Source: Synechococcus sp.
GTDB lineage: Bacteria; Cyanobacteriota; Cyanobacteriia; PCC-6307; Cyanobiaceae
Assembly: GCA_047284725.1 (NCBI GenBank)
Contig: JBJBEO010000001.1
Span: 1,720,203 to 1,784,202, forward strand
Reading direction: 5' to 3'
Length of the DNA: 64,000 nucleotides
Shown: positions 1 through 64,000 of the stretch, piece by piece
Position numbering within the stretch: the first letter of the stretch is position 1
How the letters are laid out: every line of letters begins with the position of its first letter
Translations under genes and position numbers: made by a program
Notes under the pieces: generated by a model
What the model saw: the letters and a program-made list of their open reading frames with translations, nothing else
Told to the model about the DNA's origin: nothing
The model's database searches: none

Positions 1-29
1 TGACTTCAGTCTCAGCCACCTGCCCCGAA

Positions 30-458
30 GGCTGCAATGCGCGATTGAACTGATTGCCCTGATCCGCGAACGCAGCAACACTGATGGCAACGAGATCGGA
101 GGCGCCGATGACGGCCGACACTCCACCCGAGCCCACACAAGAAGCACGCTGACTTTCTGGCCCCTGCTCCAACAGTTTTCACGCATTCGAGAGGGATTTG
201 CCCATCGGCAGGCACTGCATTCGGCTTCGCCACGTCGATCGGCCCTCCATCCGCACCGCCCGAGGTGCCCTAAGGAGTCACGTCACCCTCCCACCTAGGA
301 ACCTGGCCCCAGGCGCCAGAGCCAGTCGCTTCGATCCCTTCTCTTTTCAGTCCCTTTGCTTGAGGTTGCACAACCCAACGGCAACACTGAAAGTCGATCG
401 ATCGTGATGAACAAACGAGCGAGATAGGCCGCCTTGTCCATCGGGGGAAGACGGCCTC
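30..458 (-). ncRNA. Putative large structured ncRNA, diverged copy 1 (strand inferred)
   Basis: Colinear blocks shared with 63234-63677: GCAATGCGC, CGAGATCGGAGGCGC, GCCGACACTCCACC, CTGGCCCCTGCTCCAACAGTTT, GCAGGCACTG, GCACCGCCC, TGGCCCCAGG, AACGAGCGAG.TAGGCCG. Indels between copies break any common reading frame; one covarying hairpin. Confidence 0.65.
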
Positions 459-483
459 ACCACATCAGCCCAACGCTGATGGC

Positions 484-522
484 AACCCCCGCAGGTTTCC
501 ACCAACGAAGCCTGCGGGGGTT
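484..522 (-). terminator. GC-rich hairpin downstream of Nif11-like gene
   Basis: AACCCCCGCAGG (484-495) pairs with CCTGCGGGGGTT (511-522); no clear U tract. Confidence 0.45.
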
Positions 523-548
523 TGCTTGTGGCAGCCCTTGGAGGAGCG

Positions 549-764
549 TCAGTTGTATTCGCCGGGTGTTTCCTGCTTTGACACGGTGACCCGGCCCACC
601 TTCTGCCCCGAGAAGCGCAGCAATTCATCGCCGGAGAACTCATAGCCCAGGCCTGCAGCGATCTTGGCGACATCGTCGGCGGTGGACGCCGCCAACACGG
701 TCTGCTTGATCGACGCATCGTCTTGCATGCGCACGAGGAAGGCCTTCAACTGATCCAGAGCCAT
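549..764 (-). CDS. Nif11-like leader-peptide family protein
   Basis: MALDQLKAFL...DDVAKIAAGLGYEFSGDEL is a typical Nif11/ProcA leader pattern; Cys-free tail ending PGEYN. Confidence 0.85.
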   Translation of the reverse strand: MALDQLKAFLVRMQDDASIKQTVLAASTADDVAKIAAGLGYEFSGDELLRFSGQKVGRVTVSKQETPGEYN

Positions 765-1503
765 CAAAGGGAATGCAGCGTTCGCTAAGGCAGCGGACCA
801 CCATCATCGAGCCAAACGGATTTTGATCGAAGCCGGCCGCAAAGCGCAGGCCAAAGCATGGAACGGGCGATGAGAGCCCTCAACAATCAGGGTTCCCATG
901 GGTTGGGCGTGGGCAAGATCGAGCTTCATGGTGCGTTGGCAGAGCAGGCTTCAATCACCTGCAACTTCCATCAGTTTCCTCCTGTCATCCCCCCGCTGAC
1001 GACTCCCCATCCGGGGACACTTTGCTCAGACCGCCTTAGCGTGATCAGTAAGGATGAGCTCAATCACACCACATCAAGCGAGGAGCCGCTGAAACACTTC
1101 CAAACAGTGAAATGCCTTCTCAAACCAGGGGGTGACCAGCGGCCATGAACAGTGGCCCTCCCGATCAGGAGAATGCCGCCGAAGCTGCGCGGCCATACAA
1201 CCACTTCAACGCTTCGATCGGCCCGAGGTGAAGAGATCGGCATTTCGGTATCGCTTCCTGCTCGATGGTGGAGCGGAAATGACGATCACCATTGTTTCTT
1301 CAGTCAAGAGGTCATGCAGGAGCGAATGAAAGCCGCAGGCACCTGCAACTTGAACGGGATCATGCCCAGTTTCAGCGCTGCGGGGTCGAGCAGTTCTGTG
1401 CGCAGTACTGACGAGTGATCGATGGAGTGATCGATGCCCAGCCACCCTTTGCCCTGATCTCAGCGCAGTGCTGACAGAGTGCTGCCACAACCTCTTCAAC
1501 ACC

Positions 1504-1848
1504 ATGAACCAACCCAGCCGTGACCAGGTGCTCGCCGTTTCAGCCGGCTGGGTAGCCGTGATTCTGAATGTGCTGCCAGGACTAGGAGCCGGCTATCTGT
1601 ATCAACGCCGCTGGACCGCCTATTGGGTGACCTCGGCGTTGGCGACAGCCTGGTTTGTCGCTGGCGCCGCCCTGGGGGGCGGATTGGAAGGAGGCAGTGC
1701 AAACCCAACACCGCAGAACCAACTCATTGGCCTGATTGGTCTTGTTTTGCTCAGCACCATCACGGCGACAGACGCCGGCCTCGCAGTGAAACGGGTACGG
1801 GCTCGCCTGACAACGGAGGTCACGACAGCATCGACTCCACTTCAGTAA
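1504..1848 (+). CDS. Hypothetical membrane protein
   Basis: LNVLPGLGAGYLYQRRW motif and hydrophobic segments. Confidence 0.75.
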   Translation: MNQPSRDQVLAVSAGWVAVILNVLPGLGAGYLYQRRWTAYWVTSALATAWFVAGAALGGGLEGGSANPTPQNQLIGLIGLVLLSTITATDAGLAVKRVRARLTTEVTTASTPLQ

Positions 1849-2069
1849 TAACGACCGGGATATTCACCAGGGTGGTCGATACGGGTGACACGCACACCTC
1901 CAACGGAACGGCCAGACAACATGAGCAGATCACTCCCGGACACGGCGTACCCGAGGTCCTGGGCCAGAAGAGCCACCTGATCGGCCGTCATGGCTGCCTG
2001 CACCTTCGCCTGCAACAAGGGATCGCGGCTGAGATGGTCAAGAAAGCGTTGCAATGGTGTCGCCTCCAT
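1842..2069 (-). CDS. Nif11-like leader-peptide family protein
   Basis: LQRFLDHLSRDPLLQAKV...AQDLGYAVSGSDL; C-terminal PGEY shared with 549-764. Confidence 0.8.
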   Translation of the reverse strand: MEATPLQRFLDHLSRDPLLQAKVQAAMTADQVALLAQDLGYAVSGSDLLMLSGRSVGGVRVTRIDHPGEYPGRYY

Positions 2070-2444
2070 CCGCTCTCCAAAACTGATCGTTGATTCAACC
2101 TCATCCCCCATCCTTTGCACGGCAGAGAGCAACCTGACCGAAACGGTCTTGGCCCTGGTTCACACCTCGTTGGGAGGTGGACCTCTGCGGTCACTTCACC
2201 ACGACCGAATCACAGGACCTCGATCAGCTGGTCCCACCGAGGCCTTCTCGAATCCCCCACCGGACCTCATCGCCTCCTCAAGAGACCAACCGCTCCGCTG
2301 TGATCTGAGCATGAACCCGATGGCCATCTGCGCCAGCGAGGGCAGCAACGACCTCAAGTCAAGTCCAGGGGTTTCTTGACAGAGTTCATCAAGAATAAAG
2401 CACCCGGAACTTGACACTTAACCCCTGCTCAGATCAACACTGAA

Positions 2445-2570
2445 TCAGTGAAAAACTGCCAAGAAAGGAAAAGCGGTGACAACCACTGTGAGAACAATGA
2501 ACGACCAGATCAACATCAAACCGATACTGCGCTGATCAATCTCGTGGAGAGAAGGCGTACGCGTGGCCAT
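2445..2570 (-). CDS. Small single-TM protein (41 aa; below ORF-track cutoff)
   Basis: Translated by hand: MATRTPSLHEIDQRSIGLMLIWSFIVLTVVVTAFPFLAVFH*. Confidence 0.4.
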   Translation of the reverse strand: MATRTPSLHEIDQRSIGLMLIWSFIVLTVVVTAFPFLAVFH

Positions 2571-3008
2571 CGAAAAACTGCAACTACCCAAAGCCATAGC
2601 CACGATGAGCCGATCCCCACATCAGCAGATCCACTCACCCTCTTCACCCCCAAGCAGGGTGAAGCATGCTGTTCGGAATCAGAACGACTGCTCATAACAA
2701 TTTCGTCTTCAGAGCTTCGCCCAACCGAGCACCAGCTTCGACATCACCAGAAAGGCTTCATCACAGAAAGTATCGATAGTGATTGTCAGATCATGCTCCA
2801 CAGCCTGAGCAGCACCAGCAGGTAAAAACGCTTCACAAGCAATGCGCAACAACGGCAGCGCACGCAACCATCAAACAGCTGGTATGACCAGGCACGTTCC
2901 AGCGAACAGGACGCACTAAGTATCAACACCTAGACATGCCGCCATATGACTGATGAAGAAAATCCCGACATCAGGGGCATTCCCCCAACCGGTTCGCTTG
3001 AATATTTC

Positions 3009-3024
3009 TGTAGCAACAACTACA
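3009..3024. promoter_or_regulatory. NtcA binding site
   Basis: TGTAGCAACAACTACA = TGTA-N8-TACA, upstream of the DUF4278-like gene. Confidence 0.75.
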
Positions 3025-3033
3025 CATTGCCCA

Positions 3034-3090
3034 CCCTTCTCCACTGTTGGAGCCCAGTTCACCTCAGGCCATGAAACGAAGGCCTGAACT
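3034..3090 (+). promoter_or_regulatory. Glutamine-II ('downstream-peptide') riboswitch-like leader, possibly degenerate
   Basis: CTCAGGCCATGAAACGAAGGCCTGAAC resembles the CUCAGGCCAUGGAACGGGGACCUGAG core as recalled from memory; lies between NtcA box and DUF4278-like ORF, the usual context. Confidence 0.55.
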
Positions 3091-3106
3091 ATCGATGGAA
3101 CGACCT

Positions 3107-3541
3107 ATGACCACTCTTCTCTATCGAGGTAAAACGTACGAAACTCATCACGAGCCTGCCCCGAGGGCTTGCCGTGAGTTGAACTACCACCAGCAGCACT
3201 ACAACACTTGCCGCGAACAGATCGCCAAGCGTGATCTCCACCCGCATCTGAACTATCGCGGGATTGCCTACACCAAAAACGCACAGACCATAGAAAGTGC
3301 GAATGCGGAAGCGCGGATGCGCAACGATCGCCAGGCCTATCTGACCATCGCCCGCGACCTCGCTGAGGCCCAGTTTCAACGGGGCGATGCGGAACTCTCA
3401 GACCGCCTCTGGGAGGAAGCAGGAGATCGCGACATGGATATTGAGCGCATCACACATCTTCTCTACGGATGCTGGTTCCAGGACGACGCTGAAGCCATGC
3501 GGGAAGCCGACGAGAATTACCTGGCTGCCCATCACTCCTAA
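3107..3541 (+). CDS. DUF4278-like protein with C-terminal extension
   Basis: MTTLLYRGKTY...LNYRGIAYTK repeats typical of DUF4278. Confidence 0.75.
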   Translation: MTTLLYRGKTYETHHEPAPRACRELNYHQQHYNTCREQIAKRDLHPHLNYRGIAYTKNAQTIESANAEARMRNDRQAYLTIARDLAEAQFQRGDAELSDRLWEEAGDRDMDIERITHLLYGCWFQDDAEAMREADENYLAAHHS

Positions 3542-3618
3542 ACACCCCCAAGCAGCACATCACCAACTCCGCTCCAAGCAACAGCGCTGCAGCGGAGTTG
3601 GTGAACCCTCAAAGCACT

Positions 3619-3819
3619 TCATCCACGCCAGGTGGGAACGCCATCCGAGAACAAAGCACCACGTTGAGTCCATAACTGCGATGGCTCGATCTTGAGCCCA
3701 TGCTCTGCGCAGAAACGAGATGCCTCCATCGTTGTCATCTTGGTGTGAAGCCCCTGAGCGAACACAGGATCCTTCTTGATGCGCGCCTTCAAGAGCCCGA
3801 TTGGTGTTGAAACAGTCAT
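3619..3819 (-). CDS. Divergent Nif11-like small protein
   Basis: IKKDPVFAQGL...EASRFCAEHGLKIEPSQL resembles the Nif11 pattern. Confidence 0.55.
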   Translation of the reverse strand: MTVSTPIGLLKARIKKDPVFAQGLHTKMTTMEASRFCAEHGLKIEPSQLWTQRGALFSDGVPTWRG

Positions 3820-3858
3820 GACGCACCTCGAGAAACGAAAAAGTACGAGAGCAGTGAT

Positions 3859-4068
3859 TCAGTTGTGCAACGGATGAGCAGTTAGCCAACACAATGGCAA
3901 CGTCTCACCAGAAGGAAAAAGCAACTCACCTTTGGCAAAGACTTCTGGATCCTGGAGCTCTTCCCCAGCATGAAGACGACCTTCGAGGGAGACCTCGAAG
4001 GGATTGATCAACTGATCCATGGCGAGAACCTCCACCAGAGATCCATCACTCTTTGTTTTTAAAAACAT
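3859..4068 (-). CDS. Conserved small cyanobacterial protein (HAGEELQDPE/FPSGE family)
   Basis: Recognisable motif GRLHAGEELQDPEVFAKGELLFPSGETLPLCW. Confidence 0.85.
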   Translation of the reverse strand: MFLKTKSDGSLVEVLAMDQLINPFEVSLEGRLHAGEELQDPEVFAKGELLFPSGETLPLCWLTAHPLHN

Positions 4069-4361
4069 GGCAGCCCACCTCTCGTTTTCAGCCTTAACAA
4101 CAAGCTAGGAGGATGCGATAGCAGCGTCATTAGGTACGAATCCCCTTCTCTACGCAAACCAGCAGATGCCCATGGGAGAGGCGTCGTGCTCCCTCCGCGA
4201 TCAACGCTCCCCTCGGCGGGGCGCGGGCCGGCTGCGCAGGAGACAGGATCAGCCCATCGCTCCACGACCCTGCAAACACGAGCGGGGCAACCATCCACCA
4301 CCAAGCCGGCAACAACAAAAACCAGAGACCGTGATCGCAAAACTGCCCTGGACCCGCCATC

Positions 4362-4381
4362 ATGTAACGAATTCGTTACAT
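4362..4381. promoter_or_regulatory. Perfect 20-bp palindrome, putative operator
   Basis: ATGTAACGAA|TTCGTTACAT, 7 bp before the ATG at 4389. Confidence 0.55.
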
Positions 4382-4388
4382 CATTCTC

Positions 4389-4646
4389 ATGACTGTGGGT
4401 GAGGTCTTCCTGGAATCACTCTCTTCAGGAGTGATCACGGAAAGCGAGATGGGTTGGCTCACCGCCAACCAGGCCGGCTTCAGCCGCACGGAAGAAGCCA
4501 CGGCACTACGCCTCGGCCGCCTGATCGACGAAGGCAGCATCAACATCGGCTGCCGCATGCCTCGATCCACGTCCAGGCGCCATCAATTGGCCGATGAATG
4601 GCTGGAAACCCTGGGCCGTCGCCGTCGCCACGCGAATCGCAGATAG
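4389..4646 (+). CDS. Conserved hypothetical picocyanobacterial protein
   Basis: MTVGEVFLESLSSGVIT...FSRTEEATALRLGRLIDEG family pattern. Confidence 0.8.
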   Translation: MTVGEVFLESLSSGVITESEMGWLTANQAGFSRTEEATALRLGRLIDEGSINIGCRMPRSTSRRHQLADEWLETLGRRRRHANRR

Positions 4647-4671
4647 GGCCTAAACGCAGATAGGGCCTAAA
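4638..4671. repeat. 17-bp tandem duplication
   Basis: CGCAGATAGGGCCTAAA at 4638-4654 and 4655-4671. Confidence 0.9.
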
Positions 4672-4763
4672 CAATGATCAGAACCCCCTGACCCCAAAGG
4701 TTTTCAGGGAATGCGGTCGCCCTGATCTCCTCTGGCTACGGTTCCGGCATCCGCCCCTGTGCG

Positions 4764-5129
4764 ATGGCTGCGATCCGTCTGCTGGAGCTGCTGATCCTGC
4801 TGGCGATGCTGAGCGGCTTCCTCGGGTTGCTGCTGCATCGCAACCTGTTTCTGAAGGTGCTCTCCATGGATGTACTGGGCAGTGCCGTGGTGGCGCTGTT
4901 CGTTCTGGTGGCTGCTCGCACCGGACTACGCAGTCCGATCCTGTCGACCCCTGACGCCGGCACCGCCTTGTCGGCGATCTTTCTCAACAGCACCGCCGAT
5001 GCCATCCCGCAGGCGGTGATTCTCACCGCGATCGTGATCGGCCTCTCGATTCAGGCCCTGCTGCTGGTGGTGATCAGCCGCCTGGCCCGCTTCGACCCCG
5101 TGCTGGACGTGCGCAGTTTCGAGCAATGA
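4764..5129 (+). CDS. mrpC: Mrp Na+/H+ antiporter subunit C
   Basis: ADAIPQAVILTAIVIG motif; hydrophobic helices. Confidence 0.9.
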   Translation: MAAIRLLELLILLAMLSGFLGLLLHRNLFLKVLSMDVLGSAVVALFVLVAARTGLRSPILSTPDAGTALSAIFLNSTADAIPQAVILTAIVIGLSIQALLLVVISRLARFDPVLDVRSFEQ

Positions 5130-6610
5130 ACGCCCTGCTCACTCCAGCGGTGCTGATCAGCTGGTTGCTGGCGCCCTATCTGGTGGCCTTTCTCGGTGCC
5201 CTGCTGCCGGCCCTTGGGGAAGTCCCCTTCCTGCTGTGTTGCCTGGCCACTGGCCTGATCGGGGCCCATGGCCTGATCGATGGCGACGTGCGCACCCTGA
5301 TGCTGCTGGGGGACCACGGAGTGATGTTGCAGTTCGACCCGATCGCCGCCTGGTTCCTGCTTCTGAACGCCCTGGTGATGATGGCGGTACGCCTCGACCA
5401 GTGGCGCGATCCAGGACGCTGTTCTCCCCTGCTGCCGGCGGTGCTGCTGGGGGGGCTCAACACCTGCTTCGTGGTGAGCGATCTGATCAGCCTGTACGTG
5501 GCCCTCGAGGTGGTGGGCATTGCGGCGTTTCTCCTGATCCAGCGGGATGGCTCGCAACGGATGCTGTGGATCGGTCTGCGCTACCTGCTGATCAGCAACA
5601 CAGCGATGACGCTTTATCTCGTGGGTGCGGGTCTGGCCTATGCCGTGACCGGCAGCTTCCGCTTCAGCTCCCTGACGGCCTTGCCTCTGGGCGCGGCGGA
5701 AGTGCTGCTGCTGCTGGGGCTGATCACCAAAGCAGGCCTGTTCCTGCCCGGACTGTGGCTCCCCCGCAGCCACGCGGAGGCGCCGTCGGACGTCTCAGCA
5801 CTGCTGTCAGGGGTGGTGGTCACCGGTGGGGCTGCCCCCCTTCTGCATCTGGCTGCAGTGGACGCCTCCCTGCTGCCGCTGCTGCGCATGGTCGGACTCG
5901 GCAGCACGGTGTTCGGAATCGGGCAGGCCCTGGCGGCCGCAGATCTGAAACGGCTTCTGGCCTGGAGCACGGTGTCGCAGATGGGGCTGGTGGTGCTGTC
6001 GCCCATGACGGGCGGCGCGGTGGCCCTGGCCCATGGGCTCGCCAAGGCACCGCTGTTCCTGATGGCAGGCCGCATCCAGCAACGCCAACTGCGGGGCTGG
6101 CAGGACCGGAGTCTGCCCTTGAGCCTGCAACTGCCGCTCTGGATCGGCTCGCTGTCGATCGCCGGTGCTCCTCTGCTGGCGGGCTTCAGCGCCAAGAAAG
6201 AACTCGATGCCACCCTGCCGGCGTTCTGGGCCGCAGCCGCCATGCTCTCCGGCATCGGCAGCGTGGCGCTCTTCGCCCGGATCTGGGGGGCGCCAGTGCA
6301 GACCGGCGACAGCAACCATCGTTCACAGCTGGGCAACGGCCTGCCGCTGGGCAGCAGCCTGTTGCTGGTGGTGGTCGTGGGTGGTGGCCTGCTGGGCGCG
6401 GCCAGAGGCCTGCTCACACCGCTCGACCTGCTGACGACGGCCCTGCTGTTCGCCGCGGGGCTCGGCCTCCACCTGCTGCTGCAACGACCGCGACAGACGA
6501 TCGCCGAACGGATCCCCCAGCTGGAATCCCTGCAGGATCTGATCGGCAACATCGCCGTGGTGGGAGCGGCCCTGCTGCTGGCGGTGAACCTGATGGAGGC
6601 CCGGGGATGA
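5126..6610 (+). CDS. mrpD: Mrp antiporter subunit D
   Basis: LYVALE, KAGLF..LWLPRSHAEAPSDVSALLSG, DLKRLLAWSTVSQMG, HGLAKAPLF. Confidence 0.9.
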   Translation: MNALLTPAVLISWLLAPYLVAFLGALLPALGEVPFLLCCLATGLIGAHGLIDGDVRTLMLLGDHGVMLQFDPIAAWFLLLNALVMMAVRLDQWRDPGRCSPLLPAVLLGGLNTCFVVSDLISLYVALEVVGIAAFLLIQRDGSQRMLWIGLRYLLISNTAMTLYLVGAGLAYAVTGSFRFSSLTALPLGAAEVLLLLGLITKAGLFLPGLWLPRSHAEAPSDVSALLSGVVVTGGAAPLLHLAAVDASLLPLLRMVGLGSTVFGIGQALAAADLKRLLAWSTVSQMGLVVLSPMTGGAVALAHGLAKAPLFLMAGRIQQRQLRGWQDRSLPLSLQLPLWIGSLSIAGAPLLAGFSAKKELDATLPAFWAAAAMLSGIGSVALFARIWGAPVQTGDSNHRSQLGNGLPLGSSLLLVVVVGGGLLGAARGLLTPLDLLTTALLFAAGLGLHLLLQRPRQTIAERIPQLESLQDLIGNIAVVGAALLLAVNLMEARG

Positions 6611-7041
6611 CGCTCCTGCTCAGCACCAGCTTCCGACTTCTGCTCTGGGTGTTCCTCACCGGGGATCTGCGGCTGCTCAACCTGGTGATCGGACTCGGCG
6701 TGGCCCTGCTGCTGCCCCGTGACACCCACGTCCGAGAACCGCTGATGCCGTTTCTGCGGGCTCTGGGGAGCAGCCTGGTCGCCATTCCCACTGCCTATGG
6801 CGAGGCCCTGGCGCTGATCGTCGCCAATGGCCGGGAACAGGTCGACTGCACCCAGAAACAGATCAGCGCCCACGCCAGCTCCCGGGTGGTGTTTCTGGAG
6901 CTGCTGGCGATCACGATCACCCCATTCACGCTGGTGCTGGATCTGCATCGCATCCACCCCGCCCAGCCCGACAGTCCGATGAGCTTCCGCATTCATCGTC
7001 TGCAGCCCAAGGCCAGACCGCAGATGGGGAGGGAGGACTGA
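6607..7041 (+). CDS. mrpE: Mrp antiporter subunit E
   Basis: LLLWVFLTGD...NLVIGL; ITITPFTLV motif; ATGA overlap with mrpD. Confidence 0.8.
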   Translation: MTLLLSTSFRLLLWVFLTGDLRLLNLVIGLGVALLLPRDTHVREPLMPFLRALGSSLVAIPTAYGEALALIVANGREQVDCTQKQISAHASSRVVFLELLAITITPFTLVLDLHRIHPAQPDSPMSFRIHRLQPKARPQMGRED

Positions 7042-7289
7042 TGACCTTGATCAGCTGGGGGATGGTGCTGGCGCTGATGCTTCCCATCGCGTTGCTCTGC
7101 CGGCAATGCAGCACCTGGGAGCGGCTGGCCGCGTTTGGCAGCATCAGCACCAAAGTGGCGCTGCTGGCGTTGATGGTCGCGGTGATGCGCGGGGATCGGA
7201 TGCTGGCCCTGGTGGGCACGCTGATGATCAGCGCCGGGGATGCGGGAATGCTGCTGCTGGCACGGCTGCTGGAGGAGCACGAACGATGA
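7041..7289 (+). CDS. mrpF: Mrp antiporter subunit F
   Basis: Small hydrophobic protein, WERLAAF; operon position. Confidence 0.75.
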   Translation: MTLISWGMVLALMLPIALLCRQCSTWERLAAFGSISTKVALLALMVAVMRGDRMLALVGTLMISAGDAGMLLLARLLEEHER

Positions 7290-7573
7290 CGACCGCTGGC
7301 AACGAAGGGCTGAGCTTGATGCTGCTGGGCAGCGGACTGCTGCTCTGGTTCTGGGGCAGCTGGCCCCTGCTGGAACGGCAGTCGTTGCTGGTGAGGCTGC
7401 ACAAACTCACCGTGGCCGACTCCCTCGGCTCCCTGCTGATGATGGTCGGGCTGCTGATGCGCCGCCCCGACTGGTGGCCCCTGCTCAGCCTGGCGATCCT
7501 GGGGCTGCTGCTGTGGAGCACGATCTTCGGCTACGTGGTGGCGGCAGGGGTTCACCGCCGTCCGGGAGCCTGA
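7286..7573 (+). CDS. mrpG: Mrp antiporter subunit G
   Basis: RLHKLTVADSLGS motif. Confidence 0.85.
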   Translation: MTTAGNEGLSLMLLGSGLLLWFWGSWPLLERQSLLVRLHKLTVADSLGSLLMMVGLLMRRPDWWPLLSLAILGLLLWSTIFGYVVAAGVHRRPGA

Positions 7574-7577
7574 GGCG

Positions 7578-8165
7578 ATGACGATGCCCACGAATCCGGC
7601 GCTGTTCGATCTCGATGGCTCGCTGGGGTTGCTGTTGCCGATCGGAGCCCTGCTGCCTCTGGTGGGCGTGCTGATGGTGAGCCAGACCAATCCCTATCAA
7701 ACGCTGATGCTCCGCGGCGTGTTCGGCTCAGTGGCGACCCTGCTGTATGTGCTGCTGGGCGCCCCGGATGTGGCGCTCACCGAAGCGATGGTGGGCACCC
7801 TGCTCTCCACGACCCTCTACGTGATCGCCCTGCGCTCATCGATGACGTTGCGCCTGGAGGATCGACGCAGCTGGCAGATGTCGACAAGCGCCGATGCTGC
7901 CGACTGCACGGACCCCGATCTGGACCACCTCAGTCGCTGGCTGCAGCCTCTGCATCTGCGGCTGCGCTTGGTGCGCGACGGCGAAGCCCCCCATGGCTGG
8001 CTCGACGATGAACGGCATCTGGTGATTCGCCATCCCCATCTGGAACAGCATCTGAGGGATCAACCCGGCCACCAGCACTGGGTGGAGCAGGGCGGCAGTC
8101 TGCGGCTGAGCCCGGACGCCCGGAGCCCAGCCGCAGGTGCGGCGGCGGAGGCGGTGGGGCCATGA
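7578..8165 (+). CDS. DUF4040/MrpB-related antiporter subunit
   Basis: LGAPDVALTEAMVGT motif. Confidence 0.85.
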   Translation: MTMPTNPALFDLDGSLGLLLPIGALLPLVGVLMVSQTNPYQTLMLRGVFGSVATLLYVLLGAPDVALTEAMVGTLLSTTLYVIALRSSMTLRLEDRRSWQMSTSADAADCTDPDLDHLSRWLQPLHLRLRLVRDGEAPHGWLDDERHLVIRHPHLEQHLRDQPGHQHWVEQGGSLRLSPDARSPAAGAAAEAVGP

Positions 8166-8821
8166 CCTGGCTGTATGTGCTGGCAAGCGTGGTGCTGTTC
8201 GCAGCGCCGCTGGCGGGCCCCTTGGCCCAGACCTCCGGCATGGCCCCGGTGATGCAGGCCCTGGCGGAGCAGACCGGCGTGCCCAATCTCGTGTCGGGCG
8301 TGATCCTGGAGACCCGTCTGTTCGACACCATCGGCGAGGTGGTGGTTTTCACCCTGGCCTCGATCGGCGTGCGTCAGCTGTTCAGCGATGAAACGAAGCG
8401 CCACAGCATCCGCAGCCTCACCGACCTGCCCTCACGGGTGGTCTGTGAACAGGTCGCCACAATTTCATCGCTGGTGGCGGTGGAGATGGCACTGCGCGGC
8501 CACCTCAGCCCCGGCGGTGGCTTCGCTGCCGGCGTGGCCGGCGGCACGGCGATCGGCCTGGTGCTGATCAGTGGCGGCAGCCGCTTCACCGCCAAGCTGC
8601 ACAAACGCTGGCATGCCGACCGCTGGGAGAAGGCCGCCGTGCTGGGCTTCGTGCTGTTGGCGTTGCTCTCTCTGGAGGGAATCGCCCCTGGACTGGGACG
8701 TTTCGGTGAGCTGCTCAGTGGCGGCTGGATTCCGCTGCTCAACCTGCTGGTGGCCCTGAAGGTGACCCTTGGCTCCTGGGCCATGGTGCAGCGCTTCATC
8801 CAATACCGCGGTCTGCTGTAG
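8162..8821 (+). CDS. mrpB: Mrp antiporter subunit B
   Basis: RLFDTIGEV and GHLSPGGGFAAG motifs. Confidence 0.9.
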   Translation: MTWLYVLASVVLFAAPLAGPLAQTSGMAPVMQALAEQTGVPNLVSGVILETRLFDTIGEVVVFTLASIGVRQLFSDETKRHSIRSLTDLPSRVVCEQVATISSLVAVEMALRGHLSPGGGFAAGVAGGTAIGLVLISGGSRFTAKLHKRWHADRWEKAAVLGFVLLALLSLEGIAPGLGRFGELLSGGWIPLLNLLVALKVTLGSWAMVQRFIQYRGLL

Positions 8822-8829
8822 ACGAACGC

Positions 8830-9660
8830 ATGCGCCTGCCGATCGAACAGCTCGCGGTCTTCGCCGAGGCCCCGTTTGAAGGCAACCCCGCAGCGGTCTG
8901 TTCGCTGCAGGCCTGGCTGCCGGATCGGGTGATGCAGGCGATTGCAGCGGAAAACAACCTGTCCGAAACAGCCTTCACCGTGCAGGAAGGCGACGGCTAC
9001 GGCCTGCGCTGGTTCACCCCGAGCTGTGAAGTCGACCTGTGCGGCCACGCCACCCTGGCGGCCTCACAGGTGGTGTTTGCTCAGGCACCCGAGCGAACCC
9101 TGCTGCGCTTCCAGACCCGAAGTGGTGAGCTGCGGGTGGACCGCGATCGTGACGGGCTGAGGCTGAGCTGTCCAGCCCAAGCGATGACGCCCTGCGTGGT
9201 GCCGGAGGGCTTGGTGGAAGCCCTCGGGGCCACACCCGAGCATTGCCTGATCGGCATGGATCTGATGGCGGTCTTTGCCTCAGAAGACTGCATCCAGGCG
9301 CTGATGCCGTCGATGGAAGCGCTGGCCGCCATGCCCGGCCGGGGCGTGATCGTCACCGCCCCCGGCCGCCGCGTGGATGTGGTGAGCCGCTTCTTCGCAC
9401 CGGGGATCGGCATCCCGGAAGACCCGGTCACAGGATCAGCCCACTGCAGCCTGGCGCCCTACTGGGCCCATCGACTGGGGCGGTCGAAGCTGGAAGCGCG
9501 ACAACTGTCAAAGCGGGGTGGCCGTCTGCGCTGCGAGCTGCAGGGTGAAAACGTGCTGATCAGCGGTCGCGTGCAGCCTTTTCTGAAAGGAGAGTTGATC
9601 CTCCCCTCCTCAACCTTCAGACGGATTCGTTCTCGAATGAATGCTCCATCAGCGCCCTGA
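8830..9660 (+). CDS. PhzF family isomerase
   Basis: GNPAAV, NLSETAF, EVDLCGHATLA, EDPVTGSAH. Confidence 0.92.
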   Translation: MRLPIEQLAVFAEAPFEGNPAAVCSLQAWLPDRVMQAIAAENNLSETAFTVQEGDGYGLRWFTPSCEVDLCGHATLAASQVVFAQAPERTLLRFQTRSGELRVDRDRDGLRLSCPAQAMTPCVVPEGLVEALGATPEHCLIGMDLMAVFASEDCIQALMPSMEALAAMPGRGVIVTAPGRRVDVVSRFFAPGIGIPEDPVTGSAHCSLAPYWAHRLGRSKLEARQLSKRGGRLRCELQGENVLISGRVQPFLKGELILPSSTFRRIRSRMNAPSAP

Positions 9661-9826
9661 ACAACTCCTGTTTCTTTTGCTCCAGAAACTCCTGCTCCTC
9701 AGAGGGACCACCCGGCCAGTTGCGAAGGGCATCGCAGGTGGTCTTGAACTCAAGCCTCAAGGCCACCAGGTTGTAGTTGAAGGTTGCGACAACGTCGTCG
9801 TTCATCGTTGGCCTCATGCTGGCCAA
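9617..9826 (-). CDS. Conserved hypothetical protein
   Basis: ALRNWPGGPSEEQEFL motif. Confidence 0.7.
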   Translation of the reverse strand: MASMRPTMNDDVVATFNYNLVALRLEFKTTCDALRNWPGGPSEEQEFLEQKKQELFRALMEHSFENESV

Positions 9827-9985
9827 TTATTGCCATCCATCTCGACGACTTGACGTATCCGTTGCCACCATGGTTTGCCTAGCAGATCTGGCTGGGTCCT
9901 GCGGGCTTGGGATGTGCGGAAACCTCCGTCACGGACGCGCAGGGACTTTCGCGATGGTTAGCGGGTTGACTCAATCCAACTTCCG

Positions 9986-10150
9986 ATGACATCCGAAATC
10001 CGCAACTGGGCCGTGGTGGCAGCAGCCATGGAAGCTCAGGGGACGACAAACAGCGAGATGTACCGACGTGCCAAGGCTATGGCAGAAGGCAAGCGTGACC
10101 CAATGCCGACAAGCTACCCCGCTGCCCCTTACAGCATCTCCATCGCCTGA
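9986..10150 (+). CDS. Small protein (54 aa), NW..v...lE..G.T...Y.RA.A.a.GK.DP family
   Basis: Translated by hand: MTSEIRNWAVVAAAMEAQGTTNSEMYRRAKAMAEGKRDPMPTSYPAAPYSISIA*; paralog at 17134-17304. Confidence 0.8.
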   Translation: MTSEIRNWAVVAAAMEAQGTTNSEMYRRAKAMAEGKRDPMPTSYPAAPYSISIA

Positions 10151-10239
10151 CGATTGTCTCCGGTGACGATGGCGGTCTTCTCGTTTTGACAACGGCGAGA
10201 TCGCCATCTTGTTGACAGTCCAGATGTTGTCAGCCCAAA

Positions 10240-10683
10240 GAGGAAGGCCGCCTTCCCGAGTGGGAAGACGGCCTAGCTCGCTCGTTCGCGCATGGTTCAA
10301 CCCCGTCACGTCTTGGGAAAGAAGGAAAGGGGCGAAGCGTTCTGGCGTTGGCAACCCTGGGGCCATGACGTCCAGGTGTAGTGCTGATGAAGCTCCGGGG
10401 CACCTTGTCTGCATGAGCAGCGTTGGGCGGTGCAGTGGAGTGTCGATTCGCGTGGCGCACCGGATCAGTGCCTGCGAAAGGACCAGCTCTACGGATGAGT
10501 GGAAACTGTTGGAGCAGGGGCCAGAAGTCAGTCTGCTTCTTAGGTTTGCTCAGGTGGAGTGTCGGCTGTCATCAGCGCCTCCGATCTCGATGCACCTACT
10601 TTGCGCTGGCTGGGCGGGGTTGCCTATCCGTGTAAAGGCGCATTGCCTTTGCGGGCCAACCCACCGAAAGTTTGAACGGCGTG
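10240..10683 (+). ncRNA. Putative large structured ncRNA, copy 2 (strand inferred)
   Basis: 444 bp; reverse complement of 63234-63677 with one visible mismatch (10259); many hairpins; homologous to copy 1. Confidence 0.65.
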
Positions 10684-10699
10684 CCCTCAGGCACCACCA

Positions 10700-11509
10700 T
10701 TATCTGGACAGCCGTTGATGCCTGAGGCCCACCAACGCGGCAGCGGCACCGTAATCAGCCGCAATCAGCTGCAACTCCGCCTGATTGATTTTCCAGATCA
10801 CCTGCACTGAAAAGGCCTGTCCCACAACCAGGCGAGCCGGGCAACGCAGAATGATGTCGTCGGGGAAATAGACAGTCAGCGGCTCGGATGGCACCCAGGT
10901 CCAAGCCATCGTCCCCGTTGCAGCCAGCGAAAGGTCTGGGCGAAGCCGCCACTCCTCTCCGTGCCATTCACCGTCGGGTTGCCACGCTGGCACCTGAGCA
11001 ATGGCCTTGGTCCAGGGGCTCGTTGAGGCCGCTCCACGATGTTCACGAATGCTTGCGGTTCTCACCAACGCGCCCTTCTGGCCGTACACCAAGCCAACAC
11101 TGTGTCGCGTCTCGCCTTTGGCAAGAAACAACTCAAAGGCTGCAAACTGTTCAACGTCGAGGCGGGGGATCAGCCAGGTGGCGGCACCATCGTCAAAGGC
11201 AAAGCCACGCATGGATGGATGCGCTGGATGCGCGAAGCCATCGCTCAGGCTGTGGTCAACAACGTTGTAATCCCACGCTTCAGCGATGTCTTTCCCATCG
11301 TCATAGAGGTAGCGATTGCGCTGATGGACCTCGTTGTGTTCGGCATCCGCCGTGAAGTGACGCGCGCTTTCAAAGGACTCCATGACCTCGCCGGAAGGCT
11401 CGTAACGGGTCCAGCGGCCATGCCATTCGCCCAGGTGATGGCGCCAGAAATTGGTCCAGTTTCGCCTGGAGGCTGACGCCGTCGTCGTTCCTTGGTTGTT
11501 GAGAGCCAT
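10700..11509 (-). CDS. DUF3598 family protein
   Basis: NWTNFWRHHLGEWHGRWTRY N-terminus; beta-rich. Confidence 0.8.
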   Translation of the reverse strand: MALNNQGTTTASASRRNWTNFWRHHLGEWHGRWTRYEPSGEVMESFESARHFTADAEHNEVHQRNRYLYDDGKDIAEAWDYNVVDHSLSDGFAHPAHPSMRGFAFDDGAATWLIPRLDVEQFAAFELFLAKGETRHSVGLVYGQKGALVRTASIREHRGAASTSPWTKAIAQVPAWQPDGEWHGEEWRLRPDLSLAATGTMAWTWVPSEPLTVYFPDDIILRCPARLVVGQAFSVQVIWKINQAELQLIAADYGAAAALVGLRHQRLSR

Positions 11510-11570
11510 GGTGGAAATCGGCAAAATCGGATCAGGCCCGCACCATCAACCCTTGCGTTGGCGATGGAGC

Positions 11571-11900
11571 TCAGACATCGGCATTGATCAATCCTGAACT
11601 GGGCTTGTAGGCAGCCTCGTGAATCTCCTCAGCCAGTTGTTTGATGGCGATCAGCGTTTCGCTGTCTGTCTGTGCCTGCCTCTCAGCGATTTCGCTTTGG
11701 ATGTTCTGGCCGACGATGATGATCGGCAAGAGCACAAGCTGCAGGAATGTCTGAGCAGTCCAGGAAATGATCTTGAGTGGATCCCTGGAGGCCAAGGCTT
11801 CTGGCAACGACACCAGCGCGAGGGCAGCAAAGGCATAAGCACACCACATCGTGCCAACCCTGTCAGTAATGAAAACAGCAAGCCGCTTGTTGAGACGCAT
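11571..11900 (-). CDS. DUF1003-like membrane protein
   Basis: VGTMWCAYAF...QTFLQLVLLPIIIVGQN. Confidence 0.7.
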   Translation of the reverse strand: MRLNKRLAVFITDRVGTMWCAYAFAALALVSLPEALASRDPLKIISWTAQTFLQLVLLPIIIVGQNIQSEIAERQAQTDSETLIAIKQLAEEIHEAAYKPSSGLINADV

Positions 11901-11994
11901 CAAGCTCACGACAGCGAAGACGAATGACCCCGCAATGATGGGGCCGTGAAGCCTCCCTGAACACGGGGTTGACGGGTGCACCCGCGTGCGCCCC

Positions 11995-12285
11995 TCAGTT
12001 GCGACGGGCCGCACCCCGGCCATTGCCAATCAGACCAAGGTCGATGATCAGACCGATGGCCACCACCAGCACGCCACCGAAACTGCCCAACCCGCCAAAG
12101 GCGGCCACCGCCCAGCAGTAGCCCAGGGTGGTGGTGGGCAGCAGCACCAGGCCCAGCAAGGGAATCAGGGGGTTCGGCACACCCATGCCGGCAAAGGGGG
12201 CGAGCACGAAGGCGCTGTTGAACAGCCACATCAACAGCAGAACGATCCGTGGAGTCAGGAGACCGAGGGCAGCCAGCAGGCACAT
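11995..12285 (-). CDS. Hypothetical membrane protein
   Basis: PRIVLLLMWLF...PLLGLVLLPTTTLGY. Confidence 0.7.
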   Translation of the reverse strand: MCLLAALGLLTPRIVLLLMWLFNSAFVLAPFAGMGVPNPLIPLLGLVLLPTTTLGYCWAVAAFGGLGSFGGVLVVAIGLIIDLGLIGNGRGAARRN

Positions 12286-12383
12286 CGGCCTTGTGCATCT
12301 GTTGCACAACTAGCGATGGCGGATGGCAGCTGGCCACCTCCAGCGCCGCTAAACCGTGGACATCGTGCACTGGAGCCAGCACC

Positions 12384-13175
12384 GTGACCTGCTCGAGACC
12401 CAGGCGACCGGATCGAAAGCCACGCCAACCATGGCAGCGCAGGGCAGCGGCCCTGGTGAGCATCGGCATGCTGAGCACCGCCCTGGTCGACTCCCCGGCG
12501 GTTGCCGATGCGACGTCCATGGCTCCAGCGACCCGGGAGGCCACGGCCACCCGGTTGGTGGGCACCTGGGTGCTCACCGACAACGACAACGTGCCCTTCA
12601 ACCTGATTCTGCGGGGCGACGGCAGTTCGCTCACCGTGATCGGCCAACGCCATCCGGCGCTAGGCACCCCCGAACGGATGACCCGCCATCAGCTGATGGA
12701 GACCGGCCGTTGGCGGCCCTGGGGCAACGGCATCCGTTCCGACTACGGCGACGGCTGGACCGACACCATCCAAGTGGGGCCCGCAGGGCCTGTGCAGTGG
12801 TCATGGAAACCGGGGGCTTCCCTGAATGCAGCGCCGACCAACCATGGCAAAGCGGTGCTGATGACCAGACCGGTGATGGACTGGGTGGGGGCCTACAAAC
12901 TCGAACCCACCCAACCCGACCAACCGGCCTACCTGGCGGTGCTCACCTCCTCAGGTCTGGCGTTCAACACGATTGACCGGGTGGCAGATGGGTCCTGGAG
13001 TCTGCGCAGCAACGGCAGTGTGCTGATCAAGTGGACCAGTGGCTGGCGCACCGCCATCACGGTGGATGGCGCCGGTGCACCGGCCCCTGACCAGGACCTG
13101 ACGGTGCAGCACTGGCGCCCCGGGGTGAGCCTCAGCGCCCCCGCCAGCGCCAGACGCCGTGGCCGGCGACTCTGA
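12384..13175 (+). CDS. Hypothetical exported protein (start uncertain)
   Basis: Signal-like segment then two Trp-rich halves (DGWTDTI / SGWRTAI). Confidence 0.65.
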   Translation: MTCSRPRRPDRKPRQPWQRRAAALVSIGMLSTALVDSPAVADATSMAPATREATATRLVGTWVLTDNDNVPFNLILRGDGSSLTVIGQRHPALGTPERMTRHQLMETGRWRPWGNGIRSDYGDGWTDTIQVGPAGPVQWSWKPGASLNAAPTNHGKAVLMTRPVMDWVGAYKLEPTQPDQPAYLAVLTSSGLAFNTIDRVADGSWSLRSNGSVLIKWTSGWRTAITVDGAGAPAPDQDLTVQHWRPGVSLSAPASARRRGRRL

Positions 13176-13204
13176 GCCTGCTTCGATCCAAACGCCCACA
13201 ACCC

Positions 13205-13681
13205 ATGCACAAGCTCTGGCCTCCCACCCTGGCGGTGACAACCGCCCTTGCCGCCATCACGCTCACGGCATCCCCCGGGCTCAGCCATGGCACGGCGGAA
13301 GAAGCGAGCCTGGGCGTGACGGTGGAGCCGCTCCAGGCCACCACTCAGCAATGGGATGGCACCCTCCTGCCGAGCTTCCCGAGCGGTCAGCCTGAGGTTC
13401 AGATCCTCAAGATCACGATCCCCGCAGGCGTGGTTCTCCCCTGGCATCACCACCCGGTGATCAACGCCGCCTACGTGCTCAAAGGCCAGCTCAAGGTGGA
13501 ACGTCTCGAGGGACCATCCCGGATCATCAGCGCAGGCGACACCCTGGTGGAAGTGGTGAACACGGTGCACAGGGGCCAGGCCCTGCCTGGCAGCGATGTG
13601 GAGGTGGTGGTGTTTTACGCCGGCACGCCCGGCACCCCGATCACGGTGATGACTCCCGCCGCCGACGCCCTCAGGCGCTGA
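13205..13681 (+). CDS. Cupin domain protein, exported
   Basis: LPWHHHPVINAAYVLKG...EVVNTVHRG cupin motifs. Confidence 0.85.
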   Translation: MHKLWPPTLAVTTALAAITLTASPGLSHGTAEEASLGVTVEPLQATTQQWDGTLLPSFPSGQPEVQILKITIPAGVVLPWHHHPVINAAYVLKGQLKVERLEGPSRIISAGDTLVEVVNTVHRGQALPGSDVEVVVFYAGTPGTPITVMTPAADALRR

Positions 13682-13865
13682 GGCGAGCGGGTCGACGCGG
13701 CTTGGCCGCTTTGCCGACCTTGCCATTGTGATGGTCGAGCAGCCCGCGGCGGGATTTCTCCGCACTCACGAGCCGGTTCAGCAACGCCGTTGTGTCGTGG
13801 GCGGACAGGTCACCATCCACGCCCCACTTGAGGCACGACAAGGGCGTCATCGTCTGGACTTTCAT
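13671..13865 (-). CDS. Conserved hypothetical protein
   Basis: CLKWGVDGDLSAHD motif. Confidence 0.55.
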   Translation of the reverse strand: MKVQTMTPLSCLKWGVDGDLSAHDTTALLNRLVSAEKSRRGLLDHHNGKVGKAAKPRRPARLSA

Positions 13866-14049
13866 CGCATGACCCCGCTAAGAGACGATCAACGTACGGT
13901 GTGTATTCCGTGACAACAAGAAAGAAAATCTGAAAAAATCGCTGGGAATCTAAGTATTTATCTTCAGCCAATCTGCTCCGATCGCTTCACACTGGCTGCG
14001 GATTCCAGTTCCTGTGGCCTCACTGTGTTGATCCCACAGCATGAAGCGA

Positions 14050-14274
14050 TCACGCCACCCACTGGTCGACATCCATGATTGTTTTGATCAGCAGGCCCAG
14101 GCGCTTGAATTCAGCAAAATTGAGATCCTGCACCGCCTGATCAAGGCCACTGTCGACCCACGCACCATCGCGTTGTTCCTCGATGTTGAAGTCTTGATCG
14201 AGGCTGTCGCGGCGGATGCGATAGGTGATGCCGTCGTCGTGGAGATAGTCGGCGGATTGGAGCTGCAGACCCAT
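14050..14274 (-). CDS. Hypothetical protein
   Basis: Protein-like composition: DLNFAEFKRLGLLIKTIMD. Confidence 0.65.
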   Translation of the reverse strand: MGLQLQSADYLHDDGITYRIRRDSLDQDFNIEEQRDGAWVDSGLDQAVQDLNFAEFKRLGLLIKTIMDVDQWVA

Positions 14275-14344
14275 CAACATCCGCCCCGGCACGGAGCTGC
14301 ACAAAGCAGGAGGCTAAGGGCTGGGCCTTGCCCCCCCAGCCGCG

Positions 14345-14581
14345 TCAGGCGGGCTTGGGCCGGGAGGCCGCACAGACCACCGCACCGCCGGCCACCAGGG
14401 TGAGGATGCCGGTGGTGATCAGGAAGGCCACCAGCATGTGGAAGGCCAGCACACTGCCCAGCAGCGACATCTTCACGCGCAACAGCTTGCTCTTGATCAG
14501 CAGAAGCAACAGCAGGGCCACCGTGGCCTTGAGGCCGGCCACCTTGGCGGCGCTGAGGGGGCAGAAGGGATTGAGCAGCAT
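14345..14581 (-). CDS. Small membrane protein
   Basis: Hydrophobic ORF MLLNPFCPLSAAK... Confidence 0.55.
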   Translation of the reverse strand: MLLNPFCPLSAAKVAGLKATVALLLLLLIKSKLLRVKMSLLGSVLAFHMLVAFLITTGILTLVAGGAVVCAASRPKPA

Positions 14582-14664
14582 CGCCTCGGAACAGAGCTGT
14601 TCAGTCAAGTGTCGCGAAATCACCCCATCAACCGAGAGGGGCGCTGGCAGCCAGGCGGGATCCG

Positions 14665-15324
14665 CTAGGGGGTGCAGGGCCCATTGGCAGTGACGATCAC
14701 CTCATCGCCGAGCTGCACGGTGTTGAGCAGGGTCTTGAGGATCGGCGCCTTGACGTTGATGCATCCCCCGGTGACCTTCTCGCCGATGCGGGCTTCGTTG
14801 TTGCTGCCGTGGATGGCAAAGCTGTACCAGCGGAACTTGCCGTCGTAGACGTTGAACTGGAACGGCTGCTTGACGCTGTCGATCGGCGCCAGGCTGATGT
14901 AGCCGATGCCGTATTCACCCACCTCGCCATCGCCCTTGAAGTCGATGGCATTCATGTTTTTGAACAAGGTGGTCTTGAGCTCGGCTTCGCTCTTGCCCGA
15001 CTGCTGGATCAGGGCTGGATCCATCACGAACTGATCATTACTGAGGATGGCGTTCACCTGAAAACGGCCCAGGGGTGTGTAGCCCTCCTCGAAGCGGGTC
15101 CCTGCACAGGTGACGCCATGGCGGCCGTAGCCCACCTGAAAGCGGGTGCTCTGGTCGCCGATCACCAGGGTGCCCTCGCTGCCGGCGGGGTCGTTGAGGT
15201 TCAAGGCGATCGTGATCGGTTGGCTGATCGTCTTGTCGGCCTCGGCTTCAGGCGGCTGGAGATCACCACAGCCGGCCAGGGCCAACGCCAGAGCGATCGA
15301 TGCCAATGACCAACGGCCTGCCAT
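14665..15324 (-). CDS. L,D-transpeptidase (YkuD) family lipoprotein
   Basis: LALAGC lipobox; TPLGRF; AIHGS...TGGCIN catalytic motif. Confidence 0.85.
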   Translation of the reverse strand: MAGRWSLASIALALALAGCGDLQPPEAEADKTISQPITIALNLNDPAGSEGTLVIGDQSTRFQVGYGRHGVTCAGTRFEEGYTPLGRFQVNAILSNDQFVMDPALIQQSGKSEAELKTTLFKNMNAIDFKGDGEVGEYGIGYISLAPIDSVKQPFQFNVYDGKFRWYSFAIHGSNNEARIGEKVTGGCINVKAPILKTLLNTVQLGDEVIVTANGPCTP

Positions 15325-15426
15325 GCCTATCCAGGAGCTGGCTTCATGCTGGCGAGGCCACCACGATCTGCAGGGGCTGAAACAGAGCGGGTGCATGCCA
15401 GTGAAGGATCCGACCTCGCCGCAACT

Positions 15427-15455
15427 GGCACAGTGCCGGTTGCGGGGGCTAGATT
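15427..15455 (+). promoter_or_regulatory. Palindrome and -10 element of Yfr2-like sRNA
   Basis: GGCAC-A-GTGCC (15427-15437) and TAGATT (15450-15455) just before the putative 5' end. Confidence 0.45.
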
Positions 15456-15460
15456 TCTTC

Positions 15461-15548
15461 TGTGAGGAGAAAAAACGCTCTCACGTGGCAACAAGGTCAC
15501 ACGCGTCTGCGTTTTTGAAACCCCTGCCTTCGGCGGGGGTTTCTTTTT
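15461..15548 (+). ncRNA. Yfr2-family (Cyano-1)-like small RNA with intrinsic terminator
   Basis: 5' TGTGAGGAG, internal GGCAACAAGG (cf. GGAAACAAGG), terminator GAAACCCCTGCC-TTCG-GCGGGGGTTTC plus T run; antisense to both neighbouring genes. Confidence 0.6.
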
Positions 15549-15583
15549 GGTCTGGAGCTGACCCTTGGATCTGGAGCGGACCG

Positions 15584-16531
15584 TCAGCCGGTGACGTAGG
15601 CCTGGAGATGGTCCGCCAGGGTGTGCACGAGGCGGCTGCGGGCCTGGCGGGAACTCCAGCCCATGTGGGGGCTGATCAGAAGGCGAGGGGTGTGAAGCAG
15701 AGCCTCCAGCTCCGAGCCGGGCGGCTCAACCGGCAGCACATCCAGGGCGGCACCGGCCAGGCGCCCCTGCTGCAACGCATCGGTGAGGGCCTCAAGGTTC
15801 ACCAGGCCGCCCCGGGCCATATTCACCAGCCGGGCGCTGGGCTTCATCCAGCCGAGCCGCTCGCGGTTGATCAGGTCGTGGGTGTGCGCTGTGAGCGGTG
15901 CATGCAGGCTGAGCACATCCGCCTGCCGCAACGCCGTTTCCAACTCTGCCGAGGTGCTGCGGCTGGTAAGGGCGAGGCCATGCATGCCGAAGGCTTCCCC
16001 GATCGCCAGCACCCCCCGGCCGATGTCCCCCGCCCCCAGCACCACCAGGGTCTGGCCCGCCAGTTCGTTGAATTCCGGCTCGATCAGCGAAAACACAGCG
16101 CTGCGCTGCCAGCGGCCGTCGGTGAGATCGCGGCGGCGCTGCTCCATGTGGCAGCTGAGCTCGAGGATCAGGGCCCAGGTGATCTGCACCACCGATGCAC
16201 GGCTGTAGCGACCGGCGTTGTGCACCGTGATGCCGAGCTCCCGGCAGGCCTCCAGATCCACCTGGTCCGTGCCGGTGGCCGCCACGCAGATCAGCCGCAA
16301 CTGGGGCAATTGCCGCAACAGCGATGCCTCCAGGGGGATCTTGTTGGTGATCACGATCTCAGCCCCGAGCAAGCGCTGCAGCCGTTCGTGGGGGGCGGTG
16401 GAAGGCCAGGCCTGCAGGCAACACCAGCGCTGCAGCGGGGCCAGATCCACCGGCCCAAGGCTGAGGGCATCAAGAAACACAGCCCGGGGCAGGGAGGTGG
16501 CCGCTGGGGCCTGGCGGGATGGCTCCGTCAT
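15584..16531 (-). CDS. D-2-hydroxyacid dehydrogenase
   Basis: GAGDIG, SLHAPLT, VNMARG, ALDV, SPHMGW. Confidence 0.92.
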   Translation of the reverse strand: MTEPSRQAPAATSLPRAVFLDALSLGPVDLAPLQRWCCLQAWPSTAPHERLQRLLGAEIVITNKIPLEASLLRQLPQLRLICVAATGTDQVDLEACRELGITVHNAGRYSRASVVQITWALILELSCHMEQRRRDLTDGRWQRSAVFSLIEPEFNELAGQTLVVLGAGDIGRGVLAIGEAFGMHGLALTSRSTSAELETALRQADVLSLHAPLTAHTHDLINRERLGWMKPSARLVNMARGGLVNLEALTDALQQGRLAGAALDVLPVEPPGSELEALLHTPRLLISPHMGWSSRQARSRLVHTLADHLQAYVTG

Positions 16532-16724
16532 CGGCCTGGTGCAACAGGGCCCTGAGTCTTAACGATCCAGGCATGAGGGGCATGTCAGCAACTCCTCACC
16601 GCCTGACCCCAACCACAGGCCTTTGCCGGGGTTCGCAACAGAAAAGTGGTCAACAAAGCCCCAGAAGCCAACACAACGGATTAGTTTCGGAAGGAAGTGA
16701 AAACCTCTACGGAGACGTTGAACG

Positions 16725-16958
16725 ATGAGTGAAAACACTCAGAAGTACGACGAGTTTGAGTCACCGTCGAACACTGACGACAAGTACGGCAAGTACGAGG
16801 TGCCTTTCCACACCCTCGAAAAGCACACCAAAGAAGAGTTTGATGCTGAGCACGATGCCGGCATCAACAACCCCGAAAGCCGTCACCGCGACAAGATCCT
16901 CGATCAGATCTGCGACACCCACCCCGGTTCACCCATGTGCAAGGTGTTCGACGACTGA
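16725..16958 (+). CDS. CP12-like protein (C-terminal Cys pair only)
   Basis: C-terminus CDTHPGSPMCKVFDD matches the CP12 CxxxPxxxxCxx(Y/F)DD motif. Confidence 0.8.
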   Translation: MSENTQKYDEFESPSNTDDKYGKYEVPFHTLEKHTKEEFDAEHDAGINNPESRHRDKILDQICDTHPGSPMCKVFDD

Positions 16959-17003
16959 GCTTTCGTTCGATTCGAATCGATGGATGGGTGTTGTCACCCT
17001 TCC

Positions 17004-17031
17004 AGGCCTCGCCCACGGGCGGGGCTTTTTT
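17004..17031 (+). terminator. Intrinsic terminator
   Basis: GCCTCGCCC-AC-GGGCGGGGC followed by T6. Confidence 0.75.
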
Positions 17032-17133
17032 GATGCCCAGCGGCCGGAGGCCCGGATCCATCACGGCGCAGTGTGGATCGTCACGCCAGCCAGCGCCCGC
17101 AGCCATGACAATGGGCGCTCTGCACAAGAGTCC

Positions 17134-17304
17134 ATGGATCAAGTCGAACGCGACAACTGGGTGAGGATCGCTGCGCAGCTGGAATCCAGCGGGGTGACCG
17201 AAGGCGGCTTCTACCAGCGGGCCAGAGCCATCGCCGATGGCAAGCCCGACCCGATGCCGATGGGGTCGCCGGCCATGGACCCATCCGCCGATGGGCTGAA
17301 CTGA
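17134..17304 (+). CDS. Small protein, paralog of 9986-10150
   Basis: NWVRIAAQLESSGVTEGGFYQRARAIADGKPDPMP. Confidence 0.75.
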   Translation: MDQVERDNWVRIAAQLESSGVTEGGFYQRARAIADGKPDPMPMGSPAMDPSADGLN

Positions 17305-17335
17305 GCGCTCCAGCAGGTCAGCAGAGCCTTCAGCG

Positions 17336-17575
17336 TCAGCGCTGACCCTTGGCGCGAAAGCGAAAGGAAGGGTTGGTGCTGCCGTGTTTGGTGCGCCGCC
17401 CCGACACGCGTCGGCGCCAGGCCCGAAAGGATGCGGGCTTGAGTTCAGAGCGCATCAAGGCGATCACAGCCTGTTCCTTCAAGCCAAACTGAACAGTGAT
17501 CGCTTCAAAACTGGTGCGGTCTTCCCAGGCCATCTCGATCACCCGATCGATGTCCTGGTCGGTGAGCGGCTGCAC
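17336..17575 (-). CDS. TIGR03643-family protein
   Basis: IDRVIEMAWEDRTSFEAI...WRRRVSGRRTKH. Confidence 0.9.
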   Translation of the reverse strand: MQPLTDQDIDRVIEMAWEDRTSFEAITVQFGLKEQAVIALMRSELKPASFRAWRRRVSGRRTKHGSTNPSFRFRAKGQR

Positions 17576-17786
17576 AGTTCAGTGGTCAGGACGTTCATAG
17601 AGCGCCACGGCCAGCTCGCCTTCACTGAAGGGGACGCTGACGCTGCAGTGTTCGCTCGCCTCCCAGGGCTGCTCCGTCGGCAAGGACGCTGCTGCGAGGC
17701 CCTCGAGGGTGTCGGCGTCGGCGATCACAGCAGGAGGAGAGGTGTTCATGTCGACATGACGGAATCAACGGGAAGGGTGCGAGGGC

Positions 17787-18020
17787 CTAGGCCACCACCG
17801 CCAGCCAGGCGCCAGCCACGGCCGAGACCAGGCCACACACCAGGGCCTGCACCACCGTGACGGAGGGGTTGGGTTTCTGCCAGCGATCGATGGTGCGGCA
17901 GGCCATCGCATAGCACTCACAATTGCGATCAAGCTTGTCGAGGTAACGCTCGACAAACGTCGGATCCAGCTCAAGTCGGTGGAGGCGGGCGCGGATCTGA
18001 TTGCGCTCGAACTGAGTCAT
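17787..18020 (-). CDS. Hypothetical protein with C-terminal TM
   Basis: ORF with hydrophobic tail. Confidence 0.55.
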   Translation of the reverse strand: MTQFERNQIRARLHRLELDPTFVERYLDKLDRNCECYAMACRTIDRWQKPNPSVTVVQALVCGLVSAVAGAWLAVVA

Positions 18021-18071
18021 GGAGCTCTTCTAAACAACGGCGGCCGCGATCGCGAGCCGCGGCCGCCGCGC

Positions 18072-18515
18072 TCACGGGGCCGCCACCACAGGAGACATTT
18101 CGATCGAGCTGCTCAAGGTGAGGCGGGCATGAAAGATTTCAAACACCGCATCGATGCGCTTGGCTTCAAAGGTTGAGATCTCCAGGATCACAGCCAGGTG
18201 ATCGAGAAAGCGTCGCTCCTCCGCCTGAAAGGGGCCATCGGAGCGCATCAGTTCTGAGGCCATCGCATAGGCCGTCATCGATTGCGCCGTTGTGAGACAT
18301 TTCGCCGCCTCCAGCATCATCTGATGAGCGCCCAGGGAGCGCCGCAGGTCGAGAAGTTCATCGAGAAGGGCAATCATTTCGCCATCCGCCATCTGACAGA
18401 ACGGCTCGCGATAATCCAACGCATGCCTGAAGGCTCGCGTGCCCGCTTTGGTGAAATGACTGTCCCAGGAAACAGCGGCAAAGCCAACAGCCGCAAATGC
18501 TGTCAGAGAGTCCAT
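18072..18515 (-). CDS. TerB-like tellurite resistance family protein
   Basis: AYAMASELMRSDGPFQAEERRFLDHLA. Confidence 0.8.
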   Translation of the reverse strand: MDSLTAFAAVGFAAVSWDSHFTKAGTRAFRHALDYREPFCQMADGEMIALLDELLDLRRSLGAHQMMLEAAKCLTTAQSMTAYAMASELMRSDGPFQAEERRFLDHLAVILEISTFEAKRIDAVFEIFHARLTLSSSIEMSPVVAAP

Positions 18516-18998
18516 TCACAAGCCAACGAGAACTTTGGTTATGGCCTTGCGTGACTCGCCATTGGTGTGACAAGCACTACCAGAGTTGTCGATTAGGCAC
18601 TTCTACGGATGTCAGCCGTCGATCGGTCCCAAGCATGCGCTGCGTGCTGATTCTGAGCACCGCCCACTGACACACCAAGCGCCGAGACTGCGTGGTTCAT
18701 TCAACAGATTGAAGGCAGGAATGTTCTTAATGTTTCGCCGAGCAGAGGACGTCAACGGGCAGGCCGCTGGCTCCGCTTCAACTGCAACCACATCGCTTTC
18801 TCCAGCGATGTGAGCTTCGGGGCCTTCTGATTCAACACGGCCGTGGCACGACTCTTTGCGTTCTGGATGTACTGAGTGGTGCGATCAAGCTTGTCGAATG
18901 ACATCGCCAGAAGCTGCGCAGTGTCTCAATTTTAGACGAGCTAGACCCATAGGTGCTGTAGCATCCATGGCCGAATCGACGATCGAGGCGCGTCGGGA

Positions 18999-20504
18999 TC
19001 AGGCCGATCCATCGGCGGCAAGCCAGGCCTCCACACACCCTTCTGCGGCGGTGACCTGGTTGAGGTCCTCCATCAACACGATGGGAATGCGCCGTTCCCG
19101 GGCCTTTCTCATCCTTGTGGTGTCAAGACTGAGGCTGGTGGAAAGGAGGAAATCGGGCGGATTTTGTCTGGTGAGACGCTCGCGTTTCGCCAGACCGAGG
19201 CGTTCGGCATGGGCCACTGCCCGCAGGATCGGCGTGTCGGTCTGCATTGAGCGGGGTCCGGTGGGGACGAAGCTCAGTCCCTTCTGCAGGGGAAGCGTGC
19301 TTTGTGTCCAGGATGGTTCCGACTCCAGCGCGAGCATGGCCCGGGTCCAGACCTGAGCCGGGGGCTTCGCTGACTGCAGGCGCGGCGCCGACACCGCCGC
19401 CGAAGACGGTTGAAGATGGGCCATTCCCTTGATCAGGGCCTGAGCCAAGGGGAGGACATCGCCGAGAGCCGTGTGGGCCAAACGAGGATCAAAGCCAACA
19501 CCGTGGAAGGAGCAGAGGTGCTGCAATTTCTTGCTGTTCCCATGCGCGGGGTCACCGCCAAAGCCGCGCAGGGTGCAGATGCCAACACCGAGATCCACCT
19601 CCTGCTCGGAATGGTTCCGGAAGTGGCGCTCGAGGATGGGGAAGTCGTAGCGAAGGTTGTGGGCCACCAGCACATGCTGATCAAGCTTGGCCGCTAACTG
19701 AGCGGCAATATCGGCAAAGGCCGGGGCCTGAACAACATCGCGATTGCCGATCTGGTGAATGGCGGTGACGGCTTTGGGAATGGTGCAGCCGGGATTGAGC
19801 AAGGTTTCCCAGGTCTCCGTGATCCGGCCGCTGGGGTCGAGACACACCAGACCGATTTCAACGATGGAGCAGGTGGATGGATCCCGGCCTGTGGTTTCCA
19901 GGTCAAACACAGCGAAACCCTTGGCACCCTTCGGCAACAACAGCGGCAGCGGTTGCGCAACCTTGGCCACCGCTGGCGTCCGCACCTGAACCGATTGGGC
20001 GCCAGCCACGCGCTTGACGTTCTTTGAAACGCGGCGCTCGGCCTTGAGGGGCAGATTGGTCTCAATCCAGCGCCTGATCTCAGCGGGGGACTCCAGGATC
20101 GTTTGCGGAGTTGCCTCCAGGAGTTGCACGCGCTCCAGGCCGCTCACGAGGAATTTTTTGGTGAAGGCAACATCGGGCTCTCGAGCGGTGACGGCGCGCA
20201 GGCGCCCCTCCTCCAGCACCCGGCTATAGAGCACCACCTCCCGTTCGGAGCAAGACCCGTTGGCCTTCCGGTAGGTCACCCGTGCACGAACCTTTCCCTG
20301 CGGCGGGGTTGCAGGCGCGGCGGCGGGCTCTGGAACGTTGGCGGCAGGCGAAGCCGGGGAGCTGGGTGCTGGCGGCGTTGGTCGCTGCGAGGAGACGGGC
20401 TCGGTGTGGGCCTGCTTCCCCTTGAGTGCAGCTTTAAGGGCCAGCGCGATCACGCCGATCACAACGACCAGAGCGATCAGAGCAAGCACGGTGATCCACC
20501 CCAT
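18999..20504 (-). CDS. Membrane-anchored DEDDh 3'-5' exonuclease with WYL-like and BRCT-like domains
   Basis: N-terminal TM; VTYRKANGSCSEREV (WYL-like); VFDLETTG, VAHNLRYD, HTALGD (DEDDh); DFLL...RMRKARERRIPIV (BRCT-like). Confidence 0.8.
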   Translation of the reverse strand: MGWITVLALIALVVVIGVIALALKAALKGKQAHTEPVSSQRPTPPAPSSPASPAANVPEPAAAPATPPQGKVRARVTYRKANGSCSEREVVLYSRVLEEGRLRAVTAREPDVAFTKKFLVSGLERVQLLEATPQTILESPAEIRRWIETNLPLKAERRVSKNVKRVAGAQSVQVRTPAVAKVAQPLPLLLPKGAKGFAVFDLETTGRDPSTCSIVEIGLVCLDPSGRITETWETLLNPGCTIPKAVTAIHQIGNRDVVQAPAFADIAAQLAAKLDQHVLVAHNLRYDFPILERHFRNHSEQEVDLGVGICTLRGFGGDPAHGNSKKLQHLCSFHGVGFDPRLAHTALGDVLPLAQALIKGMAHLQPSSAAVSAPRLQSAKPPAQVWTRAMLALESEPSWTQSTLPLQKGLSFVPTGPRSMQTDTPILRAVAHAERLGLAKRERLTRQNPPDFLLSTSLSLDTTRMRKARERRIPIVLMEDLNQVTAAEGCVEAWLAADGSA

Positions 20505-20737
20505 CACGATTCCTCAATAACGCTGGCTGCGCTCAGCGTATGAATCATTCAGACCGCCGTCAGCCGGAGGTTTTCAAGCCAGGCAAGGGGTCGACGCATC
20601 AGCCATCACAGCCCACTGCGACCAGTGACCCCACACAGCGACTGGAGGGCCTGGCTGCTGCAGAGGCGCGCTCTTCAGCTGGAACCCGACTGAGGGTGCG
20701 TGCACAATCTTGAGCACCTTGGGTAGACCGAAGAGAC

Positions 20738-21262
20738 GTGTTGCCTCACCCGAGAGCGCCATGGCCGACGAGCAAGAGCCGATCCCAACCGACCCCTCGA
20801 ATCTGTCGATCAAGCCATCGAGCAGCCAAGCGATCCAGCCCCAGGTGGAATGCAAAGGCATCCGTTCCCACCAGCGATTTCCCCAGGGATTTGTCTGGGC
20901 TCAGCCAAGAGCAAATTGAGCACCACTACAAAGCGATGCGCAACAGCCACGCTTCGCTGATGCGCTCCCGCGGCCAGCTGCAACGGCGCTCCAGGGAATT
21001 CAGTGAAGCGCGTTTGAACTTCATCAACACCTTGCGAACCTATGAAGAGCGCTTGGTGGCGATCGGCGAGGAAAAAGCAGAGGCGATGCGCCTGGCGCAA
21101 GACATGCACAAAGAACTGGAGGGGTTTGAGCACAAACAACAGGCCCTCGACGATCTGCTGAAGGATCTGGAAGAGGCCAAGGAGCACCCTGGCTTCTGGT
21201 CGATCCTGCAGATCAACAAACTGATTGAGCAGATGAAACTGCTGCTGCGCGGCTCCAACTAG
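20738..21262 (+). CDS. Coiled-coil protein, gene A of two-gene module (start uncertain, possible 5' frameshift)
   Basis: PTSDFP...Y..MR...LMRSRG shared with 40129-40614. Confidence 0.7.
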   Translation: MLPHPRAPWPTSKSRSQPTPRICRSSHRAAKRSSPRWNAKASVPTSDFPRDLSGLSQEQIEHHYKAMRNSHASLMRSRGQLQRRSREFSEARLNFINTLRTYEERLVAIGEEKAEAMRLAQDMHKELEGFEHKQQALDDLLKDLEEAKEHPGFWSILQINKLIEQMKLLLRGSN

Positions 21263-21264
21263 CC

Positions 21265-21783
21265 ATGGGAGATCTCAGCAATCGTTTCGCTGAGCTCATG
21301 GCCCGCATGGCCAAGAGCGATGCCGACATCTATCGCACCATCGGTGAGCAGAACGCCCACGTGCGCCAGATGGTGGATGACTTGATGCCGCCTGAGGAGC
21401 CGAAGCCAGCAGACAGCAACGCCCTCGCCGCCGCGGGACTGCTACCGGCCGATGAATGTGCGCAGCCGGCGCTGAAAAAGCGGTTTGGCAAGGTGGCGGA
21501 GGCCCAGGCTTGGATTGAAAGCCAAATCGGGCCCGCCCCGAAAAAACCCACCTGGGCGGTGATTGTTCAGACCTGCCAGAGCGGCGCCTGGCCCATCAAA
21601 ACCAGCGCAAGCAGCAGCCGCAGCAAAGCCCTGAGCGAAACGGCCTTCGACGAACGGCTCAGCCAACTTGAATCGAAGCTCGATCAACGCCTGCAGCGGA
21701 TCGAATGGATGCTGACCCTGCTGGCCGAGACGCACCCGACGCTCCACGCCAGCACGGAACACCAGGAGTCATCCTCAGCCTGA
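21265..21783 (+). CDS. Hypothetical protein, gene B of two-gene module
   Basis: MGDL...KSDADIYRTI N-terminus similar to 39777-40145. Confidence 0.75.
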   Translation: MGDLSNRFAELMARMAKSDADIYRTIGEQNAHVRQMVDDLMPPEEPKPADSNALAAAGLLPADECAQPALKKRFGKVAEAQAWIESQIGPAPKKPTWAVIVQTCQSGAWPIKTSASSSRSKALSETAFDERLSQLESKLDQRLQRIEWMLTLLAETHPTLHASTEHQESSSA

Positions 21784-22017
21784 AGGGATCACAACCAGGT
21801 TCAAGGCACGTATCACAGCCACGCCTCCATCACCAAGACAAGGGTGATGGAGCAGAACACGCCACACATCAATGGAAGAGCCTCTCGAGGACGTTCACCA
21901 ACCCGACCACGCACAGCATGTAGGCCACTCCAGCCATCCAAAGCCGGTGGCCGCAGCCGCACCCATCCTTCAACGCTGGCGTCAGACCACCACCCGTTGG
22001 CCACACCAACCACCACC

Positions 22018-22668
22018 GTGATCACCCCCCGCTACGGCGAGGCCCTGCAGTGGGCCGAGGAACTGCATCGGCCGCAGCGCCGCAAAGGCAAACAGGTTCC
22101 TTACATCTCGCATCTGATCAGCGTCAGCGCCCTGGTGTGGGAAGACGGCGGCCATGAAGATCAAGCGATCGCAGCGTTGCTGCACGACGCCATCGAAGAC
22201 GCCGGCCAGAGCCACCGCTCGATCGCCAATCGCTTCGGGGTGGCGGTGGCCGACATCGTGCGCGATTGCACCGACACCTCCCCCGAGGCCAAGCCTGGAG
22301 AGAAAGAGCCCTGGCTGCTGCGCAAAACCCGCTACCTCGACTCCCTCGCAGGGAAACCACTGAGCTCCCTGCTGGTGACTGCCGCCGACAAGGCCCACAA
22401 CGCCGGCGACATGGTGCTGGATGCCCGCCGCGATCCAGCGATGTGGCGCAAGTTCAATGCCGGCCTTGAGGGCAGTGCCTGGTACCTGCTGCGGATGCAT
22501 CTGGCGTTGGTGGGTCGCCTACCCGAGAGCCGCTCAGTCGAGCTTCTAGGGGAAGCCGTGAACGCCATCCTCAGCAGCAACGCCTATCAGCAGCTGATCC
22601 CAGCGGGATCCACCACCGAGAGATGGGCCAACACCTATCCCGAACGCCATGGCAGCCCTTTGCGTTGA
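22018..22668 (+). CDS. HD-domain hydrolase (small alarmone hydrolase/Mesh1-like)
   Basis: H..Q.RKG..VPYISH, AALLHDAIED, ADKAHN. Confidence 0.9.
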   Translation: MITPRYGEALQWAEELHRPQRRKGKQVPYISHLISVSALVWEDGGHEDQAIAALLHDAIEDAGQSHRSIANRFGVAVADIVRDCTDTSPEAKPGEKEPWLLRKTRYLDSLAGKPLSSLLVTAADKAHNAGDMVLDARRDPAMWRKFNAGLEGSAWYLLRMHLALVGRLPESRSVELLGEAVNAILSSNAYQQLIPAGSTTERWANTYPERHGSPLR

Positions 22669-22712
22669 AACGCCCGTGGGCCTTTGGGTTCCGGTGGCGG
22701 TGAGGGGTGTCG

Positions 22713-23105
22713 TTATCCCACCCGTTGAACGGTGGTGCCATAGCGGCTCAGCTGACGATCAACCGTGAGCAGGAGCATCGGTTCCGTTCGGCTCTGGCAC
22801 ACCAAAAGCCGGTCAAACGGATCACGATGCTCGCCATCACAATCCAGCTCTGCCACCGCCAACAGATGAGCCTGGCGAATCGACAACCAGCGAAACCCCT
22901 GGAGCGGCACCTGGCGCTCCAGTTCCGCCAGGTCGACCTGTAATCGACCAAGCGACACCTTGATCGCCATCTCCCAGAGAGAAGCCTGGCTGACAAAGAC
23001 TTCCGCCTCGGGCATCTGCACGCGCTCCACCACCGCCTGGGGCAGCCGTGAATCTCCATTCAGCCACCACAACACCAGATGGGTGTCCAGCAACAGGCGT
23101 GTCAC
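22713..23105 (-). CDS. vapC: VapC/PIN toxin
   Basis: LLLDTH, SLWEMAIK, HRDPFDRLL. Confidence 0.92.
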   Translation of the reverse strand: MTRLLLDTHLVLWWLNGDSRLPQAVVERVQMPEAEVFVSQASLWEMAIKVSLGRLQVDLAELERQVPLQGFRWLSIRQAHLLAVAELDCDGEHRDPFDRLLVCQSRTEPMLLLTVDRQLSRYGTTVQRVG

Positions 23106-23332
23106 GGCAACGCCTCGAATAGCGCATCCAGCGGTGCATCAAAGTCGTCCGCCATCTGGATCTGGCCGCGCATCGCACCGGGCGCTGCCACGGTCCGGTC
23201 TTGGTCCTGCCAGCTGACCAAACGCGCAATCGGGACGCCGGCCCGGGCGATCACCACCTCCTCCCCCTGCTCCACCACCTGCAGCAACTGGGAGAGCTGG
23301 GTCTTGGCCTGATGGATGTTCACGGGCTTCAT
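23102..23332 (-). CDS. Phd/YefM antitoxin
   Basis: NIHQAKTQLSQLL...GEEVVIARAGVPIARL...DDFDAPL. Confidence 0.92.
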   Translation of the reverse strand: MKPVNIHQAKTQLSQLLQVVEQGEEVVIARAGVPIARLVSWQDQDRTVAAPGAMRGQIQMADDFDAPLDALFEALP

Positions 23333-23345
23333 CAGCGACCGCATT

Positions 23346-23367
23346 GAACTAAGTCTTAGCTTAGTTC
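23346..23367. promoter_or_regulatory. Putative TA autorepression operator
   Basis: GAACTAAG-N6-CTTAGTTC just upstream of the antitoxin. Confidence 0.55.
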
Positions 23368-23794
23368 TGAGTCGTCCGATTGTCGCAGGGCTGAATCCTC
23401 AAAAGCGTTGATGGCATTGGGCGTATCTCCTTCAAACGATGTGGGAAATGCTTCTCCATGTCCACGCGCGTGATCACCGCCAAGACCTGTGCGTGATCAC
23501 ACCGATTCAAAGAAGTTGATCTTGACGGCGAGCTTGGATGGGGCCGATGGCTTGAAAAAGGCCTCGGTTTGGCTTGGCGTCGTCGATGTCGACTTGGAAG
23601 TGGTTGGTAGCAACGCTGTTGTGACGGCTTGATCACCAGCCAAACCATCCACAAAGCCTGGGTTGCGGTTCAACGGGATTGGAAAGGAAGCTTCCCGGCC
23701 ACCCACATGGCTGAATGCACCCCATTGGTGAAGGTCTGGATCCGCTAAAGGGAGGATGACTGGCACAACAGCCAGGTCGTGATCAATGCAGGTG

Positions 23795-23930
23795 GACAAC
23801 AACGCAACATCTGCTTTCACCTGCAGCAATGCCTAGATCGGCAGTTCAAGGCTGAACTGACGCGAATGGAACACCCTGTCCCCAAAATCCACAACCTGCG
23901 TGAGTTGTCTGATCTGTTGCATCAGGCGGA
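23795..23930 (+). pseudogene. HEPN (MNT-associated type) fragment
   Basis: ICFHLQQC...KAEL...PKIHNLREL resembles the HEPN N-half; no plausible start or full length. Confidence 0.6.
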
Positions 23931-23946
23931 TCAAAATTCCAGGCGT

Positions 23947-24130
23947 TTAGAGCAGATCGCGGAATTGCTGAGGGGTCAGGCCTGCATCGCGAGCAATAGC
24001 CCCCATGGTGATGGCATTGATCGGGTCATGCCGTGGGATCACCAATCCCGGATTCGCGCACAACGCGAAAACCCAGTTTCTGGAAGACCTGTACCGCTTC
24101 TTTCTGACTGATGCCCGGAAGCCGCGGCAT
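23947..24130 (-). pseudogene. hicA: hicA toxin with internal deletion and frameshift
   Basis: MPRLPGISQKEAVQVFQKLGFRVVRESG, then in another frame LVIPRHDPINAITMGAIARDAGLTPQQFRDLL*; the catalytic His segment is missing. Confidence 0.8.
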
Positions 24131-24327
24131 CAGACAGCCAGCTCCAGGGTCTCCACGGTTTTCACACCAGCTTCCTCCGCCTCCACCTCCAGCCAGAGCT
24201 GGATGGCCTCTCGGATGTTCGCCAGAGCCTCGTCGCGCGACTCGCCCTGGGAATGGCAACCGGGCAGATCAAGGCAACTCACCGACCACCCCTCGTCGGT
24301 TTCCAAAAGGCGTATGCGGTACGACAT
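24130..24327 (-). CDS. hicB: HicB antitoxin
   Basis: DLPGCHSQGESRDEALANIREAIQLWLE. Confidence 0.9.
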   Translation of the reverse strand: MSYRIRLLETDEGWSVSCLDLPGCHSQGESRDEALANIREAIQLWLEVEAEEAGVKTVETLELAV

Positions 24328-24646
24328 CCAGGCCCAGGCAGTGGTATCAGCCTATCGACGCTGGCAGTCAACAACCGGCGGATCCGGTTCCTCGGCAATG
24401 CCACTCACCGCCGAGGGGATTTGGAGAGAACGAAAGGCGACAAGGGTGTGGATCGTTTCCTGCACCGCGCCGCCTTTGATGCAGGCGTGAACCTGAATCG
24501 ACTGCTGGAAAATCCTGCTTTGGGTTGAGCGTCGCTCCCCCGTTGAGAACGCTCTGCTGAGAACGCTCTGCAGACCTGATCTCCCTCAAGTAAGGGATGC
24601 ACAACACCGTGGGGAAGATGCATCGTGAGGAGGCTCAACTCCTTCC

Positions 24647-25141
24647 ATGCACTTCCGCCTGATCACACCCAGCCAGCTGTCGCTGTTCAGCATCAGCCCA
24701 GTGATCGGGGCCTGGTGGGAGGAGCTGCAGGCGCAGAAGCTGTTTGACGGCAGCAAGCCAGCAGTGAGTGAGCTGGATCAGCAGCTGTTTGCTGACGGCC
24801 TGCGCCACGAGCAGGTGCTGCTCACCAAGCTGGAGAAGGCAGGCCACAGCATTGCCCGACTGCCCGGCAAACAAACCGACGCCGACTACACCGCAACCCG
24901 CCAGGCGATGGCTCAAGGGGTGGAGTTCGTCCACCAGGCCTCGCTCTGCAATGAGGAGATGCGCGGCAGTGCCGACTTGCTCAGGCCCAACCGTTTGAAC
25001 GTGACGATCAGCCGGGCTCAAAGCCTCTCGATCGTTGTGGGCTCAACAGGCCTGGCCAGCGGCGTTGCTAACACGGTGGCGGAGGCCGAGCAGATCAATC
25101 GGTTGTGCCGCGTTATGAAAGATGGGGGGCCGATGCCATGA
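24647..25141 (+). pseudogene. Internally deleted TM0106-family nuclease/SF1 helicase
   Basis: TM0106-like N-terminus (ITPSQL, GLRHE, HQASL...RGSADLL) joined in frame to helicase motif VI (NRLNVTISRAQ...VVGS). Confidence 0.75.
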
Positions 25142-26199
25142 CGCTCTGGCTGATCCGGGCGGGTTCCCATGGGGAACACGAACAGAAGTTTCTCGATGAA
25201 GGCCGTGTGTACGTCTGTTGGGACGGGCTTGATGTTGATCTCAGCAGCTTGAGTGAGCGGCAGAGCCTGATTGATCAGCTCGCCACGCGGTTTCCCGATG
25301 AGAAACCGAAGGCCTGGATGAACTGGTCATCGCAGATCTGGCCCTTCGCCCATGGGATGCAACCCGGCGACTGGGTGGTGATGCCATCGAAGCTGCAATC
25401 AGGGATTTACTTCGGAGAACTACAAAGCGACTACCACTACGAAGCCAGTGGCCCCGATCCCTACTTCCATTGGCGCTCGATCAACTGGTTCAGTGGCCTT
25501 GTGCCCCGAAGCACCTTCCCTCAAGACCTGCTGTATTCCTTCGGGGCGTTCATGACGATCTGCAGGATTCAGCGCAATGACGCAGAAGCGAGAACGAAAG
25601 CGATTGCATCTGTTGGCTGGAAGCCCGAGACCTTGGCGTCAGCAATCGCCGGATCACCAACATTCACAGCAACCACTAATGACTCGGCCACTGACGCTGA
25701 TGAAGGGAGCAACGTCGACCTAGAAGAACTGGCCGGCGATCAAATTGAGCGGCTGATCCAAGCCAAGTTCAAAGGCCACCGTTTAGCCGTGCTGGTGGAA
25801 GCCATCCTTCAAGCCGAGGGCTACACCACCTACCGCAGCCCTGAAGGGCCGGATGGCGGAGCCGACATCTTGGCCGCCCATGGCGAACTGGGGTTTGGCA
25901 ATCCCTCCATCTGCGTGGAGGTGAAATCCGGAGACACCCCTGCTGATCGGCCCATGGTGGACAAATTGATCGGGGCCGGGCAGAAATTCAGTGCCCAAAC
26001 CTGTTTGTTCGTGAGCTGGGCTGGCTTCCGCAGCAACGTGCAAAAGGAATTGGCTCGGGACTTCTTCAAGGTGCGCCTCTGGAGCCGGAAGGAATTGCTC
26101 GAGAAGCTGTTTCGCTATTACGACACCTTCCCAGAAGACATCCGGCTCGCTCTTCCCCTGAAGAAAGTCTGGATGGTGGCGGGTGATGCAGAGGAATGA
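25138..26199 (+). CDS. Mrr-family restriction endonuclease with N-terminal EVE/PUA-like region
   Basis: WLIRAG..GEHE; GPDGGADI; VEVKSG. Confidence 0.85.
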   Translation: MTLWLIRAGSHGEHEQKFLDEGRVYVCWDGLDVDLSSLSERQSLIDQLATRFPDEKPKAWMNWSSQIWPFAHGMQPGDWVVMPSKLQSGIYFGELQSDYHYEASGPDPYFHWRSINWFSGLVPRSTFPQDLLYSFGAFMTICRIQRNDAEARTKAIASVGWKPETLASAIAGSPTFTATTNDSATDADEGSNVDLEELAGDQIERLIQAKFKGHRLAVLVEAILQAEGYTTYRSPEGPDGGADILAAHGELGFGNPSICVEVKSGDTPADRPMVDKLIGAGQKFSAQTCLFVSWAGFRSNVQKELARDFFKVRLWSRKELLEKLFRYYDTFPEDIRLALPLKKVWMVAGDAEE

Positions 26200-26435
26200 T
26201 TTGTCCCTCAGTTGAGAGAAGCCCAAAGCGCTCGATCTCCCTCATTCCAGGGATGCCAGCTGCCAAAGAAACGCAGAAAATGAACCCATCGGCCTAACGG
26301 CCCCAACGCCAGCCATGCCCTTAAAAGCCTCCTGCCAACAAACCTGCCTCGTAATCCGCAGCCGCGTTGGAGCCATGGCAGTGGCATGCGCGGCTCAAGC
26401 CACACGCTCATTCAGGGGATGGAGGGAGCCCTGAG

Positions 26436-29400
26436 ATGGACAGCAACTTCACTCATATCGCCGAATACGACAAAACTCTCTTCCGCTTAAGCAGCAATGC
26501 GGAGCGCTATTTCCCCGGCGACCCCAACACGGCGCTGATCAAGCTTCGGCAATTTGGTGAGCTGTTGGCCCAGCAAGTGGCTTCACGCTTTGGGCTCTAC
26601 ACGGGCAGCGAGGAAACCCAACTCGAGCTGTTGCGCCGTTTGGAGAGCAATGGCGATCTAGAACGCGATGTGGCCGAGCTGTTCCACAACCTGCGTAAGG
26701 CAGGTAATGCCGCCACCCATCGCCTCGAAGGCGACCACAGCACGGCACTGCAAAGCCTCAAGGTTGCTTGGCAACTCAGCCTTTGGTTTCACCGCACCTT
26801 CGGCCGAGACCCGAATTACCGCAGTGGCCCTTTTCAGCCCCCACAGCCTCCTGAGGCACAGCCATCGTCAGGGGATGAAGCACTCAGGCAAGAACTGAAA
26901 GCCCTGAAGCAGGGCTACGAACAAGCGCAAGCCAATGAAGCGGCCCTGATTGAGGCACTGCAAAAGCAAGCCCAGGAGCTGACTGCATCCTTGAGCCTGC
27001 AGCAGGAGTGGGAAAACCTCGCAGAAGAAAGCGAAGCCGAAAAAGCCCAACTCGCTGAGAGCCTGTCTGCCCTGCAGATTGCGGCGAGCCAACAACCACC
27101 GATTGCTCGCAAGCAGCTCAAGCAGGCCGCCAAACAGGCCACGAGCCTCATCCAGCTCGACGAGGCTGCCACCCGAAAGCTCATCGATGCGCAACTGCGT
27201 GATGCCGGTTGGGAGTGCGACACCAAGCTGCTCACTTATGCCAAGGGCACCAGGCCAGAAGCCAACTGCAACAAGGCGATTGCTGAATGGCCCTGCAAAG
27301 GGGGCTATGCGGACTACGTGCTGTTTTTGGGGCTCACCCCAATCGCCGCCGTTGAGGCCAAACGAGCCAACAAAGATGTGGCGGGAGTGCTCCCGCAAGC
27401 CGAGCGCTACTGCGAGACCTATGTGCCCGATGACCAAGGCAACGCGGCAGCCACCGCCGACATGGGCGGACCCTTTCCAATTCCTTTTGCCTTCTCCTCC
27501 AATGGGCGCCCCTATCTGCCGCAGTTAAAAACCAAGAGCGGCATTTGGTTTCGCGACACACGCAAAGACACCAACCTCCCTAAACCTCTGGATGGCTGGT
27601 ACAGCCCAGAAGGCCTCAAACAACTGGCCCGCCAAGACAGCCAACAAGCCCATGCGCAGCTGAAACGGGAAACCTTCAACTACGGCTTCCCGATGCGCCC
27701 CTATCAACGCCAAGCGATCGAAAGCACGGAAGCTGCGATCGAAGCCGGCAAGCAGCAAGTGCTGTTGGCCATGGCAACGGGCACTGGCAAAACCAAAACC
27801 TGCATTGCCCTGATTTACCGCCTGCTCAAAACCAATCGCTTCAGGCGGGTGTTGTTCTTGGTGGATCGCTCTGAGCTGGGCAAGCAGGCTGCCGACGCGT
27901 TCAAAGAAACGCGCATGGAAAGCCTGCAACACTTCGCCGACATCTACGGCATCAAGGAGCTGAAAGAGAAAGAGGTGGAAAGTGATACGCGCGTGCACAT
28001 CGCGACGGTGCAAGCGATGGTGCAGCGGTTGATGCTGGGCCACGACGAAGAAAAGCCCAGCGTCGACACCTATGACCTAATCGTGATCGACGAGTGCCAC
28101 CGCGGTTACCTGCTGGATAGGGAGCTCAGTGAACGGGAATTGGGCTTCCGCGATTTCAATGACTACGTCTCCAAATACCGCCGTGTCATCGAGTACTTCG
28201 ATGCTGTGAGAGTGGGACTTACGGCAACGCCAGCACTCCACACGGTCGACATTTTTGGTGAGCCAGCCTTCGTTTACAGCTACCGAGAGGCTGTAGTCGA
28301 TGGGTTCTTGGTTGACCACGAACCACCGACCCTGATCAAAACCGACCTCTCCAGCGACGGGATTCATTTCGCTGCTGGTGATGAGGTGAAGGTGTTTGAT
28401 CCGAGCTCCACTGGGGTGGATCGCTTCAACACCCCTGACGCCCTCGACTTCGAAGTGGAGAGCTTCAACCGCAAGGTGATCACCGAGCCATTCAACCGTG
28501 CCGTCTGCCAGTTTTTGGCAACCGAGTTGGACCCGCAGTCACCACAGAAAACCCTGATTTTCTGTGCGACCGATGCCCATGCCGACATGGTGGTGACGCT
28601 CTTGAAAGAAGCGCTTGAGGAGCAGTACGGCAGCGTCTCCAACGACGCGGTGGCCAAGATCACAGGAGCGAGCGACAAACCTGCTGATCTGATTCGCCAC
28701 TACAAGAACGAAGCCTTCCCCAACATCGCCGTCACGGTCGATCTGCTGAGTACAGGCGTTGATGTGCCGGCAATCTGCAACATCGTGTTCCTGCGGCGGA
28801 TGAACAGCCGCATCCTTTACGACCAAATGATCGGCCGCGGCACCCGGCTGTGCGACGCGATCAACAAGACCCACTTCCGCATTTTTGATGCCGTGGGCAT
28901 CTACGAAGCACTCAAAGATTTCAGCGACATGAAGCCGGTGGTGGCGGACCCGAAGATCAGCATCAGCCAGCTGCTGGAGGAGTTCAGCCAAGAGCATGAA
29001 CCCAGCACCTTGGAGCTGATCCGCGATCAGCTGGTGGCCAAGGTTCGCCGCAAGGTCCGCAGGCTCAGCGAAGACCAAGGCGATCAGGTGCAGCAAGTGA
29101 CAGGGGTGCAGCCACTGGATTTCGTGGGGCGGCTGCTGTCGTTACCTGTGGAAGAGGCCAGCCGTTGGGTGCAACGCATGCCACGCCTGGCCGAGGTGCT
29201 GGATGCACCCACGGGCCATGGCAGTAATCCCCAGGTGATCTCCGACCATCCCGATCACTTGCGCTCCACAGAGCACGGCTACGGCAAGGGTCAAAAGCCG
29301 GAGGACTACCTCGAAGCCTTCACGGCGTTCATCAAGCAGGGCGGTAATGAACTTCCAGCGCTCAATCTGGTGCTGCAAAAACCCTGGGAACTCACCCGCT

Positions 29401-29804
29401 CCGACTTGAAAGAACTGCGGATTGCCCTCGATGCCGAGGGCTACAACGAAGCAAGCCTGCGCACGGCCTGGCGTGACACCACCAACCAAGAGCTGGTGGC
29501 GTCGATCATGGGGCACATCCGCCGAGCAGCCTTCGGTGATGCCCTCGTTCCTTATTCAGAGCGGGTGGACAAGGCTTTGCTGCGCATCTTGGCCTCACGC
29601 AGCTGGACCAGTCCGCAACGGCAATGGCTGCAACGGATCGCCAGCCAGACCAAGTCGATCACGATCGTGGATCGAGCGGCCATCGACGATCAGGGCTTGG
29701 TGTTTCGAAAAGAAGGGGGCGGTTGGCCCAGGCTGAACAAGGTGTTCAATGAGGAGCTTGGCGAGGTGCTGGAGCTGTTCCAGCGCGAGGTCTGGGCGGC
29801 CTAA
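26436..29804 (+). CDS. hsdR: Type I RM restriction subunit
   Basis: ADYVLF...VEAK nuclease; MATGTGKT; DECHRG; LTATP; QMIGRGTR. Confidence 0.95.
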   Translation: MDSNFTHIAEYDKTLFRLSSNAERYFPGDPNTALIKLRQFGELLAQQVASRFGLYTGSEETQLELLRRLESNGDLERDVAELFHNLRKAGNAATHRLEGDHSTALQSLKVAWQLSLWFHRTFGRDPNYRSGPFQPPQPPEAQPSSGDEALRQELKALKQGYEQAQANEAALIEALQKQAQELTASLSLQQEWENLAEESEAEKAQLAESLSALQIAASQQPPIARKQLKQAAKQATSLIQLDEAATRKLIDAQLRDAGWECDTKLLTYAKGTRPEANCNKAIAEWPCKGGYADYVLFLGLTPIAAVEAKRANKDVAGVLPQAERYCETYVPDDQGNAAATADMGGPFPIPFAFSSNGRPYLPQLKTKSGIWFRDTRKDTNLPKPLDGWYSPEGLKQLARQDSQQAHAQLKRETFNYGFPMRPYQRQAIESTEAAIEAGKQQVLLAMATGTGKTKTCIALIYRLLKTNRFRRVLFLVDRSELGKQAADAFKETRMESLQHFADIYGIKELKEKEVESDTRVHIATVQAMVQRLMLGHDEEKPSVDTYDLIVIDECHRGYLLDRELSERELGFRDFNDYVSKYRRVIEYFDAVRVGLTATPALHTVDIFGEPAFVYSYREAVVDGFLVDHEPPTLIKTDLSSDGIHFAAGDEVKVFDPSSTGVDRFNTPDALDFEVESFNRKVITEPFNRAVCQFLATELDPQSPQKTLIFCATDAHADMVVTLLKEALEEQYGSVSNDAVAKITGASDKPADLIRHYKNEAFPNIAVTVDLLSTGVDVPAICNIVFLRRMNSRILYDQMIGRGTRLCDAINKTHFRIFDAVGIYEALKDFSDMKPVVADPKISISQLLEEFSQEHEPSTLELIRDQLVAKVRRKVRRLSEDQGDQVQQVTGVQPLDFVGRLLSLPVEEASRWVQRMPRLAEVLDAPTGHGSNPQVISDHPDHLRSTEHGYGKGQKPEDYLEAFTAFIKQGGNELPALNLVLQKPWELTRSDLKELRIALDAEGYNEASLRTAWRDTTNQELVASIMGHIRRAAFGDALVPYSERVDKALLRILASRSWTSPQRQWLQRIASQTKSITIVDRAAIDDQGLVFRKEGGGWPRLNKVFNEELGEVLELFQREVWAA

Positions 29805-29834
29805 TCGATTTGAAGGAGAGATGAGCAAGCAACC

Positions 29835-31274
29835 ATGAGCGGCCAATCCACCACTGACATCGTTTCCAAGCTGTGGAACCTCTGCAACGTCCTGAAGGAC
29901 GACGGGGTCACCTATCACCAGTACGTCTCTGAGCTGACGTATCTGCTGTTTTTGAAGATGGCCAAGGAAACCGGCACGGAGACCGGGATTCCTGAGGAGT
30001 GGCGTTGGGATGAGCTTGAGCGGCTCAAGGGCCTCAAGCAGCTGGAGCACTACAAGCTGCTGCTGCTGGAACTTGGCAGCTCAGAGAGCGGCGCTTCGTC
30101 GTTGGTGCAGGAGATCTATGCCAACGCCAACTCGTTCGTGAAAAAGCCCGTCACGCTGAACAAGCTGGTGGAGGAAATCGACAAGCTCGATTGGTACAGC
30201 GCCAAAGAAGAGGGGTTGGGTGACCTCTACGAGGGGCTGCTGCAAAAGAACGCAGAAGAGAAGAAGTCAGGTGCAGGGCAGTACTTCACCCCACGGCCAC
30301 TGATCGATTCGATGGTGGCGGTGATGCAGCCCCAACTGGGGGATGTGATCCAAGACCCCGCTGCTGGCACCGGTGGTTTTTTGATTGCCGCGCGCAGCTG
30401 GATCGCTGAGCACCAAGACATCTATTCCCTGACTGAGGCCGAGCAACAACGCTTCTACCGGCGCACCTTCTACGGAATGGAGCACGTGCAAGACACGCAC
30501 CGCTTGGCGTTGATGAACCTGATGCTGCATGGGCTTGATTCCGCCAGCGGCGAAGGGGGCATCCGCTACGGCGACACGATGAGCAGTGATGGCGAAGGGC
30601 TGCCCAGGGCCAGCTTGATGCTGACCAACCCACCGTTTGGAACGAAAAAAGGGGGTGGACTGCCCAGCCGCACCGACTTCACTTTCCCCACCGCCAACAA
30701 GCAGTTCTGCTTCCTGCAGCACATCTACCGGGGCCTTCAACCGGGCGGACGCGCTGCTGTGGTGCTGCCTGACAACGTGTTGTTTGAAGGCAACGTGGGC
30801 CGGCAGATCAGGGAAGACCTGATGGCCAAGTGTGATCTGCACACGATCCTGCGACTGCCCACGGGCATCTTCTACGCGCAGGGCGTAAAGACCAATGTGC
30901 TGTTCTTCACCCGAGGCCAACACGATCAAGGCAACACCGATCAGGTGTGGGTCTATGACCTGCGGGCCAACATGCCTAAGTTCGGCAAGCGCACCCCACT
31001 CACTCGTAGCCACTTCAGCGAGTTTGAAGCGGCCTACGGCTCTGATCCCTACGGCAAGGCAGAGCGAACAGCAACCGGACCAGAAGGGCGTTGGCAATGC
31101 TTCAGCCGCGATGAGATTGCTGCCCGCGACTTCAGCTTGGATCTGGCTTGGCTTCGGGATGAGTCAGGGGATGACGCAGAGGATCTACCGGAGCCTGAAG
31201 TTCTCGCCCAAGAGGCAATGGATGAGCTTGAGAGCGCATTGAGTGATTTAAGAGAGCTAATCAACCAGCTATGA
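29835..31274 (+). CDS. hsdM: Type I RM N6-adenine methyltransferase
   Basis: GQYFTPR, DPAAGTGGFL, TNPPFG. Confidence 0.95.
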   Translation: MSGQSTTDIVSKLWNLCNVLKDDGVTYHQYVSELTYLLFLKMAKETGTETGIPEEWRWDELERLKGLKQLEHYKLLLLELGSSESGASSLVQEIYANANSFVKKPVTLNKLVEEIDKLDWYSAKEEGLGDLYEGLLQKNAEEKKSGAGQYFTPRPLIDSMVAVMQPQLGDVIQDPAAGTGGFLIAARSWIAEHQDIYSLTEAEQQRFYRRTFYGMEHVQDTHRLALMNLMLHGLDSASGEGGIRYGDTMSSDGEGLPRASLMLTNPPFGTKKGGGLPSRTDFTFPTANKQFCFLQHIYRGLQPGGRAAVVLPDNVLFEGNVGRQIREDLMAKCDLHTILRLPTGIFYAQGVKTNVLFFTRGQHDQGNTDQVWVYDLRANMPKFGKRTPLTRSHFSEFEAAYGSDPYGKAERTATGPEGRWQCFSRDEIAARDFSLDLAWLRDESGDDAEDLPEPEVLAQEAMDELESALSDLRELINQL

Positions 31275-32878
31275 ATACACTTGAGGACACTAGCAACCAG
31301 GAAAGAACATCACTACCAGGCGGGTGGGAAACAGTCCCACTTTTAGAGCTTGGAGACCTAATCAGAGGTGTTACATACAAGAAACAGGATGCATCAATAG
31401 AGCCATTCACTGACTCAATTCCAATCCTGCGAGCGAACAACATCCAGAATGGCAACTTAGACCAAGAAGAGCTTGTCCACATCCCCCGGAACCTAGTTTT
31501 AGATATCCAATTGATAACCAAAGGGGATATCCTCATAGCAACATCTAGCGGAAGCATAAGCGTCGTAGGCAAAGCCGCACGGGCCCAAAACGATACGAAT
31601 ACAGCATTTGGTGCATTTTGCGGCTTGATAAGACCAAGACCTGAAATCAGCTCGAGATACCTGGGCCACTACTTCGGCTCGCAAGGCTATCGCCAGAGGG
31701 CTTCGGCGATGGCAAGGGGCGTCAATATAAACAATCTCAAGAAGGCACATTTTGAGTCACTTAGCGTCAATCTCCCTCCACTCAACGAGCAACGCCGCAT
31801 CGCCGACAAGCTCGACACCACCCTTACCGCAGTTGAAGCCTGCAAGCAAAAGCTCAACAACGCCGCCGAAACGATCCAGCGATTCCGCCAATCCGTACTG
31901 GCAGCAGCCGTTTCTGGCGGGCTAACGAAGAATCAAAATCAGTTCACCGAGAAACAGATTTCAGATGTGTGCACTGTAGTCAGAGGTGCATCACCAAGGC
32001 CAGCAGGCGACCCAAGATATTTCACAGATGACCCAGAAATACCTTGGATCACAGTAGGAGAACTAACAAAGGATGAAGAGAAATACCTAGAAAGAACAAA
32101 GACATTTTTAACAGAAGAAGGAAAGGAAAGGAGCCGATTAATCAATGAGAAAACATTGCTACTGACCAATAGCGGAGCCACACTTGGAGTGCCAAAGATT
32201 ACATTGATATCAGGCTGCATCAATGACGGCTCAGTAGCCCTTGAAGGCCTAGACGAACCACTTAAATCATATCTATACTATGTACTCAAATCCAAGACGC
32301 AAGAACTAAGGAATATCAAGCAAGGCGCAGCTCAGCCAAATCTGAACACAACTATCGTAAAAAATATCCGCTTTTCATGCCCAGACGACAAGGAAGGCCA
32401 GACAGAAGCAATCAACAAAATCGAAACGCTTTTTGAGTTGGCCGACTTGATTGAAAAGCAAATTGTTCAAGCCAAATCACAAATTGATGCAATAAGGAAT
32501 TCGGTTTTAGACAAAGCCTTCCGCGGCGAGCTTGTTCCCCAAGACCCAAACGATGAGCCTGCCTCAGTACTGCTGGAACGAATCAAAGCCCTGCGCGAAA
32601 CCGAAGCAGCAGCCAAAAAAACAGCCAAGCGGGGTAGGAAGAAGAAGGCTGCAGCCGCTCAGCTCGTCATTCCAGAAGGAATTGCCGACAACCACCTCGC
32701 CAAGGTGCTTGAAGAGTGCGGAGCCTTAAGCGAGCGAGCCTTGCTTGCTGCTTCGGAGCTTGAGCCTGGGGTGTTTCAGCTGCAGCTCAGCAAGGAGCTC
32801 GGTGCCGGTGGGCTCAAGCAAGTTGATGTTGATGGCGAAGCTGCCTATGCGGATGCAAGCTGGGAGGAGGAGGGATGA
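31271..32878 (+). CDS. hsdS: Type I RM specificity subunit with C-terminal extension
   Basis: LPPLNEQRRIADKL; AFRGELVPQDPNDEPASVLLERI; AT-rich TRDs. Confidence 0.93.
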   Translation: MNTLEDTSNQERTSLPGGWETVPLLELGDLIRGVTYKKQDASIEPFTDSIPILRANNIQNGNLDQEELVHIPRNLVLDIQLITKGDILIATSSGSISVVGKAARAQNDTNTAFGAFCGLIRPRPEISSRYLGHYFGSQGYRQRASAMARGVNINNLKKAHFESLSVNLPPLNEQRRIADKLDTTLTAVEACKQKLNNAAETIQRFRQSVLAAAVSGGLTKNQNQFTEKQISDVCTVVRGASPRPAGDPRYFTDDPEIPWITVGELTKDEEKYLERTKTFLTEEGKERSRLINEKTLLLTNSGATLGVPKITLISGCINDGSVALEGLDEPLKSYLYYVLKSKTQELRNIKQGAAQPNLNTTIVKNIRFSCPDDKEGQTEAINKIETLFELADLIEKQIVQAKSQIDAIRNSVLDKAFRGELVPQDPNDEPASVLLERIKALRETEAAAKKTAKRGRKKKAAAAQLVIPEGIADNHLAKVLEECGALSERALLAASELEPGVFQLQLSKELGAGGLKQVDVDGEAAYADASWEEEG

Positions 32879-33816
32879 GCGACCTCAACGCAGTGCCTGA
32901 GATCCCCAAGTTCCATCAATTCATGCGGCCCCTACTCGAAGTGCTGCAAGAACAAGGAGAGCTGTCACGCAACGACGCCATCGAGGCTGTTGTGCGAAAA
33001 GTGGGCCTAAGTGAAGAACAGATGGCTGTTAGCCAAGAAAGCAATGGGAAAAGCCTGGCTCGCGGACGAATCGGCTGGGCTTCCTCATATCTCAGAGTTG
33101 CTGGTGCTCTCATAGGTCCGAAGCGCGCTTACTTCGCCTTAGGGCCTAACGCCGGGGCACTCTTGGCACTTGGGCGGCCAATCACACGCGCAGATCTAAC
33201 TGGGTTTAAGGAGTGGCAAGAACATCAGGCCGCCAAACAGGCCAAGAGTCAATCGACACCTGACAGCACGAGCGACATCAACACAGAAGACAGCACTCCT
33301 GAAGATCTGATCGAAGCAGGCGTCAAGCAGATCAAGGAGCAGTTGGTCTCTGACCTACTGGATCAGATGAAAGAGATGGATCCTCACGACTTTGAAGGGC
33401 TTGTCTTGGACGTACTCGCTGCCATGGGCTACGGCGGTGGTTCCAGGCAAGCCATGCAAGGGGTGCCGCGCGGACCTGACGGTGGCATCGACGGCAAGAT
33501 CAACGAAGACAAGCTCGGCCTGGATCAGATTTATATGCAGGCGAAGCGCTATTCGGAGAACTCAGTCTCCAGCGAGAAGGTGCAGGCCTTCGTTGGAGCC
33601 ATGACCTCAGGCGGTTGCCGAAAAGGAGTCTTCGTCACCACAAGCAAATTCACTGCTGATGCCGTCCGCTTCGCCAACAGCATTCGCGATCCACGTCTTG
33701 TTCTCGTCGATGGAGACAAGCTTGCCAGCTTGATGATTCAGCACGGGGTTGGCATCCAAAACAAAGAAATCAAAATTCCCAAGATTGATCTCGACTTCTT
33801 TAGTGGTGGGGATTAG
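32875..33816 (+). CDS. mrr: Mrr restriction endonuclease
   Basis: IPKFHQFMRPLLE..RIGWASSYL (Mrr_N); DGGIDG, QAKRY, VFVTTS. Confidence 0.92.
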   Translation: MSDLNAVPEIPKFHQFMRPLLEVLQEQGELSRNDAIEAVVRKVGLSEEQMAVSQESNGKSLARGRIGWASSYLRVAGALIGPKRAYFALGPNAGALLALGRPITRADLTGFKEWQEHQAAKQAKSQSTPDSTSDINTEDSTPEDLIEAGVKQIKEQLVSDLLDQMKEMDPHDFEGLVLDVLAAMGYGGGSRQAMQGVPRGPDGGIDGKINEDKLGLDQIYMQAKRYSENSVSSEKVQAFVGAMTSGGCRKGVFVTTSKFTADAVRFANSIRDPRLVLVDGDKLASLMIQHGVGIQNKEIKIPKIDLDFFSGGD

Positions 33817-33822
33817 TGAAAA

Positions 33823-34095
33823 TCACTCCCCCGCCTGAATCTCCCGCACCACCTCATCGATCTGATCGCTCAGATCGATTTCTCCGTTCTGCCCCGCCAG
33901 CTCCGCAAAACGGCGCCCCTACGGCAACAACCGGCTCTGCGCTGATCCCACGGCTGCATTAAAGCTCTTGTTCAAGCGAGTGATGTTGTTGCCGATGACG
34001 TTGAACTTATCGATTAAGGTTGAGAAGCGCTTGTGCAGCTCCACCGTCTGCGCCTGAAATTCATCGATGTTTTTGGCGATCTCCACCTGATCGAT
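33823..34095 (-). pseudogene. rmuC: RmuC C-terminal remnant
   Basis: ELHKRF...FNAAVGSAQSRLLP*GRRFAEL with in-frame TAG at 33919-33921; 5' part absent. Confidence 0.7.
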
Positions 34096-34415
34096 CGGCA
34101 TGGTGAAATCGACTGGGATCATGAAGCGCTCAGAAGTGGCGATCGGAACCACACAATCAATAGATAGATGCGATCAAAACAGCAACAATCACCTACAAGA
34201 AATGGTTCAACTTGATCTCGAGACGGAGTTCTTAGCCAAGCCAAAATACAAAGTGCTTAGAAGCTTCTCCAGACCGCATAACCATCCATGGGAGAAGTGG
34301 CAATCCGCCGGAATCCTTGCTAAGAATGGAGTGCTGCTTTAGAGGCAGCAAGCCATTGGCAGCTTATGCAGCAAAAGATCATCTTGCCGCAGCTTCTGCA
34401 GACCGCCTAAATACT

Positions 34416-36788
34416 GTTAGATTCTCCTCAGGGACCTCACATGGAATCAAAAGATTTACACGGATTTGCCTCAGATAGACCAATTACAAAAGTAGAAGAT
34501 GACTTGTTAGGTCGTTCAGGTTTTTCCACCGACTTGGCAGATGCGATGGCAAGTTGGCATGGAAACGATAGTTTGGTAGTAGCCTTACATGGTGACTGGG
34601 GGGCAGGAAAATCTTCAATTAAAAATATGGCTCTATCTCGGCTAGAGGCAATTACTGAAGACAAACCGGATATCATTCAGTTTTCTCCATGGGAGTGGGC
34701 TGCGCAAGATAAAATAACCGCTTCCTTTTTTCAAGAAATATCAAAATCAATAGGTCGAAAAGATAAAAGCAAATCAGGGAAAAAATTAGCGGCCACCCTT
34801 AAAAAGTATGGTCGTTATCTAAATACGGGCGAGACGGTAGTATCAGGTCTTTCTAGGGCACTCCCTACACTGTTCATTCTTGCAACACTTGTTGGAGTTG
34901 GCGGAAACTTTTCCAACGAAGCATGGGTCAACAACGCTAGCACCCTTATGCTACTTGTTTTAGCTTGTTTGGCTGCAATATTGAAGTGGGGGAAAGGTTT
35001 TCTTGAGAAGTTAAGTGGTAATGTTGAAGCAACTGCAAAGGAAAAAGAGCAGAGTTTGAGCGATATAAGACAGGAGTTAACGGCTTTGTTGCTAAAGCGA
35101 AAAGCCCCCTTGATCGTAGTAATGGATGACTTAGATAGGCTGACATCTTCTCAATTGAGGATGGTTTTTCAGCTTATAAAAGCAAATTTAGAATTCCCGA
35201 ATGTAGTATTCCTTCTTCTATTTCAACGAGGTCTAGTAGAAGATAAAATGAACGATGGGATGCAACTGGGTCGGGATTATTTAGAAAAAATAATCCAAGT
35301 GCCTTTTGATATTCCTCAGATAGAAACGACACGACTTCACAGCCTATTATTCAACAAGCTAGACAAAATCATCGAACAAGATAAATCAGCGACAGATATG
35401 TTTGATTCTGGCCGGTGGGGAAACATATTTCACGGCTCCCTGAACGCATACTTTGACAACTTGAGAAGCGTCTATAGGTATACCTCAACTTTATCATTCC
35501 ACTTTACATTACTTAAAGGTAAAAGTGCTTTTGAGGTCAATCCTGTAGATCTAATTGCGATTGAGTGTCTAAGAGTATTTGAGCCAGATGTTTATAAGGA
35601 AATCGCACGTTCGAAAGAAATATTCACCAAAAATGGATCGGATAGATATGGGAGAAGTGAGGATTCTACAGCTGCTTTAATCAATGGCATCTTGGATAAA
35701 GCAACTCCTGATAAACGAGAGGCTGTAAAAGAAATGGTGGAGCAACTATTTCCAACAATTGAATGGGCCCTAGGTGGGACTCAATATTCTGGAGATTTTG
35801 CCAGCACATGGTTAAGAGAGATGCGTGTTTGCCACCCCTCTAATTTTGACAAATACTTCCAATTTTCCATTCCAAGCGGCGAACTTTCAAACTCAGACTT
35901 ACAGGAAATGCTTAGTCTAACTGCCGATTCTGATAGATTTTCTTCATTTATCTTGTCGCTTAAAGAACGTGGCATTCTAAAAAATGCTCTTTCACAGTTT
36001 GAATCATTTACAGATGAAATTCCTTTAGAAAATGGGCAGGCTTACATTAAGGGGATTTTAGATATTGGTGACTGTTTCGATCATGAATCAACAGGTTTTA
36101 CGATGTTCAGCTCTAATACGCATGCTGTTAGGCTTGTTGTCTGGTTCCTACGACGTATTGATGACATTGAAGAAAGAGGGAAGCTGTTGCTAGAATGCTT
36201 CAAAGCATCGAATGGGATATCTATTGTCGAACATATACTGTTAGGTGATGAAATTCGGAGAGAAAAGTCGGATTCGGACCAAATTCTACGGGATGGAGAA
36301 TTTGAACAGCTTCAAGCAGAATTTGTACAAAAATTGGATAAAATGTCTAAAAATTCGCCCTCTGACCTACTTTCTCATGAGCACTTGGTATCCTTTTTGT
36401 ATAGGTGGAAGCGCTGGGGTGATGAGAACAAAGTTATAGATTGGTTGAAACTTCAGACCCAAACTACCGAAGGCTGTATAGCTTTATTGAAAAAATTTGC
36501 AGGTAAATCATCTTCTCAGGCCATGAGTGATTACGTAGTAAAAATTACGACCTATATCAAACTTGAAAATATTGAAAACTTTCTAGAGATTGCACCAATC
36601 CAAGAAAAAATACGTAATCTTGACGAGACTAAGCTTGATTCCGAAGCACAAGAAGCATTGAAAGCTTTCCAAGATGCATTGCAAAAAAGAGCAAAAGGAA
36701 TTGCCAATGATTGGTAGTGAATCTAACAAGTTGCTGCACTCGGAAAAATTACTCGCTACGCTCCTAATTTTCCGGTGAGCAAGGCGTT
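34416..36788 (+). mobile_element. Isolated integron-type gene cassette
   Basis: Left core GTTAGAT (34416-34422) is the exact complement of inverse core ATCTAAC (36721-36727); single ORF; abrupt AT-rich composition between these points. Confidence 0.85.
34441..36717 (+). CDS. KAP-family P-loop NTPase
   Basis: DLLGR, GDWGAGKSS, FSPW, two TM helices, MDDLDRL, YLEKIIQVPF. Confidence 0.93.
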   Translation: MESKDLHGFASDRPITKVEDDLLGRSGFSTDLADAMASWHGNDSLVVALHGDWGAGKSSIKNMALSRLEAITEDKPDIIQFSPWEWAAQDKITASFFQEISKSIGRKDKSKSGKKLAATLKKYGRYLNTGETVVSGLSRALPTLFILATLVGVGGNFSNEAWVNNASTLMLLVLACLAAILKWGKGFLEKLSGNVEATAKEKEQSLSDIRQELTALLLKRKAPLIVVMDDLDRLTSSQLRMVFQLIKANLEFPNVVFLLLFQRGLVEDKMNDGMQLGRDYLEKIIQVPFDIPQIETTRLHSLLFNKLDKIIEQDKSATDMFDSGRWGNIFHGSLNAYFDNLRSVYRYTSTLSFHFTLLKGKSAFEVNPVDLIAIECLRVFEPDVYKEIARSKEIFTKNGSDRYGRSEDSTAALINGILDKATPDKREAVKEMVEQLFPTIEWALGGTQYSGDFASTWLREMRVCHPSNFDKYFQFSIPSGELSNSDLQEMLSLTADSDRFSSFILSLKERGILKNALSQFESFTDEIPLENGQAYIKGILDIGDCFDHESTGFTMFSSNTHAVRLVVWFLRRIDDIEERGKLLLECFKASNGISIVEHILLGDEIRREKSDSDQILRDGEFEQLQAEFVQKLDKMSKNSPSDLLSHEHLVSFLYRWKRWGDENKVIDWLKLQTQTTEGCIALLKKFAGKSSSQAMSDYVVKITTYIKLENIENFLEIAPIQEKIRNLDETKLDSEAQEALKAFQDALQKRAKGIANDW

Positions 36789-36792
36789 ACCG
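36721..36792 (+). mobile_element. attC: attC site
   Basis: ATCTAAC...TTGCTgCACtCGGAAAaATTA / TAATTTTCCGGTGAGCAA...GCGTTA: imperfect inverted repeat with unpaired extra bases, RYYYAAC...GTT ends, starting 3 bp after the KAP stop. Confidence 0.85.
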
Positions 36793-37722
36793 CAAACATT
36801 CCCGATGCAACTGTAGATACTGCTCCTGTAGCCGCGAAAATGGCTCAATAACATTGGCTGATGCTATCCCCCAACACTGCAACGCATCACCCGCAGCTTC
36901 GTGCTGCCAAATCAACTGACCATCAGGATCAAAACTGATCCAATGTCGATCGAATAATTTATCAACATGGGGAGACAGCAGCAATCCATTCGCGCCATCA
37001 AGGCGCTCCTGATGATCACAATCACGCCAGGGCTTGATGTGGCTGGCAATCAGGAATTCTTGCCTGGCCAAAGCCGTCACGCGACAAATCGGCTCCTGCT
37101 CAGCCACACGCTGCCGAAACAGGCCTTGCCCCATCCTCGCTTTCGTTAAGGCATCACGCTCGGTGGCGCTTGGAACCTGCTGCAGTTCCTGCACATCCTT
37201 CAACAGCGCATCAACAGAGGTTTGCTCTTCCGCCAGCACCAACAGATGCACTCTGATGGCGGGATCAGCATGGTCTTCGATCAACTGGATGAGGAGATGA
37301 CCCAACACCTCATCCAGCCCTGCGAGATACACCCCCTGATTGCCTCGCCCTGAGGTTGGTCTGATCGGGCTATGGCGCTCCGGCAAAAGGGGTTGAATCA
37401 AATCAAAGTGATCCAACGGCACCAAAGGCTGTTGCAGCGGTTGCCAAGCCACCCGTACCAGCCAGCCGTCATCTCCCCAGTACTCAACGGTGCTGCCAAA
37501 CTCAGGTGGCTTTGGCGCCGTCTCAGCCGCCGATTCCACCACACCAATCCGGCCGATCTTGGCGTAGGCATCACTGAACACCACATCACCCACCTGGCAG
37601 CGCGCCAGGTTGTCGTAGCTGACGTTCTTAGCGCCATTGGCATTCTGTTTAGGCGGCTAGATGGTGCCCCCTTCCGTTTCTTGCCGAACGGTCTGCTTTT
37701 GATTCACCCACCAGAACGCCAC
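36787..37722 (-). pseudogene. EVE/PUA-like-HNH (type IV-like) endonuclease with nonsense codon
   Basis: MAFWWVNQKQT...GGTI*PPKQN (TAG at 37657-37659), then in frame ARMGQGLFR, ASHIKPW, NGLLLSPHVDKLFD. Confidence 0.8.
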
Positions 37723-37775
37723 GACCAGACCAGGCCTCTCGATTCACCCTTAGCAAGCTGCCTGAGAGACCACAC

Positions 37776-38777
37776 CTAGTAATTCTGTTTGCCTGGAATC
37801 ACCCCCCTCACACCACCCCGCGGGTCAGGCGTGTCGCCGTTGCGCCTCGGGATCAGATGCCAGTGGGCATGCATCACCGTCTGCCCGGCCGACGCACCAC
37901 TATTGAGGCCGATGTTGAAGCCGCTGATGGAGGCATCCGCCAGCTCAAGCTCCTGCAGTCGCTGCTTCAGCAATGCAGCGACTGCATTCCACTCGGGCTG
38001 ATGAAGGTCCATTCCATCCGCCACATGCCGGCAGGGAATCACCAGGCTGTGGCCTTCAGTGACGGGATAGGCATCGGCGATGCAGACCGCCAGTTCGTTC
38101 CTGAGCAGAACCCGATCTGAAGACTGCAGATCACAGAAGAGGCATCCCTCCTGCCTGTGGCCATAGCTCTGCAGCACCCCGCGGAAGTCGGTGCTGTCGC
38201 TGTCCCTCTTGCCGGCGTTGCAACGGAAGCAGAGCGCCTGAAAGTTGGAGATGTCATCGGAACCAGCAAGGTTCTTCGGGATGATGTGATCCACCTCCAG
38301 CGCCGCCTGGTGCTCATGGGCACCGCAGCATTCACAGCGGCCCTTCGCGCGGGTGAACACCCGGTAGCGGATCGATCCGCTGATGGCCGTGCGATGGCGT
38401 GAGCGATGCGCGAAGACCTCATCACCGCGCTTCAGGCGAAAGGCATCGAGCTTCTGCCGGCAAAGCTGCAGCAGTGCATCCCGCTCCTGATCGCTGAGGT
38501 CGTCGGCCCCGACCAGGCTTTAGACGCCTCCGGCATGGGTCGTGATGCCGTTGGAGGTCAGCACCCGCCCCACCATCCGTTTCACCCGTTCGGAGTAGTA
38601 CTCGATCTGGGAGCTGTCCTCGCCGAGGATCCTGCGCGCGATGTCGTCTGCGGGTGCAGGGCTGCGTCTGCCGAGCAGCTCCATCAACATCAACGGCTGG
38701 TAGATGTGCGACATGCACATCCGCTGATTGATGTAAGCGGCGAGATACTCAAAGGCAGTTGATCGTGCAGGCTCCAT
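37776..38777 (-). pseudogene. HNH-HIT fusion protein with nonsense codon
   Basis: MSHIYQPLML N-domain; in-frame TAA at 38520-38522; CECCG..VDHIIP..NFQALCFRCN; HAHWHLIPR. Confidence 0.8.
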
Positions 38778-38888
38778 CATTCGGGGGAGATGCGATGCAT
38801 GCCAGATCCCTGAACTGGACGTGGCGTGATGGCCTGGCAAGCAACAATCTGAATGAACTGATGAGCGACAACACCGCCTGGACGACCT

Positions 38889-38902
38889 AATGTGGTCACA
38901 TT
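38889..38902. promoter_or_regulatory. Putative TA operator
   Basis: AATGTG-GT-CACATT palindrome; related ATGTAGTCACA at 38922-38932. Confidence 0.45.
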
Positions 38903-38915
38903 GGCGAAGATAGAC

Positions 38916-39218
38916 ATGGCAGATGTAGTCACAAGCCAGGTGTCGGTGCGGGATCTCAAGTCCCACCTCTCCGAATGGCTCGGCCGGGTGCAGGCCGGTG
39001 AGGAGGTGGAAGTCACCTCCCATCGCAAACCCATCGCCCGCATCACCGCTGTGAAGCCTGCGGACTCGGAGATCAGCAACCCGATGCAACAAGCGATTGA
39101 GGCAGGGTTGATCAGCTGGAATGGACAGAAGCCAGTGATGCCTCCACCGGTGAAGCTCAATGATGGAGGGCCACTGATCAGTGACCTCGTGATTGAGGGG
39201 CGTGAATCAACGCAGTGA
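38916..39218 (+). CDS. Phd/YefM antitoxin
   Basis: VSVRDLKSHLSEWL..VQAGEEVEVTSHRKPIARI. Confidence 0.9.
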   Translation: MADVVTSQVSVRDLKSHLSEWLGRVQAGEEVEVTSHRKPIARITAVKPADSEISNPMQQAIEAGLISWNGQKPVMPPPVKLNDGGPLISDLVIEGRESTQ

Positions 39219-39640
39219 TTCTTTTCTGCGACACATCCGCACTTCTCAAACTGTTCATCAGCGAGGAAGACAGCGACGTCATGCTCAGGCAACACGCTGA
39301 CTGCACAGGCATCGCGGTGTGCAGGATCACCTGGGCGGAATCGATGGCCGCATTCGCGCAGCGCAGTCGGGTCAAGGGTGCAAACCAAACTGGACTGACA
39401 CAGGCCAGATCAATGTTCAAGCAGGCCTGGTCTGACTTTGCGATCGCTGAAATCACGCAACCACTGGTCGAAAAAGCCGGGGTATATGCCGAGGCATTCG
39501 CGCTGCGTGGCTATGACAGCGTTCAACTGGCAGCAGCTCACAATCTGCATGAACAGTTCAAGCTTCCGCTGACATTTGCCTGCTACGACCGTCGACTGAA
39601 TCAGGCCGCCCAGCTGCTTCAACTTGAGATATTGCCATGA
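39215..39640 (+). CDS. vapC: VapC/PIN toxin
   Basis: DTSALLKL..E; LRGYDSVQLAAA; FACYDRRL. Confidence 0.9.
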   Translation: MILFCDTSALLKLFISEEDSDVMLRQHADCTGIAVCRITWAESMAAFAQRSRVKGANQTGLTQARSMFKQAWSDFAIAEITQPLVEKAGVYAEAFALRGYDSVQLAAAHNLHEQFKLPLTFACYDRRLNQAAQLLQLEILP

Positions 39641-39776
39641 CCACCACTCCTGCCTCCACAGGCGGGATGGAGTGTCTGGTGAATCGTTGTTGCGCCAGAA
39701 ACAATCCAGCCACAAGCAACCAAAGCCTTCAGATCGTTGAGAAGCAGCGAAGAGCGCATGGATGAGCCAGAACGAC

Positions 39777-40145
39777 TCAACCGATCCCCAGCACCTGTTT
39801 CAGCATCGCCACCAACTCCTTCTTGCTGAAACTCTCCAAGGGTGGTGGCGGCGGTTGAACGCCTTCTGCCTCCAGGGCTTTGCAGAGCTCAAGCTTTTTG
39901 AGTTTGGAAAACCCCTTGATCCCGTGCTGTTTGCACAGCTGCCTCAACGTGGCCACGGTCTGCTGCTGAAAACGCCCTTGGCCAAGCAACGCTTTCGCAT
40001 CAATCTGCCCCGGCAAGACCGGAGCAGGCGATGCCACCTGAGCCGTTGCCGCCTTCAGCTCCTGATCGATCTCCCGCAGCGCCCTGGCATCCGAGGCAGC
40101 CACCGCTTTGAGGTTGGCCCGCAGGGCATCAGCGAGTTGGCCCAT
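39777..40145 (-). CDS. Rho-N/HeH-like domain protein, gene B of two-gene module
   Basis: TVATLRQLCKQHGIKGFSKLKKLEL matches the Rho N-terminal helix-extension-helix pattern. Confidence 0.8.
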   Translation of the reverse strand: MGQLADALRANLKAVAASDARALREIDQELKAATAQVASPAPVLPGQIDAKALLGQGRFQQQTVATLRQLCKQHGIKGFSKLKKLELCKALEAEGVQPPPPPLESFSKKELVAMLKQVLGIG

Positions 40146-40614
40146 CGCCGGTCTCCTCGAGATGAGATTGAACGGTCTGCTGTTTCTCCACCAGCACCTG
40201 CAGCTGCTGCTTGGTGGAGGTCCAGCGATTGATGAACCGGATCACAGCCTGAATCAACCGGCCGATGAAGCCAGCGCCCTGCATCGAACGGCGGCCTTTC
40301 TGATAAGCCCCGAACTCATGCACCAGATCGTCACCGGCATCTTCCAGTTCGCCCACCACATTGGTGACGATCTCCAGCATTTCGTAGGCCTCCTGGCGCA
40401 CGGAGGCTTCCCGGGTCGCGATCGCTCGCAACCGGGTCTCCAGCTGCTGCATCGCCTCACGGTTCCGCTCCGCCTTGCCGCGATACACACCCCGGCTCAC
40501 CATCAGGCCCCGGTAGCACCGGCGCAGCTCAAGGTACGCCGCATCCAGCTCTTCGCGTTCAAGCGTGTCGGGCTTGGCGGGGAAATCCCCCGTCGGCGGG
40601 AAGGCTGTGGTCAT
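40129..40614 (-). CDS. Coiled-coil protein, gene A of two-gene module
   Basis: PTGDFP...AYLELRRCYRGLMVSRG. Confidence 0.8.
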   Translation of the reverse strand: MTTAFPPTGDFPAKPDTLEREELDAAYLELRRCYRGLMVSRGVYRGKAERNREAMQQLETRLRAIATREASVRQEAYEMLEIVTNVVGELEDAGDDLVHEFGAYQKGRRSMQGAGFIGRLIQAVIRFINRWTSTKQQLQVLVEKQQTVQSHLEETGDGPTR

Positions 40615-40717
40615 CGGCCACGGACATCGGTTCTCTGAGCATGCAGCAAGGCAGGCGCCAATCTCCCCCTCTTCAAAGGATGTTCACCATGGGCTGGTGG
40701 GTGCCCATCCGGCGCGC

Positions 40718-41515
40718 TCACTGCACCGATCCCCCTTGATTCACCTGGAGAAAACAGTGCTCCGGCAGGCCTGATCCACGGATGCGGAAGCTGAGATCAT
40801 CCACCTTGCGCAGGCGATCCAGAATTTTTTCCGCCTGAGAACGATTACTGATCAAGGTTTTCGTGGAATGGGCAGCACCATTCCTCAACAGATTCACCGA
40901 GTTCAGTTTCTCGAACTGCGATTTGGAGGAATAGCCCAGATCGTCGTAGAGACGATGTTCTGCGCAGAGATTCAATAAATCCTTGAAATACAGGTAATGA
41001 CAGGGCGAATAGTTCAGCCCCTGATCGCGATCCCTGTGCAGCTGTTCCAGCCCTTTGTCGCCAATCTGGCCTTCCACCACCTCATGGCCCAGTTTGTACT
41101 CCACAAAGCGGGACAACAGCGTTTCCAGCATCACCACCTGCGAGAACACATACACCCGAAAGGCATTGCCATTGAAGTCGGATAAGCCCAGCAATCCCGT
41201 GACCCGCAGCCGATCGCGGATGAACACAAACGGCTTGTCGGCACGAAGAATCACATCCAAGGCCACTTCGATCGGCGTCTGGCCCGGGAGCATGTCTTCC
41301 GCCAGCACGGGAAAGCACTGGGGCCGATCAGCCCGCGCCTGGCGATACCAGTAGGTGGCGATCAATCCGCCGGGATGCTCATTGGCCACCGGCAACACAT
41401 CAAAATCATGGGCCGCCATGATCGCTTGGGCCGCCTGTGCATCCACATCCGTGCCGGCCATCCTGATCACCTCCCGCGGCACTGCAAGCATCTGGGCGTT
41501 CAGAGGCAGATACAT
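40718..41515 (-). CDS. CBS-like + HEPN (RxxxxH) protein
   Basis: MAAHDFDVLPV and VTGLLGLSDF (CBS-like); LETLLSRF, YLYFKDL, LRNGAAH (Swt1-like HEPN). Confidence 0.7.
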   Translation of the reverse strand: MYLPLNAQMLAVPREVIRMAGTDVDAQAAQAIMAAHDFDVLPVANEHPGGLIATYWYRQARADRPQCFPVLAEDMLPGQTPIEVALDVILRADKPFVFIRDRLRVTGLLGLSDFNGNAFRVYVFSQVVMLETLLSRFVEYKLGHEVVEGQIGDKGLEQLHRDRDQGLNYSPCHYLYFKDLLNLCAEHRLYDDLGYSSKSQFEKLNSVNLLRNGAAHSTKTLISNRSQAEKILDRLRKVDDLSFRIRGSGLPEHCFLQVNQGGSVQ

Positions 41516-41767
41516 CAGGGTTGAGGGAATGCAATCATCAAAGGCAACCTGTCAATCCCCCGCCTGAACTCGCCCCGAGGCTGCAGACGTCGACAGTGGG
41601 AGACCAGAGGTGCCGCTGAATGTGCACATGGGCTTTGATCCTTCACCCACAGATCCCGACACCCTGCTTCTGCGCCTTGTGGATGTGGAAGCAGATCACA
41701 CCCATGCCCATCACGAGCGTTAACAGCAACGACAGCACTGCAGGCAACTTCAGTCCCTGGGATCTGG

Positions 41768-42652
41768 ATGGCGTCCAACCCTGATCCAATCAACGGCCCC
41801 TGCATCCTCGGCATCGATGCGGCCTGGACGGCCCATCAGCCCAGCGGCATCGCCCTGGTGCAGCGCACCCAGGCCGGCTGGAGCTGTCAGGCCGTCGCCC
41901 CCAGCTATGAAGCGTTCATCAACCAGGCCTCAGGCCAGGCCTGGGATCCCCAGCAGAAGGCCACAGGCAGCAGACCCAACCCAGCAGCACTGCTGCAGGC
42001 CTCTCAACAGATCGCCAATGCGGAGGTCGGCTGCGTGTCGGTCGACATGCCCCTGGCCACCACACCGATCACCAGCCGACGGGCGGCTGACACCGACATC
42101 TCCAGGCGCTTCGGGACCCGGGGCTGCGCGGTGCACAGCCCCTCAGCCGAACGCCCCGGCGCCTTGGCCGATCGGCTGCGCGCCGACTTCGCCGCCCTCG
42201 GCGTCCCCCTGCACACCAAAGGCAGCGATCAGACAACCCCGGCTCTGATCGAGTGCTATCCCCATGTCGCCCTGCTGGCCTTGCTCAACTGCTCCTACCG
42301 CGTGCCCTACAAGGTGAGCCGCTCAGCCCAGTACTGGAGAGACGAGCAGCTGACGCGCCGTGAGCGGATCGCACGCTTGCTCAAACAATTCCGCGCCATC
42401 AAAGACGGCCTCGATGCACACATCCGCGGCATTCCAGAGTTCATCCCCGAGCCCTCCGAGGTGACGACACTGGCGTCGCTCAAGTCGGTGGAAGACAGAC
42501 TCGATGCCCTGATCTGCGCCTGGGTCGGCATCGAGCATCTCGAAGGGAGAACCGTTGGCCTGGGGGATCACACAGCCGCGATCTGGGTGCCGCAGATCCT
42601 GATCACCCCTGACCAACCCCTAACAGCCGGTGGCATCAGCTCCTCGCCTTGA
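41768..42652 (+). CDS. DUF429 family (predicted RNase H-fold nuclease)
   Basis: LGIDAAW, VDMPL, IECYPH, DRLDALICA. Confidence 0.85.
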   Translation: MASNPDPINGPCILGIDAAWTAHQPSGIALVQRTQAGWSCQAVAPSYEAFINQASGQAWDPQQKATGSRPNPAALLQASQQIANAEVGCVSVDMPLATTPITSRRAADTDISRRFGTRGCAVHSPSAERPGALADRLRADFAALGVPLHTKGSDQTTPALIECYPHVALLALLNCSYRVPYKVSRSAQYWRDEQLTRRERIARLLKQFRAIKDGLDAHIRGIPEFIPEPSEVTTLASLKSVEDRLDALICAWVGIEHLEGRTVGLGDHTAAIWVPQILITPDQPLTAGGISSSP

Positions 42653-42836
42653 GCAGAAGAGCCGATTGCATACGTCGTTCCTCGTGGGAGAGGAAGTCAC
42701 CCCACATGCTGATCAGAAAGCTCAACGTTTTGAGGGCCTTGACCTGAGCGTCCGACCCTGGCGCGGTGGACTTGAAGTCCATGAACATCCTGTCGGCGAT
42801 GGTCTGCTGCTCCCGGCAGCGGGAATCAATGGTCAT
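42636..42836 (-). CDS. Conserved hypothetical protein
   Basis: CREQQTIADRMFMDFKSTAPGS. Confidence 0.7.
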   Translation of the reverse strand: MTIDSRCREQQTIADRMFMDFKSTAPGSDAQVKALKTLSFLISMWGDFLSHEERRMQSALLLKARS

Positions 42837-42838
42837 GC

Positions 42839-43072
42839 TCAGGCCTCAGGAACCACAACGCCTTCGCTGCCTGAGAAGCGCACAGACCAGAGCTCCTCGT
42901 TCGTCACCGCGCCGTTCTCATCCAGCAGTTCGGGATGAACGGTTCTGAGCCCGGTGCGGTCACTCGGCGCCTGGGCCGAGGACGCCGAGGTCAGGCGCAT
43001 CATCCGAAAGGCCTGCAGCAGCAGGCAGGCGAGACCAACGGCGTAAGCCAGCGGGAAAAGACCTGAGAGCAT
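42839..43072 (-). CDS. DUF2973-like protein
   Basis: N-terminal TM; DRTGLRTVHPELLDENG..EEL..VRF. Confidence 0.75.
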   Translation of the reverse strand: MLSGLFPLAYAVGLACLLLQAFRMMRLTSASSAQAPSDRTGLRTVHPELLDENGAVTNEELWSVRFSGSEGVVVPEA

Positions 43073-43127
43073 CGATCACTCGGCCGAATATGAAGAAACG
43101 TTAACCACTGTTGGCGCCCATTGCGGA

Positions 43128-44150
43128 TCAGGACCGCACGCCCTCCACCACGGCCAACGAGCTGGCGGGTTGCGTCCAGGTCTTGCAGAAGGTCCACCCC
43201 GACGCTTCCAGCAGCTCGGCGAATTCGGATTCCGTCCGTTCGCGGCCCGTCAGCACCGACATCATGTGGATGTCGAACATCTTGGAAAAGTCGGACACGC
43301 CCAGGCCGGGAACGATGTATTCAGCGATCAGCACGCGCGCGCCAGGAGCGGATGCGGCGTGGGCGTTCTTGAGAATCGTGCAACAGGCCTGATCGTCCCA
43401 GTCATGCAGGATGTGCTTGAGCAGATAGGCATCCGCCCGGGGCACCTGAGCGAACATGTCGCCGGCCTGATAGGTGATGCGATCCGACACCCCGAAGCGG
43501 CTCGCCAGCAAAGCCTCTGGATTCTCCAGTGACGCCGGCATTTCCAGGATGGTGCCTGTCAGATGCTCAGTGGCCTTGAGGAGGCTGCACAACAGATGGC
43601 CAAAGCCGCCACCGATATCGCAGATGCTGCTGATGGCTTTGAGATCGAAGTGCTGCAACGCCGTGATCACTTCACCGGTTTCCCGGGTGGAGTATCCGGT
43701 CATCGCGTCATTGAAAATCTGCCCCACCTCCGCGTCCGTTGCGATCAGATCAAACAAGGGGCGACCGAACTCCCGCACGATGCCGTCGTCACCACCCTCC
43801 TTGACGATCGCCGGCAGATGTCTCCAGGCTCGATACATCGTCTCGCCTTCTTCCCAGAGGCAGGAGGAGCGCAGGCTGCCGGGGTGATCCGAGGCAAACA
43901 ACGCCCCTGTGGACGACACGCAGAAGCTCCGATCCGCTCGTTCCTCCAGCAGTCCGATGCTGGCTAACGCCCTCAGCAACCGGTAGGTGTTGGTGGAATC
44001 GAGCGCCAGCGTCTCCGCCAGCTGATCGGCACTGTGGGTGGTCGATCCGATCGCATCAAACACGCCCAGCTTGACGCCGGCGTGAAGAATCTGGCTGCGC
44101 CACCGTCCGGTCATCAGATCGAGGGCGTGCTGAAGATCGGAGGAGGCCAT
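43128..44150 (-). CDS. SAM-dependent O-methyltransferase
   Basis: DIGGGFG, GDMF, KHILHDWDD, GRERT. Confidence 0.92.
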   Translation of the reverse strand: MASSDLQHALDLMTGRWRSQILHAGVKLGVFDAIGSTTHSADQLAETLALDSTNTYRLLRALASIGLLEERADRSFCVSSTGALFASDHPGSLRSSCLWEEGETMYRAWRHLPAIVKEGGDDGIVREFGRPLFDLIATDAEVGQIFNDAMTGYSTRETGEVITALQHFDLKAISSICDIGGGFGHLLCSLLKATEHLTGTILEMPASLENPEALLASRFGVSDRITYQAGDMFAQVPRADAYLLKHILHDWDDQACCTILKNAHAASAPGARVLIAEYIVPGLGVSDFSKMFDIHMMSVLTGRERTESEFAELLEASGWTFCKTWTQPASSLAVVEGVRS

Positions 44151-44214
44151 CACTCACCAGTCAGAGGAGATGCGTGCTGTCTAGCCATGCACAGCAACGG
44201 CCACAACAACGCCC

Positions 44215-46395
44215 TCACCCCTTGATCTCGATCGCGGTGGGGAAGGGGATCACGATCTCCGCTGCCGCCAGCTCCCGCAGCAGCTCCCGGTTGATCCAGT
44301 CGATCGAATCCTTGAACGCGGTGAAGCTGAGCCCCTCGGAGAACAGGTGGCATTTGAAGTCGTAGCTGAACTCGGCGATCGCCAGCAGCCGGCAGGCCTT
44401 CAGCTCGAATCCGGGTGTGCGATCAATGATGCCGCGCACCAGAGCCGGGATCGCCGCCAGCTGCTGATCGGTGGTGTCGTACGACACCGAGAGCACGAAG
44501 TGGCAGAGATCCACCCGATAGATCAGCTGATTGAACGCCAGCGTCAGCGACTCCTGCAGATCGATGTAATCGCGCCAGTTCACCACGTGAATCAGGCCGA
44601 TGCAGCGCAGCCGCTGCGGCGCGCCCGGCTCCAGCTCCACGGTGAGGCAGGGGTTGATCAGGTCGGGCCGCTCGTCGGCGTAGCGGCGCGCCAGGGCCAG
44701 CAGATCGGCGATCTGATCGGGGCTGAACGGAGACGCGTCATCCAGCTCCAGGTTCAGCTCCAGGCCCTGCAGCTGCGAGGCGCCGGCGACGGGGGCATGG
44801 CGCGAGAGGTTGTTGACGATGCAGTCTTCCGCCACCGCGTTCGGGATCGTGATCCGGCCGGTGACCGTTTCGATCTCCACCGAGCGCAGGCCGATCTTGG
44901 TGAGGAAACCCTGCTTGTCGCCGATCTCGCAGAACTCCCCCACCCGCAGCGGCCGGTCGGTCTGCAGCGACAGACCGGCGAACAGGTTGCTGAGCAGCTT
45001 CGAGGCGCCGAGACCGATCGCCAGGCCGGGCACGGTGGAGAGGGCGAGCACCAGGGTGGGCGACAGGCCCAGCTGCAGCAGCAGCTTGTAGATCAGGGCC
45101 ACGGCCACCACCCCCGACACGATCCGGCAGGTGGGCATCACCCGGTTGCTGGTGCGCGACAGCCGCCAGACGTCCTGACTGCCCGAGAGGCGCACCAGGC
45201 CCTCCGACACCGAGCGCCCCAACGCCTCGAAGAACAGAAACACCAGCAGCACGAACAGGCTGAAGTAGGCGACTTCAAACAGCACCGTGAGCACCACCAG
45301 GGGCAGGCCGGTGTAGTTGAGGTAGTCGTCCACGAACAACTCGGTGGCCTTGGTGGCGATCACCATCGGCAGCACCAGCACGAACCGCGTCCAGGCCAGC
45401 GAATCACGCAGCCAGACCTGCGCCGCATCCCCGGAGTCCGTACGGAAGGAGCGGATCAGCTGCCGGAACAGCAGCGCCAGCAGCACCAGCAGCAGACCAA
45501 TCGCCAGCACCGACAGCGCCAGCCGGAACAGGGTCTGGCCGAACAGCACCTCCGTCTCCAGGCCGGCGCGCAGCCCGGCCGGAAGGTTCAGGTACCACTT
45601 GGGCGGGAACAGGCGGCCGGGGGTGTGGATGAAGTCGGCATAGAAAGCGCGGGTGACGAAGGCCTGATCGCCGAGATCCTCCACCTGCCGGCTCACCTGG
45701 GCATACATGGCCGAGGCGTTCGCCACCGTGGCCGCCGAGAAATAGAAGTTGCTGTTGGCCGCATCCTCCGCCAGCTGGCTGGTGAGCACGATCGAGGACC
45801 CCGGCAGCGTCCACGACTGGGTGTCTTTGGAGCGTTCGTCATTCAGCGCCTTCATGGCGGCGGCATCGGGAATGGTGATCACCTGCCGGCTGCTGTTGAA
45901 GATGAAATCCAGCACATGCTTGAGCTGAATCGCCGCTTCGTCCTTGAGGTAGGAGCGCACGCCGAGTGGGAAGAGCGATCCATCCAGCGACGCCACCGCC
46001 GCATCGAAGAGCACCTCCACCTCCGCTATCTCGGCCCGGGCCTGGCGGTTCCAGAACAGGCCGCGGTCGTTGAGGTGCGACGCCTCCACGTCCTCGATCA
46101 GCTGCCCCACATCGGCCATCACGGCGTAGAAGTTGAGCAGGGTGTCCCGGGGTGAGTCCCCCACCACCTGCCCCAGGGGCGTGTGCCGCCAGAGATCGGC
46201 GCGACGCTCCAGTTCGGCATGGAACGGCTGCTGCTCCAGCGGAATCAGCGGCTCGGCACTGGCATAGCGCTGATCCAGGAGTTGATGGTCTCGGTTCTGC
46301 GGACCGGCCCAGAGCGGCAGCCCGGAGAGCAGGCAAACGCTCAGGAGACCGGCCAGAAACGCAACGATCCGCTTGCTTCTGCGCACGCCCGCCAT
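44215..46395 (-). CDS. MscS-family mechanosensitive channel, large
   Basis: SPRDTL; GLAIGLGA..LSNLFAGL..DRPLRVGE..IGLRS..IPN. Confidence 0.88.
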   Translation of the reverse strand: MAGVRRSKRIVAFLAGLLSVCLLSGLPLWAGPQNRDHQLLDQRYASAEPLIPLEQQPFHAELERRADLWRHTPLGQVVGDSPRDTLLNFYAVMADVGQLIEDVEASHLNDRGLFWNRQARAEIAEVEVLFDAAVASLDGSLFPLGVRSYLKDEAAIQLKHVLDFIFNSSRQVITIPDAAAMKALNDERSKDTQSWTLPGSSIVLTSQLAEDAANSNFYFSAATVANASAMYAQVSRQVEDLGDQAFVTRAFYADFIHTPGRLFPPKWYLNLPAGLRAGLETEVLFGQTLFRLALSVLAIGLLLVLLALLFRQLIRSFRTDSGDAAQVWLRDSLAWTRFVLVLPMVIATKATELFVDDYLNYTGLPLVVLTVLFEVAYFSLFVLLVFLFFEALGRSVSEGLVRLSGSQDVWRLSRTSNRVMPTCRIVSGVVAVALIYKLLLQLGLSPTLVLALSTVPGLAIGLGASKLLSNLFAGLSLQTDRPLRVGEFCEIGDKQGFLTKIGLRSVEIETVTGRITIPNAVAEDCIVNNLSRHAPVAGASQLQGLELNLELDDASPFSPDQIADLLALARRYADERPDLINPCLTVELEPGAPQRLRCIGLIHVVNWRDYIDLQESLTLAFNQLIYRVDLCHFVLSVSYDTTDQQLAAIPALVRGIIDRTPGFELKACRLLAIAEFSYDFKCHLFSEGLSFTAFKDSIDWINRELLRELAAAEIVIPFPTAIEIKG

Positions 46396-46445
46396 CGCTC
46401 TATGAATGGACTGACGCTAGCCAGAGAGGGCGCAACCTCCACGCC

Positions 46446-47000
46446 GTGGCCGCCGTGCACCACCACCCCACAGCCCTGGCGGCGTCCTTCTGGCTGCTGC
46501 CAGATCCGGACGCCGCAGCCGCCCTCAGGCATCTGTCGGCCGCAGCCTGCCGCACGCTGACGGCCTGCACCCTGCCGCCCCACATCACCCTGGTCAGCGA
46601 TCGCCTCCACACGCCGGCCTCCGCCATCGATCGTCTCCGCCGGCTCGCCGAGCAGCGCAGCCCCGTTCTGCTCAGTCCCTCCGGGATCACCGCCGCCGAC
46701 CGGTTCACCCAGAGCCTGATCCTGCGCTTCACGGCCGAGGCCGAACGGGTTCTGCAGGCCTGGGTGCAACCCCTGCGCGACACCGCACCAGCGAAAGCTC
46801 ACGGCCGGTTCGATCCCCACCTGAGCCTGCTCTACAGCCAGGCCTCCCTGAAGCAGAGGCAGGCCCTGGCCGCCCGGCTTCAGGCACCGGAGGCCCCCCT
46901 GCGGTTTGATCAGGTGAGTGTGGTGAGCCATCCAGCGGCGATCAGCTCCCCGGCCGACATCGCCGCCGTCTCAACCCTGGCGCAGCTACCGCTCTCCTGA
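46446..47000 (+). CDS. 2H phosphoesterase (cyclic phosphodiesterase-like); start uncertain
   Basis: PHITL and PHLSL motifs. Confidence 0.75.
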   Translation: MAAVHHHPTALAASFWLLPDPDAAAALRHLSAAACRTLTACTLPPHITLVSDRLHTPASAIDRLRRLAEQRSPVLLSPSGITAADRFTQSLILRFTAEAERVLQAWVQPLRDTAPAKAHGRFDPHLSLLYSQASLKQRQALAARLQAPEAPLRFDQVSVVSHPAAISSPADIAAVSTLAQLPLS

Positions 47001-47008
47001 CGGGATAC

Positions 47009-47779
47009 TCAGGTGCGCGGGGCCTCCCCAGGCAGCAACGGAAAGGGATTGGTCTGCAGCAGCGGGCGAATGCCGAGCTGCTCGCGCCACGCGAGCAGGG
47101 GGGTCTGCCAGCCCTCCTCCCAGCGCTGGGCCAGCAGGGGGCTGGCGGTGGCGCCGAGGTTGAGGCCGTAGGCGATCGCCACCCCCACATCAACGCCTGC
47201 CTCGCCACTGGCTTCGCAATCGCCCTCGGGATTGCCATCCCCATCACTGACGCGGTGGACCAGATCGGCCGCGATCAGCAGGGCGCTGCCGGGCCAGCGC
47301 AGCTGTTCGGTGGTCAGTCCGTTAGCGGCCGCCTCGCCGGCCAGGGTGATCGGCAAGCCGGCGATCACGTGCCAGAGGTCGTGGGTGTGGCGGATGCGCA
47401 TCTGTAGATAGGCGTCATCCCCTCCGATCGCATCCGGCAGCTGCGGCGAGGGCAGCTCCCCCAGCCCCCTGGGATGTCATGAATCGGCCGTAGACATGGC
47501 CCAGAGATCCGGCCGGCATCGCCACCAGTTCTGGCAGGGAGGGCCACTGCCCCCAGTAGCGCTCCCGCACCAGCGGGCCGAGGCCGGATCGGCTTTGAGG
47601 CGATCGCGGGCAGCCTGGGCCACCTCCGTGGCGTAGGTGGCATTCAGAAGATCGAACGCGTGATCGAGATCAACCGGATCACTGCAGAGCGCGGCCAGGT
47701 CCACGGCCAGGCGCTTCAGCAGGGTGCGGTTGGTCGATGCCACAGCAGGCGCTCCTGAGTCGCCCTGATCATGCAACAA
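47009..47779 (-). pseudogene. Coq4-family protein with two offsetting frameshifts
   Basis: LVAMPAGSLG..YGRF lies in a shifted frame; RHTHDLWHVIAG...GEAA motif; indels near 47582 and 47465-47469, with TGA at 47477-47479 in the main frame. Confidence 0.7.
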
Positions 47780-47954
47780 CCGTGCAGCTGGCTGCAGCCT
47801 CGGCGATCAACGGCTCCGACAACTGCCACAACGCTGCGACCTGGACCGGATCCGCCCCGGCTGCGCTGGTCTCCACCGCCAGACCGATGCCGGAGCTGGC
47901 GCCGGTGATCAACAGCCGCCGGGGACGGAACGCAGCGGTCGAGGAGGAGGCCAT
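47769..47954 (-). pseudogene. Internally deleted SDR remnant
   Basis: RLLITGASSGIGL joined to ETSAAGADPVQVAALWQLSEPLI; both ends match the termini of the SDR at 57490-58488. Confidence 0.75.
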
Positions 47955-48036
47955 CGGCAGGTCGCGGCAGCCGCCAGACGCGGAGCGTCACGTTAGGCAG
48001 CACGGCACGATTGGGTCACTCCGCTGCCGCCCCCTG

Positions 48037-49827
48037 ATGCGCCGCCATCCGATGCGCCGCACCCTGCTGCTGGTCCTTGGCATCTGCAGCCTCTGCAGTG
48101 GAGCCACCAACGCTGCCGCGGCCAGCCGCGACGACCCTGAGCACGCCGATCCCAGCAGCAGCCGCGTCTCCACCGCTGCGGGCTCGGCCGTGGTGGTCAC
48201 CGCCCATCCCCATGCCAGCGAAGCGGCCCTGGCGATGCTCGCGGCCGGCGGCCATGCGGTGGATGCCCTGGTGGCCGCCCAGGCGGTGCTTGCGGTGGTG
48301 GAGCCCCAGAGCTCCGGCCTCGGGGGCGGCGGCTTTCTTCTGCACTGGAACGGCACCAACCGGGATCTGGAGGTGCTGGATGGCCGGGAGGTCGCTCCGC
48401 GCAGCAGCAGGCCCGGCGACCTGCTGCAACCCTCCGGATCGCCCCTGCCCTGGCAGCAGGCCACCGGCACCCCCAGGGCGATCGGCATTCCCGGCACCGT
48501 GGCCCTGCTCTGGGAGGCCCATCAACGCCATGGGCGCCTGCACTGGGCCAACACCCTGAAGCCGGCGATCCGGCTGGCCCGCGAGGGCTTCCGCCCGAGC
48601 CCCCGGCTGCGGCGGTCCGCACGCCTGGCCCGGCGCCTCGGGGTGAACCACAGCCCGGCCTTTCAGGCCCTGTATCTGCCCAACGGCCAGCCACCGGATC
48701 CTGATCAACCGTTCCGCAATCCGGCCCTGGCCCGCACCCTGGAGACCCTGGCCAGCGGCGGTGGACCCGCCTTTTACCAGGGCCCCCTGGCCCGGCAGAT
48801 CCTGGAGGAGATGGCCGCCCTGCAGGCCGTCGACCCCAGCTTCCAGGGCTGGAGCCCAGCGGATCTGGCCGACTATGCGGTGGTGGAACGCAGCCCGCTC
48901 TGCAGGGCGCTGCTGAACCACCGGCTGTGCACGGTGCCGCCCCCGAGCAGCGGAGGCCTGGCGGTGCTCCAGACCCTGGCCCTGCTGGAGATGGCCACTC
49001 CCGCGAACACACCAGCCGATGTCGGCGATCCCGAAGCCCCCGGCACCTGGTTGCAACTGGCACGGGCCCAGGCCTGGGCCGATGCGGACCGGCTCTACTG
49101 GGTGCACGACCCCATCGATGGGCCGATCCCCACGGACAGCCTGCTTGATCCCTCCTACTTGAAGGGCCGGGCCATCGCCATGCAGACCGCCACCAGCCAG
49201 CCCCCCGGGCCGGGGCTGCCGCCCGGCCGGCGGACCTATCCCTTCGCCCTGCCGGAACCGGGCCGCGAACAGGGCACCAGCCAGATCACGATCGCCGATG
49301 CCCAGGGGAATCTCGCCAGCTACACCAGCTCCGTGGAAACGGTGTTCGGCAGCCGGCATCTGGTGGCGGGGATGGTGCTGAACAACCAGCTCACCGACTT
49401 CGCCTTCCGGCCCTCGATCGGCGGGAAACCGGTGGCGAACCGGCGCCGACCGGGGCGCAGGCCAATGTCGTCAATGGCCCCGGTGATCGTGTTCCACAAC
49501 GGCCAGCCACTGCTGGCCCTCGGCACACCCGGTGGCCGCAGCATTCCCCACCTGCTCAGCCGGGTGCTGCTGGCCTCCCTGGTCTGGGGGGAGCCGCCCG
49601 GGCGAGCCGTCGCCCTGCCCCACCTCTCGCAGCGCGGCCGCACCCTGGTGCTGGAACAGGAGCCGCCGCTGCCCTGGCCGGTCCCCCTTGAGCAAGTCAG
49701 AGGCAGCGAGGGGGCGAGCAACACCCGGCCGCTCGGCAGCGGCACGGCACTGGTGCAGCGGATCGATGGGCGCTGGCATGGGGCCGCCGATCCCCGGCGT
49801 GAGGGCACAGCCCTGGCCCTGCCATGA
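48037..49827 (+). CDS. ggt: Gamma-glutamyltransferase
   Basis: VVEPQSSGLGGGGF, DGRE, GTSQ nucleophile, NNQLTDF, RPMSSMAP, ADPRREG. Confidence 0.93.
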   Translation: MRRHPMRRTLLLVLGICSLCSGATNAAAASRDDPEHADPSSSRVSTAAGSAVVVTAHPHASEAALAMLAAGGHAVDALVAAQAVLAVVEPQSSGLGGGGFLLHWNGTNRDLEVLDGREVAPRSSRPGDLLQPSGSPLPWQQATGTPRAIGIPGTVALLWEAHQRHGRLHWANTLKPAIRLAREGFRPSPRLRRSARLARRLGVNHSPAFQALYLPNGQPPDPDQPFRNPALARTLETLASGGGPAFYQGPLARQILEEMAALQAVDPSFQGWSPADLADYAVVERSPLCRALLNHRLCTVPPPSSGGLAVLQTLALLEMATPANTPADVGDPEAPGTWLQLARAQAWADADRLYWVHDPIDGPIPTDSLLDPSYLKGRAIAMQTATSQPPGPGLPPGRRTYPFALPEPGREQGTSQITIADAQGNLASYTSSVETVFGSRHLVAGMVLNNQLTDFAFRPSIGGKPVANRRRPGRRPMSSMAPVIVFHNGQPLLALGTPGGRSIPHLLSRVLLASLVWGEPPGRAVALPHLSQRGRTLVLEQEPPLPWPVPLEQVRGSEGASNTRPLGSGTALVQRIDGRWHGAADPRREGTALALP

Positions 49828-51074
49828 GCCTCTCCTGGCTGCAACACCTGTCCATCCGGACCCATCAGCGGCTGCTGCAGGGGCTGGCGCTGGTGCTGCC
49901 CTTTCCCCGATCGGAGCTGCTGATCGGGGCCGGAAGCAGCCAGCGACTGGCCGCCGAGCTGCAGCGTCGCGGCTGGCGCCATCCACTGCTGGTCACCGAT
50001 CGCACCCTGATGCAGCTGGGGCTGCCGCGGCCCCTTCAGGGCGCACTGGCCGCGGCGGGGGTGCCTTGCACCGTGTTCGACCGGGTGCCGGAGAACCCCT
50101 GCCTCACCAGCGTCGAAGCCGGACTGCAGCACTTCAGACGCGAGGGCTGCGACTCCCTGATCGCCGTCGGCGGCGGGTCGGTGATCGACTGCGCCAAGGG
50201 CATCGCGGCACGGGCCGGCAACCCCTGGCTGTCGCTGCAGCGGATGGAGGGCCTGTTCCGGGTGCTGCTGCCGCCCCGTCCGCTGGCCTGCGTTCCCACC
50301 ACCGCCGGTTCCGGCTCCGAGGCCTCGATCGCCGCAGTGTTCACGGATCCGGTGAACCAACGCAAACGGACCATCGCCGACCTCAAGCTGATTCCCCGTG
50401 TCGTCGCCATCGATCCGGATCTGATGCTGGGGCTGCCCCCGGCGGTGACCGCCTCCGGTGGCATGGACGCCCTCACCCATGCGGTGGAGTCCTACATCGG
50501 TTGCAGCGGCACCCCCTTCAGCCGTCGCAAGGCCCTCTCGGCCCTGGGCCGCATCGCCGTCTGGCTGCCCCATGCCTACCGGCAGGGAGACAACCTGGAG
50601 GCTCGACTGCAGATGGCCCTGGCGGCCCATGAGGCGGGCCAGGCCTTCACCCGCACCAACGTGGGCTACGCCCATGCCATCGCCCATGCGCTCGGTTGCG
50701 TCTACGGCATTCCCCACGGTCTCGCCAATGCCATGGTGCTGCCGGCGGTGCTGCGCTGGTCGAAGCCGGCCTGTGAAGCGAAGCTCGCTTCTCTGGCCCG
50801 GGCCATCGGCCTGGAGGTCGAGGCCCCCAGCGATGCGGCGCTGGCGGAGCGGTTCATCGCCTGGGTGGATGATCTGAACCGGCAGCTGGGCATCCCGACC
50901 ACCGTGGCGCCACTGCGCAGCGACGCCATCCCGGCGATCGCCCTTGCTGTTCTCCGCGAAGCCCATCCCGACTATCCGGTGCCGCGCCTGATGGATCAGG
51001 CCGACTGCGCCGCGCTGCTGCGGCGGTTGCAGGCCAGGGACGCCATCATCAACCCCTCCACCGGCCAGCCCTGA
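49824..51074 (+). CDS. Iron-containing alcohol dehydrogenase
   Basis: GGGSVIDCAK, PTTAGSGSE, DALTHAVE, HAIAH, HGLAN. Confidence 0.93.
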   Translation: MSLSWLQHLSIRTHQRLLQGLALVLPFPRSELLIGAGSSQRLAAELQRRGWRHPLLVTDRTLMQLGLPRPLQGALAAAGVPCTVFDRVPENPCLTSVEAGLQHFRREGCDSLIAVGGGSVIDCAKGIAARAGNPWLSLQRMEGLFRVLLPPRPLACVPTTAGSGSEASIAAVFTDPVNQRKRTIADLKLIPRVVAIDPDLMLGLPPAVTASGGMDALTHAVESYIGCSGTPFSRRKALSALGRIAVWLPHAYRQGDNLEARLQMALAAHEAGQAFTRTNVGYAHAIAHALGCVYGIPHGLANAMVLPAVLRWSKPACEAKLASLARAIGLEVEAPSDAALAERFIAWVDDLNRQLGIPTTVAPLRSDAIPAIALAVLREAHPDYPVPRLMDQADCAALLRRLQARDAIINPSTGQP

Positions 51075-51913
51075 TGGCACCAGCCACCGACTCCACGCCC
51101 CCTCTGCTGCTGATCCACCCCATCGGCGTGGGCCTCTCCTCCCGCTTCTGGGACCGGTTCATCCGGCGCTGGCACCAGGAGGATCCGGAGGCCGTGCTGC
51201 TGGCACCGGATCTGATCGGCTGCGGTGACGCCGCCTGCAGCACGGATCCACTCACGCCCGACGACTGGGCGACACCGCTGGCGGCCCTGCTGCGGGAGCG
51301 CAACGGCGACCCTGTGGTGCTCGTCAGCCAGGGCACCTCGCTGCCGATCGCCCTGGCCCTGCTGGAGCTGGTGCCTGAGCAGGTGTGCGGACTGGTGGCG
51401 GTCAGTCCACCGGGATGGCGGGTGCTGCATGAGACCTTTCCGCTCGAGCGATCACGTCGGCTCTGGCGCTGGCTGTTCAGCGGCCCGATCGGGGCCCTCT
51501 TCTATCGCTATGCGCGGCGGCGCAGCTTCCTGCAGTCCTTCTCCCGCAAGAACCTGTTTGCCGAAGCGGAGGGCGTCGATGAGGAGTGGCTGCAGACCCT
51601 GCGCGAGGGGTCGCGGGCGATGAACACCCGCTGGGCCGTGTTCTCCTTCCTGGCGGGCTTCTGGCGGCGCGACTGGGAACCCCAGCTCACCGGCCTGACC
51701 CTGCCGTTGCAGGTGGTGTTCGGACGCTCGGCCACGGGCATCGGCCGGTCCCGCAGCTGGGACGATCTCGACGAACGTCTCGCCACTTACCGCCAGAAGC
51801 TGCCGGATGCGGTGATCGACACCATCCCCGGCCGCAACGTGCTGCCCTACGAATCCGCCGATGCCTGCGTCAGCTGCGTGCGCCGCTGGGTCACGGAGCA
51901 GCCGTGGCCTTGA
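51074..51913 (+). CDS. Alpha/beta hydrolase fold protein
   Basis: IHPIGVGLS, PDLIGCG, GRNVLPYE. Confidence 0.85.
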   Translation: MAPATDSTPPLLLIHPIGVGLSSRFWDRFIRRWHQEDPEAVLLAPDLIGCGDAACSTDPLTPDDWATPLAALLRERNGDPVVLVSQGTSLPIALALLELVPEQVCGLVAVSPPGWRVLHETFPLERSRRLWRWLFSGPIGALFYRYARRRSFLQSFSRKNLFAEAEGVDEEWLQTLREGSRAMNTRWAVFSFLAGFWRRDWEPQLTGLTLPLQVVFGRSATGIGRSRSWDDLDERLATYRQKLPDAVIDTIPGRNVLPYESADACVSCVRRWVTEQPWP

Positions 51914-53291
51914 GCGTCTCCACCTGCAGCTGCACAGGGGTGGTGGGCCCCAGGGTGAAGCCACGCCGACGCGGCAGATTCTCACGGTCGCTGGCCGGGG
52001 TGAGTCGATAGCTGCCCGCGCGCAGGAGGCTCGCCAGGATCAGCTTCATCTCATAAACGGCCAGAGCCGCGCCGATGCAGCGCCTGGAGCCGCCCCCGAA
52101 GCTCAGGAACTCATGGGCGCCGAAGTTGCGCTCCAGGAAACGGTCGGGATTGAAGCGCAGCGGGTCGGGGTACAGGTCACCGCGCTCATGCAGGGACTGA
52201 ATCGAGACCATCAGCACGTCGCCGGGATCGAAGGCAAAGCCCCCCAGCGTGACGGGGGCTTTCACCCGACGCGGAAACATCAGCATCGCCACCGGATGAA
52301 TCCGCAGCACCTCATTCACCACCGCTGAGAGATAGGGCAGGCGGGCGATCGCATCGGGATCGGCGGGGTCGGGCAGGGTGTTGAGCTCCTCCAGCAGACG
52401 CTCCCGCACCGCGGGCGTGCGGTGCAACCAGTGAAGCGCCCAGGTCAACGCCGTAGCCGTGGTCTCATGGCCGGCGAACAGCAGGGTGAGCAGTTCGTCG
52501 TGCAGCTCGTCATCGCTCAATCCCTCACCCTGGTCATCGGTGCAGGCCAGCAGCAGGCTGAGGATGTCGGCCGAGCGCTCCTCAGCGCAGGCGCGCTCCA
52601 CCTCGGCCCGACGCGCGGCGATCTGCGCCAGCAGCTGCCGACGGGTGGAGGCATCCAAGGCCCTGAGCCGTCCCCCCGGACTCCAGGGCCCCAGATCCCT
52701 TCTCAGGAATGGGAAGAACAACAGCAGGGAGCCCAACCGGCTGGAACGGATGTCCATCCCTTCGTGCAGCGAGCGCTCCAGCCGGCGCATCGCCTCCCCT
52801 TCATGCAGCCCGAACACGGCGGTGAGAATCACCCGCATGGTGATGCTCTGCATTCGCGTGCGTGCATCAAAGGCATCCCCCGGCTGCAGGTCGGCCATCG
52901 CCTGCTCCGCCAGCGCCGTGATCAGGCGACCGAAGGCCTTGAGCCGTTCGCCATGGAACGGCGGCGTGAGCAGCTTGCGGCGCTGGCGATGGGGCGCGGG
53001 CTCCAGCAGGATGATCGAGTGCTTGCCCAGCACCTGCGACAGCAAACCATTGAGACTCCCTGGCGCACTGATGGCCGGGCCGCCATCCTCATTGATCAGA
53101 TCCTTGATCACCGCCGGATCGCTGATCAGCACCTGCTGGGGGGGCAGCGTCGGAGACATCCGCACCCGCACCACCCCCGGATGCTGACGGAAACAACGGC
53201 GGTAGTAGGCGATCGGCCGCAGGATCACCTCCAGCATCTGCCAATGCGGTGCCAGCGACAGCTCCGGAATCCGCTTGGCGTCAGCGTGCAT
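51891..53291 (-). CDS. Cytochrome P450
   Basis: AGHETT, EVLR, FNPDRF, FGGGSRRCIG. Confidence 0.95.
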   Translation of the reverse strand: MHADAKRIPELSLAPHWQMLEVILRPIAYYRRCFRQHPGVVRVRMSPTLPPQQVLISDPAVIKDLINEDGGPAISAPGSLNGLLSQVLGKHSIILLEPAPHRQRRKLLTPPFHGERLKAFGRLITALAEQAMADLQPGDAFDARTRMQSITMRVILTAVFGLHEGEAMRRLERSLHEGMDIRSSRLGSLLLFFPFLRRDLGPWSPGGRLRALDASTRRQLLAQIAARRAEVERACAEERSADILSLLLACTDDQGEGLSDDELHDELLTLLFAGHETTATALTWALHWLHRTPAVRERLLEELNTLPDPADPDAIARLPYLSAVVNEVLRIHPVAMLMFPRRVKAPVTLGGFAFDPGDVLMVSIQSLHERGDLYPDPLRFNPDRFLERNFGAHEFLSFGGGSRRCIGAALAVYEMKLILASLLRAGSYRLTPASDRENLPRRRGFTLGPTTPVQLQVETLKATAAP

Positions 53292-53343
53292 CGATCTCAA
53301 GAACAACCCCGAAAAAGCCTAAGGACCACAGCCGGGCAGTGAT

Positions 53344-53823
53344 TCAATAACGGGCCCCATCTCGCAACAGGCGGAAGTCAGTCCACACTGCACAGGCTTC
53401 ATCCTGAAGAATCTGGGTGAGCTGAATCTGCCGTTGATCGCCTGGTTGCTGCAGGTCGTCGTTGATCGCCTGATCCGAAAACAGATCGGCATAGTCCGAC
53501 CAGGCCGCTGCATAGAACACGCTGCGGATCCCTGCCCAGTAGGCAGCGGAATAACACATCGGGCAGCATTCACAGCTGGAATACAGCACGCAACCGCTCA
53601 GATCCCACGTGCCCAGAACGTTGCAGGCGGCACGGATCGCATTGATCTCGGCGTGGGCCGTGGGATCGCGATCCTGCACCACGCTGTTGCCGGCCGCGGC
53701 CACCACCTGGCCGTCCCTGGCGATCACGGCACCGAAGGGGCCTCCTGTTTTGTGCACCACGCCTGCCTCACGCATCAGACGGATGGCTTCCCGCATCAGA
53801 CGCCGATCCTGCTTGGATGCCAT
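53344..53823 (-). CDS. Guanine/nucleoside deaminase (cytidine-deaminase fold)
   Basis: GGPFGAV, HAE, CECCPMC. Confidence 0.9.
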   Translation of the reverse strand: MASKQDRRLMREAIRLMREAGVVHKTGGPFGAVIARDGQVVAAAGNSVVQDRDPTAHAEINAIRAACNVLGTWDLSGCVLYSSCECCPMCYSAAYWAGIRSVFYAAAWSDYADLFSDQAINDDLQQPGDQRQIQLTQILQDEACAVWTDFRLLRDGARY

Positions 53824-54177
53824 CGATCCGCCCTCTGGCTCACGCACCATCGTGCCGAGATCGGCAGGAGAGAACAACACAATCGCCCTCCAATCGATGC
53901 AGGCCTGTTGAGCACTTTTGCTCAAGTCAGTGCCAGGCCACCACGACTAGACAGTGATCGCGGTGTGGGTGGCATCAAGACACAGCCCCTTTGCCGCCTG
54001 CGGAGCCATCAATCCAAGCGCTCCGCGTCAGGTCACCTTGTCCCCGACGCTTCTCCAGACCGGGGCGGTGACCCCTGGCCAGTCACCGGGGAATTCTTCA
54101 CTTGCGTTTCCCATAGCTCGCGGTTCCACAACTTTCTGGCGTGTTAATTCACAACTCACGATGTAGGCCCACTCCCC

Positions 54178-54354
54178 ATGCAGAACAGCTCTTCTCACTG
54201 CAGACCATCCACGATTGAAGCGCTCGGGGATTCGCACTTCCGTGTCTGCGGAGAACAAGGCTGCGTGATTGTGAAGGGGTGGAACAATGCTCAGTATCTG
54301 AGCCGCCATGCCAACGATGGGGCCCTGCAAAGTCGCTACCGATTTGAAGATTGA
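54178..54354 (+). CDS. Small hypothetical protein (58 aa)
   Basis: Translated by hand: MQNSSSHCRPSTIEALGDSHFRVCGEQGCVIVKGWNNAQYL... Confidence 0.45.
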   Translation: MQNSSSHCRPSTIEALGDSHFRVCGEQGCVIVKGWNNAQYLSRHANDGALQSRYRFED

Positions 54355-54425
54355 GGGGCTGGCAAGGGCCGCAATCATGCACGATTCGGACCAACGCCAC
54401 CAGCCTGATCGACAACAGTGGGTGA

Positions 54426-54695
54426 ATGCGTCCTCGACCGCCTAGCACTGCATATCGCCAGACGGACGTTCCCACTGGGGGCTGGCTGGTGAATGGCAGA
54501 AGTCGGGAACTGCTGCACTTCAAGCCTGTGCACAACGGCAGCTGCGACTGGATCGAGCTGCGCTGTTTCCACTGGGTTCCTCCCCATCCACCCGTTCCCC
54601 AGAACCGCCGTCTGATCTCACTCGAAGACGCCATGGAGCACTGGAGTCAACTCCGCTCCCGTGGCTGGCGAAGGGTGCAGCCGAGCACGTTTTGA
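54426..54695 (+). CDS. DUF1651-like protein
   Basis: GWLVN...F.P; RRLISLEDAMEHWSQLRSRGWRRVQP. Confidence 0.7.
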   Translation: MRPRPPSTAYRQTDVPTGGWLVNGRSRELLHFKPVHNGSCDWIELRCFHWVPPHPPVPQNRRLISLEDAMEHWSQLRSRGWRRVQPSTF

Positions 54696-54815
54696 GCCGC
54701 TCACCAGCAAGACACAACGATCTGCCATTGCTGACAACCGCCCGCTTTCGTACCAAACAACACGCAGGTAGCCAGTCAGGGTTCGCCAGGGTGCGGCCAC
54801 CTGACCGTTGCACCG

Positions 54816-55232
54816 ATGTCGATCCATCGAACCGTTGAAATTCTTCCCCGTTCGGGCCTCCAGGCCGGCGTCGCCTTTTTCAGCGACCCCCTGCCAAGCG
54901 ATGCAACGCTCATCGCCGAAGTCCCCTCATCAGACCGTCCCCAACTGTTCTGCCACCGCCGACAGACCGATCAATTGATGGTGATGCGCGGCAGCTTCGA
55001 TCTGATCGTGTTGCAGAACCGCCGCTTACGCCGCATCACCCTGCGGGAAGACGACGCCACCTGGGTCCGCATTCCCGCAGGGGTTCCCCATGGTGCGATC
55101 AACCGCAGCTGCCAGGCGGCCGTGATGGTGAATGCGGTCCTGCGCCACGGACCGAGCGATCCGCGCGACTACCTGCCGCGCCCCGTGCCCCAGGCCCTTC
55201 GCCAGCAGTGGGATGCCTTGATCGCGAGCTAG
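54816..55232 (+). CDS. Cupin (RmlC/WxcM-like) protein
   Basis: HRRQTDQL; RIPAGVPHGAIN. Confidence 0.8.
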   Translation: MSIHRTVEILPRSGLQAGVAFFSDPLPSDATLIAEVPSSDRPQLFCHRRQTDQLMVMRGSFDLIVLQNRRLRRITLREDDATWVRIPAGVPHGAINRSCQAAVMVNAVLRHGPSDPRDYLPRPVPQALRQQWDALIAS

Positions 55233-55365
55233 GACACCGCACCAACAGCCATGGCCTGGCGCCCCCCGGTCAGCGACCACTGACGTGGCAGCGCTGAAAC
55301 GGTAGGCATCGCTGCACACGATCCAACGCCGGAATCGTTACAACATGTGCAGTTGAAAGGCGGTT

Positions 55366-56214
55366 ATGGCGGTTTATGGGGTAATCGGCTGCGGCTACGT
55401 CGGCAGCGACGTGGCCGTGAGATTCCGCCATGCAGGGCATCACGTGATCGGAACCACCCGCTCCCGGGAGCGCATGGACGAACTCCAGGACCTGGTGCAC
55501 GAAGCGCATCAACTGGACATCACGGATGCCGAGGCGGATCTCTCCTTTCTCGAACATCTCGATGGGCTGCTGATCAGCGCAGCCCCCACCCAGCAGAGCG
55601 AGGGCTACAACGGCGTCTTCGCCCGCGGACTTCGCAACCTCAGCCGTGCCCTGCGCTGCCGCCGCAGCACCAGAGACCTGCACGTGACCCTGATCAGCAG
55701 CGCCGGCGTCTATGGCAACCAGCAGGGCAACGGCGTGGATGAAGACTCCACCCCCGACCACAGCCATCCGGTCAATGCCCTGCTGGCCTCCGCGGAGGAC
55801 CTGCTGCTGAACATCGACCGACCAGACACGAAGGTCTGCATCCTGCGCCTGGGCGGCATCTATGGACCGGGACGCGACATGGTGGCGATGATTCGGCGCG
55901 CCGCAGGCCAGCAGGTCCCCAAGAACGGCAATGCCATTCCTGCCTGGAGCTCCATCATCGACATCACCCGCGGGGTGCACTTCGCCTTTGATCAAGGCCT
56001 CGAGGGCATCTACAACCTGGTCGACGACATGCAGCTCTCCCGCCGCGAACTGTCAACGGTGATCTGTGATCGCGAGGGGCTGCCTCCTGTGCTGTGGGGC
56101 CACCACGAACCGGCAGGCGCTCGCATGATGAATGCCCGGGTGTCGAACGCGAAGATCAAAGCCGCCGGCTTCAGCTTCGAGTCGCCCTCTATGCTGGTGC
56201 CGGAATCGGTGTAA
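55366..56214 (+). CDS. NAD-dependent epimerase/atypical SDR
   Basis: GCGYVG, SSAGVYG, LRLGGIYGPGR. Confidence 0.9.
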   Translation: MAVYGVIGCGYVGSDVAVRFRHAGHHVIGTTRSRERMDELQDLVHEAHQLDITDAEADLSFLEHLDGLLISAAPTQQSEGYNGVFARGLRNLSRALRCRRSTRDLHVTLISSAGVYGNQQGNGVDEDSTPDHSHPVNALLASAEDLLLNIDRPDTKVCILRLGGIYGPGRDMVAMIRRAAGQQVPKNGNAIPAWSSIIDITRGVHFAFDQGLEGIYNLVDDMQLSRRELSTVICDREGLPPVLWGHHEPAGARMMNARVSNAKIKAAGFSFESPSMLVPESV

Positions 56215-56481
56215 GCCCATGTGAGCATCCGGTCGCCGCAGACTCAGGATGGCTTCATGCCCTGAATAGCTACCATTTTCAGCAGGGAAATCTGTCGATC
56301 CAATTCGAACAGATCAAGCGTCAGCCACCAATAATCTCACTGGAATCCGGCGAAGTCGTTACCAAAATAGTGCCGCTGCCTTAGAGAATCTTAACAAGAT
56401 CTTGGACGAGCAATAACTTATATTTCCGCCCCGAATTGGACCTTCATTAATGCATAAGGTTCGAAAAACAGATGGGCATAC

Positions 56482-57222
56482 GTGAAGCCAGCCAGCATTC
56501 CCGAGAATGAATCTGAGCGACTGAAAGCCCTCAGCGAATACAAGATCCTGGGCACCAAGCCCGAGCAGTCATACGACGACATCACCTCGATGGCTTCCCT
56601 GGTCTGTGGCACCCCCATCGCCCTGCTCAGCCTGGTGGACGTTGATCGGCAATGGTTCAAATCAAAAGTGGGCGTGACCGTGGATGAAACGCCGAGGGAT
56701 TGGTCGTTTTGCGCCCATGCGATTCACGCCCCTGACCCCCTGATCGTCCACGATGCCCTCTGGGATGAACGCTTCCACGACAACCCACTGGTGTGCGGTG
56801 ATCCGAAGATTCGCTTCTATGCAGGTTTCCCGCTGACCAATGGAGCCGAGGAGCGCATCGGCACCCTCTGCGTGATTGATCGCCAACCCAAGCATCTCTC
56901 AGAGACGCAGGTAACCATCATGTCCTCCCTCACCCGCCAGGTGATGGCGTTTCTTGATCTGAGGAAACGGTCGCTCCACCTTCTGGAATCGTTCTGCTCT
57001 CTGGACAAACCCCCAGGGATGATTTCCACCTGCAGCTACTGCCGCAAAGCCAGAAATGATCGAGGCCAGTGGGTGTTTCTTGATCAATACCTGAGCCAGC
57101 ACAGTGATCTGCACTTCTCCCATGGCATCTGCGATGGCTGCATCGAAGAGCATTTCCCTGAAGTCGTGAATGCTTGGCAGGCGGAGGAACAGGCGCATCG
57201 TCATGCCCACCAACCGGGTTGA
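56482..57222 (+). CDS. GAF domain protein with C-terminal Cys-rich tail
   Basis: ERLKAL, RQWFKS, SFCAHAI, IRFYAG, GTLCVID; CSYCRK...SHGICDGC. Confidence 0.9.
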   Translation: MKPASIPENESERLKALSEYKILGTKPEQSYDDITSMASLVCGTPIALLSLVDVDRQWFKSKVGVTVDETPRDWSFCAHAIHAPDPLIVHDALWDERFHDNPLVCGDPKIRFYAGFPLTNGAEERIGTLCVIDRQPKHLSETQVTIMSSLTRQVMAFLDLRKRSLHLLESFCSLDKPPGMISTCSYCRKARNDRGQWVFLDQYLSQHSDLHFSHGICDGCIEEHFPEVVNAWQAEEQAHRHAHQPG

Positions 57223-57236
57223 CCGGTGGAGTCCGG

Positions 57237-57404
57237 CTAGAAACCGCCCAGGGAGATCGACATCTGCAGGCTTGTGAACCCGACCAGAAACACGGCCCCC
57301 AGAAGCACCAGTTCCTGCCGGCTGTTCGCCATCAACAACACGGCTGCCCCGACCACCAGGGCCCCAAAAAACACGAATGGGATCTGCAGCTCGATCGCGA
57401 TCAC
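57237..57404 (-). CDS. Small 2-TM protein (55 aa)
   Basis: Translated by hand: MIAIELQIPFVFFGALVVGAAVLLMANSRQELVLLGAVFLVGFTSLQMSISLGGF*. Confidence 0.55.
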   Translation of the reverse strand: MIAIELQIPFVFFGALVVGAAVLLMANSRQELVLLGAVFLVGFTSLQMSISLGGF

Positions 57405-57434
57405 CTAGTGCCTGGCACCACCCTGACATGGCTT

Positions 57435-57466
57435 TGTTACGCAAATGTCATGACATCTGCGTAACA
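57435..57466. promoter_or_regulatory. 32-bp near-perfect palindrome
   Basis: TGTTACGCAAATGTCA|TGACATCTGCGTAACA, one mismatch. Confidence 0.5.
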
Positions 57467-57489
57467 GCAGGCATTCCGGCGCCATCACT

Positions 57490-58488
57490 TCAAGTTTCTT
57501 TACGCCCCCGCGGCGAAACGGGGCCGCTGCAGCGGTCGATCAGCATCTCCGACAGACGCCACAACGCAGCAGCCTGATCAACATCGGCACCGTCTGGGCT
57601 GGTGGCCCGCGCCTCAAAGCGGTGCACACCCGGACGCACCAGACGATTGCTGAAGTACATGAAGCCAGGGCTGGCAAAGGCCGCCTCCACCGCAAGCTCC
57701 GCCAGCAGCCGCCCGGCCGTCTGTACCGATTCGGTCAGCCGCAGCAGGTCGCGAGCCACGGCGGCGAACAGCGCCATGCCCACCGGATTGCTCTGGCGGC
57801 TGTAGCGGAAGAATCCCTCACGGCACCGGGGAATCACGAGGCCCGGGCTCCAGGCGATCACCGGCATGGCCCCCTCCAGTTGGCGGGCAAGCGCACGGCC
57901 CAGCAGCACGTTGCAGAGCTTGCTGTCCTTGTAGGCCTTGTCGCCGTCAAAACGAGCACTGCCATCCAGCATCACAAAGCCAGCACCGGAGCGCAGCCCC
58001 GCCAGATCGCCCAGGTGAGCCGGCTGGCCGACCCGGCCACCGCCCGTGGCGGGGTCGTGCACATCCGATGCCGTGATCACCAGCCGAGGCTGCTCGCCGG
58101 CCTGCAACAACGGCAGCAGTCGGGTGGCGATCAACTGATGGGCTAGCTGATTCACCGCAAACGTGATCTCGATCCCCTGGGGGGAGAACACAGGCTCCGC
58201 AGCGCCAGCGCGCTGCTGACCGGCATTGAGCACGAGTGCATCGAACGGTTGGCCCTGCACCAACAACTGCTGGCAGCCGCGCTCCACACTCGCCAGATCC
58301 GCCAGGTCCATGGCGATGCAAACGATCTGGCTGGAATCGACGGCCGCAGAAAGCAACTGCTGGCGCATCTGTTCGCATCGTTCCTCCGACCGGCAGACCA
58401 AGGTGAGCTGATGGCCAGCGGTGGCCAGCAAGCGCGCCGCCTCGAGGCCGATGCCCGAACTGGCGCCGGTGATCAGAAGCCGCTTCAT
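57490..58488 (-). CDS. SDR oxidoreductase (protochlorophyllide reductase-like)
   Basis: TGASSGIG, NAG, YKDSKLCN. Confidence 0.9.
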   Translation of the reverse strand: MKRLLITGASSGIGLEAARLLATAGHQLTLVCRSEERCEQMRQQLLSAAVDSSQIVCIAMDLADLASVERGCQQLLVQGQPFDALVLNAGQQRAGAAEPVFSPQGIEITFAVNQLAHQLIATRLLPLLQAGEQPRLVITASDVHDPATGGGRVGQPAHLGDLAGLRSGAGFVMLDGSARFDGDKAYKDSKLCNVLLGRALARQLEGAMPVIAWSPGLVIPRCREGFFRYSRQSNPVGMALFAAVARDLLRLTESVQTAGRLLAELAVEAAFASPGFMYFSNRLVRPGVHRFEARATSPDGADVDQAAALWRLSEMLIDRCSGPVSPRGRKET

Positions 58489-58602
58489 GACCACAGAGGA
58501 TCCAGTGCCACGACTGTGACAGCTCCGCGGAGCCTGGTGCGAGGTAGACACCGGCACAACCAGGGCGCGATAGCTACCAAGTCAATAAGCTCACCTGCGC
58601 CC

Positions 58603-59448
58603 ATGGCCAAGGACTGGATCGGCTCCGCAGCGCTATCGCTCACACTGGCCCTGATTCCCGGCATCCCCGTTGGTGCACAGCCCACCCCCCCATGCGACGC
58701 CGGCCCTGGGTCGCCCGCCGACGTGCCCGAGGTGAGGCCGGGTCTCCTCAAGGGCTATCTCGCGAAGGAGACCATGGCCGATGCCCTGGCGCTTGTGGGA
58801 GAGCCACCGGCACCGGGCAGTGCTGCAGAAGCCCTGGATCAAGCCACGGCCAAAGCCAGCTTTCCCCTGCGAAACACGGCCCGCTGGACCCTGGCGGCGA
58901 AGGATGCCGACCTGCACTTTCCCGGTGTCGCCATGCAGTTCTCCTGCGCCCTTGGCGTCCCGATCAGCCCAATGGAGACACCCAGGCTGCTCATGCTGAT
59001 GCGCCGCAGCCTTACGGACCTGGGGCTCTCCACCTACCCCGCCAAAAACCTCTACGAACGTCGTCGGCCCTACCTGGTGAATAGCCAACCCATCTGCACG
59101 CCAGACGATGAACCCGCCTTGCGCGGGGATGGCTCCTACCCGTCAGGCCACACAGCGGTGGGTTGGGGTTGGGGGTTGATCCTCAGCACGATCGCGCCTG
59201 AACGCAGCGACGCACTGATCGCGAGGGGACGGGCCTACGGCGAGAGCCGCAATGTCTGCAATGTGCATTGGCTCTCGGATGTGCAAGCCGGTGCGTTGAT
59301 GGGCACCGCCACCACGGCCCGTCTGCACGCCGATCCAGTCTTCCAGGCGGATCTGCGGGCTGCACGCCAGGAAGTGCAGGCCCTCAGAGTCCAACAGGCC
59401 CAACCGAACGGCGACTGCGCCCTCGAGCGGGAGGCCCTGACGCGCTAG
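58603..59448 (+). CDS. Class A nonspecific acid phosphatase (PAP2)
   Basis: K..YERRRP, SYPSGH, SRNVCNVHWLSDV; signal peptide. Confidence 0.92.
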   Translation: MAKDWIGSAALSLTLALIPGIPVGAQPTPPCDAGPGSPADVPEVRPGLLKGYLAKETMADALALVGEPPAPGSAAEALDQATAKASFPLRNTARWTLAAKDADLHFPGVAMQFSCALGVPISPMETPRLLMLMRRSLTDLGLSTYPAKNLYERRRPYLVNSQPICTPDDEPALRGDGSYPSGHTAVGWGWGLILSTIAPERSDALIARGRAYGESRNVCNVHWLSDVQAGALMGTATTARLHADPVFQADLRAARQEVQALRVQQAQPNGDCALEREALTR

Positions 59449-59649
59449 CCGCCAGGCGTCAGCCACAACCAAGGGCTTGATTGCAACGGATCGAGCCTGG
59501 ATTCAGGCCCAACACCATCGGTCCCTGACGATCAAGATTGCTTTTTATTGAACGAGCATTGAGAAACTTTTCGCGACGAAAATTCGGCACAAAGAAGTGT
59601 GTCGTGAGTTTTTGTTTACTGAAGACATTTCACAGATCTCGCCGACTGC

Positions 59650-60165
59650 ATGGAAAGTGGCGTCCTCTCCATGCAGACCGTGATGACATCTGAGTCACCG
59701 AATGATGCAGGCAGTGGCTTGCCCTTCAAGGAACCCGTTCAGGCAGCCAGTGATGCGGCAGATCCCATCCCAATGCCATCGGAGCCTGGTCAAATCAGCC
59801 GTCAGGCCGACGGCGATGAGAGTGAGGAGCCCGCTGAAGCGAGTCTCCAACAATTACTGAACTACCTCAGACAGGGGCTTGAGTCCCTGAAGGGGCTCAA
59901 TCTGCAGGGGTTTCAGCAGATCTATCCAGCCGTTCTGTCGATCTTTGGCGCCGTGATCGCCGCATTGATGTTGGTGATCGTGGCCAATCTTCTGCAGTCC
60001 ATCCATCAGCTGCCGCTGATTGGCGGCGTGCTGAGCGGGATCTTTGAGCTGTGCGGCGTCGTGGCCTTGACCCGCTTCACAGTCTCCAACCTCTTGCTGC
60101 AGCAGAAAAGGGCCGACTTGTTCGTGCGGATTGCCCAGCTCAAAAAAGAGCTGATTGGTGAGTAG
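59650..60165 (+). CDS. CAAD/CURT1-like domain protein
   Basis: IHQLPLIGGVLSGIFELCG...LL.Q.R..L. Confidence 0.75.
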   Translation: MESGVLSMQTVMTSESPNDAGSGLPFKEPVQAASDAADPIPMPSEPGQISRQADGDESEEPAEASLQQLLNYLRQGLESLKGLNLQGFQQIYPAVLSIFGAVIAALMLVIVANLLQSIHQLPLIGGVLSGIFELCGVVALTRFTVSNLLLQQKRADLFVRIAQLKKELIGE

Positions 60166-60210
60166 ATGCCGCGCCATCCCTCATCACAACGATGCGTCAG
60201 GAGCGTCTGA

Positions 60211-61836
60211 TCAGGCCAGCCAGGGCCAGCGGATCCCGACCGCATCCAACCGATCCATCACCACTCTGTTGAGGGCACGGCCCAGCACCACCTGGGGTTC
60301 ATCGGTACGAATGGGGCGCACGGGATGGGGACGACCTGGCGCCGCACCACTGCCGCGCACCAGACCACGTTGCAACAACGCATTGGCTGCCTCCAGACCG
60401 CACACGTAGGCCCTCTCCTGGCAGAGGCCCTTGGCACCGAACTCCTGCTCACCCATCCGCACCCAATCACCGGCACACACCAGCGTTGGCAACGACGTCT
60501 GCAGCGGGGGCCGTTGCTGAAAGCTTCCCGGTGAAAACAACGACACCGAGCCCGGATAACGCCGCACCTCCTGATCCACCAGCTGGGCGGCGCGGAAGGC
60601 CGGTTGCACCATCGGCAACAGCTCCTGCATCAGGCAGTCGACGATGGCCTGATCACTCAGCTGCCGGATCGCCGTGGCGTTGTAGAAATCGCTGGCCACC
60701 ACGGAGCCCTGCACCGGAGCGCCACCCCAGAGCTCACTCTGGTGGTCGCGTTGCAGCTGATCCAGCATGAAAAAGGTGGCCCCGGATCCCTGCAGGGCCT
60801 GGAAGCGTGAGAACACATTGGCGGGATCAGCCACCGGCACCGTGCGATCCAGCCACAACCGCACCGACACCACATCGATGGCTCCGAGGCGACCGGCACG
60901 CACCAGCTCCGGAGTGCGGGCCGCGCACCCCGGTGAGTTGCCCATCAGGGCCCCCATCCCCCTGGCACCCACCGCCAGCACCACGGCATCCACATCCCTG
61001 ATCTCAGCGCTCTGACCCGTAGCCACCGAACGGGTCTCCACCGACGAGACGCGCGTGCCGTCAGCGGAGAGGATCAGACGCGATGCCAGCGTTCCCCCCA
61101 GCACCTCCAGCTGATGCTGAGCGCAAAGGCGTTGGCTCAGCGGCGCCAACAGCTGTTCAGCAACGCTCTTGCTTTTGATCCAGCGCACATCAAAGGAATC
61201 CTGATGGGCCAGGGCGTAGTAGTACAGCAACTCCATCGTCACCGCAGCCGACAGCTCTTCCGGTGGTTTGAACAGTCCCACCAACAGGGTCGGCCGCAGG
61301 AACTCATTGATCATGCGATCGCTGATCCGCAGCTGCTTGAACAGCGTCAGGGCATCGATCCGGTCGTACTGCTCGTACACCGCCTGGTTGCGATGCAGAT
61401 CGAGCATGGCGACCAGCAGACCGGCGATGCTCAGGCGATCGGCAACCGGCAGTCGCTTGAAGTGGTTGATCGTGGCGAAGGCCTGACCCAGCGGACTGGG
61501 CAGCTGGGGGCCGTCAGCGAACACCGGTGCCGTGGCTTCCAGCCCCTGTGGAGACCAGAAGGCACTGGTGGTGAACTCGGTGAACACATCGCTGAGGCCG
61601 AGCTCATCGGTGAGCGCATTGATGTTGGGATAGTCCTTCCAGAAGCCTCGGGTACCGGCTTCAAAGGGCTTGCCGCTGGCGGTGGTGAGCGGCGTGCCAC
61701 CGGTCGGATCCGCCATCCCATCCAGGAGGGTGACGCGCACACCGGCTTCGCAGAGGGCCTTGGCCGCTCCCCAGCCAGCCCAACCGGCACCGATCACCAC
61801 CACATGGGAAGGATTGGAGGCGTCAGTCATGGCCAT
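60211..61836 (-). CDS. FAD-dependent oxidoreductase (amine oxidase/carotene desaturase-like)
   Basis: GAGWAG; AGDW; ERAYVCG. Confidence 0.9.
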   Translation of the reverse strand: MAMTDASNPSHVVVIGAGWAGWGAAKALCEAGVRVTLLDGMADPTGGTPLTTASGKPFEAGTRGFWKDYPNINALTDELGLSDVFTEFTTSAFWSPQGLEATAPVFADGPQLPSPLGQAFATINHFKRLPVADRLSIAGLLVAMLDLHRNQAVYEQYDRIDALTLFKQLRISDRMINEFLRPTLLVGLFKPPEELSAAVTMELLYYYALAHQDSFDVRWIKSKSVAEQLLAPLSQRLCAQHQLEVLGGTLASRLILSADGTRVSSVETRSVATGQSAEIRDVDAVVLAVGARGMGALMGNSPGCAARTPELVRAGRLGAIDVVSVRLWLDRTVPVADPANVFSRFQALQGSGATFFMLDQLQRDHQSELWGGAPVQGSVVASDFYNATAIRQLSDQAIVDCLMQELLPMVQPAFRAAQLVDQEVRRYPGSVSLFSPGSFQQRPPLQTSLPTLVCAGDWVRMGEQEFGAKGLCQERAYVCGLEAANALLQRGLVRGSGAAPGRPHPVRPIRTDEPQVVLGRALNRVVMDRLDAVGIRWPWLA

Positions 61837-62000
61837 CACTCCAGGGAAAATTCACGGCGCAACGCCCGGGCATCCTGAATGCGTTGCGCGACAGCCAGCT
61901 GGCGCAGGCGTTGGGTCAACCAGATCCGCAGCCGGGTGGTGGCCACCGATTGGTGCAACAGCGAGTCGCTGGGCTGGGGCTCGCCGAAGGGAATCGTCAT
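61836..62000 (-). CDS. Small hypothetical protein
   Basis: RLRIWLTQRLRQLA...DARALRREF; stop overlaps the next start. Confidence 0.6.
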   Translation of the reverse strand: MTIPFGEPQPSDSLLHQSVATTRLRIWLTQRLRQLAVAQRIQDARALRREFSLE

Positions 62001-62134
62001 CGGCAGCAGGCGGCAGTTGAGGGTAGGAACAACGCCATCGGCACCGCTGGAGTTCAGTCCGCAGGGGAATGGTGCACGCCGCAGTGGCCAGGCCCCTGCC
62101 GCCACGATGCCTTCACACGAAGAACGATCGCGCC

Positions 62135-62752
62135 ATGCACGACCCACGTTCCACCCTGCTGGAACACAACAGCGGCGACTGGTCGGGCTGCTTCATCCGC
62201 CTGAATGCGGGCGGCCTGGAGCAGGAACGGTTTCCCACGCTGCTCAAGGTGGAGGACGTTGATGGCGTGATTCAGACCTGCCTCACCTATGAGAACAGCG
62301 GCGAGACACGCACCATGAACCTCGCGAGCTTGCCCTTCACGATGCAGGTGAATGCCCAGGGTGGCTGGTCGCTGGGTCCCAGCTCGATCACCCCATGGAC
62401 CTGGGTGGGCGAACTCTGCGTGGTGCGGGGGCTTCAACGCCGCCGAGTGATCGTGCGCCATGGCATCCGAGGCCTCGACGGTGTGGTGTACGTGCAGGAA
62501 CGCCGTGGCGAGCATCCCGAGGAGGTGCCCCTGCCCAGGCCCTTGCAATGCGCAAGCCACCCCAGCAACGACCTCACGATCTGGACTCCCGAACCAGGCG
62601 TGGAGCTGCTGCTCGACACGCGCGTGCGGCAGAGCGGCGATGCCACCGCCTGCGGCCTGCGTTGGCACCACCCGGGCGGGGAGACCCACCAGATCGTGAG
62701 GCGGTACGACGCCCAAGGCCAGATGCAACCTCTCTCAGAGGCCTGGCCCTGA
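62135..62752 (+). CDS. DUF3598 family protein
   Basis: HNSGDWSGCFIRL...VRRYDAQG. Confidence 0.75.
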   Translation: MHDPRSTLLEHNSGDWSGCFIRLNAGGLEQERFPTLLKVEDVDGVIQTCLTYENSGETRTMNLASLPFTMQVNAQGGWSLGPSSITPWTWVGELCVVRGLQRRRVIVRHGIRGLDGVVYVQERRGEHPEEVPLPRPLQCASHPSNDLTIWTPEPGVELLLDTRVRQSGDATACGLRWHHPGGETHQIVRRYDAQGQMQPLSEAWP

Positions 62753-62872
62753 AGCGGCAACAACCTTCAGGCCTCATCACGCGACCGAACCTTGCACGGC
62801 GGCAAGCCGCATCTATCTCTGCAGCGACGATCGCCCTAAACCTGGTTCAGGGCCCATGGGACGGGGCACTCA

Positions 62873-62907
62873 CTCCTGAGGGCTTTGGCGCTCAGGAGTT
62901 TTTTTTG
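62873..62907 (+). terminator. Intrinsic terminator
   Basis: CTCCTGAG...CTCAGGAG followed by a long T run. Confidence 0.8.
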
Positions 62908-62920
62908 CAGCGGCGGCGGC

Positions 62921-63187
62921 TCAGTTGGCCTTCTGGAAACCAGGGCCTGGCTTCACGGGCGTGCCGCCATTGCAGAAGTTGGAGGCAAACACCTCCTGGT
63001 CCTGCACCGTCCAGTCGGGTTTGTTGGCCTGATACCAGGCGATGCTGTCGGCGTAACAGGTGTTCCACCGGGTCGCCTGCTCGGCGATCGGCCGCAGCGA
63101 AACAGCAATCGACACGGAGCTCACCGTGGCCACCAGGCCCAGCAACGGGAATAGGTGAGCGTTGAGCATCTCGCGGGCCTTCGACAT
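62921..63187 (-). CDS. Conserved small membrane-anchored protein with two Cys
   Basis: HLFPLLGLVAT...RWNTC...FCNGG. Confidence 0.8.
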   Translation of the reverse strand: MSKAREMLNAHLFPLLGLVATVSSVSIAVSLRPIAEQATRWNTCYADSIAWYQANKPDWTVQDQEVFASNFCNGGTPVKPGPGFQKAN

Positions 63188-63233
63188 CACGTCCTGAGCG
63201 TCTGCCTGCCTGTCCTAGCCGTCCCGCATCGGA

Positions 63234-63677
63234 CACGCCGTTCAAACTTTCGGTGGGTTGGCCCGCAAAGGCAATGCGCCTTTACACGGATAGGCAACCC
63301 CGCCCAGCCAGCGCAAAGTAGGTGCATCGAGATCGGAGGCGCTGATGACAGCCGACACTCCACCTGAGCAAACCTAAGAAGCAGACTGACTTCTGGCCCC
63401 TGCTCCAACAGTTTCCACTCATCCGTAGAGCTGGTCCTTTCGCAGGCACTGATCCGGTGCGCCACGCGAATCGACACTCCACTGCACCGCCCAACGCTGC
63501 TCATGCAGACAAGGTGCCCCGGAGCTTCATCAGCACTACACCTGGACGTCATGGCCCCAGGGTTGCCAACGCCAGAACGCTTCGCCCCTTTCCTTCTTTC
63601 CCAAGACGTGACGGGGTTGAACCATGCGCGAACGAGCGAGCTAGGCCGTCTTCCCACCCGGGAAGGCGGCCTTCCTC
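63234..63677 (-). ncRNA. Putative large structured ncRNA, copy 3 (strand inferred)
   Basis: Inverted, near-identical copy of 10240-10683. Confidence 0.65.
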
Positions 63678-63736
63678 GTGACGTCAGCGATGGTCTGAGC
63701 CATCGTTGAGGCAAGACCCTGTTGGCACCCGACGTC

Positions 63737-64000
63737 ATGAGCCTCTGGACGCAGCTGCGCAGCGAATTCATCGACGTCATCGAATGGGATGAAGATGGAA
63801 GTGACACCCTGGTGTGGCGATTCCCCCGCCAGGACAACGCCATCAAGACCGGCGCACAGTTGATCGTTCGGGAAGGGCAGCATGCGGTGTTCGTGAGCGA
63901 AGGACAGGTGGTCGACCACTTCGGCCCTGGTCGCCATCAACTCACCACCCGCAATCTGCCGCTGCTGACCACACTGCTGTCCCTGCCCACCGCGTTTGAA
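63737..64000 (+). CDS. SPFH/band-7-like (YdjI-type) protein, truncated by window end
   Basis: MSLWTQLRSEFIDVIEW...LVWRFP...GAQLIVREGQHAVFV..G...T.NLPLLT. Confidence 0.85.
   Translation, partial: MSLWTQLRSEFIDVIEWDEDGSDTLVWRFPRQDNAIKTGAQLIVREGQHAVFVSEGQVVDHFGPGRHQLTTRNLPLLTTLLSLPTAFE

Follow-up and report, generated by a model that had tools for sequence, protein, structure and literature searches.

Three copies of a multicopy element within the window

The window analyzed in this study (a 64,000-nt stretch of a Synechococcus sp. contig) carries three copies of one element, located at positions 30-458 (plus strand; copy 1), 10240-10686 (minus strand; copy 2) and 63231-63677 (plus strand; copy 3). 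A search of the whole window with a family HMM (nhmmer) returned exactly three matches, at 32-458 (plus; E=3.9e-85), 10691-10232 (minus; E=1.6e-115) and 63222-63684 (plus; E=5.2e-114), which are the three copies reported in the initial annotation. A tRNA/tmRNA scan of the window gave no hits.

Copies 2 and 3 form an inverted pair with a spacing of 52,544 nt, a relationship that the initial annotation had not pointed out. They are identical at 445 of 447 bases, the two mismatches being at positions 63233 and 63658 (the latter within the terminator loop), and their flanks diverge immediately outside the 447-nt block. Copy 1 is approximately 75% identical to the other two; across the RNA part (352-374 nt) 271 bases are identical between it and copy 3, and many 1-2-nt indels separate them. 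The features recognized in the three copies are listed below (pairings according to RNAalifold).

Copy 1
33-58, plus: promoter palindrome TGCAATGCGCGATTGAACTGATTGCC
77-82, plus: putative −10 box AACACT
89-462, plus: predicted transcript of about 370 nt
98-102, plus: Shine-Dalgarno (SD) sequence
108-152, plus: full-length mini-ORF MTADTPPEPTQEAR, then stop
426-457, plus: terminator hairpin

Copy 2
10240-10686, minus: mirror image of copy 3
10647-10622, minus: palindrome
10591, minus: predicted transcription start
10572-10540, minus: mini-ORF
10274-10245, minus: terminator

Copy 3
63231-63269, plus: conserved block ahead of the palindrome, at about −95 to −57 relative to the predicted start
63270-63295, plus: imperfect, degenerate palindrome, about −56 to −31; putative transcription-factor site
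63314-63319, plus: putative −10 box CAAAGT (family pattern nAnAnT)
63326-63677, plus: predicted Yfr103-type transcript of 352 nt, from an invariant A (predicted start) to the terminator tail
63335-63339, plus: SD sequence GGAGG, 5 nt before ATG
63345-63377, plus: mini-ORF MTADTPPEQT, 10 codons, ended early by TAA
63353-63363, plus: box CGACACUCCAC, first occurrence, codons D-T-P-P
63378-63382, plus: helix P1, 5′ strand GAAGC, paired with GCUUC at 63579-63583
63386-63388, plus: CUG, long-range pairing with CAG at 63573-63575
63395-63398, plus: helix P2, GGCC paired with GGCC at 63553-63556
63435-63474, plus: hairpin P3, 63435-63443 paired with 63466-63474
63472-63482, plus: box CGACACUCCAC, second occurrence, non-coding
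63484-63517, plus: hairpin P4, GCACC at 63484-63488 paired with GGUGC at 63513-63517
63643-63677, plus: intrinsic terminator, 13-bp stem (63643-63672) and tail UCCUC

Promoter region and predicted transcript ends

The initial annotation described an RNA element of about 445 nt. A multicopy structured RNA is indeed present, but each element opens with some 95 bases of promoter DNA, composed of a conserved block, a palindrome and a −10 box. The GC-GCATT-GC motif, taken earlier for a conserved loop, is a real sequence, but the predicted transcript begins downstream of it; it therefore belongs to the promoter and is no loop of the RNA.

The upstream block is common to the Synechococcus copies and is not found in the Prochlorococcus copies; the near-identity of copies 2 and 3 begins at this block, and in copy 1 it is cut by the start of the window. 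The palindrome has the family consensus GCAAT-N14-ATTGC, its arms lying roughly 55 to 32 nt ahead of the invariant A that we take as the start. Complementarity of the arms is retained in 51/63, 47/63, 27/61, 62/63 and 61/63 sequences, and that of the inner pair in 63/63.

The −10 box was recognized solely from family invariance, A at position 2 and T at position 6 being present in 63/63 sequences; a simple sigma-70 consensus scan called no promoter at any of the three copies. Seven nucleotides after the −10 T there is an A, invariant in 63/63 and 67/67 sequences, at which transcription would start, and a transcription factor bound to the palindrome would control the very high output. From this predicted start to the terminator the median length in 67 sequences is 322 nt (range 292-395 nt), and 47 of them fall between 292 and 328 nt. 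The terminal AGGCCG...CGGCCT hairpin, already pointed out in the initial annotation, is present in all three copies, and the identical hairpin of copy 2 was called by a terminator scan.

RNA structure and covariation

The structure was analyzed in an alignment of 63 sequences, with the consensus computed by RNAalifold. The family is a large structured RNA supported by covariation. In the consensus structure 96.2% of the alignment cells are paired, and two-sided changes affect 15 of 37 pairs (108 cells), a value reached by none of 500 shuffles and compared with at most 24 cells in slid controls, the margin over controls being inflated because the structure was derived from the same alignment as was tested. 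Several helices are thus supported, as is the earlier proposal of a large structured RNA kept in several copies. The MFE z-score of copy 3 is −2.88, and single-sequence folds are unremarkable for copy 1 (−0.47) and for the family member L072 (−1.04).

A long-range helix (GAAGC/GCUUC plus CUG/CAG) closes the core and encloses hairpins P3 and P4. Its two parts are paired in 99.4% and 97.4% of cells, respectively, with little variation; so few changes occur in P1, P2 and the small CUG/CAG hairpin that they are uninformative on covariation. The strongest covariation was found in P3, where all seven pairs are altered on both sides and where copies 1 and 3 differ by compensatory changes. P4 is paired in 100% of cells, and C-G is replaced by U-G in 11/63 sequences. 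In copy 3 the P4 loop contains an inserted hairpin (CUGC-UCAU-GCAG; 63497-63508), which corresponds to the extra hairpin CTGC-ATGA-GCAG seen previously at 10409-10420; copy 1 is without it, and an insertion occurs at this spot in 5 of the 63 aligned rows.

The compensatory C-G/T-A change that the initial annotation deduced from GCCG-ATGA-CGGC (104-115) and GCTG-ATGA-CAGC (63341-63352) holds for the two hairpins and recurs in the family, where this pair is C-G in 45 sequences, U-A in 14, U-G in one and unpaired in three (n=63). The box GTGGAGTGTCG was likewise found to recur at 10435 and 10554; its counterpart on the RNA strand of copy 3, CGACACTCCAC, is placed at 63472 and 63353, and both boxes are conserved in the family. 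The strand inferred earlier (plus for copies 1 and 3) is correct, because the U-G pairs present in 25/63 sequences (columns 198-268) and 11/63 sequences (columns 291-322) fit that strand and would be A-C mismatches on the opposite one.

A conserved mini reading frame at the 5′ end

Among 67 family members no long frame is held in common. Two frames running across copies 2 and 3 (169 and 219 aa) were rejected as proteins: they had no Pfam match and are not kept in the 67 relatives. The term non-coding may be too strong because of a conserved frame of 13-14 codons, preceded by an SD sequence, at the 5′ end of the RNA. In this predicted mini-ORF, possibly the new point of the present analysis, an invariant GGAGG precedes the start codon, which is ATG or TTG and in frame in 113 of the 114 hits containing the D-T-P-P anchor, and the consensus reads M-T-A-D-T-P-P-...-E-A-D.

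Among 90 distinct sequences the frame comprises 14 codons (the family norm) in 72 and 13 codons in nine, and a stop follows after 7-10 codons in the remaining nine, copies 2 and 3 being among these; the TGA of the 14-codon form corresponds to positions 63387-63389 in copy 3. The Prochlorococcus copies lack exactly one codon. In the D-T-P-P codons we inferred 40 synonymous and 13 non-synonymous changes, where 28% synonymous would be expected (p about 8e-13). In codons 8-11 and 14, 36 of 206 changes are synonymous (17.5%, against 17.8% expected without protein-level constraint). Three variable sites account for the three-base periodicity. The SD sequence can pair with CUCC inside the mini-ORF (pair 86-111 in 63/63 sequences, 87-110 in 58/63 and 88-109 in 57/63). 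Read-through of the mini-ORF stop was considered and rejected: indels of 1-2 nt in a T run follow directly after the TGA, and nothing downstream is therefore coding.

It could be argued that the primary product is a peptide of 13-14 residues (M-T-A-D-T-P-P-E-Q-x-x-E-A-D), encoded by a small mRNA whose structured 3′ part serves for stability only. The invariant GGAGG with its in-frame start, the synonymous bias of the D-T-P-P codons and the in-frame, single-codon difference of the Prochlorococcus copies are all compatible with such a product. However, the most conserved and covarying parts of the RNA are located downstream of the stop codon, in a region that the T-run indels mark as non-coding; moreover, the peptide's C-terminal half shows neutral evolution, and 9/90 distinct ORFs are truncated. 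We therefore consider a peptide as the primary product improbable and prefer a molecule that acts as RNA, its likeliest role being that of an abundant regulator or sponge.

Distribution of the family and its neighbours

The family occurs widely, and in multiple copies, among picocyanobacteria. An 18-mer scan of genomes identified at least 116 loci, and 106 of the 116 loci listed match copy 3 in blastn. They include loci of Synechococcus WH7803 (L003), RCC307 (L030), WH 8017, MIT S9451, MIT S9503, MIT S9507 and UW140, as well as of Cyanobium, Vulcanococcus and Prochlorococcus MIT 0707 (L023) and MIT 0603 (L056); no high-light Prochlorococcus is named among the matches listed. Several genomes carry at least three to five loci (a minimum of four in MIT S9507 and in MIT S9451, and of five in UW140).

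There are no conserved neighbour genes: the largest cluster of flanking proteins occurs at nine of about 100 loci and varies in side and strand. Within the window, copies 1 and 2 each converge on the adjacent gene. Adjacency to tRNA genes was rejected as a general feature, since only 2 of 30 loci have a tRNA no more than a few hundred bases away. In the streamlined genome of Prochlorococcus MIT 0603 a copy sits between infB and a tRNA-Thr gene.

Relationship to known RNAs

The initial annotation suggested an overlap with the Cyano-2 motif (which we take to be Rfam RF01702) or with a Yfr RNA. Covariance models of Rfam 15, among them Cyano-1, Cyano-2, 6S, tmRNA, RNase P, HEARO and the group II intron, gave no match in the whole window at the gathering score, which disposes of Cyano-2 and the other Rfam families as the identity of the element. 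At E up to 10, copies 1 and 3 yielded only noise (E>1), with no match to the Synechococcus-restricted candidate RNA Cyano-2, and eight other family members yielded only sub-threshold noise. The Yfr2-Yfr5 family (Cyano-1) is also a multicopy picocyanobacterial small-RNA family at unlinked loci, but its members are of about 90 nt and of other sequence. 6S RNA and the CsrB-type sponge RNAs are similarly very abundant, structured and stand-alone, with repeated short motifs, but the element has no sequence or structural match to their Rfam models.

The second half of the suggestion fared better, since the element fits Yfr103 by description. According to Hou et al. 2016 (PMC5069720), Yfr103 has seven paralogues of 290-328 nt in Synechococcus CC9605 (lengths in Table S2 include 291, 292 and 326 nt, and the seven start sites on NC_007516.1 are 520624−, 523498−, 745088+, 946997+, 1038850+, 1437033+ and 2396316−), homologues in WH7803, RCC307, WH8102, CC9311, SS120, NATL1A/2A and MIT9303/9313, a conserved structure and an imperfect palindrome at −29 to −58. 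In a Red Sea metatranscriptome it accounted for 55.2% of the CC9605 reads; it is reported to exceed all other transcripts of these cells in abundance, and its function was called enigmatic (PMC5069720).

The family described here occurs in the same organisms, namely marine Synechococcus (WH7803 and RCC307 among them) and low-light Prochlorococcus. As with Yfr103, a Synechococcus genome holds several diverged paralogues (three in the window alone), the structure is conserved, a palindrome stands at a matching distance from the predicted start, and the gene stands alone, its neighbours not being fixed. The window copies, 352 and about 370 nt from the predicted start, are somewhat longer than the published 290-328 nt, and the accessible part of the published description mentions no reading frame, in contrast to the conserved mini-ORF found here. 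Because taxon range, paralogy, median predicted length and upstream palindrome agree with the published descriptors, each copy is very probably a Yfr103-family gene, complete and transcribed on its own, the match being one of description.

Since the likeness is one of descriptors, a truly undescribed structured RNA, distinct from Yfr103 and sharing its range and size by chance, has to be weighed. We regard this as quite unlikely: four independent descriptors agree, the agreement in length includes both the 291/292-nt class and a class of roughly 320 nt, and two multicopy RNAs of 300 nt with the same range would be surprising. The element is thus almost certainly a rediscovery of a known but unexplained RNA, and its novelty is largely removed, as family, paralogy and abundance are already in print. 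There is no Rfam model for Yfr103, and annotation and sequence-only readers therefore keep rediscovering it; the 63-sequence alignment with its covariation-supported helices could serve as the starting point for an Rfam family and guide experiments. For the window itself, the result is the correct annotation of three small-RNA genes.

An earlier prediction may concern the same RNA. According to Axmann et al. 2005 (PMC1242208, Table 1), Cluster 9 comprises one predicted RNA in SS120, one in MIT9313 and four in WH8102, with none in MED4, at an alignment length of 397 and with "no conserved position"; that it is equivalent to this family is a plausible guess. A full-text literature search found neither the element sequence nor the peptide strings, and this RNA is not mentioned in the accessible sections of the NAR 2026 survey of 202 cyanobacterial genomes (PMC12873609), of Kopf & Hess 2015 (PMC6596454) or of Lott et al. 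2020 (PMC7368042).

Mobile-element and leader interpretations

Conservation by spread, as expected of a DNA repeat that moves or recombines (a MITE, an IS200/IS605 derivative or a decayed TnpA-REP fragment), would be in line with the copy number, the often island-like, variable surroundings and the near-identity of copies 2 and 3. Copy 1 also faces a Nif11-domain gene (549-767, minus strand), a layout that counts in its favour because tnpA-REP fragments facing prochlorosin genes have been described (bioRxiv 10.1101/2020.03.09.984088). Nevertheless, the borders of copies 2 and 3 have neither terminal inverted repeats nor target duplications, no transposase domain was found among the 78 ORFs of the window, and the ORFs overlapping the copies on both strands are without a Pfam family at E≤0.001. 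In addition, blastn in "distant" mode against phage and plasmid collections gave no match, a copy is retained in streamlined MIT 0603, and paralogues within a genome have diverged (about 75% identity) with their helices kept by compensatory change. This interpretation is very improbable, and nothing points to the mobile or ribozyme-like RNA considered initially. A cis-acting leader (a leader-peptide attenuator or a riboswitch governing a downstream gene), suggested by the layout of SD, short ORF, alternative GGAG pairings with several CUCC sites and terminator, is equally hard to sustain, as no downstream gene recurs among the loci and two of the three window copies converge on the next gene.

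Possible mode of action of Yfr103

Long structured regulatory RNAs carrying a short translated frame are known as dual-function RNAs, for example RNAIII/hld of S. aureus and SgrS/SgrT of E. coli. The predicted frame of 13-14 codons is far shorter than in these cases, and only its N-terminal D-T-P-P looks constrained. Prochlorococcus Yfr6, with a frame of 33 aa (PMC2518516), belongs to the same comparison.

Ribosome-binding sites of the GGAG type, or a protein, could be the targets of the exposed, C-rich CUCC boxes of Yfr103. Ribosomes would probably engage the mini-ORF at the 5′ end, with translation possibly slowed at the Pro-Pro site. The SD sequence would be sequestered by CUCC within the mini-ORF, and the last codons and the stop codon would lie within the closing helix, so that translation and the folded state would be mutually exclusive and constitute a translation-coupled switch. 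We put forward tentatively, as a possibility somewhat short of an even chance, that this "non-coding" RNA is ribosome-engaged through a selected D-T-P-P frame; if so, how active or how stable the RNA is would be tied to the translational status of the cell. The promoter anatomy, which fits the published palindrome, and the testable mini-ORF hypothesis could direct experiments.

The near-identical inverted copies 2 and 3 bracket a mosaic region of 52.5 kb. A GC-skew profile between them, in which a sign of inversion was sought, gave no clear signal. Their near-identity may reflect recent gene conversion or duplication between paralogues.

Copies of the element

Exactly three matches to the family HMM were found within the window:

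10691-10232, minus strand: copy 2 (E 1.6e-115)
63222-63684, plus strand: copy 3 (E 5.2e-114)
32-458, plus strand: copy 1 (E 3.9e-85)

The three related stretches reported in the initial annotation were recovered by direct reading, by a repeat finder and in a three-way alignment, and all of the sequence details listed there were found in place. The repeat finder places copies 2 and 3 in opposite orientations with 52,544 nt between them. Of their 447 positions, only two (63233 and 63658) are not identical, and immediately beyond the identity block the flanking sequences are unrelated. This block extends from the upstream promoter block to the terminator tail, i.e. to the limits of the family homology. 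The simplest reading of the near-identity is gene conversion or recent duplication between paralogues. Near-identical neighbouring copies occur in other genomes too, e.g. in Prochlorococcus MIT 0707 (locus L023 of our genome scan), which carries two inverted copies 1.65 kb apart; one of them (5152-4843) is directly preceded by at least 14 tandem heptamers ATCAGGC. The RNA parts of copies 1 and 3 share 271 identical bases, interrupted by numerous 1-2-nt indels.

The 447-bp inverted repeat could mediate inversion of the 52.5-kb segment between copies 2 and 3; no skew signal of such an inversion was seen. This segment is compositionally mosaic (GC 0.46-0.71) and contains a restriction/defence cluster.

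Promoter and predicted transcript anatomy

The family alignment comprised 63 of 64 non-redundant sequences (the degenerate copy L069:8011-8385 was omitted), with copy 3 standing in for its twin, copy 2. The same base is present in all 63 sequences at three positions (A in column 62, T in column 66 and A in column 73), and their spacing is exactly that of the −11 A and −7 T of a −10 box and a +1 purine. The arms of an imperfect palindrome, GCAAT and ATTGC, lie at about −55 to −32 from the invariant A of column 73 (arm complementarity 51/63, 47/63, 27/61, 62/63 and 61/63). The unit of 445 nt initially taken as RNA throughout comprises a predicted RNA of approx. 350 nt, the remaining 95 nt or so being promoter; the "GC-GCATT-GC loop", described as an RNA feature, is half of the promoter palindrome and thus acts at the DNA level.

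Anatomy of the three copies (copies 1 and 3, plus strand; copy 2, minus strand)
Upstream block: copy 3, 63231-63269; copy 2, 10648-10686; copy 1, cut off by the window start
Palindrome: copy 3, 63270-63295; copy 1, 33-58
−10 box: copy 3, 63314-63319; copy 1, 77-82
Predicted start: copy 3, 63326; copy 1, 89
SD: copy 3, 63335-63339; copy 1, 98-102
Mini-ORF: copy 3, 63345-63377; copy 1, 108-152
Terminator: copy 3, 63643-63672, with tail to 63677; copy 1, 426-457
Copy 2, mirror image of copy 3: predicted start, 10591; terminator, 10274-10245 (called by terminator scan)

The upstream block (approx. 40 nt, consensus ..GGCACGCC..TTTCCACTATCGG..) is kept in the Synechococcus copies and absent from those of Prochlorococcus. 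It includes a second −10-like sequence (CACTAT/CACAAT) and may represent an additional promoter or another site for a regulator.

RNA structure

RNAalifold (n=63) proposed a long-range closing helix P1 (GAAGC/GCUUC plus CUG/CAG), the helix P2 (GGCC/GGCC), a small hairpin, and the hairpins P3 and P4. A mutual-information scan added a three-pair helix (columns 182-184/346-348) and a hairpin over the start codon, the latter being that for which a compensatory pair change had initially been noted. At the 37 proposed pairs, 96.2% of cells form standard pairs (92.0% in shuffles) and both-side changes occur at 15; the observed values were reached by 0 of 500 shuffles, and both-side-changed cells numbered 108, versus at most 24 with partners slid by 1-3 columns, although these margins are flattering, since the structure was derived from the same alignment. 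The main carrier of the covariation signal is P3, with compensation in all seven of its pairs, while P1, P2 and the small hairpin scarcely vary and are uninformative either way. Because G-U pairs are frequent, the strand of copies 1 and 3 can be fixed as plus, as had been supposed. Single-sequence folding was modestly better than in shuffles (z −2.88, −0.47 and −1.04).

The additional hairpin that copies 2 and 3 carry (63497-63508) is placed in the P4 loop, where three other lineages have different insertions, as is typical of a variable stem extension.

The element is a stand-alone gene that has a conserved promoter and terminator of its own, folds in a conserved way and shows no constant neighbour. 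In Prochlorococcus MIT 0603 (L056 4532-4603) the RNA gene lies between infB and tRNA-Thr(CGU) with its own clear terminator, and this placement in a streamlined genome argues for a maintained gene rather than junk.

Identity and distribution

A long reading frame common to the 67 distinct full-length members was not found, and their longest stretches without a stop vary in frame and position; long frames across copies 2 and 3 had no Pfam match. Phage and plasmid collections yielded no similar sequence. The suggested overlap with Cyano-2 is excluded, because Rfam 15 gave no match at the gathering score over the whole window, and relaxing the thresholds for copies 1 and 3 and for eight relatives brought up nothing beyond noise.

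The other suggestion, a Yfr RNA, fared better: the element is very probably Yfr103, with which we equate it by the published description, since taxa, paralogy and palindrome position agree, as does the predicted length for most members. Hou et al. 2016 (PMC5069720) describe seven Yfr103 paralogues of 290-328 nt in Synechococcus CC9605, jointly accounting for 55.2% of that strain's reads, with homologues in Synechococcus WH8109, WH7803, CC9311, WH8102, RCC307, CC9902 and KORDI strains and in Prochlorococcus SS120, NATL1A/2A and MIT9303/9313. The same source reports a strongly conserved structure and an imperfect palindrome at −29 to −58 relative to the mapped start, cites a response of MIT9313 Yfr103 to light and temperature shifts, and terms the function enigmatic. 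From the predicted start A to the end of the terminator stem, our 67 members measure 292-395 nt (median 322), 47 of them within 292-328 nt.

The start sites and ends in Table S2 of PMC5069720 give lengths of 291, 292 and 326 nt, the first two paralleled by a 292-nt class of the family that lacks hairpin P3. This natural variant (L054 4870-5157 and L092; UW140, MIT S9451) keeps the rest of the RNA, which suggests that P3 is dispensable.

Cluster 9 in Table 1 of Axmann et al. 2005 (PMC1242208), untested there, is plausibly the earliest sighting of this RNA. It is listed with one sequence in SS120, one in MIT9313, four in WH8102 and none in MED4; the alignment length is given as 397, and "no conserved position" is noted.

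Family loci were collected from one genome per species with an 18-mer, the longest block common to copies 1 and 3, so that this way of searching accounts in part for its invariance within the family. At least 116 loci matched; copy 3 was matched by blastn, mostly over its full length (approx. 420-480 nt), at 106 of the 116 listed, the other 10 being chance matches in unrelated bacteria. Hosts among the matches listed were marine and brackish Synechococcus (WH7803, RCC307, WH 8017, MIT S9451, S9452, S9503, S9507 and UW140), Cyanobium, Vulcanococcus and low-light Prochlorococcus (MIT 0707, MIT 0603 and single-cell genomes). Several genomes carry at least three to at least five loci. Full-length copies were also found on contigs labelled Salipiger (L004, L028, L067, L089), Planktophila (L019), Asaia (L115), Flavobacteriia (L111) and proteobacterium (L065); such metagenome-bin contigs are probably mis-binned Synechococcus or Cyanobium.

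Mini-ORF and possible mode of action

A D-T-P-P anchor is encoded in 114 of 123 family matches, and in 113 of these an in-frame ATG or TTG lies at most four codons upstream, the sole exception being a degenerate copy. GGAGG is located 5-8 nt before the start codon. In the 90 versions that are distinct at the nucleotide level, the start codon is ATG in 85 and TTG in five, and the ORF has 14 codons in 72, 13 in nine and 7-10 in nine. Copies 2 and 3 belong to the early-stop versions (MTADTPPEQT*), while copy 1 has the full-length frame (MTADTPPEPTQEAR*). In Prochlorococcus and certain other lineages, the ATG and the Asp codon are exactly one codon closer together.

Codon changes were counted by parsimony on a tree built from the rest of the RNA (n=112; one of the 113 contains N and was omitted). 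The D-T-P-P codons changed 12, 4 and 41 times at the first, second and third positions, respectively, with 40 synonymous and 13 non-synonymous changes (the latter including D to N or E and T to S) against an expected synonymous share of 28% (p about 8e-13), most of this signal coming from three variable sites. At codons 8-11 and 14, protein-level constraint is absent (36 synonymous and 170 non-synonymous changes; 17.5% versus 17.8% expected). Constraint at the RNA level accounts for the invariant third base of the first Pro codon and for the conservation of GAAGC. On these sequence patterns, the odds that the mini-ORF is translated appear roughly even; if it is, the act of translating, or the N-terminal motif alone, would be what matters.

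Three CUCC sites, two CGACNCUCCAC boxes and CUGCUCCAAC, are each able to pair with GGAG. We infer that a transcription factor bound to the palindrome may drive very high output, and that the product would act as RNA, perhaps as a sponge or regulator, via these sites. The SD would be masked by CUCC within the mini-ORF, whose last codons and stop would form part of the closing helix; the passage of a ribosome would thus open the core, making a translation-coupled switch possible.

Genomic neighbourhood

Copy 1 is convergent with a Nif11-domain gene (72 aa, 549-767, minus strand; Pfam E 2.4e-15), whose product is of the leader type known from prochlorosin-type peptide precursors. Between the two lies a strong hairpin (487-530), GC-rich and with a T-run. 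The defence-type cluster occupies 24000-42700:

25105-26199 and 32875-33816: Mrr-family nucleases
26367-29804, 29835-31274 and 31271-32878: hsdR, hsdM and hsdS of a type I restriction system
34441-36717: KAP-family NTPase
36787-37593: HNH nuclease
37776-38360: HNH-HIT protein
41768-42652: DUF429

The drop in GC to 0.46 at 32-38 kb is suggestive of acquired DNA. This island contrasts with a GC-rich stretch (46000-53300, GC 0.71) 10 kb off, which carries gamma-glutamyltranspeptidase, iron alcohol dehydrogenase, alpha/beta hydrolase and cytochrome P450 genes. An Mrp/Mnh-type multisubunit cation/proton antiporter cluster (5126-8821; domains Proton_antipo_M, MnhG, MbhD and MnhB) is followed by a PhzF-family gene (8830-9660).

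Follow-up and report, generated by a model that had tools for sequence, protein, structure and literature searches.

A PifA-type integron cassette in a picocyanobacterial defense island of a marine Synechococcus genome

We found that positions 34417 to 36786 of a 64-kb stretch of a marine Synechococcus-like genome of 2.58 Mb (the window, meaning the whole stretch of DNA that was analyzed) are one integron gene cassette, which carries a full-length gene of the PifA family and a single attC site. The features of the locus are listed in Table 1. Taken as a whole, the explanation that we regard as probably correct is that a proteobacterial cassette with PifA-family cargo was placed here by an integron integrase (IntI) through recombination between its attC and a genomic "attG" site, most likely in trans. 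An earlier note, made from the sequence, had read the locus in much this way, and each part of that reading that could be tested (the cassette, the attC, the KAP gene, a foreign gene within cyanobacterial DNA, and a GWT target) held.

Table 1. Features of the cassette and its surroundings, in window coordinates
Feature	Positions	Strand	Basis and details
Defense-island context upstream	25105..33816	+	Pfam, PADLOC
Left flank of the insertion, noncoding, 263 nt	34153..34415		GC 0.46
Left junction G|TTAGAT	34416..34422	+	Sequence; blastn start points in other loci
Integron gene cassette	34417..36786	+	2370 bp, GC ~0.396; blastn homology bounds, composition
pifA-like KAP-family P-loop NTPase gene, 758 aa	34441..36717	+	Pfam KAP_NTPase, PADLOC PifA, motifs
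attC	36721..36792	+	72 nt; folds, covariation, geometric scanner
HNH_2 endonuclease gene (target), picocyanobacterial family	36787..37593	-	Pfam HNH_2
HNH-HIT fusion gene, the island gene that follows to the right	37776..38360	-	Pfam HIT + HNH

The limits of the cassette are seen in a blastn search of window positions 33000 to 38500 against 20 genome loci. The alignments ran from 34416 to 36788 in L012 and from 34415 to 36782 in L005, those with L003 and L008 began at 34416 and 34415, respectively, and those with L004 and L019 ended at 36789, while no part of the query outside these end points matched any of the 20 loci. The limits of DNA similarity, 34415/16 and 36788/89, with copies in Marinomonas, Marinicella, Desulfobulbaceae, and others, are the two G|TT crossover points. 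Copies of the cassette in a wide variety of contexts likewise have G|TT at their bounds, which lends indirect support to recombination by IntI at that point. The open reading frame (ORF) and attC recur together in many unrelated surroundings with similarity that ends at both G|TT points, which bears out the proposal that they form a cassette. The Marinomonas copy, whose attC is nearly identical, departs from the window just past the GTTA common to each junction, its own junctions being TTG|TTAGAT... and ...GGTG|TTAAAAT.

At the left junction, GTTAGAT (the sole copy in the window) has its G 25 nt 5' of the ATG at 34441, as the earlier note stated. G34416 is target derived, and the cassette itself contributes TTAGAT to R', which has the form GTTRRRY when the cassette is circular; GTTAGATTC is also present 5' of the gene in 7 of the 18 loci that hold the gene's 5' end. 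At its right end the cassette reads GCG|TTA, with the crossover at G36786|T36787. A change in composition had been claimed for both ends. We observed it sharply on the right, where GC rises from 0.396 in the cassette to 0.585 in the next 5 kb (0.609 in the whole window), but not on the left, where GC is already 0.46 in the preceding 263 nt; composition alone therefore does not set the left end, which is set by homology.

The attC site proposed earlier (about 70 bp, starting with ATCTAAC, the exact complement of GTTAGAT) was recovered at 72 nt, inside the 57- to 141-bp range used here for attC length. R'' (ATCTAAC, 36721-36727) lies 3 nt past the TAG stop codon, matches RYYY at 4/4 positions followed by AAC, and is the exact reverse complement of R' in its circular form, G plus TTAGAT. 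In the genome, R' is a hybrid, G36786|TTACCG, with TTACCG being target DNA. Between the boxes are a spacer (AAG), a 5' arm (36731-36751), a loop (36752-36764), a 3' arm (36765-36782), and a second spacer (GGC), and the sequence at 36731-36782 forms a hairpin on either strand (-12.7 and -13.3 kcal/mol, z about -2.3). The arms pair with unpaired extra bases, as had been noticed: G36736, T36740, and A36744 on the 5' arm are extrahelical, 4 nt apart, and invariant in the attC family. On the ORF-sense (top) strand, these bulges are on the AAC arm and span 3 + 3 = 6 bp from first to last, and this placement and spacing follow the published rule for top strands and for efficient IntI1 recombination (PMC5027507), in which two or three extrahelical bases share the AAC arm of the top strand and are opposite it in the bottom strand. 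The bottom-strand bulges are C, A, and T versus the usual G ... T, a deviation at the first base only. The stem has 18 bp; across eight family members, 88.7% of cells are paired, versus 32 to 46% (maximum, 45.6%) in slid controls, and compensatory changes on both sides are seen at 7 of 21 pairs. We took an unpaired central spacer of about 5 to 6 nt per arm as a further criterion, and the spacers, AAGTT and AAGGC, have 5 nt each, of which two positions are able to pair (TT/AA) and three are unpaired. The covariation, the invariant bulges in the canonical arm and at the canonical spacing, and the fit of R'' and R' to RYYYAAC and GTTRRRY support this site as a real attC.

The same site was called by a geometric scanner, built on AAC, 4 to 6 nt, 3 bp, a bulge, 3 bp, an optional bulge, 3 bp, a bulge, and 4 bp, mirrored before GTT. 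The site has 13/13 Watson-Crick pairs and RYYY at 4/4, and no other site in the window reaches a score of 12; 5 of 200 shuffled windows contained any hit of at least 12, and none of the 200 had a hit at 13. The reach of the scanner for other attC types is low, as it recovered 2 of the 13 candidate sites of the array in L017. Model R1 scores the attC at 93.3 bits, a match that holds by construction, since R1 was built from the same cassette family and the site itself is part of it. A first, loose heuristic (RYYYAAC...GTTRRRY plus fold energy) produced dozens of GC-driven false hits in the window, which is 61% GC, and missed the true attC because the genomic R' is a hybrid; in the other loci it gave the 13-site array in L017 and attCs upstream in L008 and L012.

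The cassette contains a lone AT-rich ORF, as described previously, and the assignment of its product to the KAP NTPases was confirmed and can be narrowed to the PifA family. The protein matches Pfam KAP_NTPase (6.4e-40, 137.7 bits versus a cut-off of 20) and the PADLOC PifA profile (3.6e-85) end to end, with residues 8 to 745 on profile positions 4 to 717 of 720. It has a Walker A motif, GDWGAGKSS (residues 51 to 59), a Walker B motif, VVMDDLD (residues 226 to 232), and, between them, two hydrophobic segments at about residues 133 to 151 and 161 to 188 (Kyte-Doolittle hydropathy in 19-residue windows exceeds 1.6 at residue 133 and at residues 161 to 170). In the KAP family, transmembrane segments are inserted within the NTPase domain, and the placement of membrane segments predicted here from hydropathy agrees with this trait. 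By a test of near-invariant family columns we saw no decay of the gene, which has one departure, equal to the family median of 1. The gene may be expressed; a promoter and terminator scan, which returned 9 promoter-like sites versus 6.4 expected, called none between 33777 and the ATG.

The PifA protein of the F plasmid, which acts in abortive infection by phage T7, senses a phage protein and aborts infection through collapse of the membrane potential, according to the published account (PMC8594841). The window protein shares with it the PifA profile over its full length, the KAP domain, the Walker motifs, and the hydrophobic segments, and in some hosts relatives of the cargo gene are found on conjugative plasmids. 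By analogy, the protein may have an anti-phage function and would act in the same manner, with a phage protein as its trigger and loss of the membrane potential as the outcome. It differs in that enterobacterial plasmid matches, among which an F-type PifA would be expected, are all below 60% identity (23% for the listed Klebsiella plasmid) and in that the F gene is part of a plasmid backbone, whereas the window gene is mobilized as an integron cassette.

The earlier note also placed a gene of noncyanobacterial origin in cyanobacterial host DNA and named the taxonomy of the best KAP matches as a check on this. The best 120 protein matches are all at least 70% identical, and all 33 of them that carry an organism name come from Pseudomonadota, Desulfobacterota, or Bdellovibrionota, with no cyanobacterial name among them. 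In a 44-row tree, the window protein is sister to P0001 (SH-aLRT 99), and both are inside an eight-row clade (97) with Marinomonas, Vibrio breoganii, and Neptuniibacter. This nesting in a proteobacterial clade, next to picocyanobacterial flanks, agrees with the claim and marks the KAP gene as foreign (noncyanobacterial) by its relatives. At the DNA level the ORF is 94.0% identical to that of Marinomonas profundimaris (2141 of 2277 aligned sites), and its GC3, 0.335, resembles that of the donors (0.30 to 0.37). A shift toward host composition was not significant, with 24 AT>GC and 15 GC>AT changes on the window branch versus 8 and 12, respectively, on the Marinomonas branch (Fisher p = 0.17). 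We place the source of the cassette in the proteobacteria and most likely among marine gammaproteobacteria.

The cassette recurs alone, at GTT sites that differ from case to case, in Gamma- and Betaproteobacteria, Desulfobacterota, Chlorobiota, and, with the present locus, Cyanobacteria; it is also found in small CALIN-like clusters, with three attC-like sites in Marinicella and two in Marinomonas. Copies that are 85% identical and have the same left junction are on two conjugative plasmids, which are possible vehicles, and no integron integrase is annotated within 15 kb at either plasmid locus. Among ORFs of 270 to 480 aa within 10 kb of the cassette in the 20 genome loci, we found no integron integrase at E <= 1e-20, a search that covered 89 of 95 such ORFs (the remaining 6 being parts of the KAP gene itself) and that shorter fragments or weaker matches would escape. 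We put forward with considerable reserve the idea that the PifA-type cassette is free roaming and largely integron independent and that, if the host has no intI, IntI acted transiently in trans in a picocyanobacterium.

Judged by their relatives, the flanks of the cassette are native picocyanobacterial DNA, with restriction-modification and Mrr genes to its left and HNH genes to its right. The TTA at the right junction had been identified as the stop codon of the convergent HNH gene, and the TAA codon of the HNH_2 ORF (36787-36789) does supply the TT(A) of the crossover site, in a gene convergent to the KAP ORF. The C terminus of this protein is intact, as its ...YLQLHRECLR is identical to that of relatives P0208 and P0210, and all five organism-named relatives among its best 120 are Cyanobium or Synechococcaceae. 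Upstream, the island encodes a Mrr-cat/PDC-S02 protein, type I restriction-modification hsdR, hsdM, and hsdS products, and a type IV Mrr. For two window proteins we obtained organism names for the 90% clusters; that of HsdM includes Synechococcus sp. MIT S9452, and that of the HNH-HIT protein includes Synechococcus sp. RS9902 and A15-44. No Rfam family matched within 33500-37500, and no tRNA or tmRNA gene is present in the 64-kb window.

The 263-nt left flank is less ordinary. Its GC is below that of the nine other intergenic gaps measured (0.49 to 0.70), and it has no relative in phages, plasmids, or the 20 genome loci, no unusual fold (z about -1), and no attC-like fold that ends at the left GTT; the region 33817-34440 contains no convincing ORF and no phage or plasmid match. 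The adjoining rmuC is only a fragment, truncated at 34152, which points to earlier rearrangement at this site, and the foreign DNA may reach somewhat past the left GTT. Foreign DNA beyond the two GTT sites was named in the earlier note as an argument against its reading: the right side is clear of it, and the left side has these 263 nt of odd composition with no relative.

We propose that a circular cassette, consisting of the pifA-like ORF and its attC, was recombined by an integron integrase and that the folded bottom strand of attC would have been joined to a nonclassical genomic site of the GWT type ("attG"), 5'-ACTG|TTACCG-3', which overlapped the stop codon of the HNH endonuclease gene in the defense island. 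A crossover between G and TT would produce a left junction of G|TTAGAT and a right junction of ...GGCG|TTACCG, with the HNH stop codon preserved, and the uninterrupted site before insertion would read ...AAATACTGTTACCGC... / ...CCTAAATACTGTTACCGCAAAC.... Action of the integrase in trans is most likely, perhaps by transient expression from an incoming conjugative element that would also have brought the single-stranded cassette DNA. Catalysis by IntI, its action in trans, and an event inside the cyanobacterium are thus inferred from the anatomy of the locus.

Insertion at attG sites has a 5'-GWT-3' consensus at the crossover, and for IntI1 hotspots, and only for these, a further right-hand 5'-CRGM-3' at positions +6 to +9 is described in the main text of the preprint by Loot et al. 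(bioRxiv 10.1101/2022.09.11.507474). The GTT of the reconstructed target, ACTG|TTACCG, fits 5'-GWT-3', so the predicted secondary target of the GWT type carries the published crossover motif; positions +6 to +9 are GCAA, and the CRGM motif is absent. In agreement with the earlier note, neither an intI nor a second attC was found in the window. No integrase or recombinase family was detected in it (Pfam on 76 ORFs, with no Phage_integrase, and NCBIfam on 29), which covers 34 kb upstream and 27 kb downstream of the cassette, and no second attC was found in the 64 kb by model R1 or the scanner, both of which have limited reach for unrelated attC types. Within the 64-kb window, then, a coding sequence with its attC has no other att site and no intI nearby, and the cassette is a SALIN (a single attC lacking integrase) that probably derives from recombination of attC with a GWT site (attG). 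The same preprint reports 3400 SALINs in 21,105 genomes. Our case resembles these in consisting of one coding sequence and one attC, in the lack of an integrase or a further att site in its vicinity, in its GWT crossover, and in an orientation and junctions as expected for bottom-strand attC recombination. It differs in its marine picocyanobacterial host (the word "cyanobacteria" does not occur in the main text of the preprint), in the absence of the CRGM motif of IntI1 hotspots, and in that we infer the event from anatomy and did not observe it. With a CALIN (Cury et al. 2016, PMC4889954), it shares an attC without intI; it differs in that the window has one attC only and so is below the two-site definition of a CALIN. 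As a single-gene defense candidate in cassette form, it also resembles the anti-phage cassettes (BRiCs, and sedentary integrons as defense biobanks) of two preprints (bioRxiv 10.1101/2024.07.02.601719 and 10.1101/2024.07.02.601686), one of which describes, in its available text, a defense cassette outside integrons with a conserved attC and reads it as an attG insertion. It differs in its size of 2.4 kb and its putative anti-phage role, and the terms "PifA," "KAP," and "P-loop" are absent from the main texts of both.

A resident integron is a different way to obtain this arrangement: an intI elsewhere in the genome could have inserted the cassette, or a former array could have decayed to one cassette. 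Integrons occur in Cyanobacteria according to the consulted text of PMC4889954, a marine "Synechococcus sp." intI is included in published intI trees (PMC3607928, PMC3108266), as seen in the parts of those papers available to us, and the window covers 64 kb of a 2.58-Mb genome. We nevertheless consider a resident integron unlikely. Against it are the lack of an integrase family among the window ORFs, the lack of a second attC or an attC-like fold at the left GTT, and the intact native gene end that the cassette adjoins on the right. In addition, the attC belongs to a family carried with the KAP gene in proteobacteria and not to a host-specific array. Alternatively, the cassette could have been inserted at a GTT in another organism or mobile element and then brought in on a larger fragment, of at least 34153-36786, through illegitimate or homologous recombination and without an integrase at work in the cyanobacterial cell. 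The atypical GC and lack of relatives of the left flank would fit this, as would the truncation of rmuC at 34152 as an older breakpoint. However, the left flank is common to none of the 20 genome loci, and at the right junction there is a picocyanobacterial gene whose C terminus and stop codon are unaltered; it was thus to cyanobacterial-type DNA that the G|TT crossover at 36786|36787 joined the cassette, and we hold a larger fragment to be quite improbable.

An assembly chimera, in which DNA of a cocultured heterotroph was stitched into the Synechococcus contig, could account for the abrupt jump in GC on the right and for the finding that NCBI is the only source listed for the exact KAP protein, versus NCBI and Logan for all nine other window proteins looked up. 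But a chimera would not start and stop precisely where a cassette with an attC recombines, rebuild a GTT target, or keep the stop codon of the flanking gene, and we judge this origin very improbable. The hairpin could also be an ordinary terminator or chance palindrome, with a coincidental 7-nt match, since it is between two convergent ORFs and its fold z-score alone (-2.3) is modest. No T-run follows the stem, however, the terminator scan does not call it, and Rfam has no match; the end of homology at the GTTs and the covariation of the structure across hosts along with the gene refute this possibility, to which we assign almost no weight. Insertion of a proteobacterial cassette by attC-attG recombination is the reading that we retain.

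The mechanism and the class (SALIN, attG, and the spread of cassettes outside integrons) have been published, and the locus is a clear case of them, not an unprecedented one; its interest is in the cross-phylum host. In the accessible parts of the literature on integrons and attC sites in Synechococcus and on KAP NTPases as integron cassettes, we found no report of this cassette, nor, in the former, of any cassette in marine Synechococcus. The locus bears on how marine picocyanobacteria acquire the foreign genes of their genomic islands, and its scars can be read at single-base resolution: the cassette belongs to the pool of marine proteobacteria, the target is a GTT, and the attC is intact. 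If the host has a resident intI, the locus is simply one more SALIN. If it has none, the locus would show that integron machinery can work across phyla in hosts that keep no integrons and that defense genes move in this way between heterotrophs and phototrophs that share phage-rich water, and the integrase would most plausibly have come from a conjugative element of a co-occurring heterotroph. Such delivery in trans, if true, would be an undescribed route for stocking picocyanobacterial defense islands. With this locus, a PifA-family gene joins the defense cargo known to be carried as cassettes. The locus also offers a natural, still excisable-looking substrate for the reversibility of attC-attG recombination; the healed site after excision of the cassette would read ACTGTTACCG.

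The earlier note had read, in this DNA, a GTTAGAT ahead of a start codon, a single ORF and then a complementary ATCTAAC, with the attC ending at GCG|TTA and the TTA forming the stop codon of a convergent HNH gene. Each of these elements is present in the sequence. The note had also claimed a shift in composition at both ends. On the right this shift is clear, with a GC content of 0.396 in positions 34417-36787 and 0.585 in the 5 kb rightward (0.609 for the whole window), but on the left the contrast is less clean, as the 263 nt adjoining the junction are already at 0.46.

Positions of the cassette elements and of neighboring features in the window
Feature	Position	Strand	Remarks
Left junction, GTTAGAT	34416-34422	+	G lies 25 nt 5' of the ATG at 34441
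Cassette ORF	34441-36717	+	Sole ORF, 758 aa
ATCTAAC	from 36721	+	3 nt past the ORF stop; exact reverse complement of GTTAGAT
attC hairpin	36731-36782	both	Folds at -12.7 and -13.3 kcal/mol, z about -2.3
Unpaired bases of hairpin 5' arm	G36736, T36740, A36744	+	
Right end, GGCG|TTA	G36786|T36787		Crossover
TTA	36787-36789		TAA stop of the convergent ORF 36787-37593(-)
Mrr-cat/PDC-S02 protein, hsdR, hsdM, hsdS, type IV Mrr		same strand	Upstream; Pfam, PADLOC
HNH-HIT gene			Downstream; Pfam, PADLOC
PDC-S48 (DEDDh exonuclease)	18999-20507	-	PADLOC candidate system
PDC-S02	25105-26196	+	PADLOC candidate system, 6.8e-146
PDC-S44 (DUF429)	41768-42649	+	PADLOC candidate system
RmuC-matching ORF	33919-34152	-	77 aa
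Upstream continuation of HNH_2 frame	37594-37722	-	Runs into VAFWWVNQKQ...
Second GC dip (0.41-0.50)	31150-32500		Inside hsdS

The same cassette was found in other genomes, with the same ends. A genome scan with one genome per species gave 20 loci, and blastn of window positions 33000-38500 against them aligned 34416-36788 to a Marinicella locus (L012) and 34415-36782 to L005. Alignments started at 34416 in L003 and at 34415 in the locus with the 5' half of a Marinomonas gene (L008), and ended at 36789 in the locus with its 3' half (L004) and in a Desulfobulbaceae locus (L019). No part of 33000-38500 outside those end points matched any of the 20 loci, so the G|TT crossover points bound the similarity on either side. 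The Marinomonas and window ORFs are 94.0% identical in DNA (2141/2277 sites), their attC sites differ at three positions, and their flanks part directly past the shared GTTA on both sides. Of 18 loci holding the gene 5' end, 7 have GTTAGATTC ahead of it (L001, L003, L007, L008, L012, and the plasmid-borne L021 and L022), with near variants in 4 more. A family attC (E <= 1e-4 with R1, a model built from this cassette's attC family) lies directly past the stop in 7 of the 20 loci holding the 3' end (L012, L019, L004, L005, L011, L002, and L021). An upstream attC ends with the left GTT in L008, L012, and L005 but not in L001, L003, L007, and L022, so the cassette has also inserted by itself at other GTT positions. 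This comparative evidence is decisive for the identity and bounds of the cassette.

The closest named copy, in Marinomonas profundimaris D104, breaks near residue 328, its two parts lying at the ends of separate contigs (L008 10001-11009 and L004 1-1326), and unrelated sequence at the break points to an insertion or an assembly break within the gene. In a Flavobacteriales MAG (L017 1693-21635), a 53%-identical KAP homologue lies within a regular series of 13 or more attC-like sites (CCCTAAC...GTTAGGG, about 82 nt), a true cassette array in Bacteroidota. The KAP homologue of Oceanospirillales bacterium XeTr1 is followed, 4.7 kb downstream, by an ORF (L013 16922-17809) that matches the CARB/PSE/RTG class A beta-lactamase family at 1.3e-124, slightly under the curated cut-off. 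Defence genes near the cassette encode a Drt2 antiviral reverse transcriptase in a Chromatiaceae MAG (L014 1007-2335 (-), 8e-174) and a BrxD-like ATPase in a Colwellia MAG (L001 443-1759).

The attC had been put at about 70 bp with unpaired extra bases, which holds: it is 72 nt long, within the 57-141 range, and its central spacers are 5 nt each with just 3 unpaired. We wrote a scanner for canonical attC geometry (AAC, 4-6 nt spacer, 3 bp, bulge, 3 bp, optional bulge, 3 bp, bulge, 4 bp, all mirrored before GTT), in which the site scores 13/13 Watson-Crick pairs with a perfect RYYYAAC. It alone reaches a score of at least 12 in the window; among 200 shuffled windows, 5 reached at least 12 and none reached 13. 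In an alignment of 8 family members with a structure of 21 pairs, standard pairs make up 88.7% of cells, compared to 32-46% after shifting the 3' partners by 1-3 columns. Two-sided changes occur in 7 of the 21 pairs (e.g., TTGCT/AGCAA versus GCGCT/AGCGC and CAC/GTG versus CTG/CAG), and the three bulged bases and their neighbors are invariant (T17, G18, T22, C23, G24, G25, and A26 in alignment numbering). In attC sites, the extrahelical bases share the arm with 5'-AAC-3' on the top strand and lie opposite AAC on the recombined bottom strand, number two or three (G16, T/A20, and T24 in VCR2 and attCoxa2), and must span six base pairs from first to last (Nivina et al. 2016, PMC5027507). The window attC agrees with all three rules. 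Its top strand is the ORF-sense strand, which puts the cassette in the canonical orientation. Its bottom-strand bulges would read C, A, T, departing from the usual G at the first only. R1 detects an additional attC in L012; the 93 bits it gives the window site hold by construction, because the model was built from the same family.

The proposed KAP NTPase cargo is borne out by a KAP_NTPase match of 137.7 bits (cut-off, 20; Pfam) and by an end-to-end match to the PADLOC PifA model (3.6e-85, residues 8-745 on profile 4-717 of 720). The protein has Walker A (GDWGAGKSS) and Walker B (VVMDDLD) motifs with two hydrophobic segments in between. At columns nearly invariant across 123 relatives it has one departure (K625Q), the family median, so it looks intact. 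It is 97% identical to its nearest relative, P0001, and several of the 24 differing residues cluster in the second hydrophobic segment. F-plasmid PifA senses T7 proteins (Gp1.2, with capsid Gp10 also playing a role) and causes cell death via membrane depolarisation, acting on a very narrow range of phages (Maffei et al. 2021, PMC8594841). F-type PifA would fall among the enterobacterial plasmid matches, all of which are <60% identical to the cassette protein (the one listed is 23%), so this mechanism would apply by analogy. A promoter scan from 33777 to the ATG gave no evident promoter. In one look-up of exact proteins, the cassette protein (P0195, 34441-36714) came up from NCBI only, and the 9 other window proteins from both NCBI and Logan.

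Integron integrases insert cassettes at genomic 5'-GWT-3' consensus sites at frequencies near canonical, such inserts can be expressed and excised, and 3400 isolated cassettes (SALINs) were counted in 21,105 genomes (bioRxiv 10.1101/2022.09.11.507474, Loot et al.). The reconstructed target, ACTG|TTACCG, is a secondary GWT-type site as had been supposed, and the locus bears every mark of that attC x attG reaction. Also as noted earlier, no intI or second attC was found in the window: no ORF matched an integrase family (Pfam on 76, NCBIfam on 29), and neither R1 nor the scanner found another attC, the scanner recovering just 2 of 13 candidate sites in the unrelated L017 array. The integrase would have come either from elsewhere in the genome or from a transient supply. 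For the former, integrons exist in Cyanobacteria (PMC4889954) and intI has been recorded from marine "Synechococcus sp." (PMC3607928, PMC3108266). As to the latter, two conjugative plasmids (Shewanella putrefaciens pSA70-2 and Vibrio nigripulchritudo pVNTG1) bear copies that are 85% identical and share the left junction, so conjugative elements can carry the cassette. There is no annotated intI within 15 kb at either plasmid locus, and in the 20 genome loci no match to an integrase family was obtained for any of 89 ORFs 270-480 aa long. On pVNTG1, IS3-family and IS256-family transposases bracket the copy (L022 13448-18592), the attC is cut off past CTCTAACAAGACC, and 2 kb upstream there is a gene annotated as an anti-phage dCTP deaminase.

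The foreign, cross-phylum origin claimed for the gene is supported by its relatives, its tree and its composition. Among 7,999 scored candidates, 681 proteins were related at E <= 0.001; identity is 70% or higher for each of the best 120, and none of the 33 organism-named among them is cyanobacterial. These are from Vibrio, Aeromonas, Pseudoalteromonas, Shewanella, Photobacterium, Idiomarina, Psychrobacter, Neptuniibacter, Vogesella, Undibacterium, Desulfotalea, and a Pseudobdellovibrionaceae MAG. In a 44-row gene tree (quick IQ-TREE search, SH-aLRT support only), the window protein is sister to P0001 (99) in an 8-row clade (97) with Marinomonas profundimaris, Vibrio breoganii, Neptuniibacter, and others; this clade in turn lies among proteobacterial rows. 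Groupings disregard taxonomy in all parts of the tree, as would be expected of a mobile cassette. The GC3 of the gene, 0.335, equals the donors' 0.30-0.37, with no significant drift toward host composition, and both observations fit a recent arrival. The SALIN class and the attC x attG reaction (bioRxiv 10.1101/2022.09.11.507474) and defence genes as cassettes (bioRxiv 10.1101/2024.07.02.601719, 10.1101/2024.07.02.601686) are already in print; PifA and KAP were not found in the main texts of the latter two, and a literature search found no report of this cassette or of any cassette in marine Synechococcus. The cross-phylum host is the point of interest of the insertion.

The surroundings are cyanobacterial. 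In 90% clusters, HsdM groups with Synechococcus sp. MIT S9452 and the HNH-HIT protein with Synechococcus sp. RS9902 and A15-44, and the best organism-named relative of a PhzF-like protein is from Synechococcus sp. BIOS-U3-1 (63%). HIP1 occurs 11 times against 2.95 expected, and the window encodes CAAD, DUF4278, and DUF3598 domains and cyanobacterial-type Mrp subunits. With restriction-modification genes and Mrr upstream and HNH-HIT downstream, the locus is a defence island of a marine Synechococcus-like genome, in line with the setting first proposed. Given PADLOC candidate-system matches in further window proteins (table), the island may reach well past the restriction-modification genes. The HNH_2 target gene belongs to a picocyanobacterial family: all 5 organism-named sequences among its best 120 relatives are Cyanobium or Synechococcaceae. 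Its C-terminus is identical to those of its two closest full-length relatives (P0208 and P0210), and the insertion cost it nothing. At its other end, the upstream frame matches 311-aa relatives, with an in-frame stop at about 37657-37659 replacing the W of ...GGYIWSPKQ..., so the gene is N-terminally truncated (268 aa, GTG 37593) or a pseudogene.

The 263-nt left flank has no relatives among phages, plasmids, or the 20 genome loci. The adjacent RmuC-matching ORF covers profile positions 219-275 of 291 only and is a gene fragment; its end coincides with the start of the low-GC stretch, a sign of an older rearrangement at about 34152. The flank could be older foreign DNA. No cassette-like sites bound the second GC dip; hsdS, in which it lies, is variable in type I systems.
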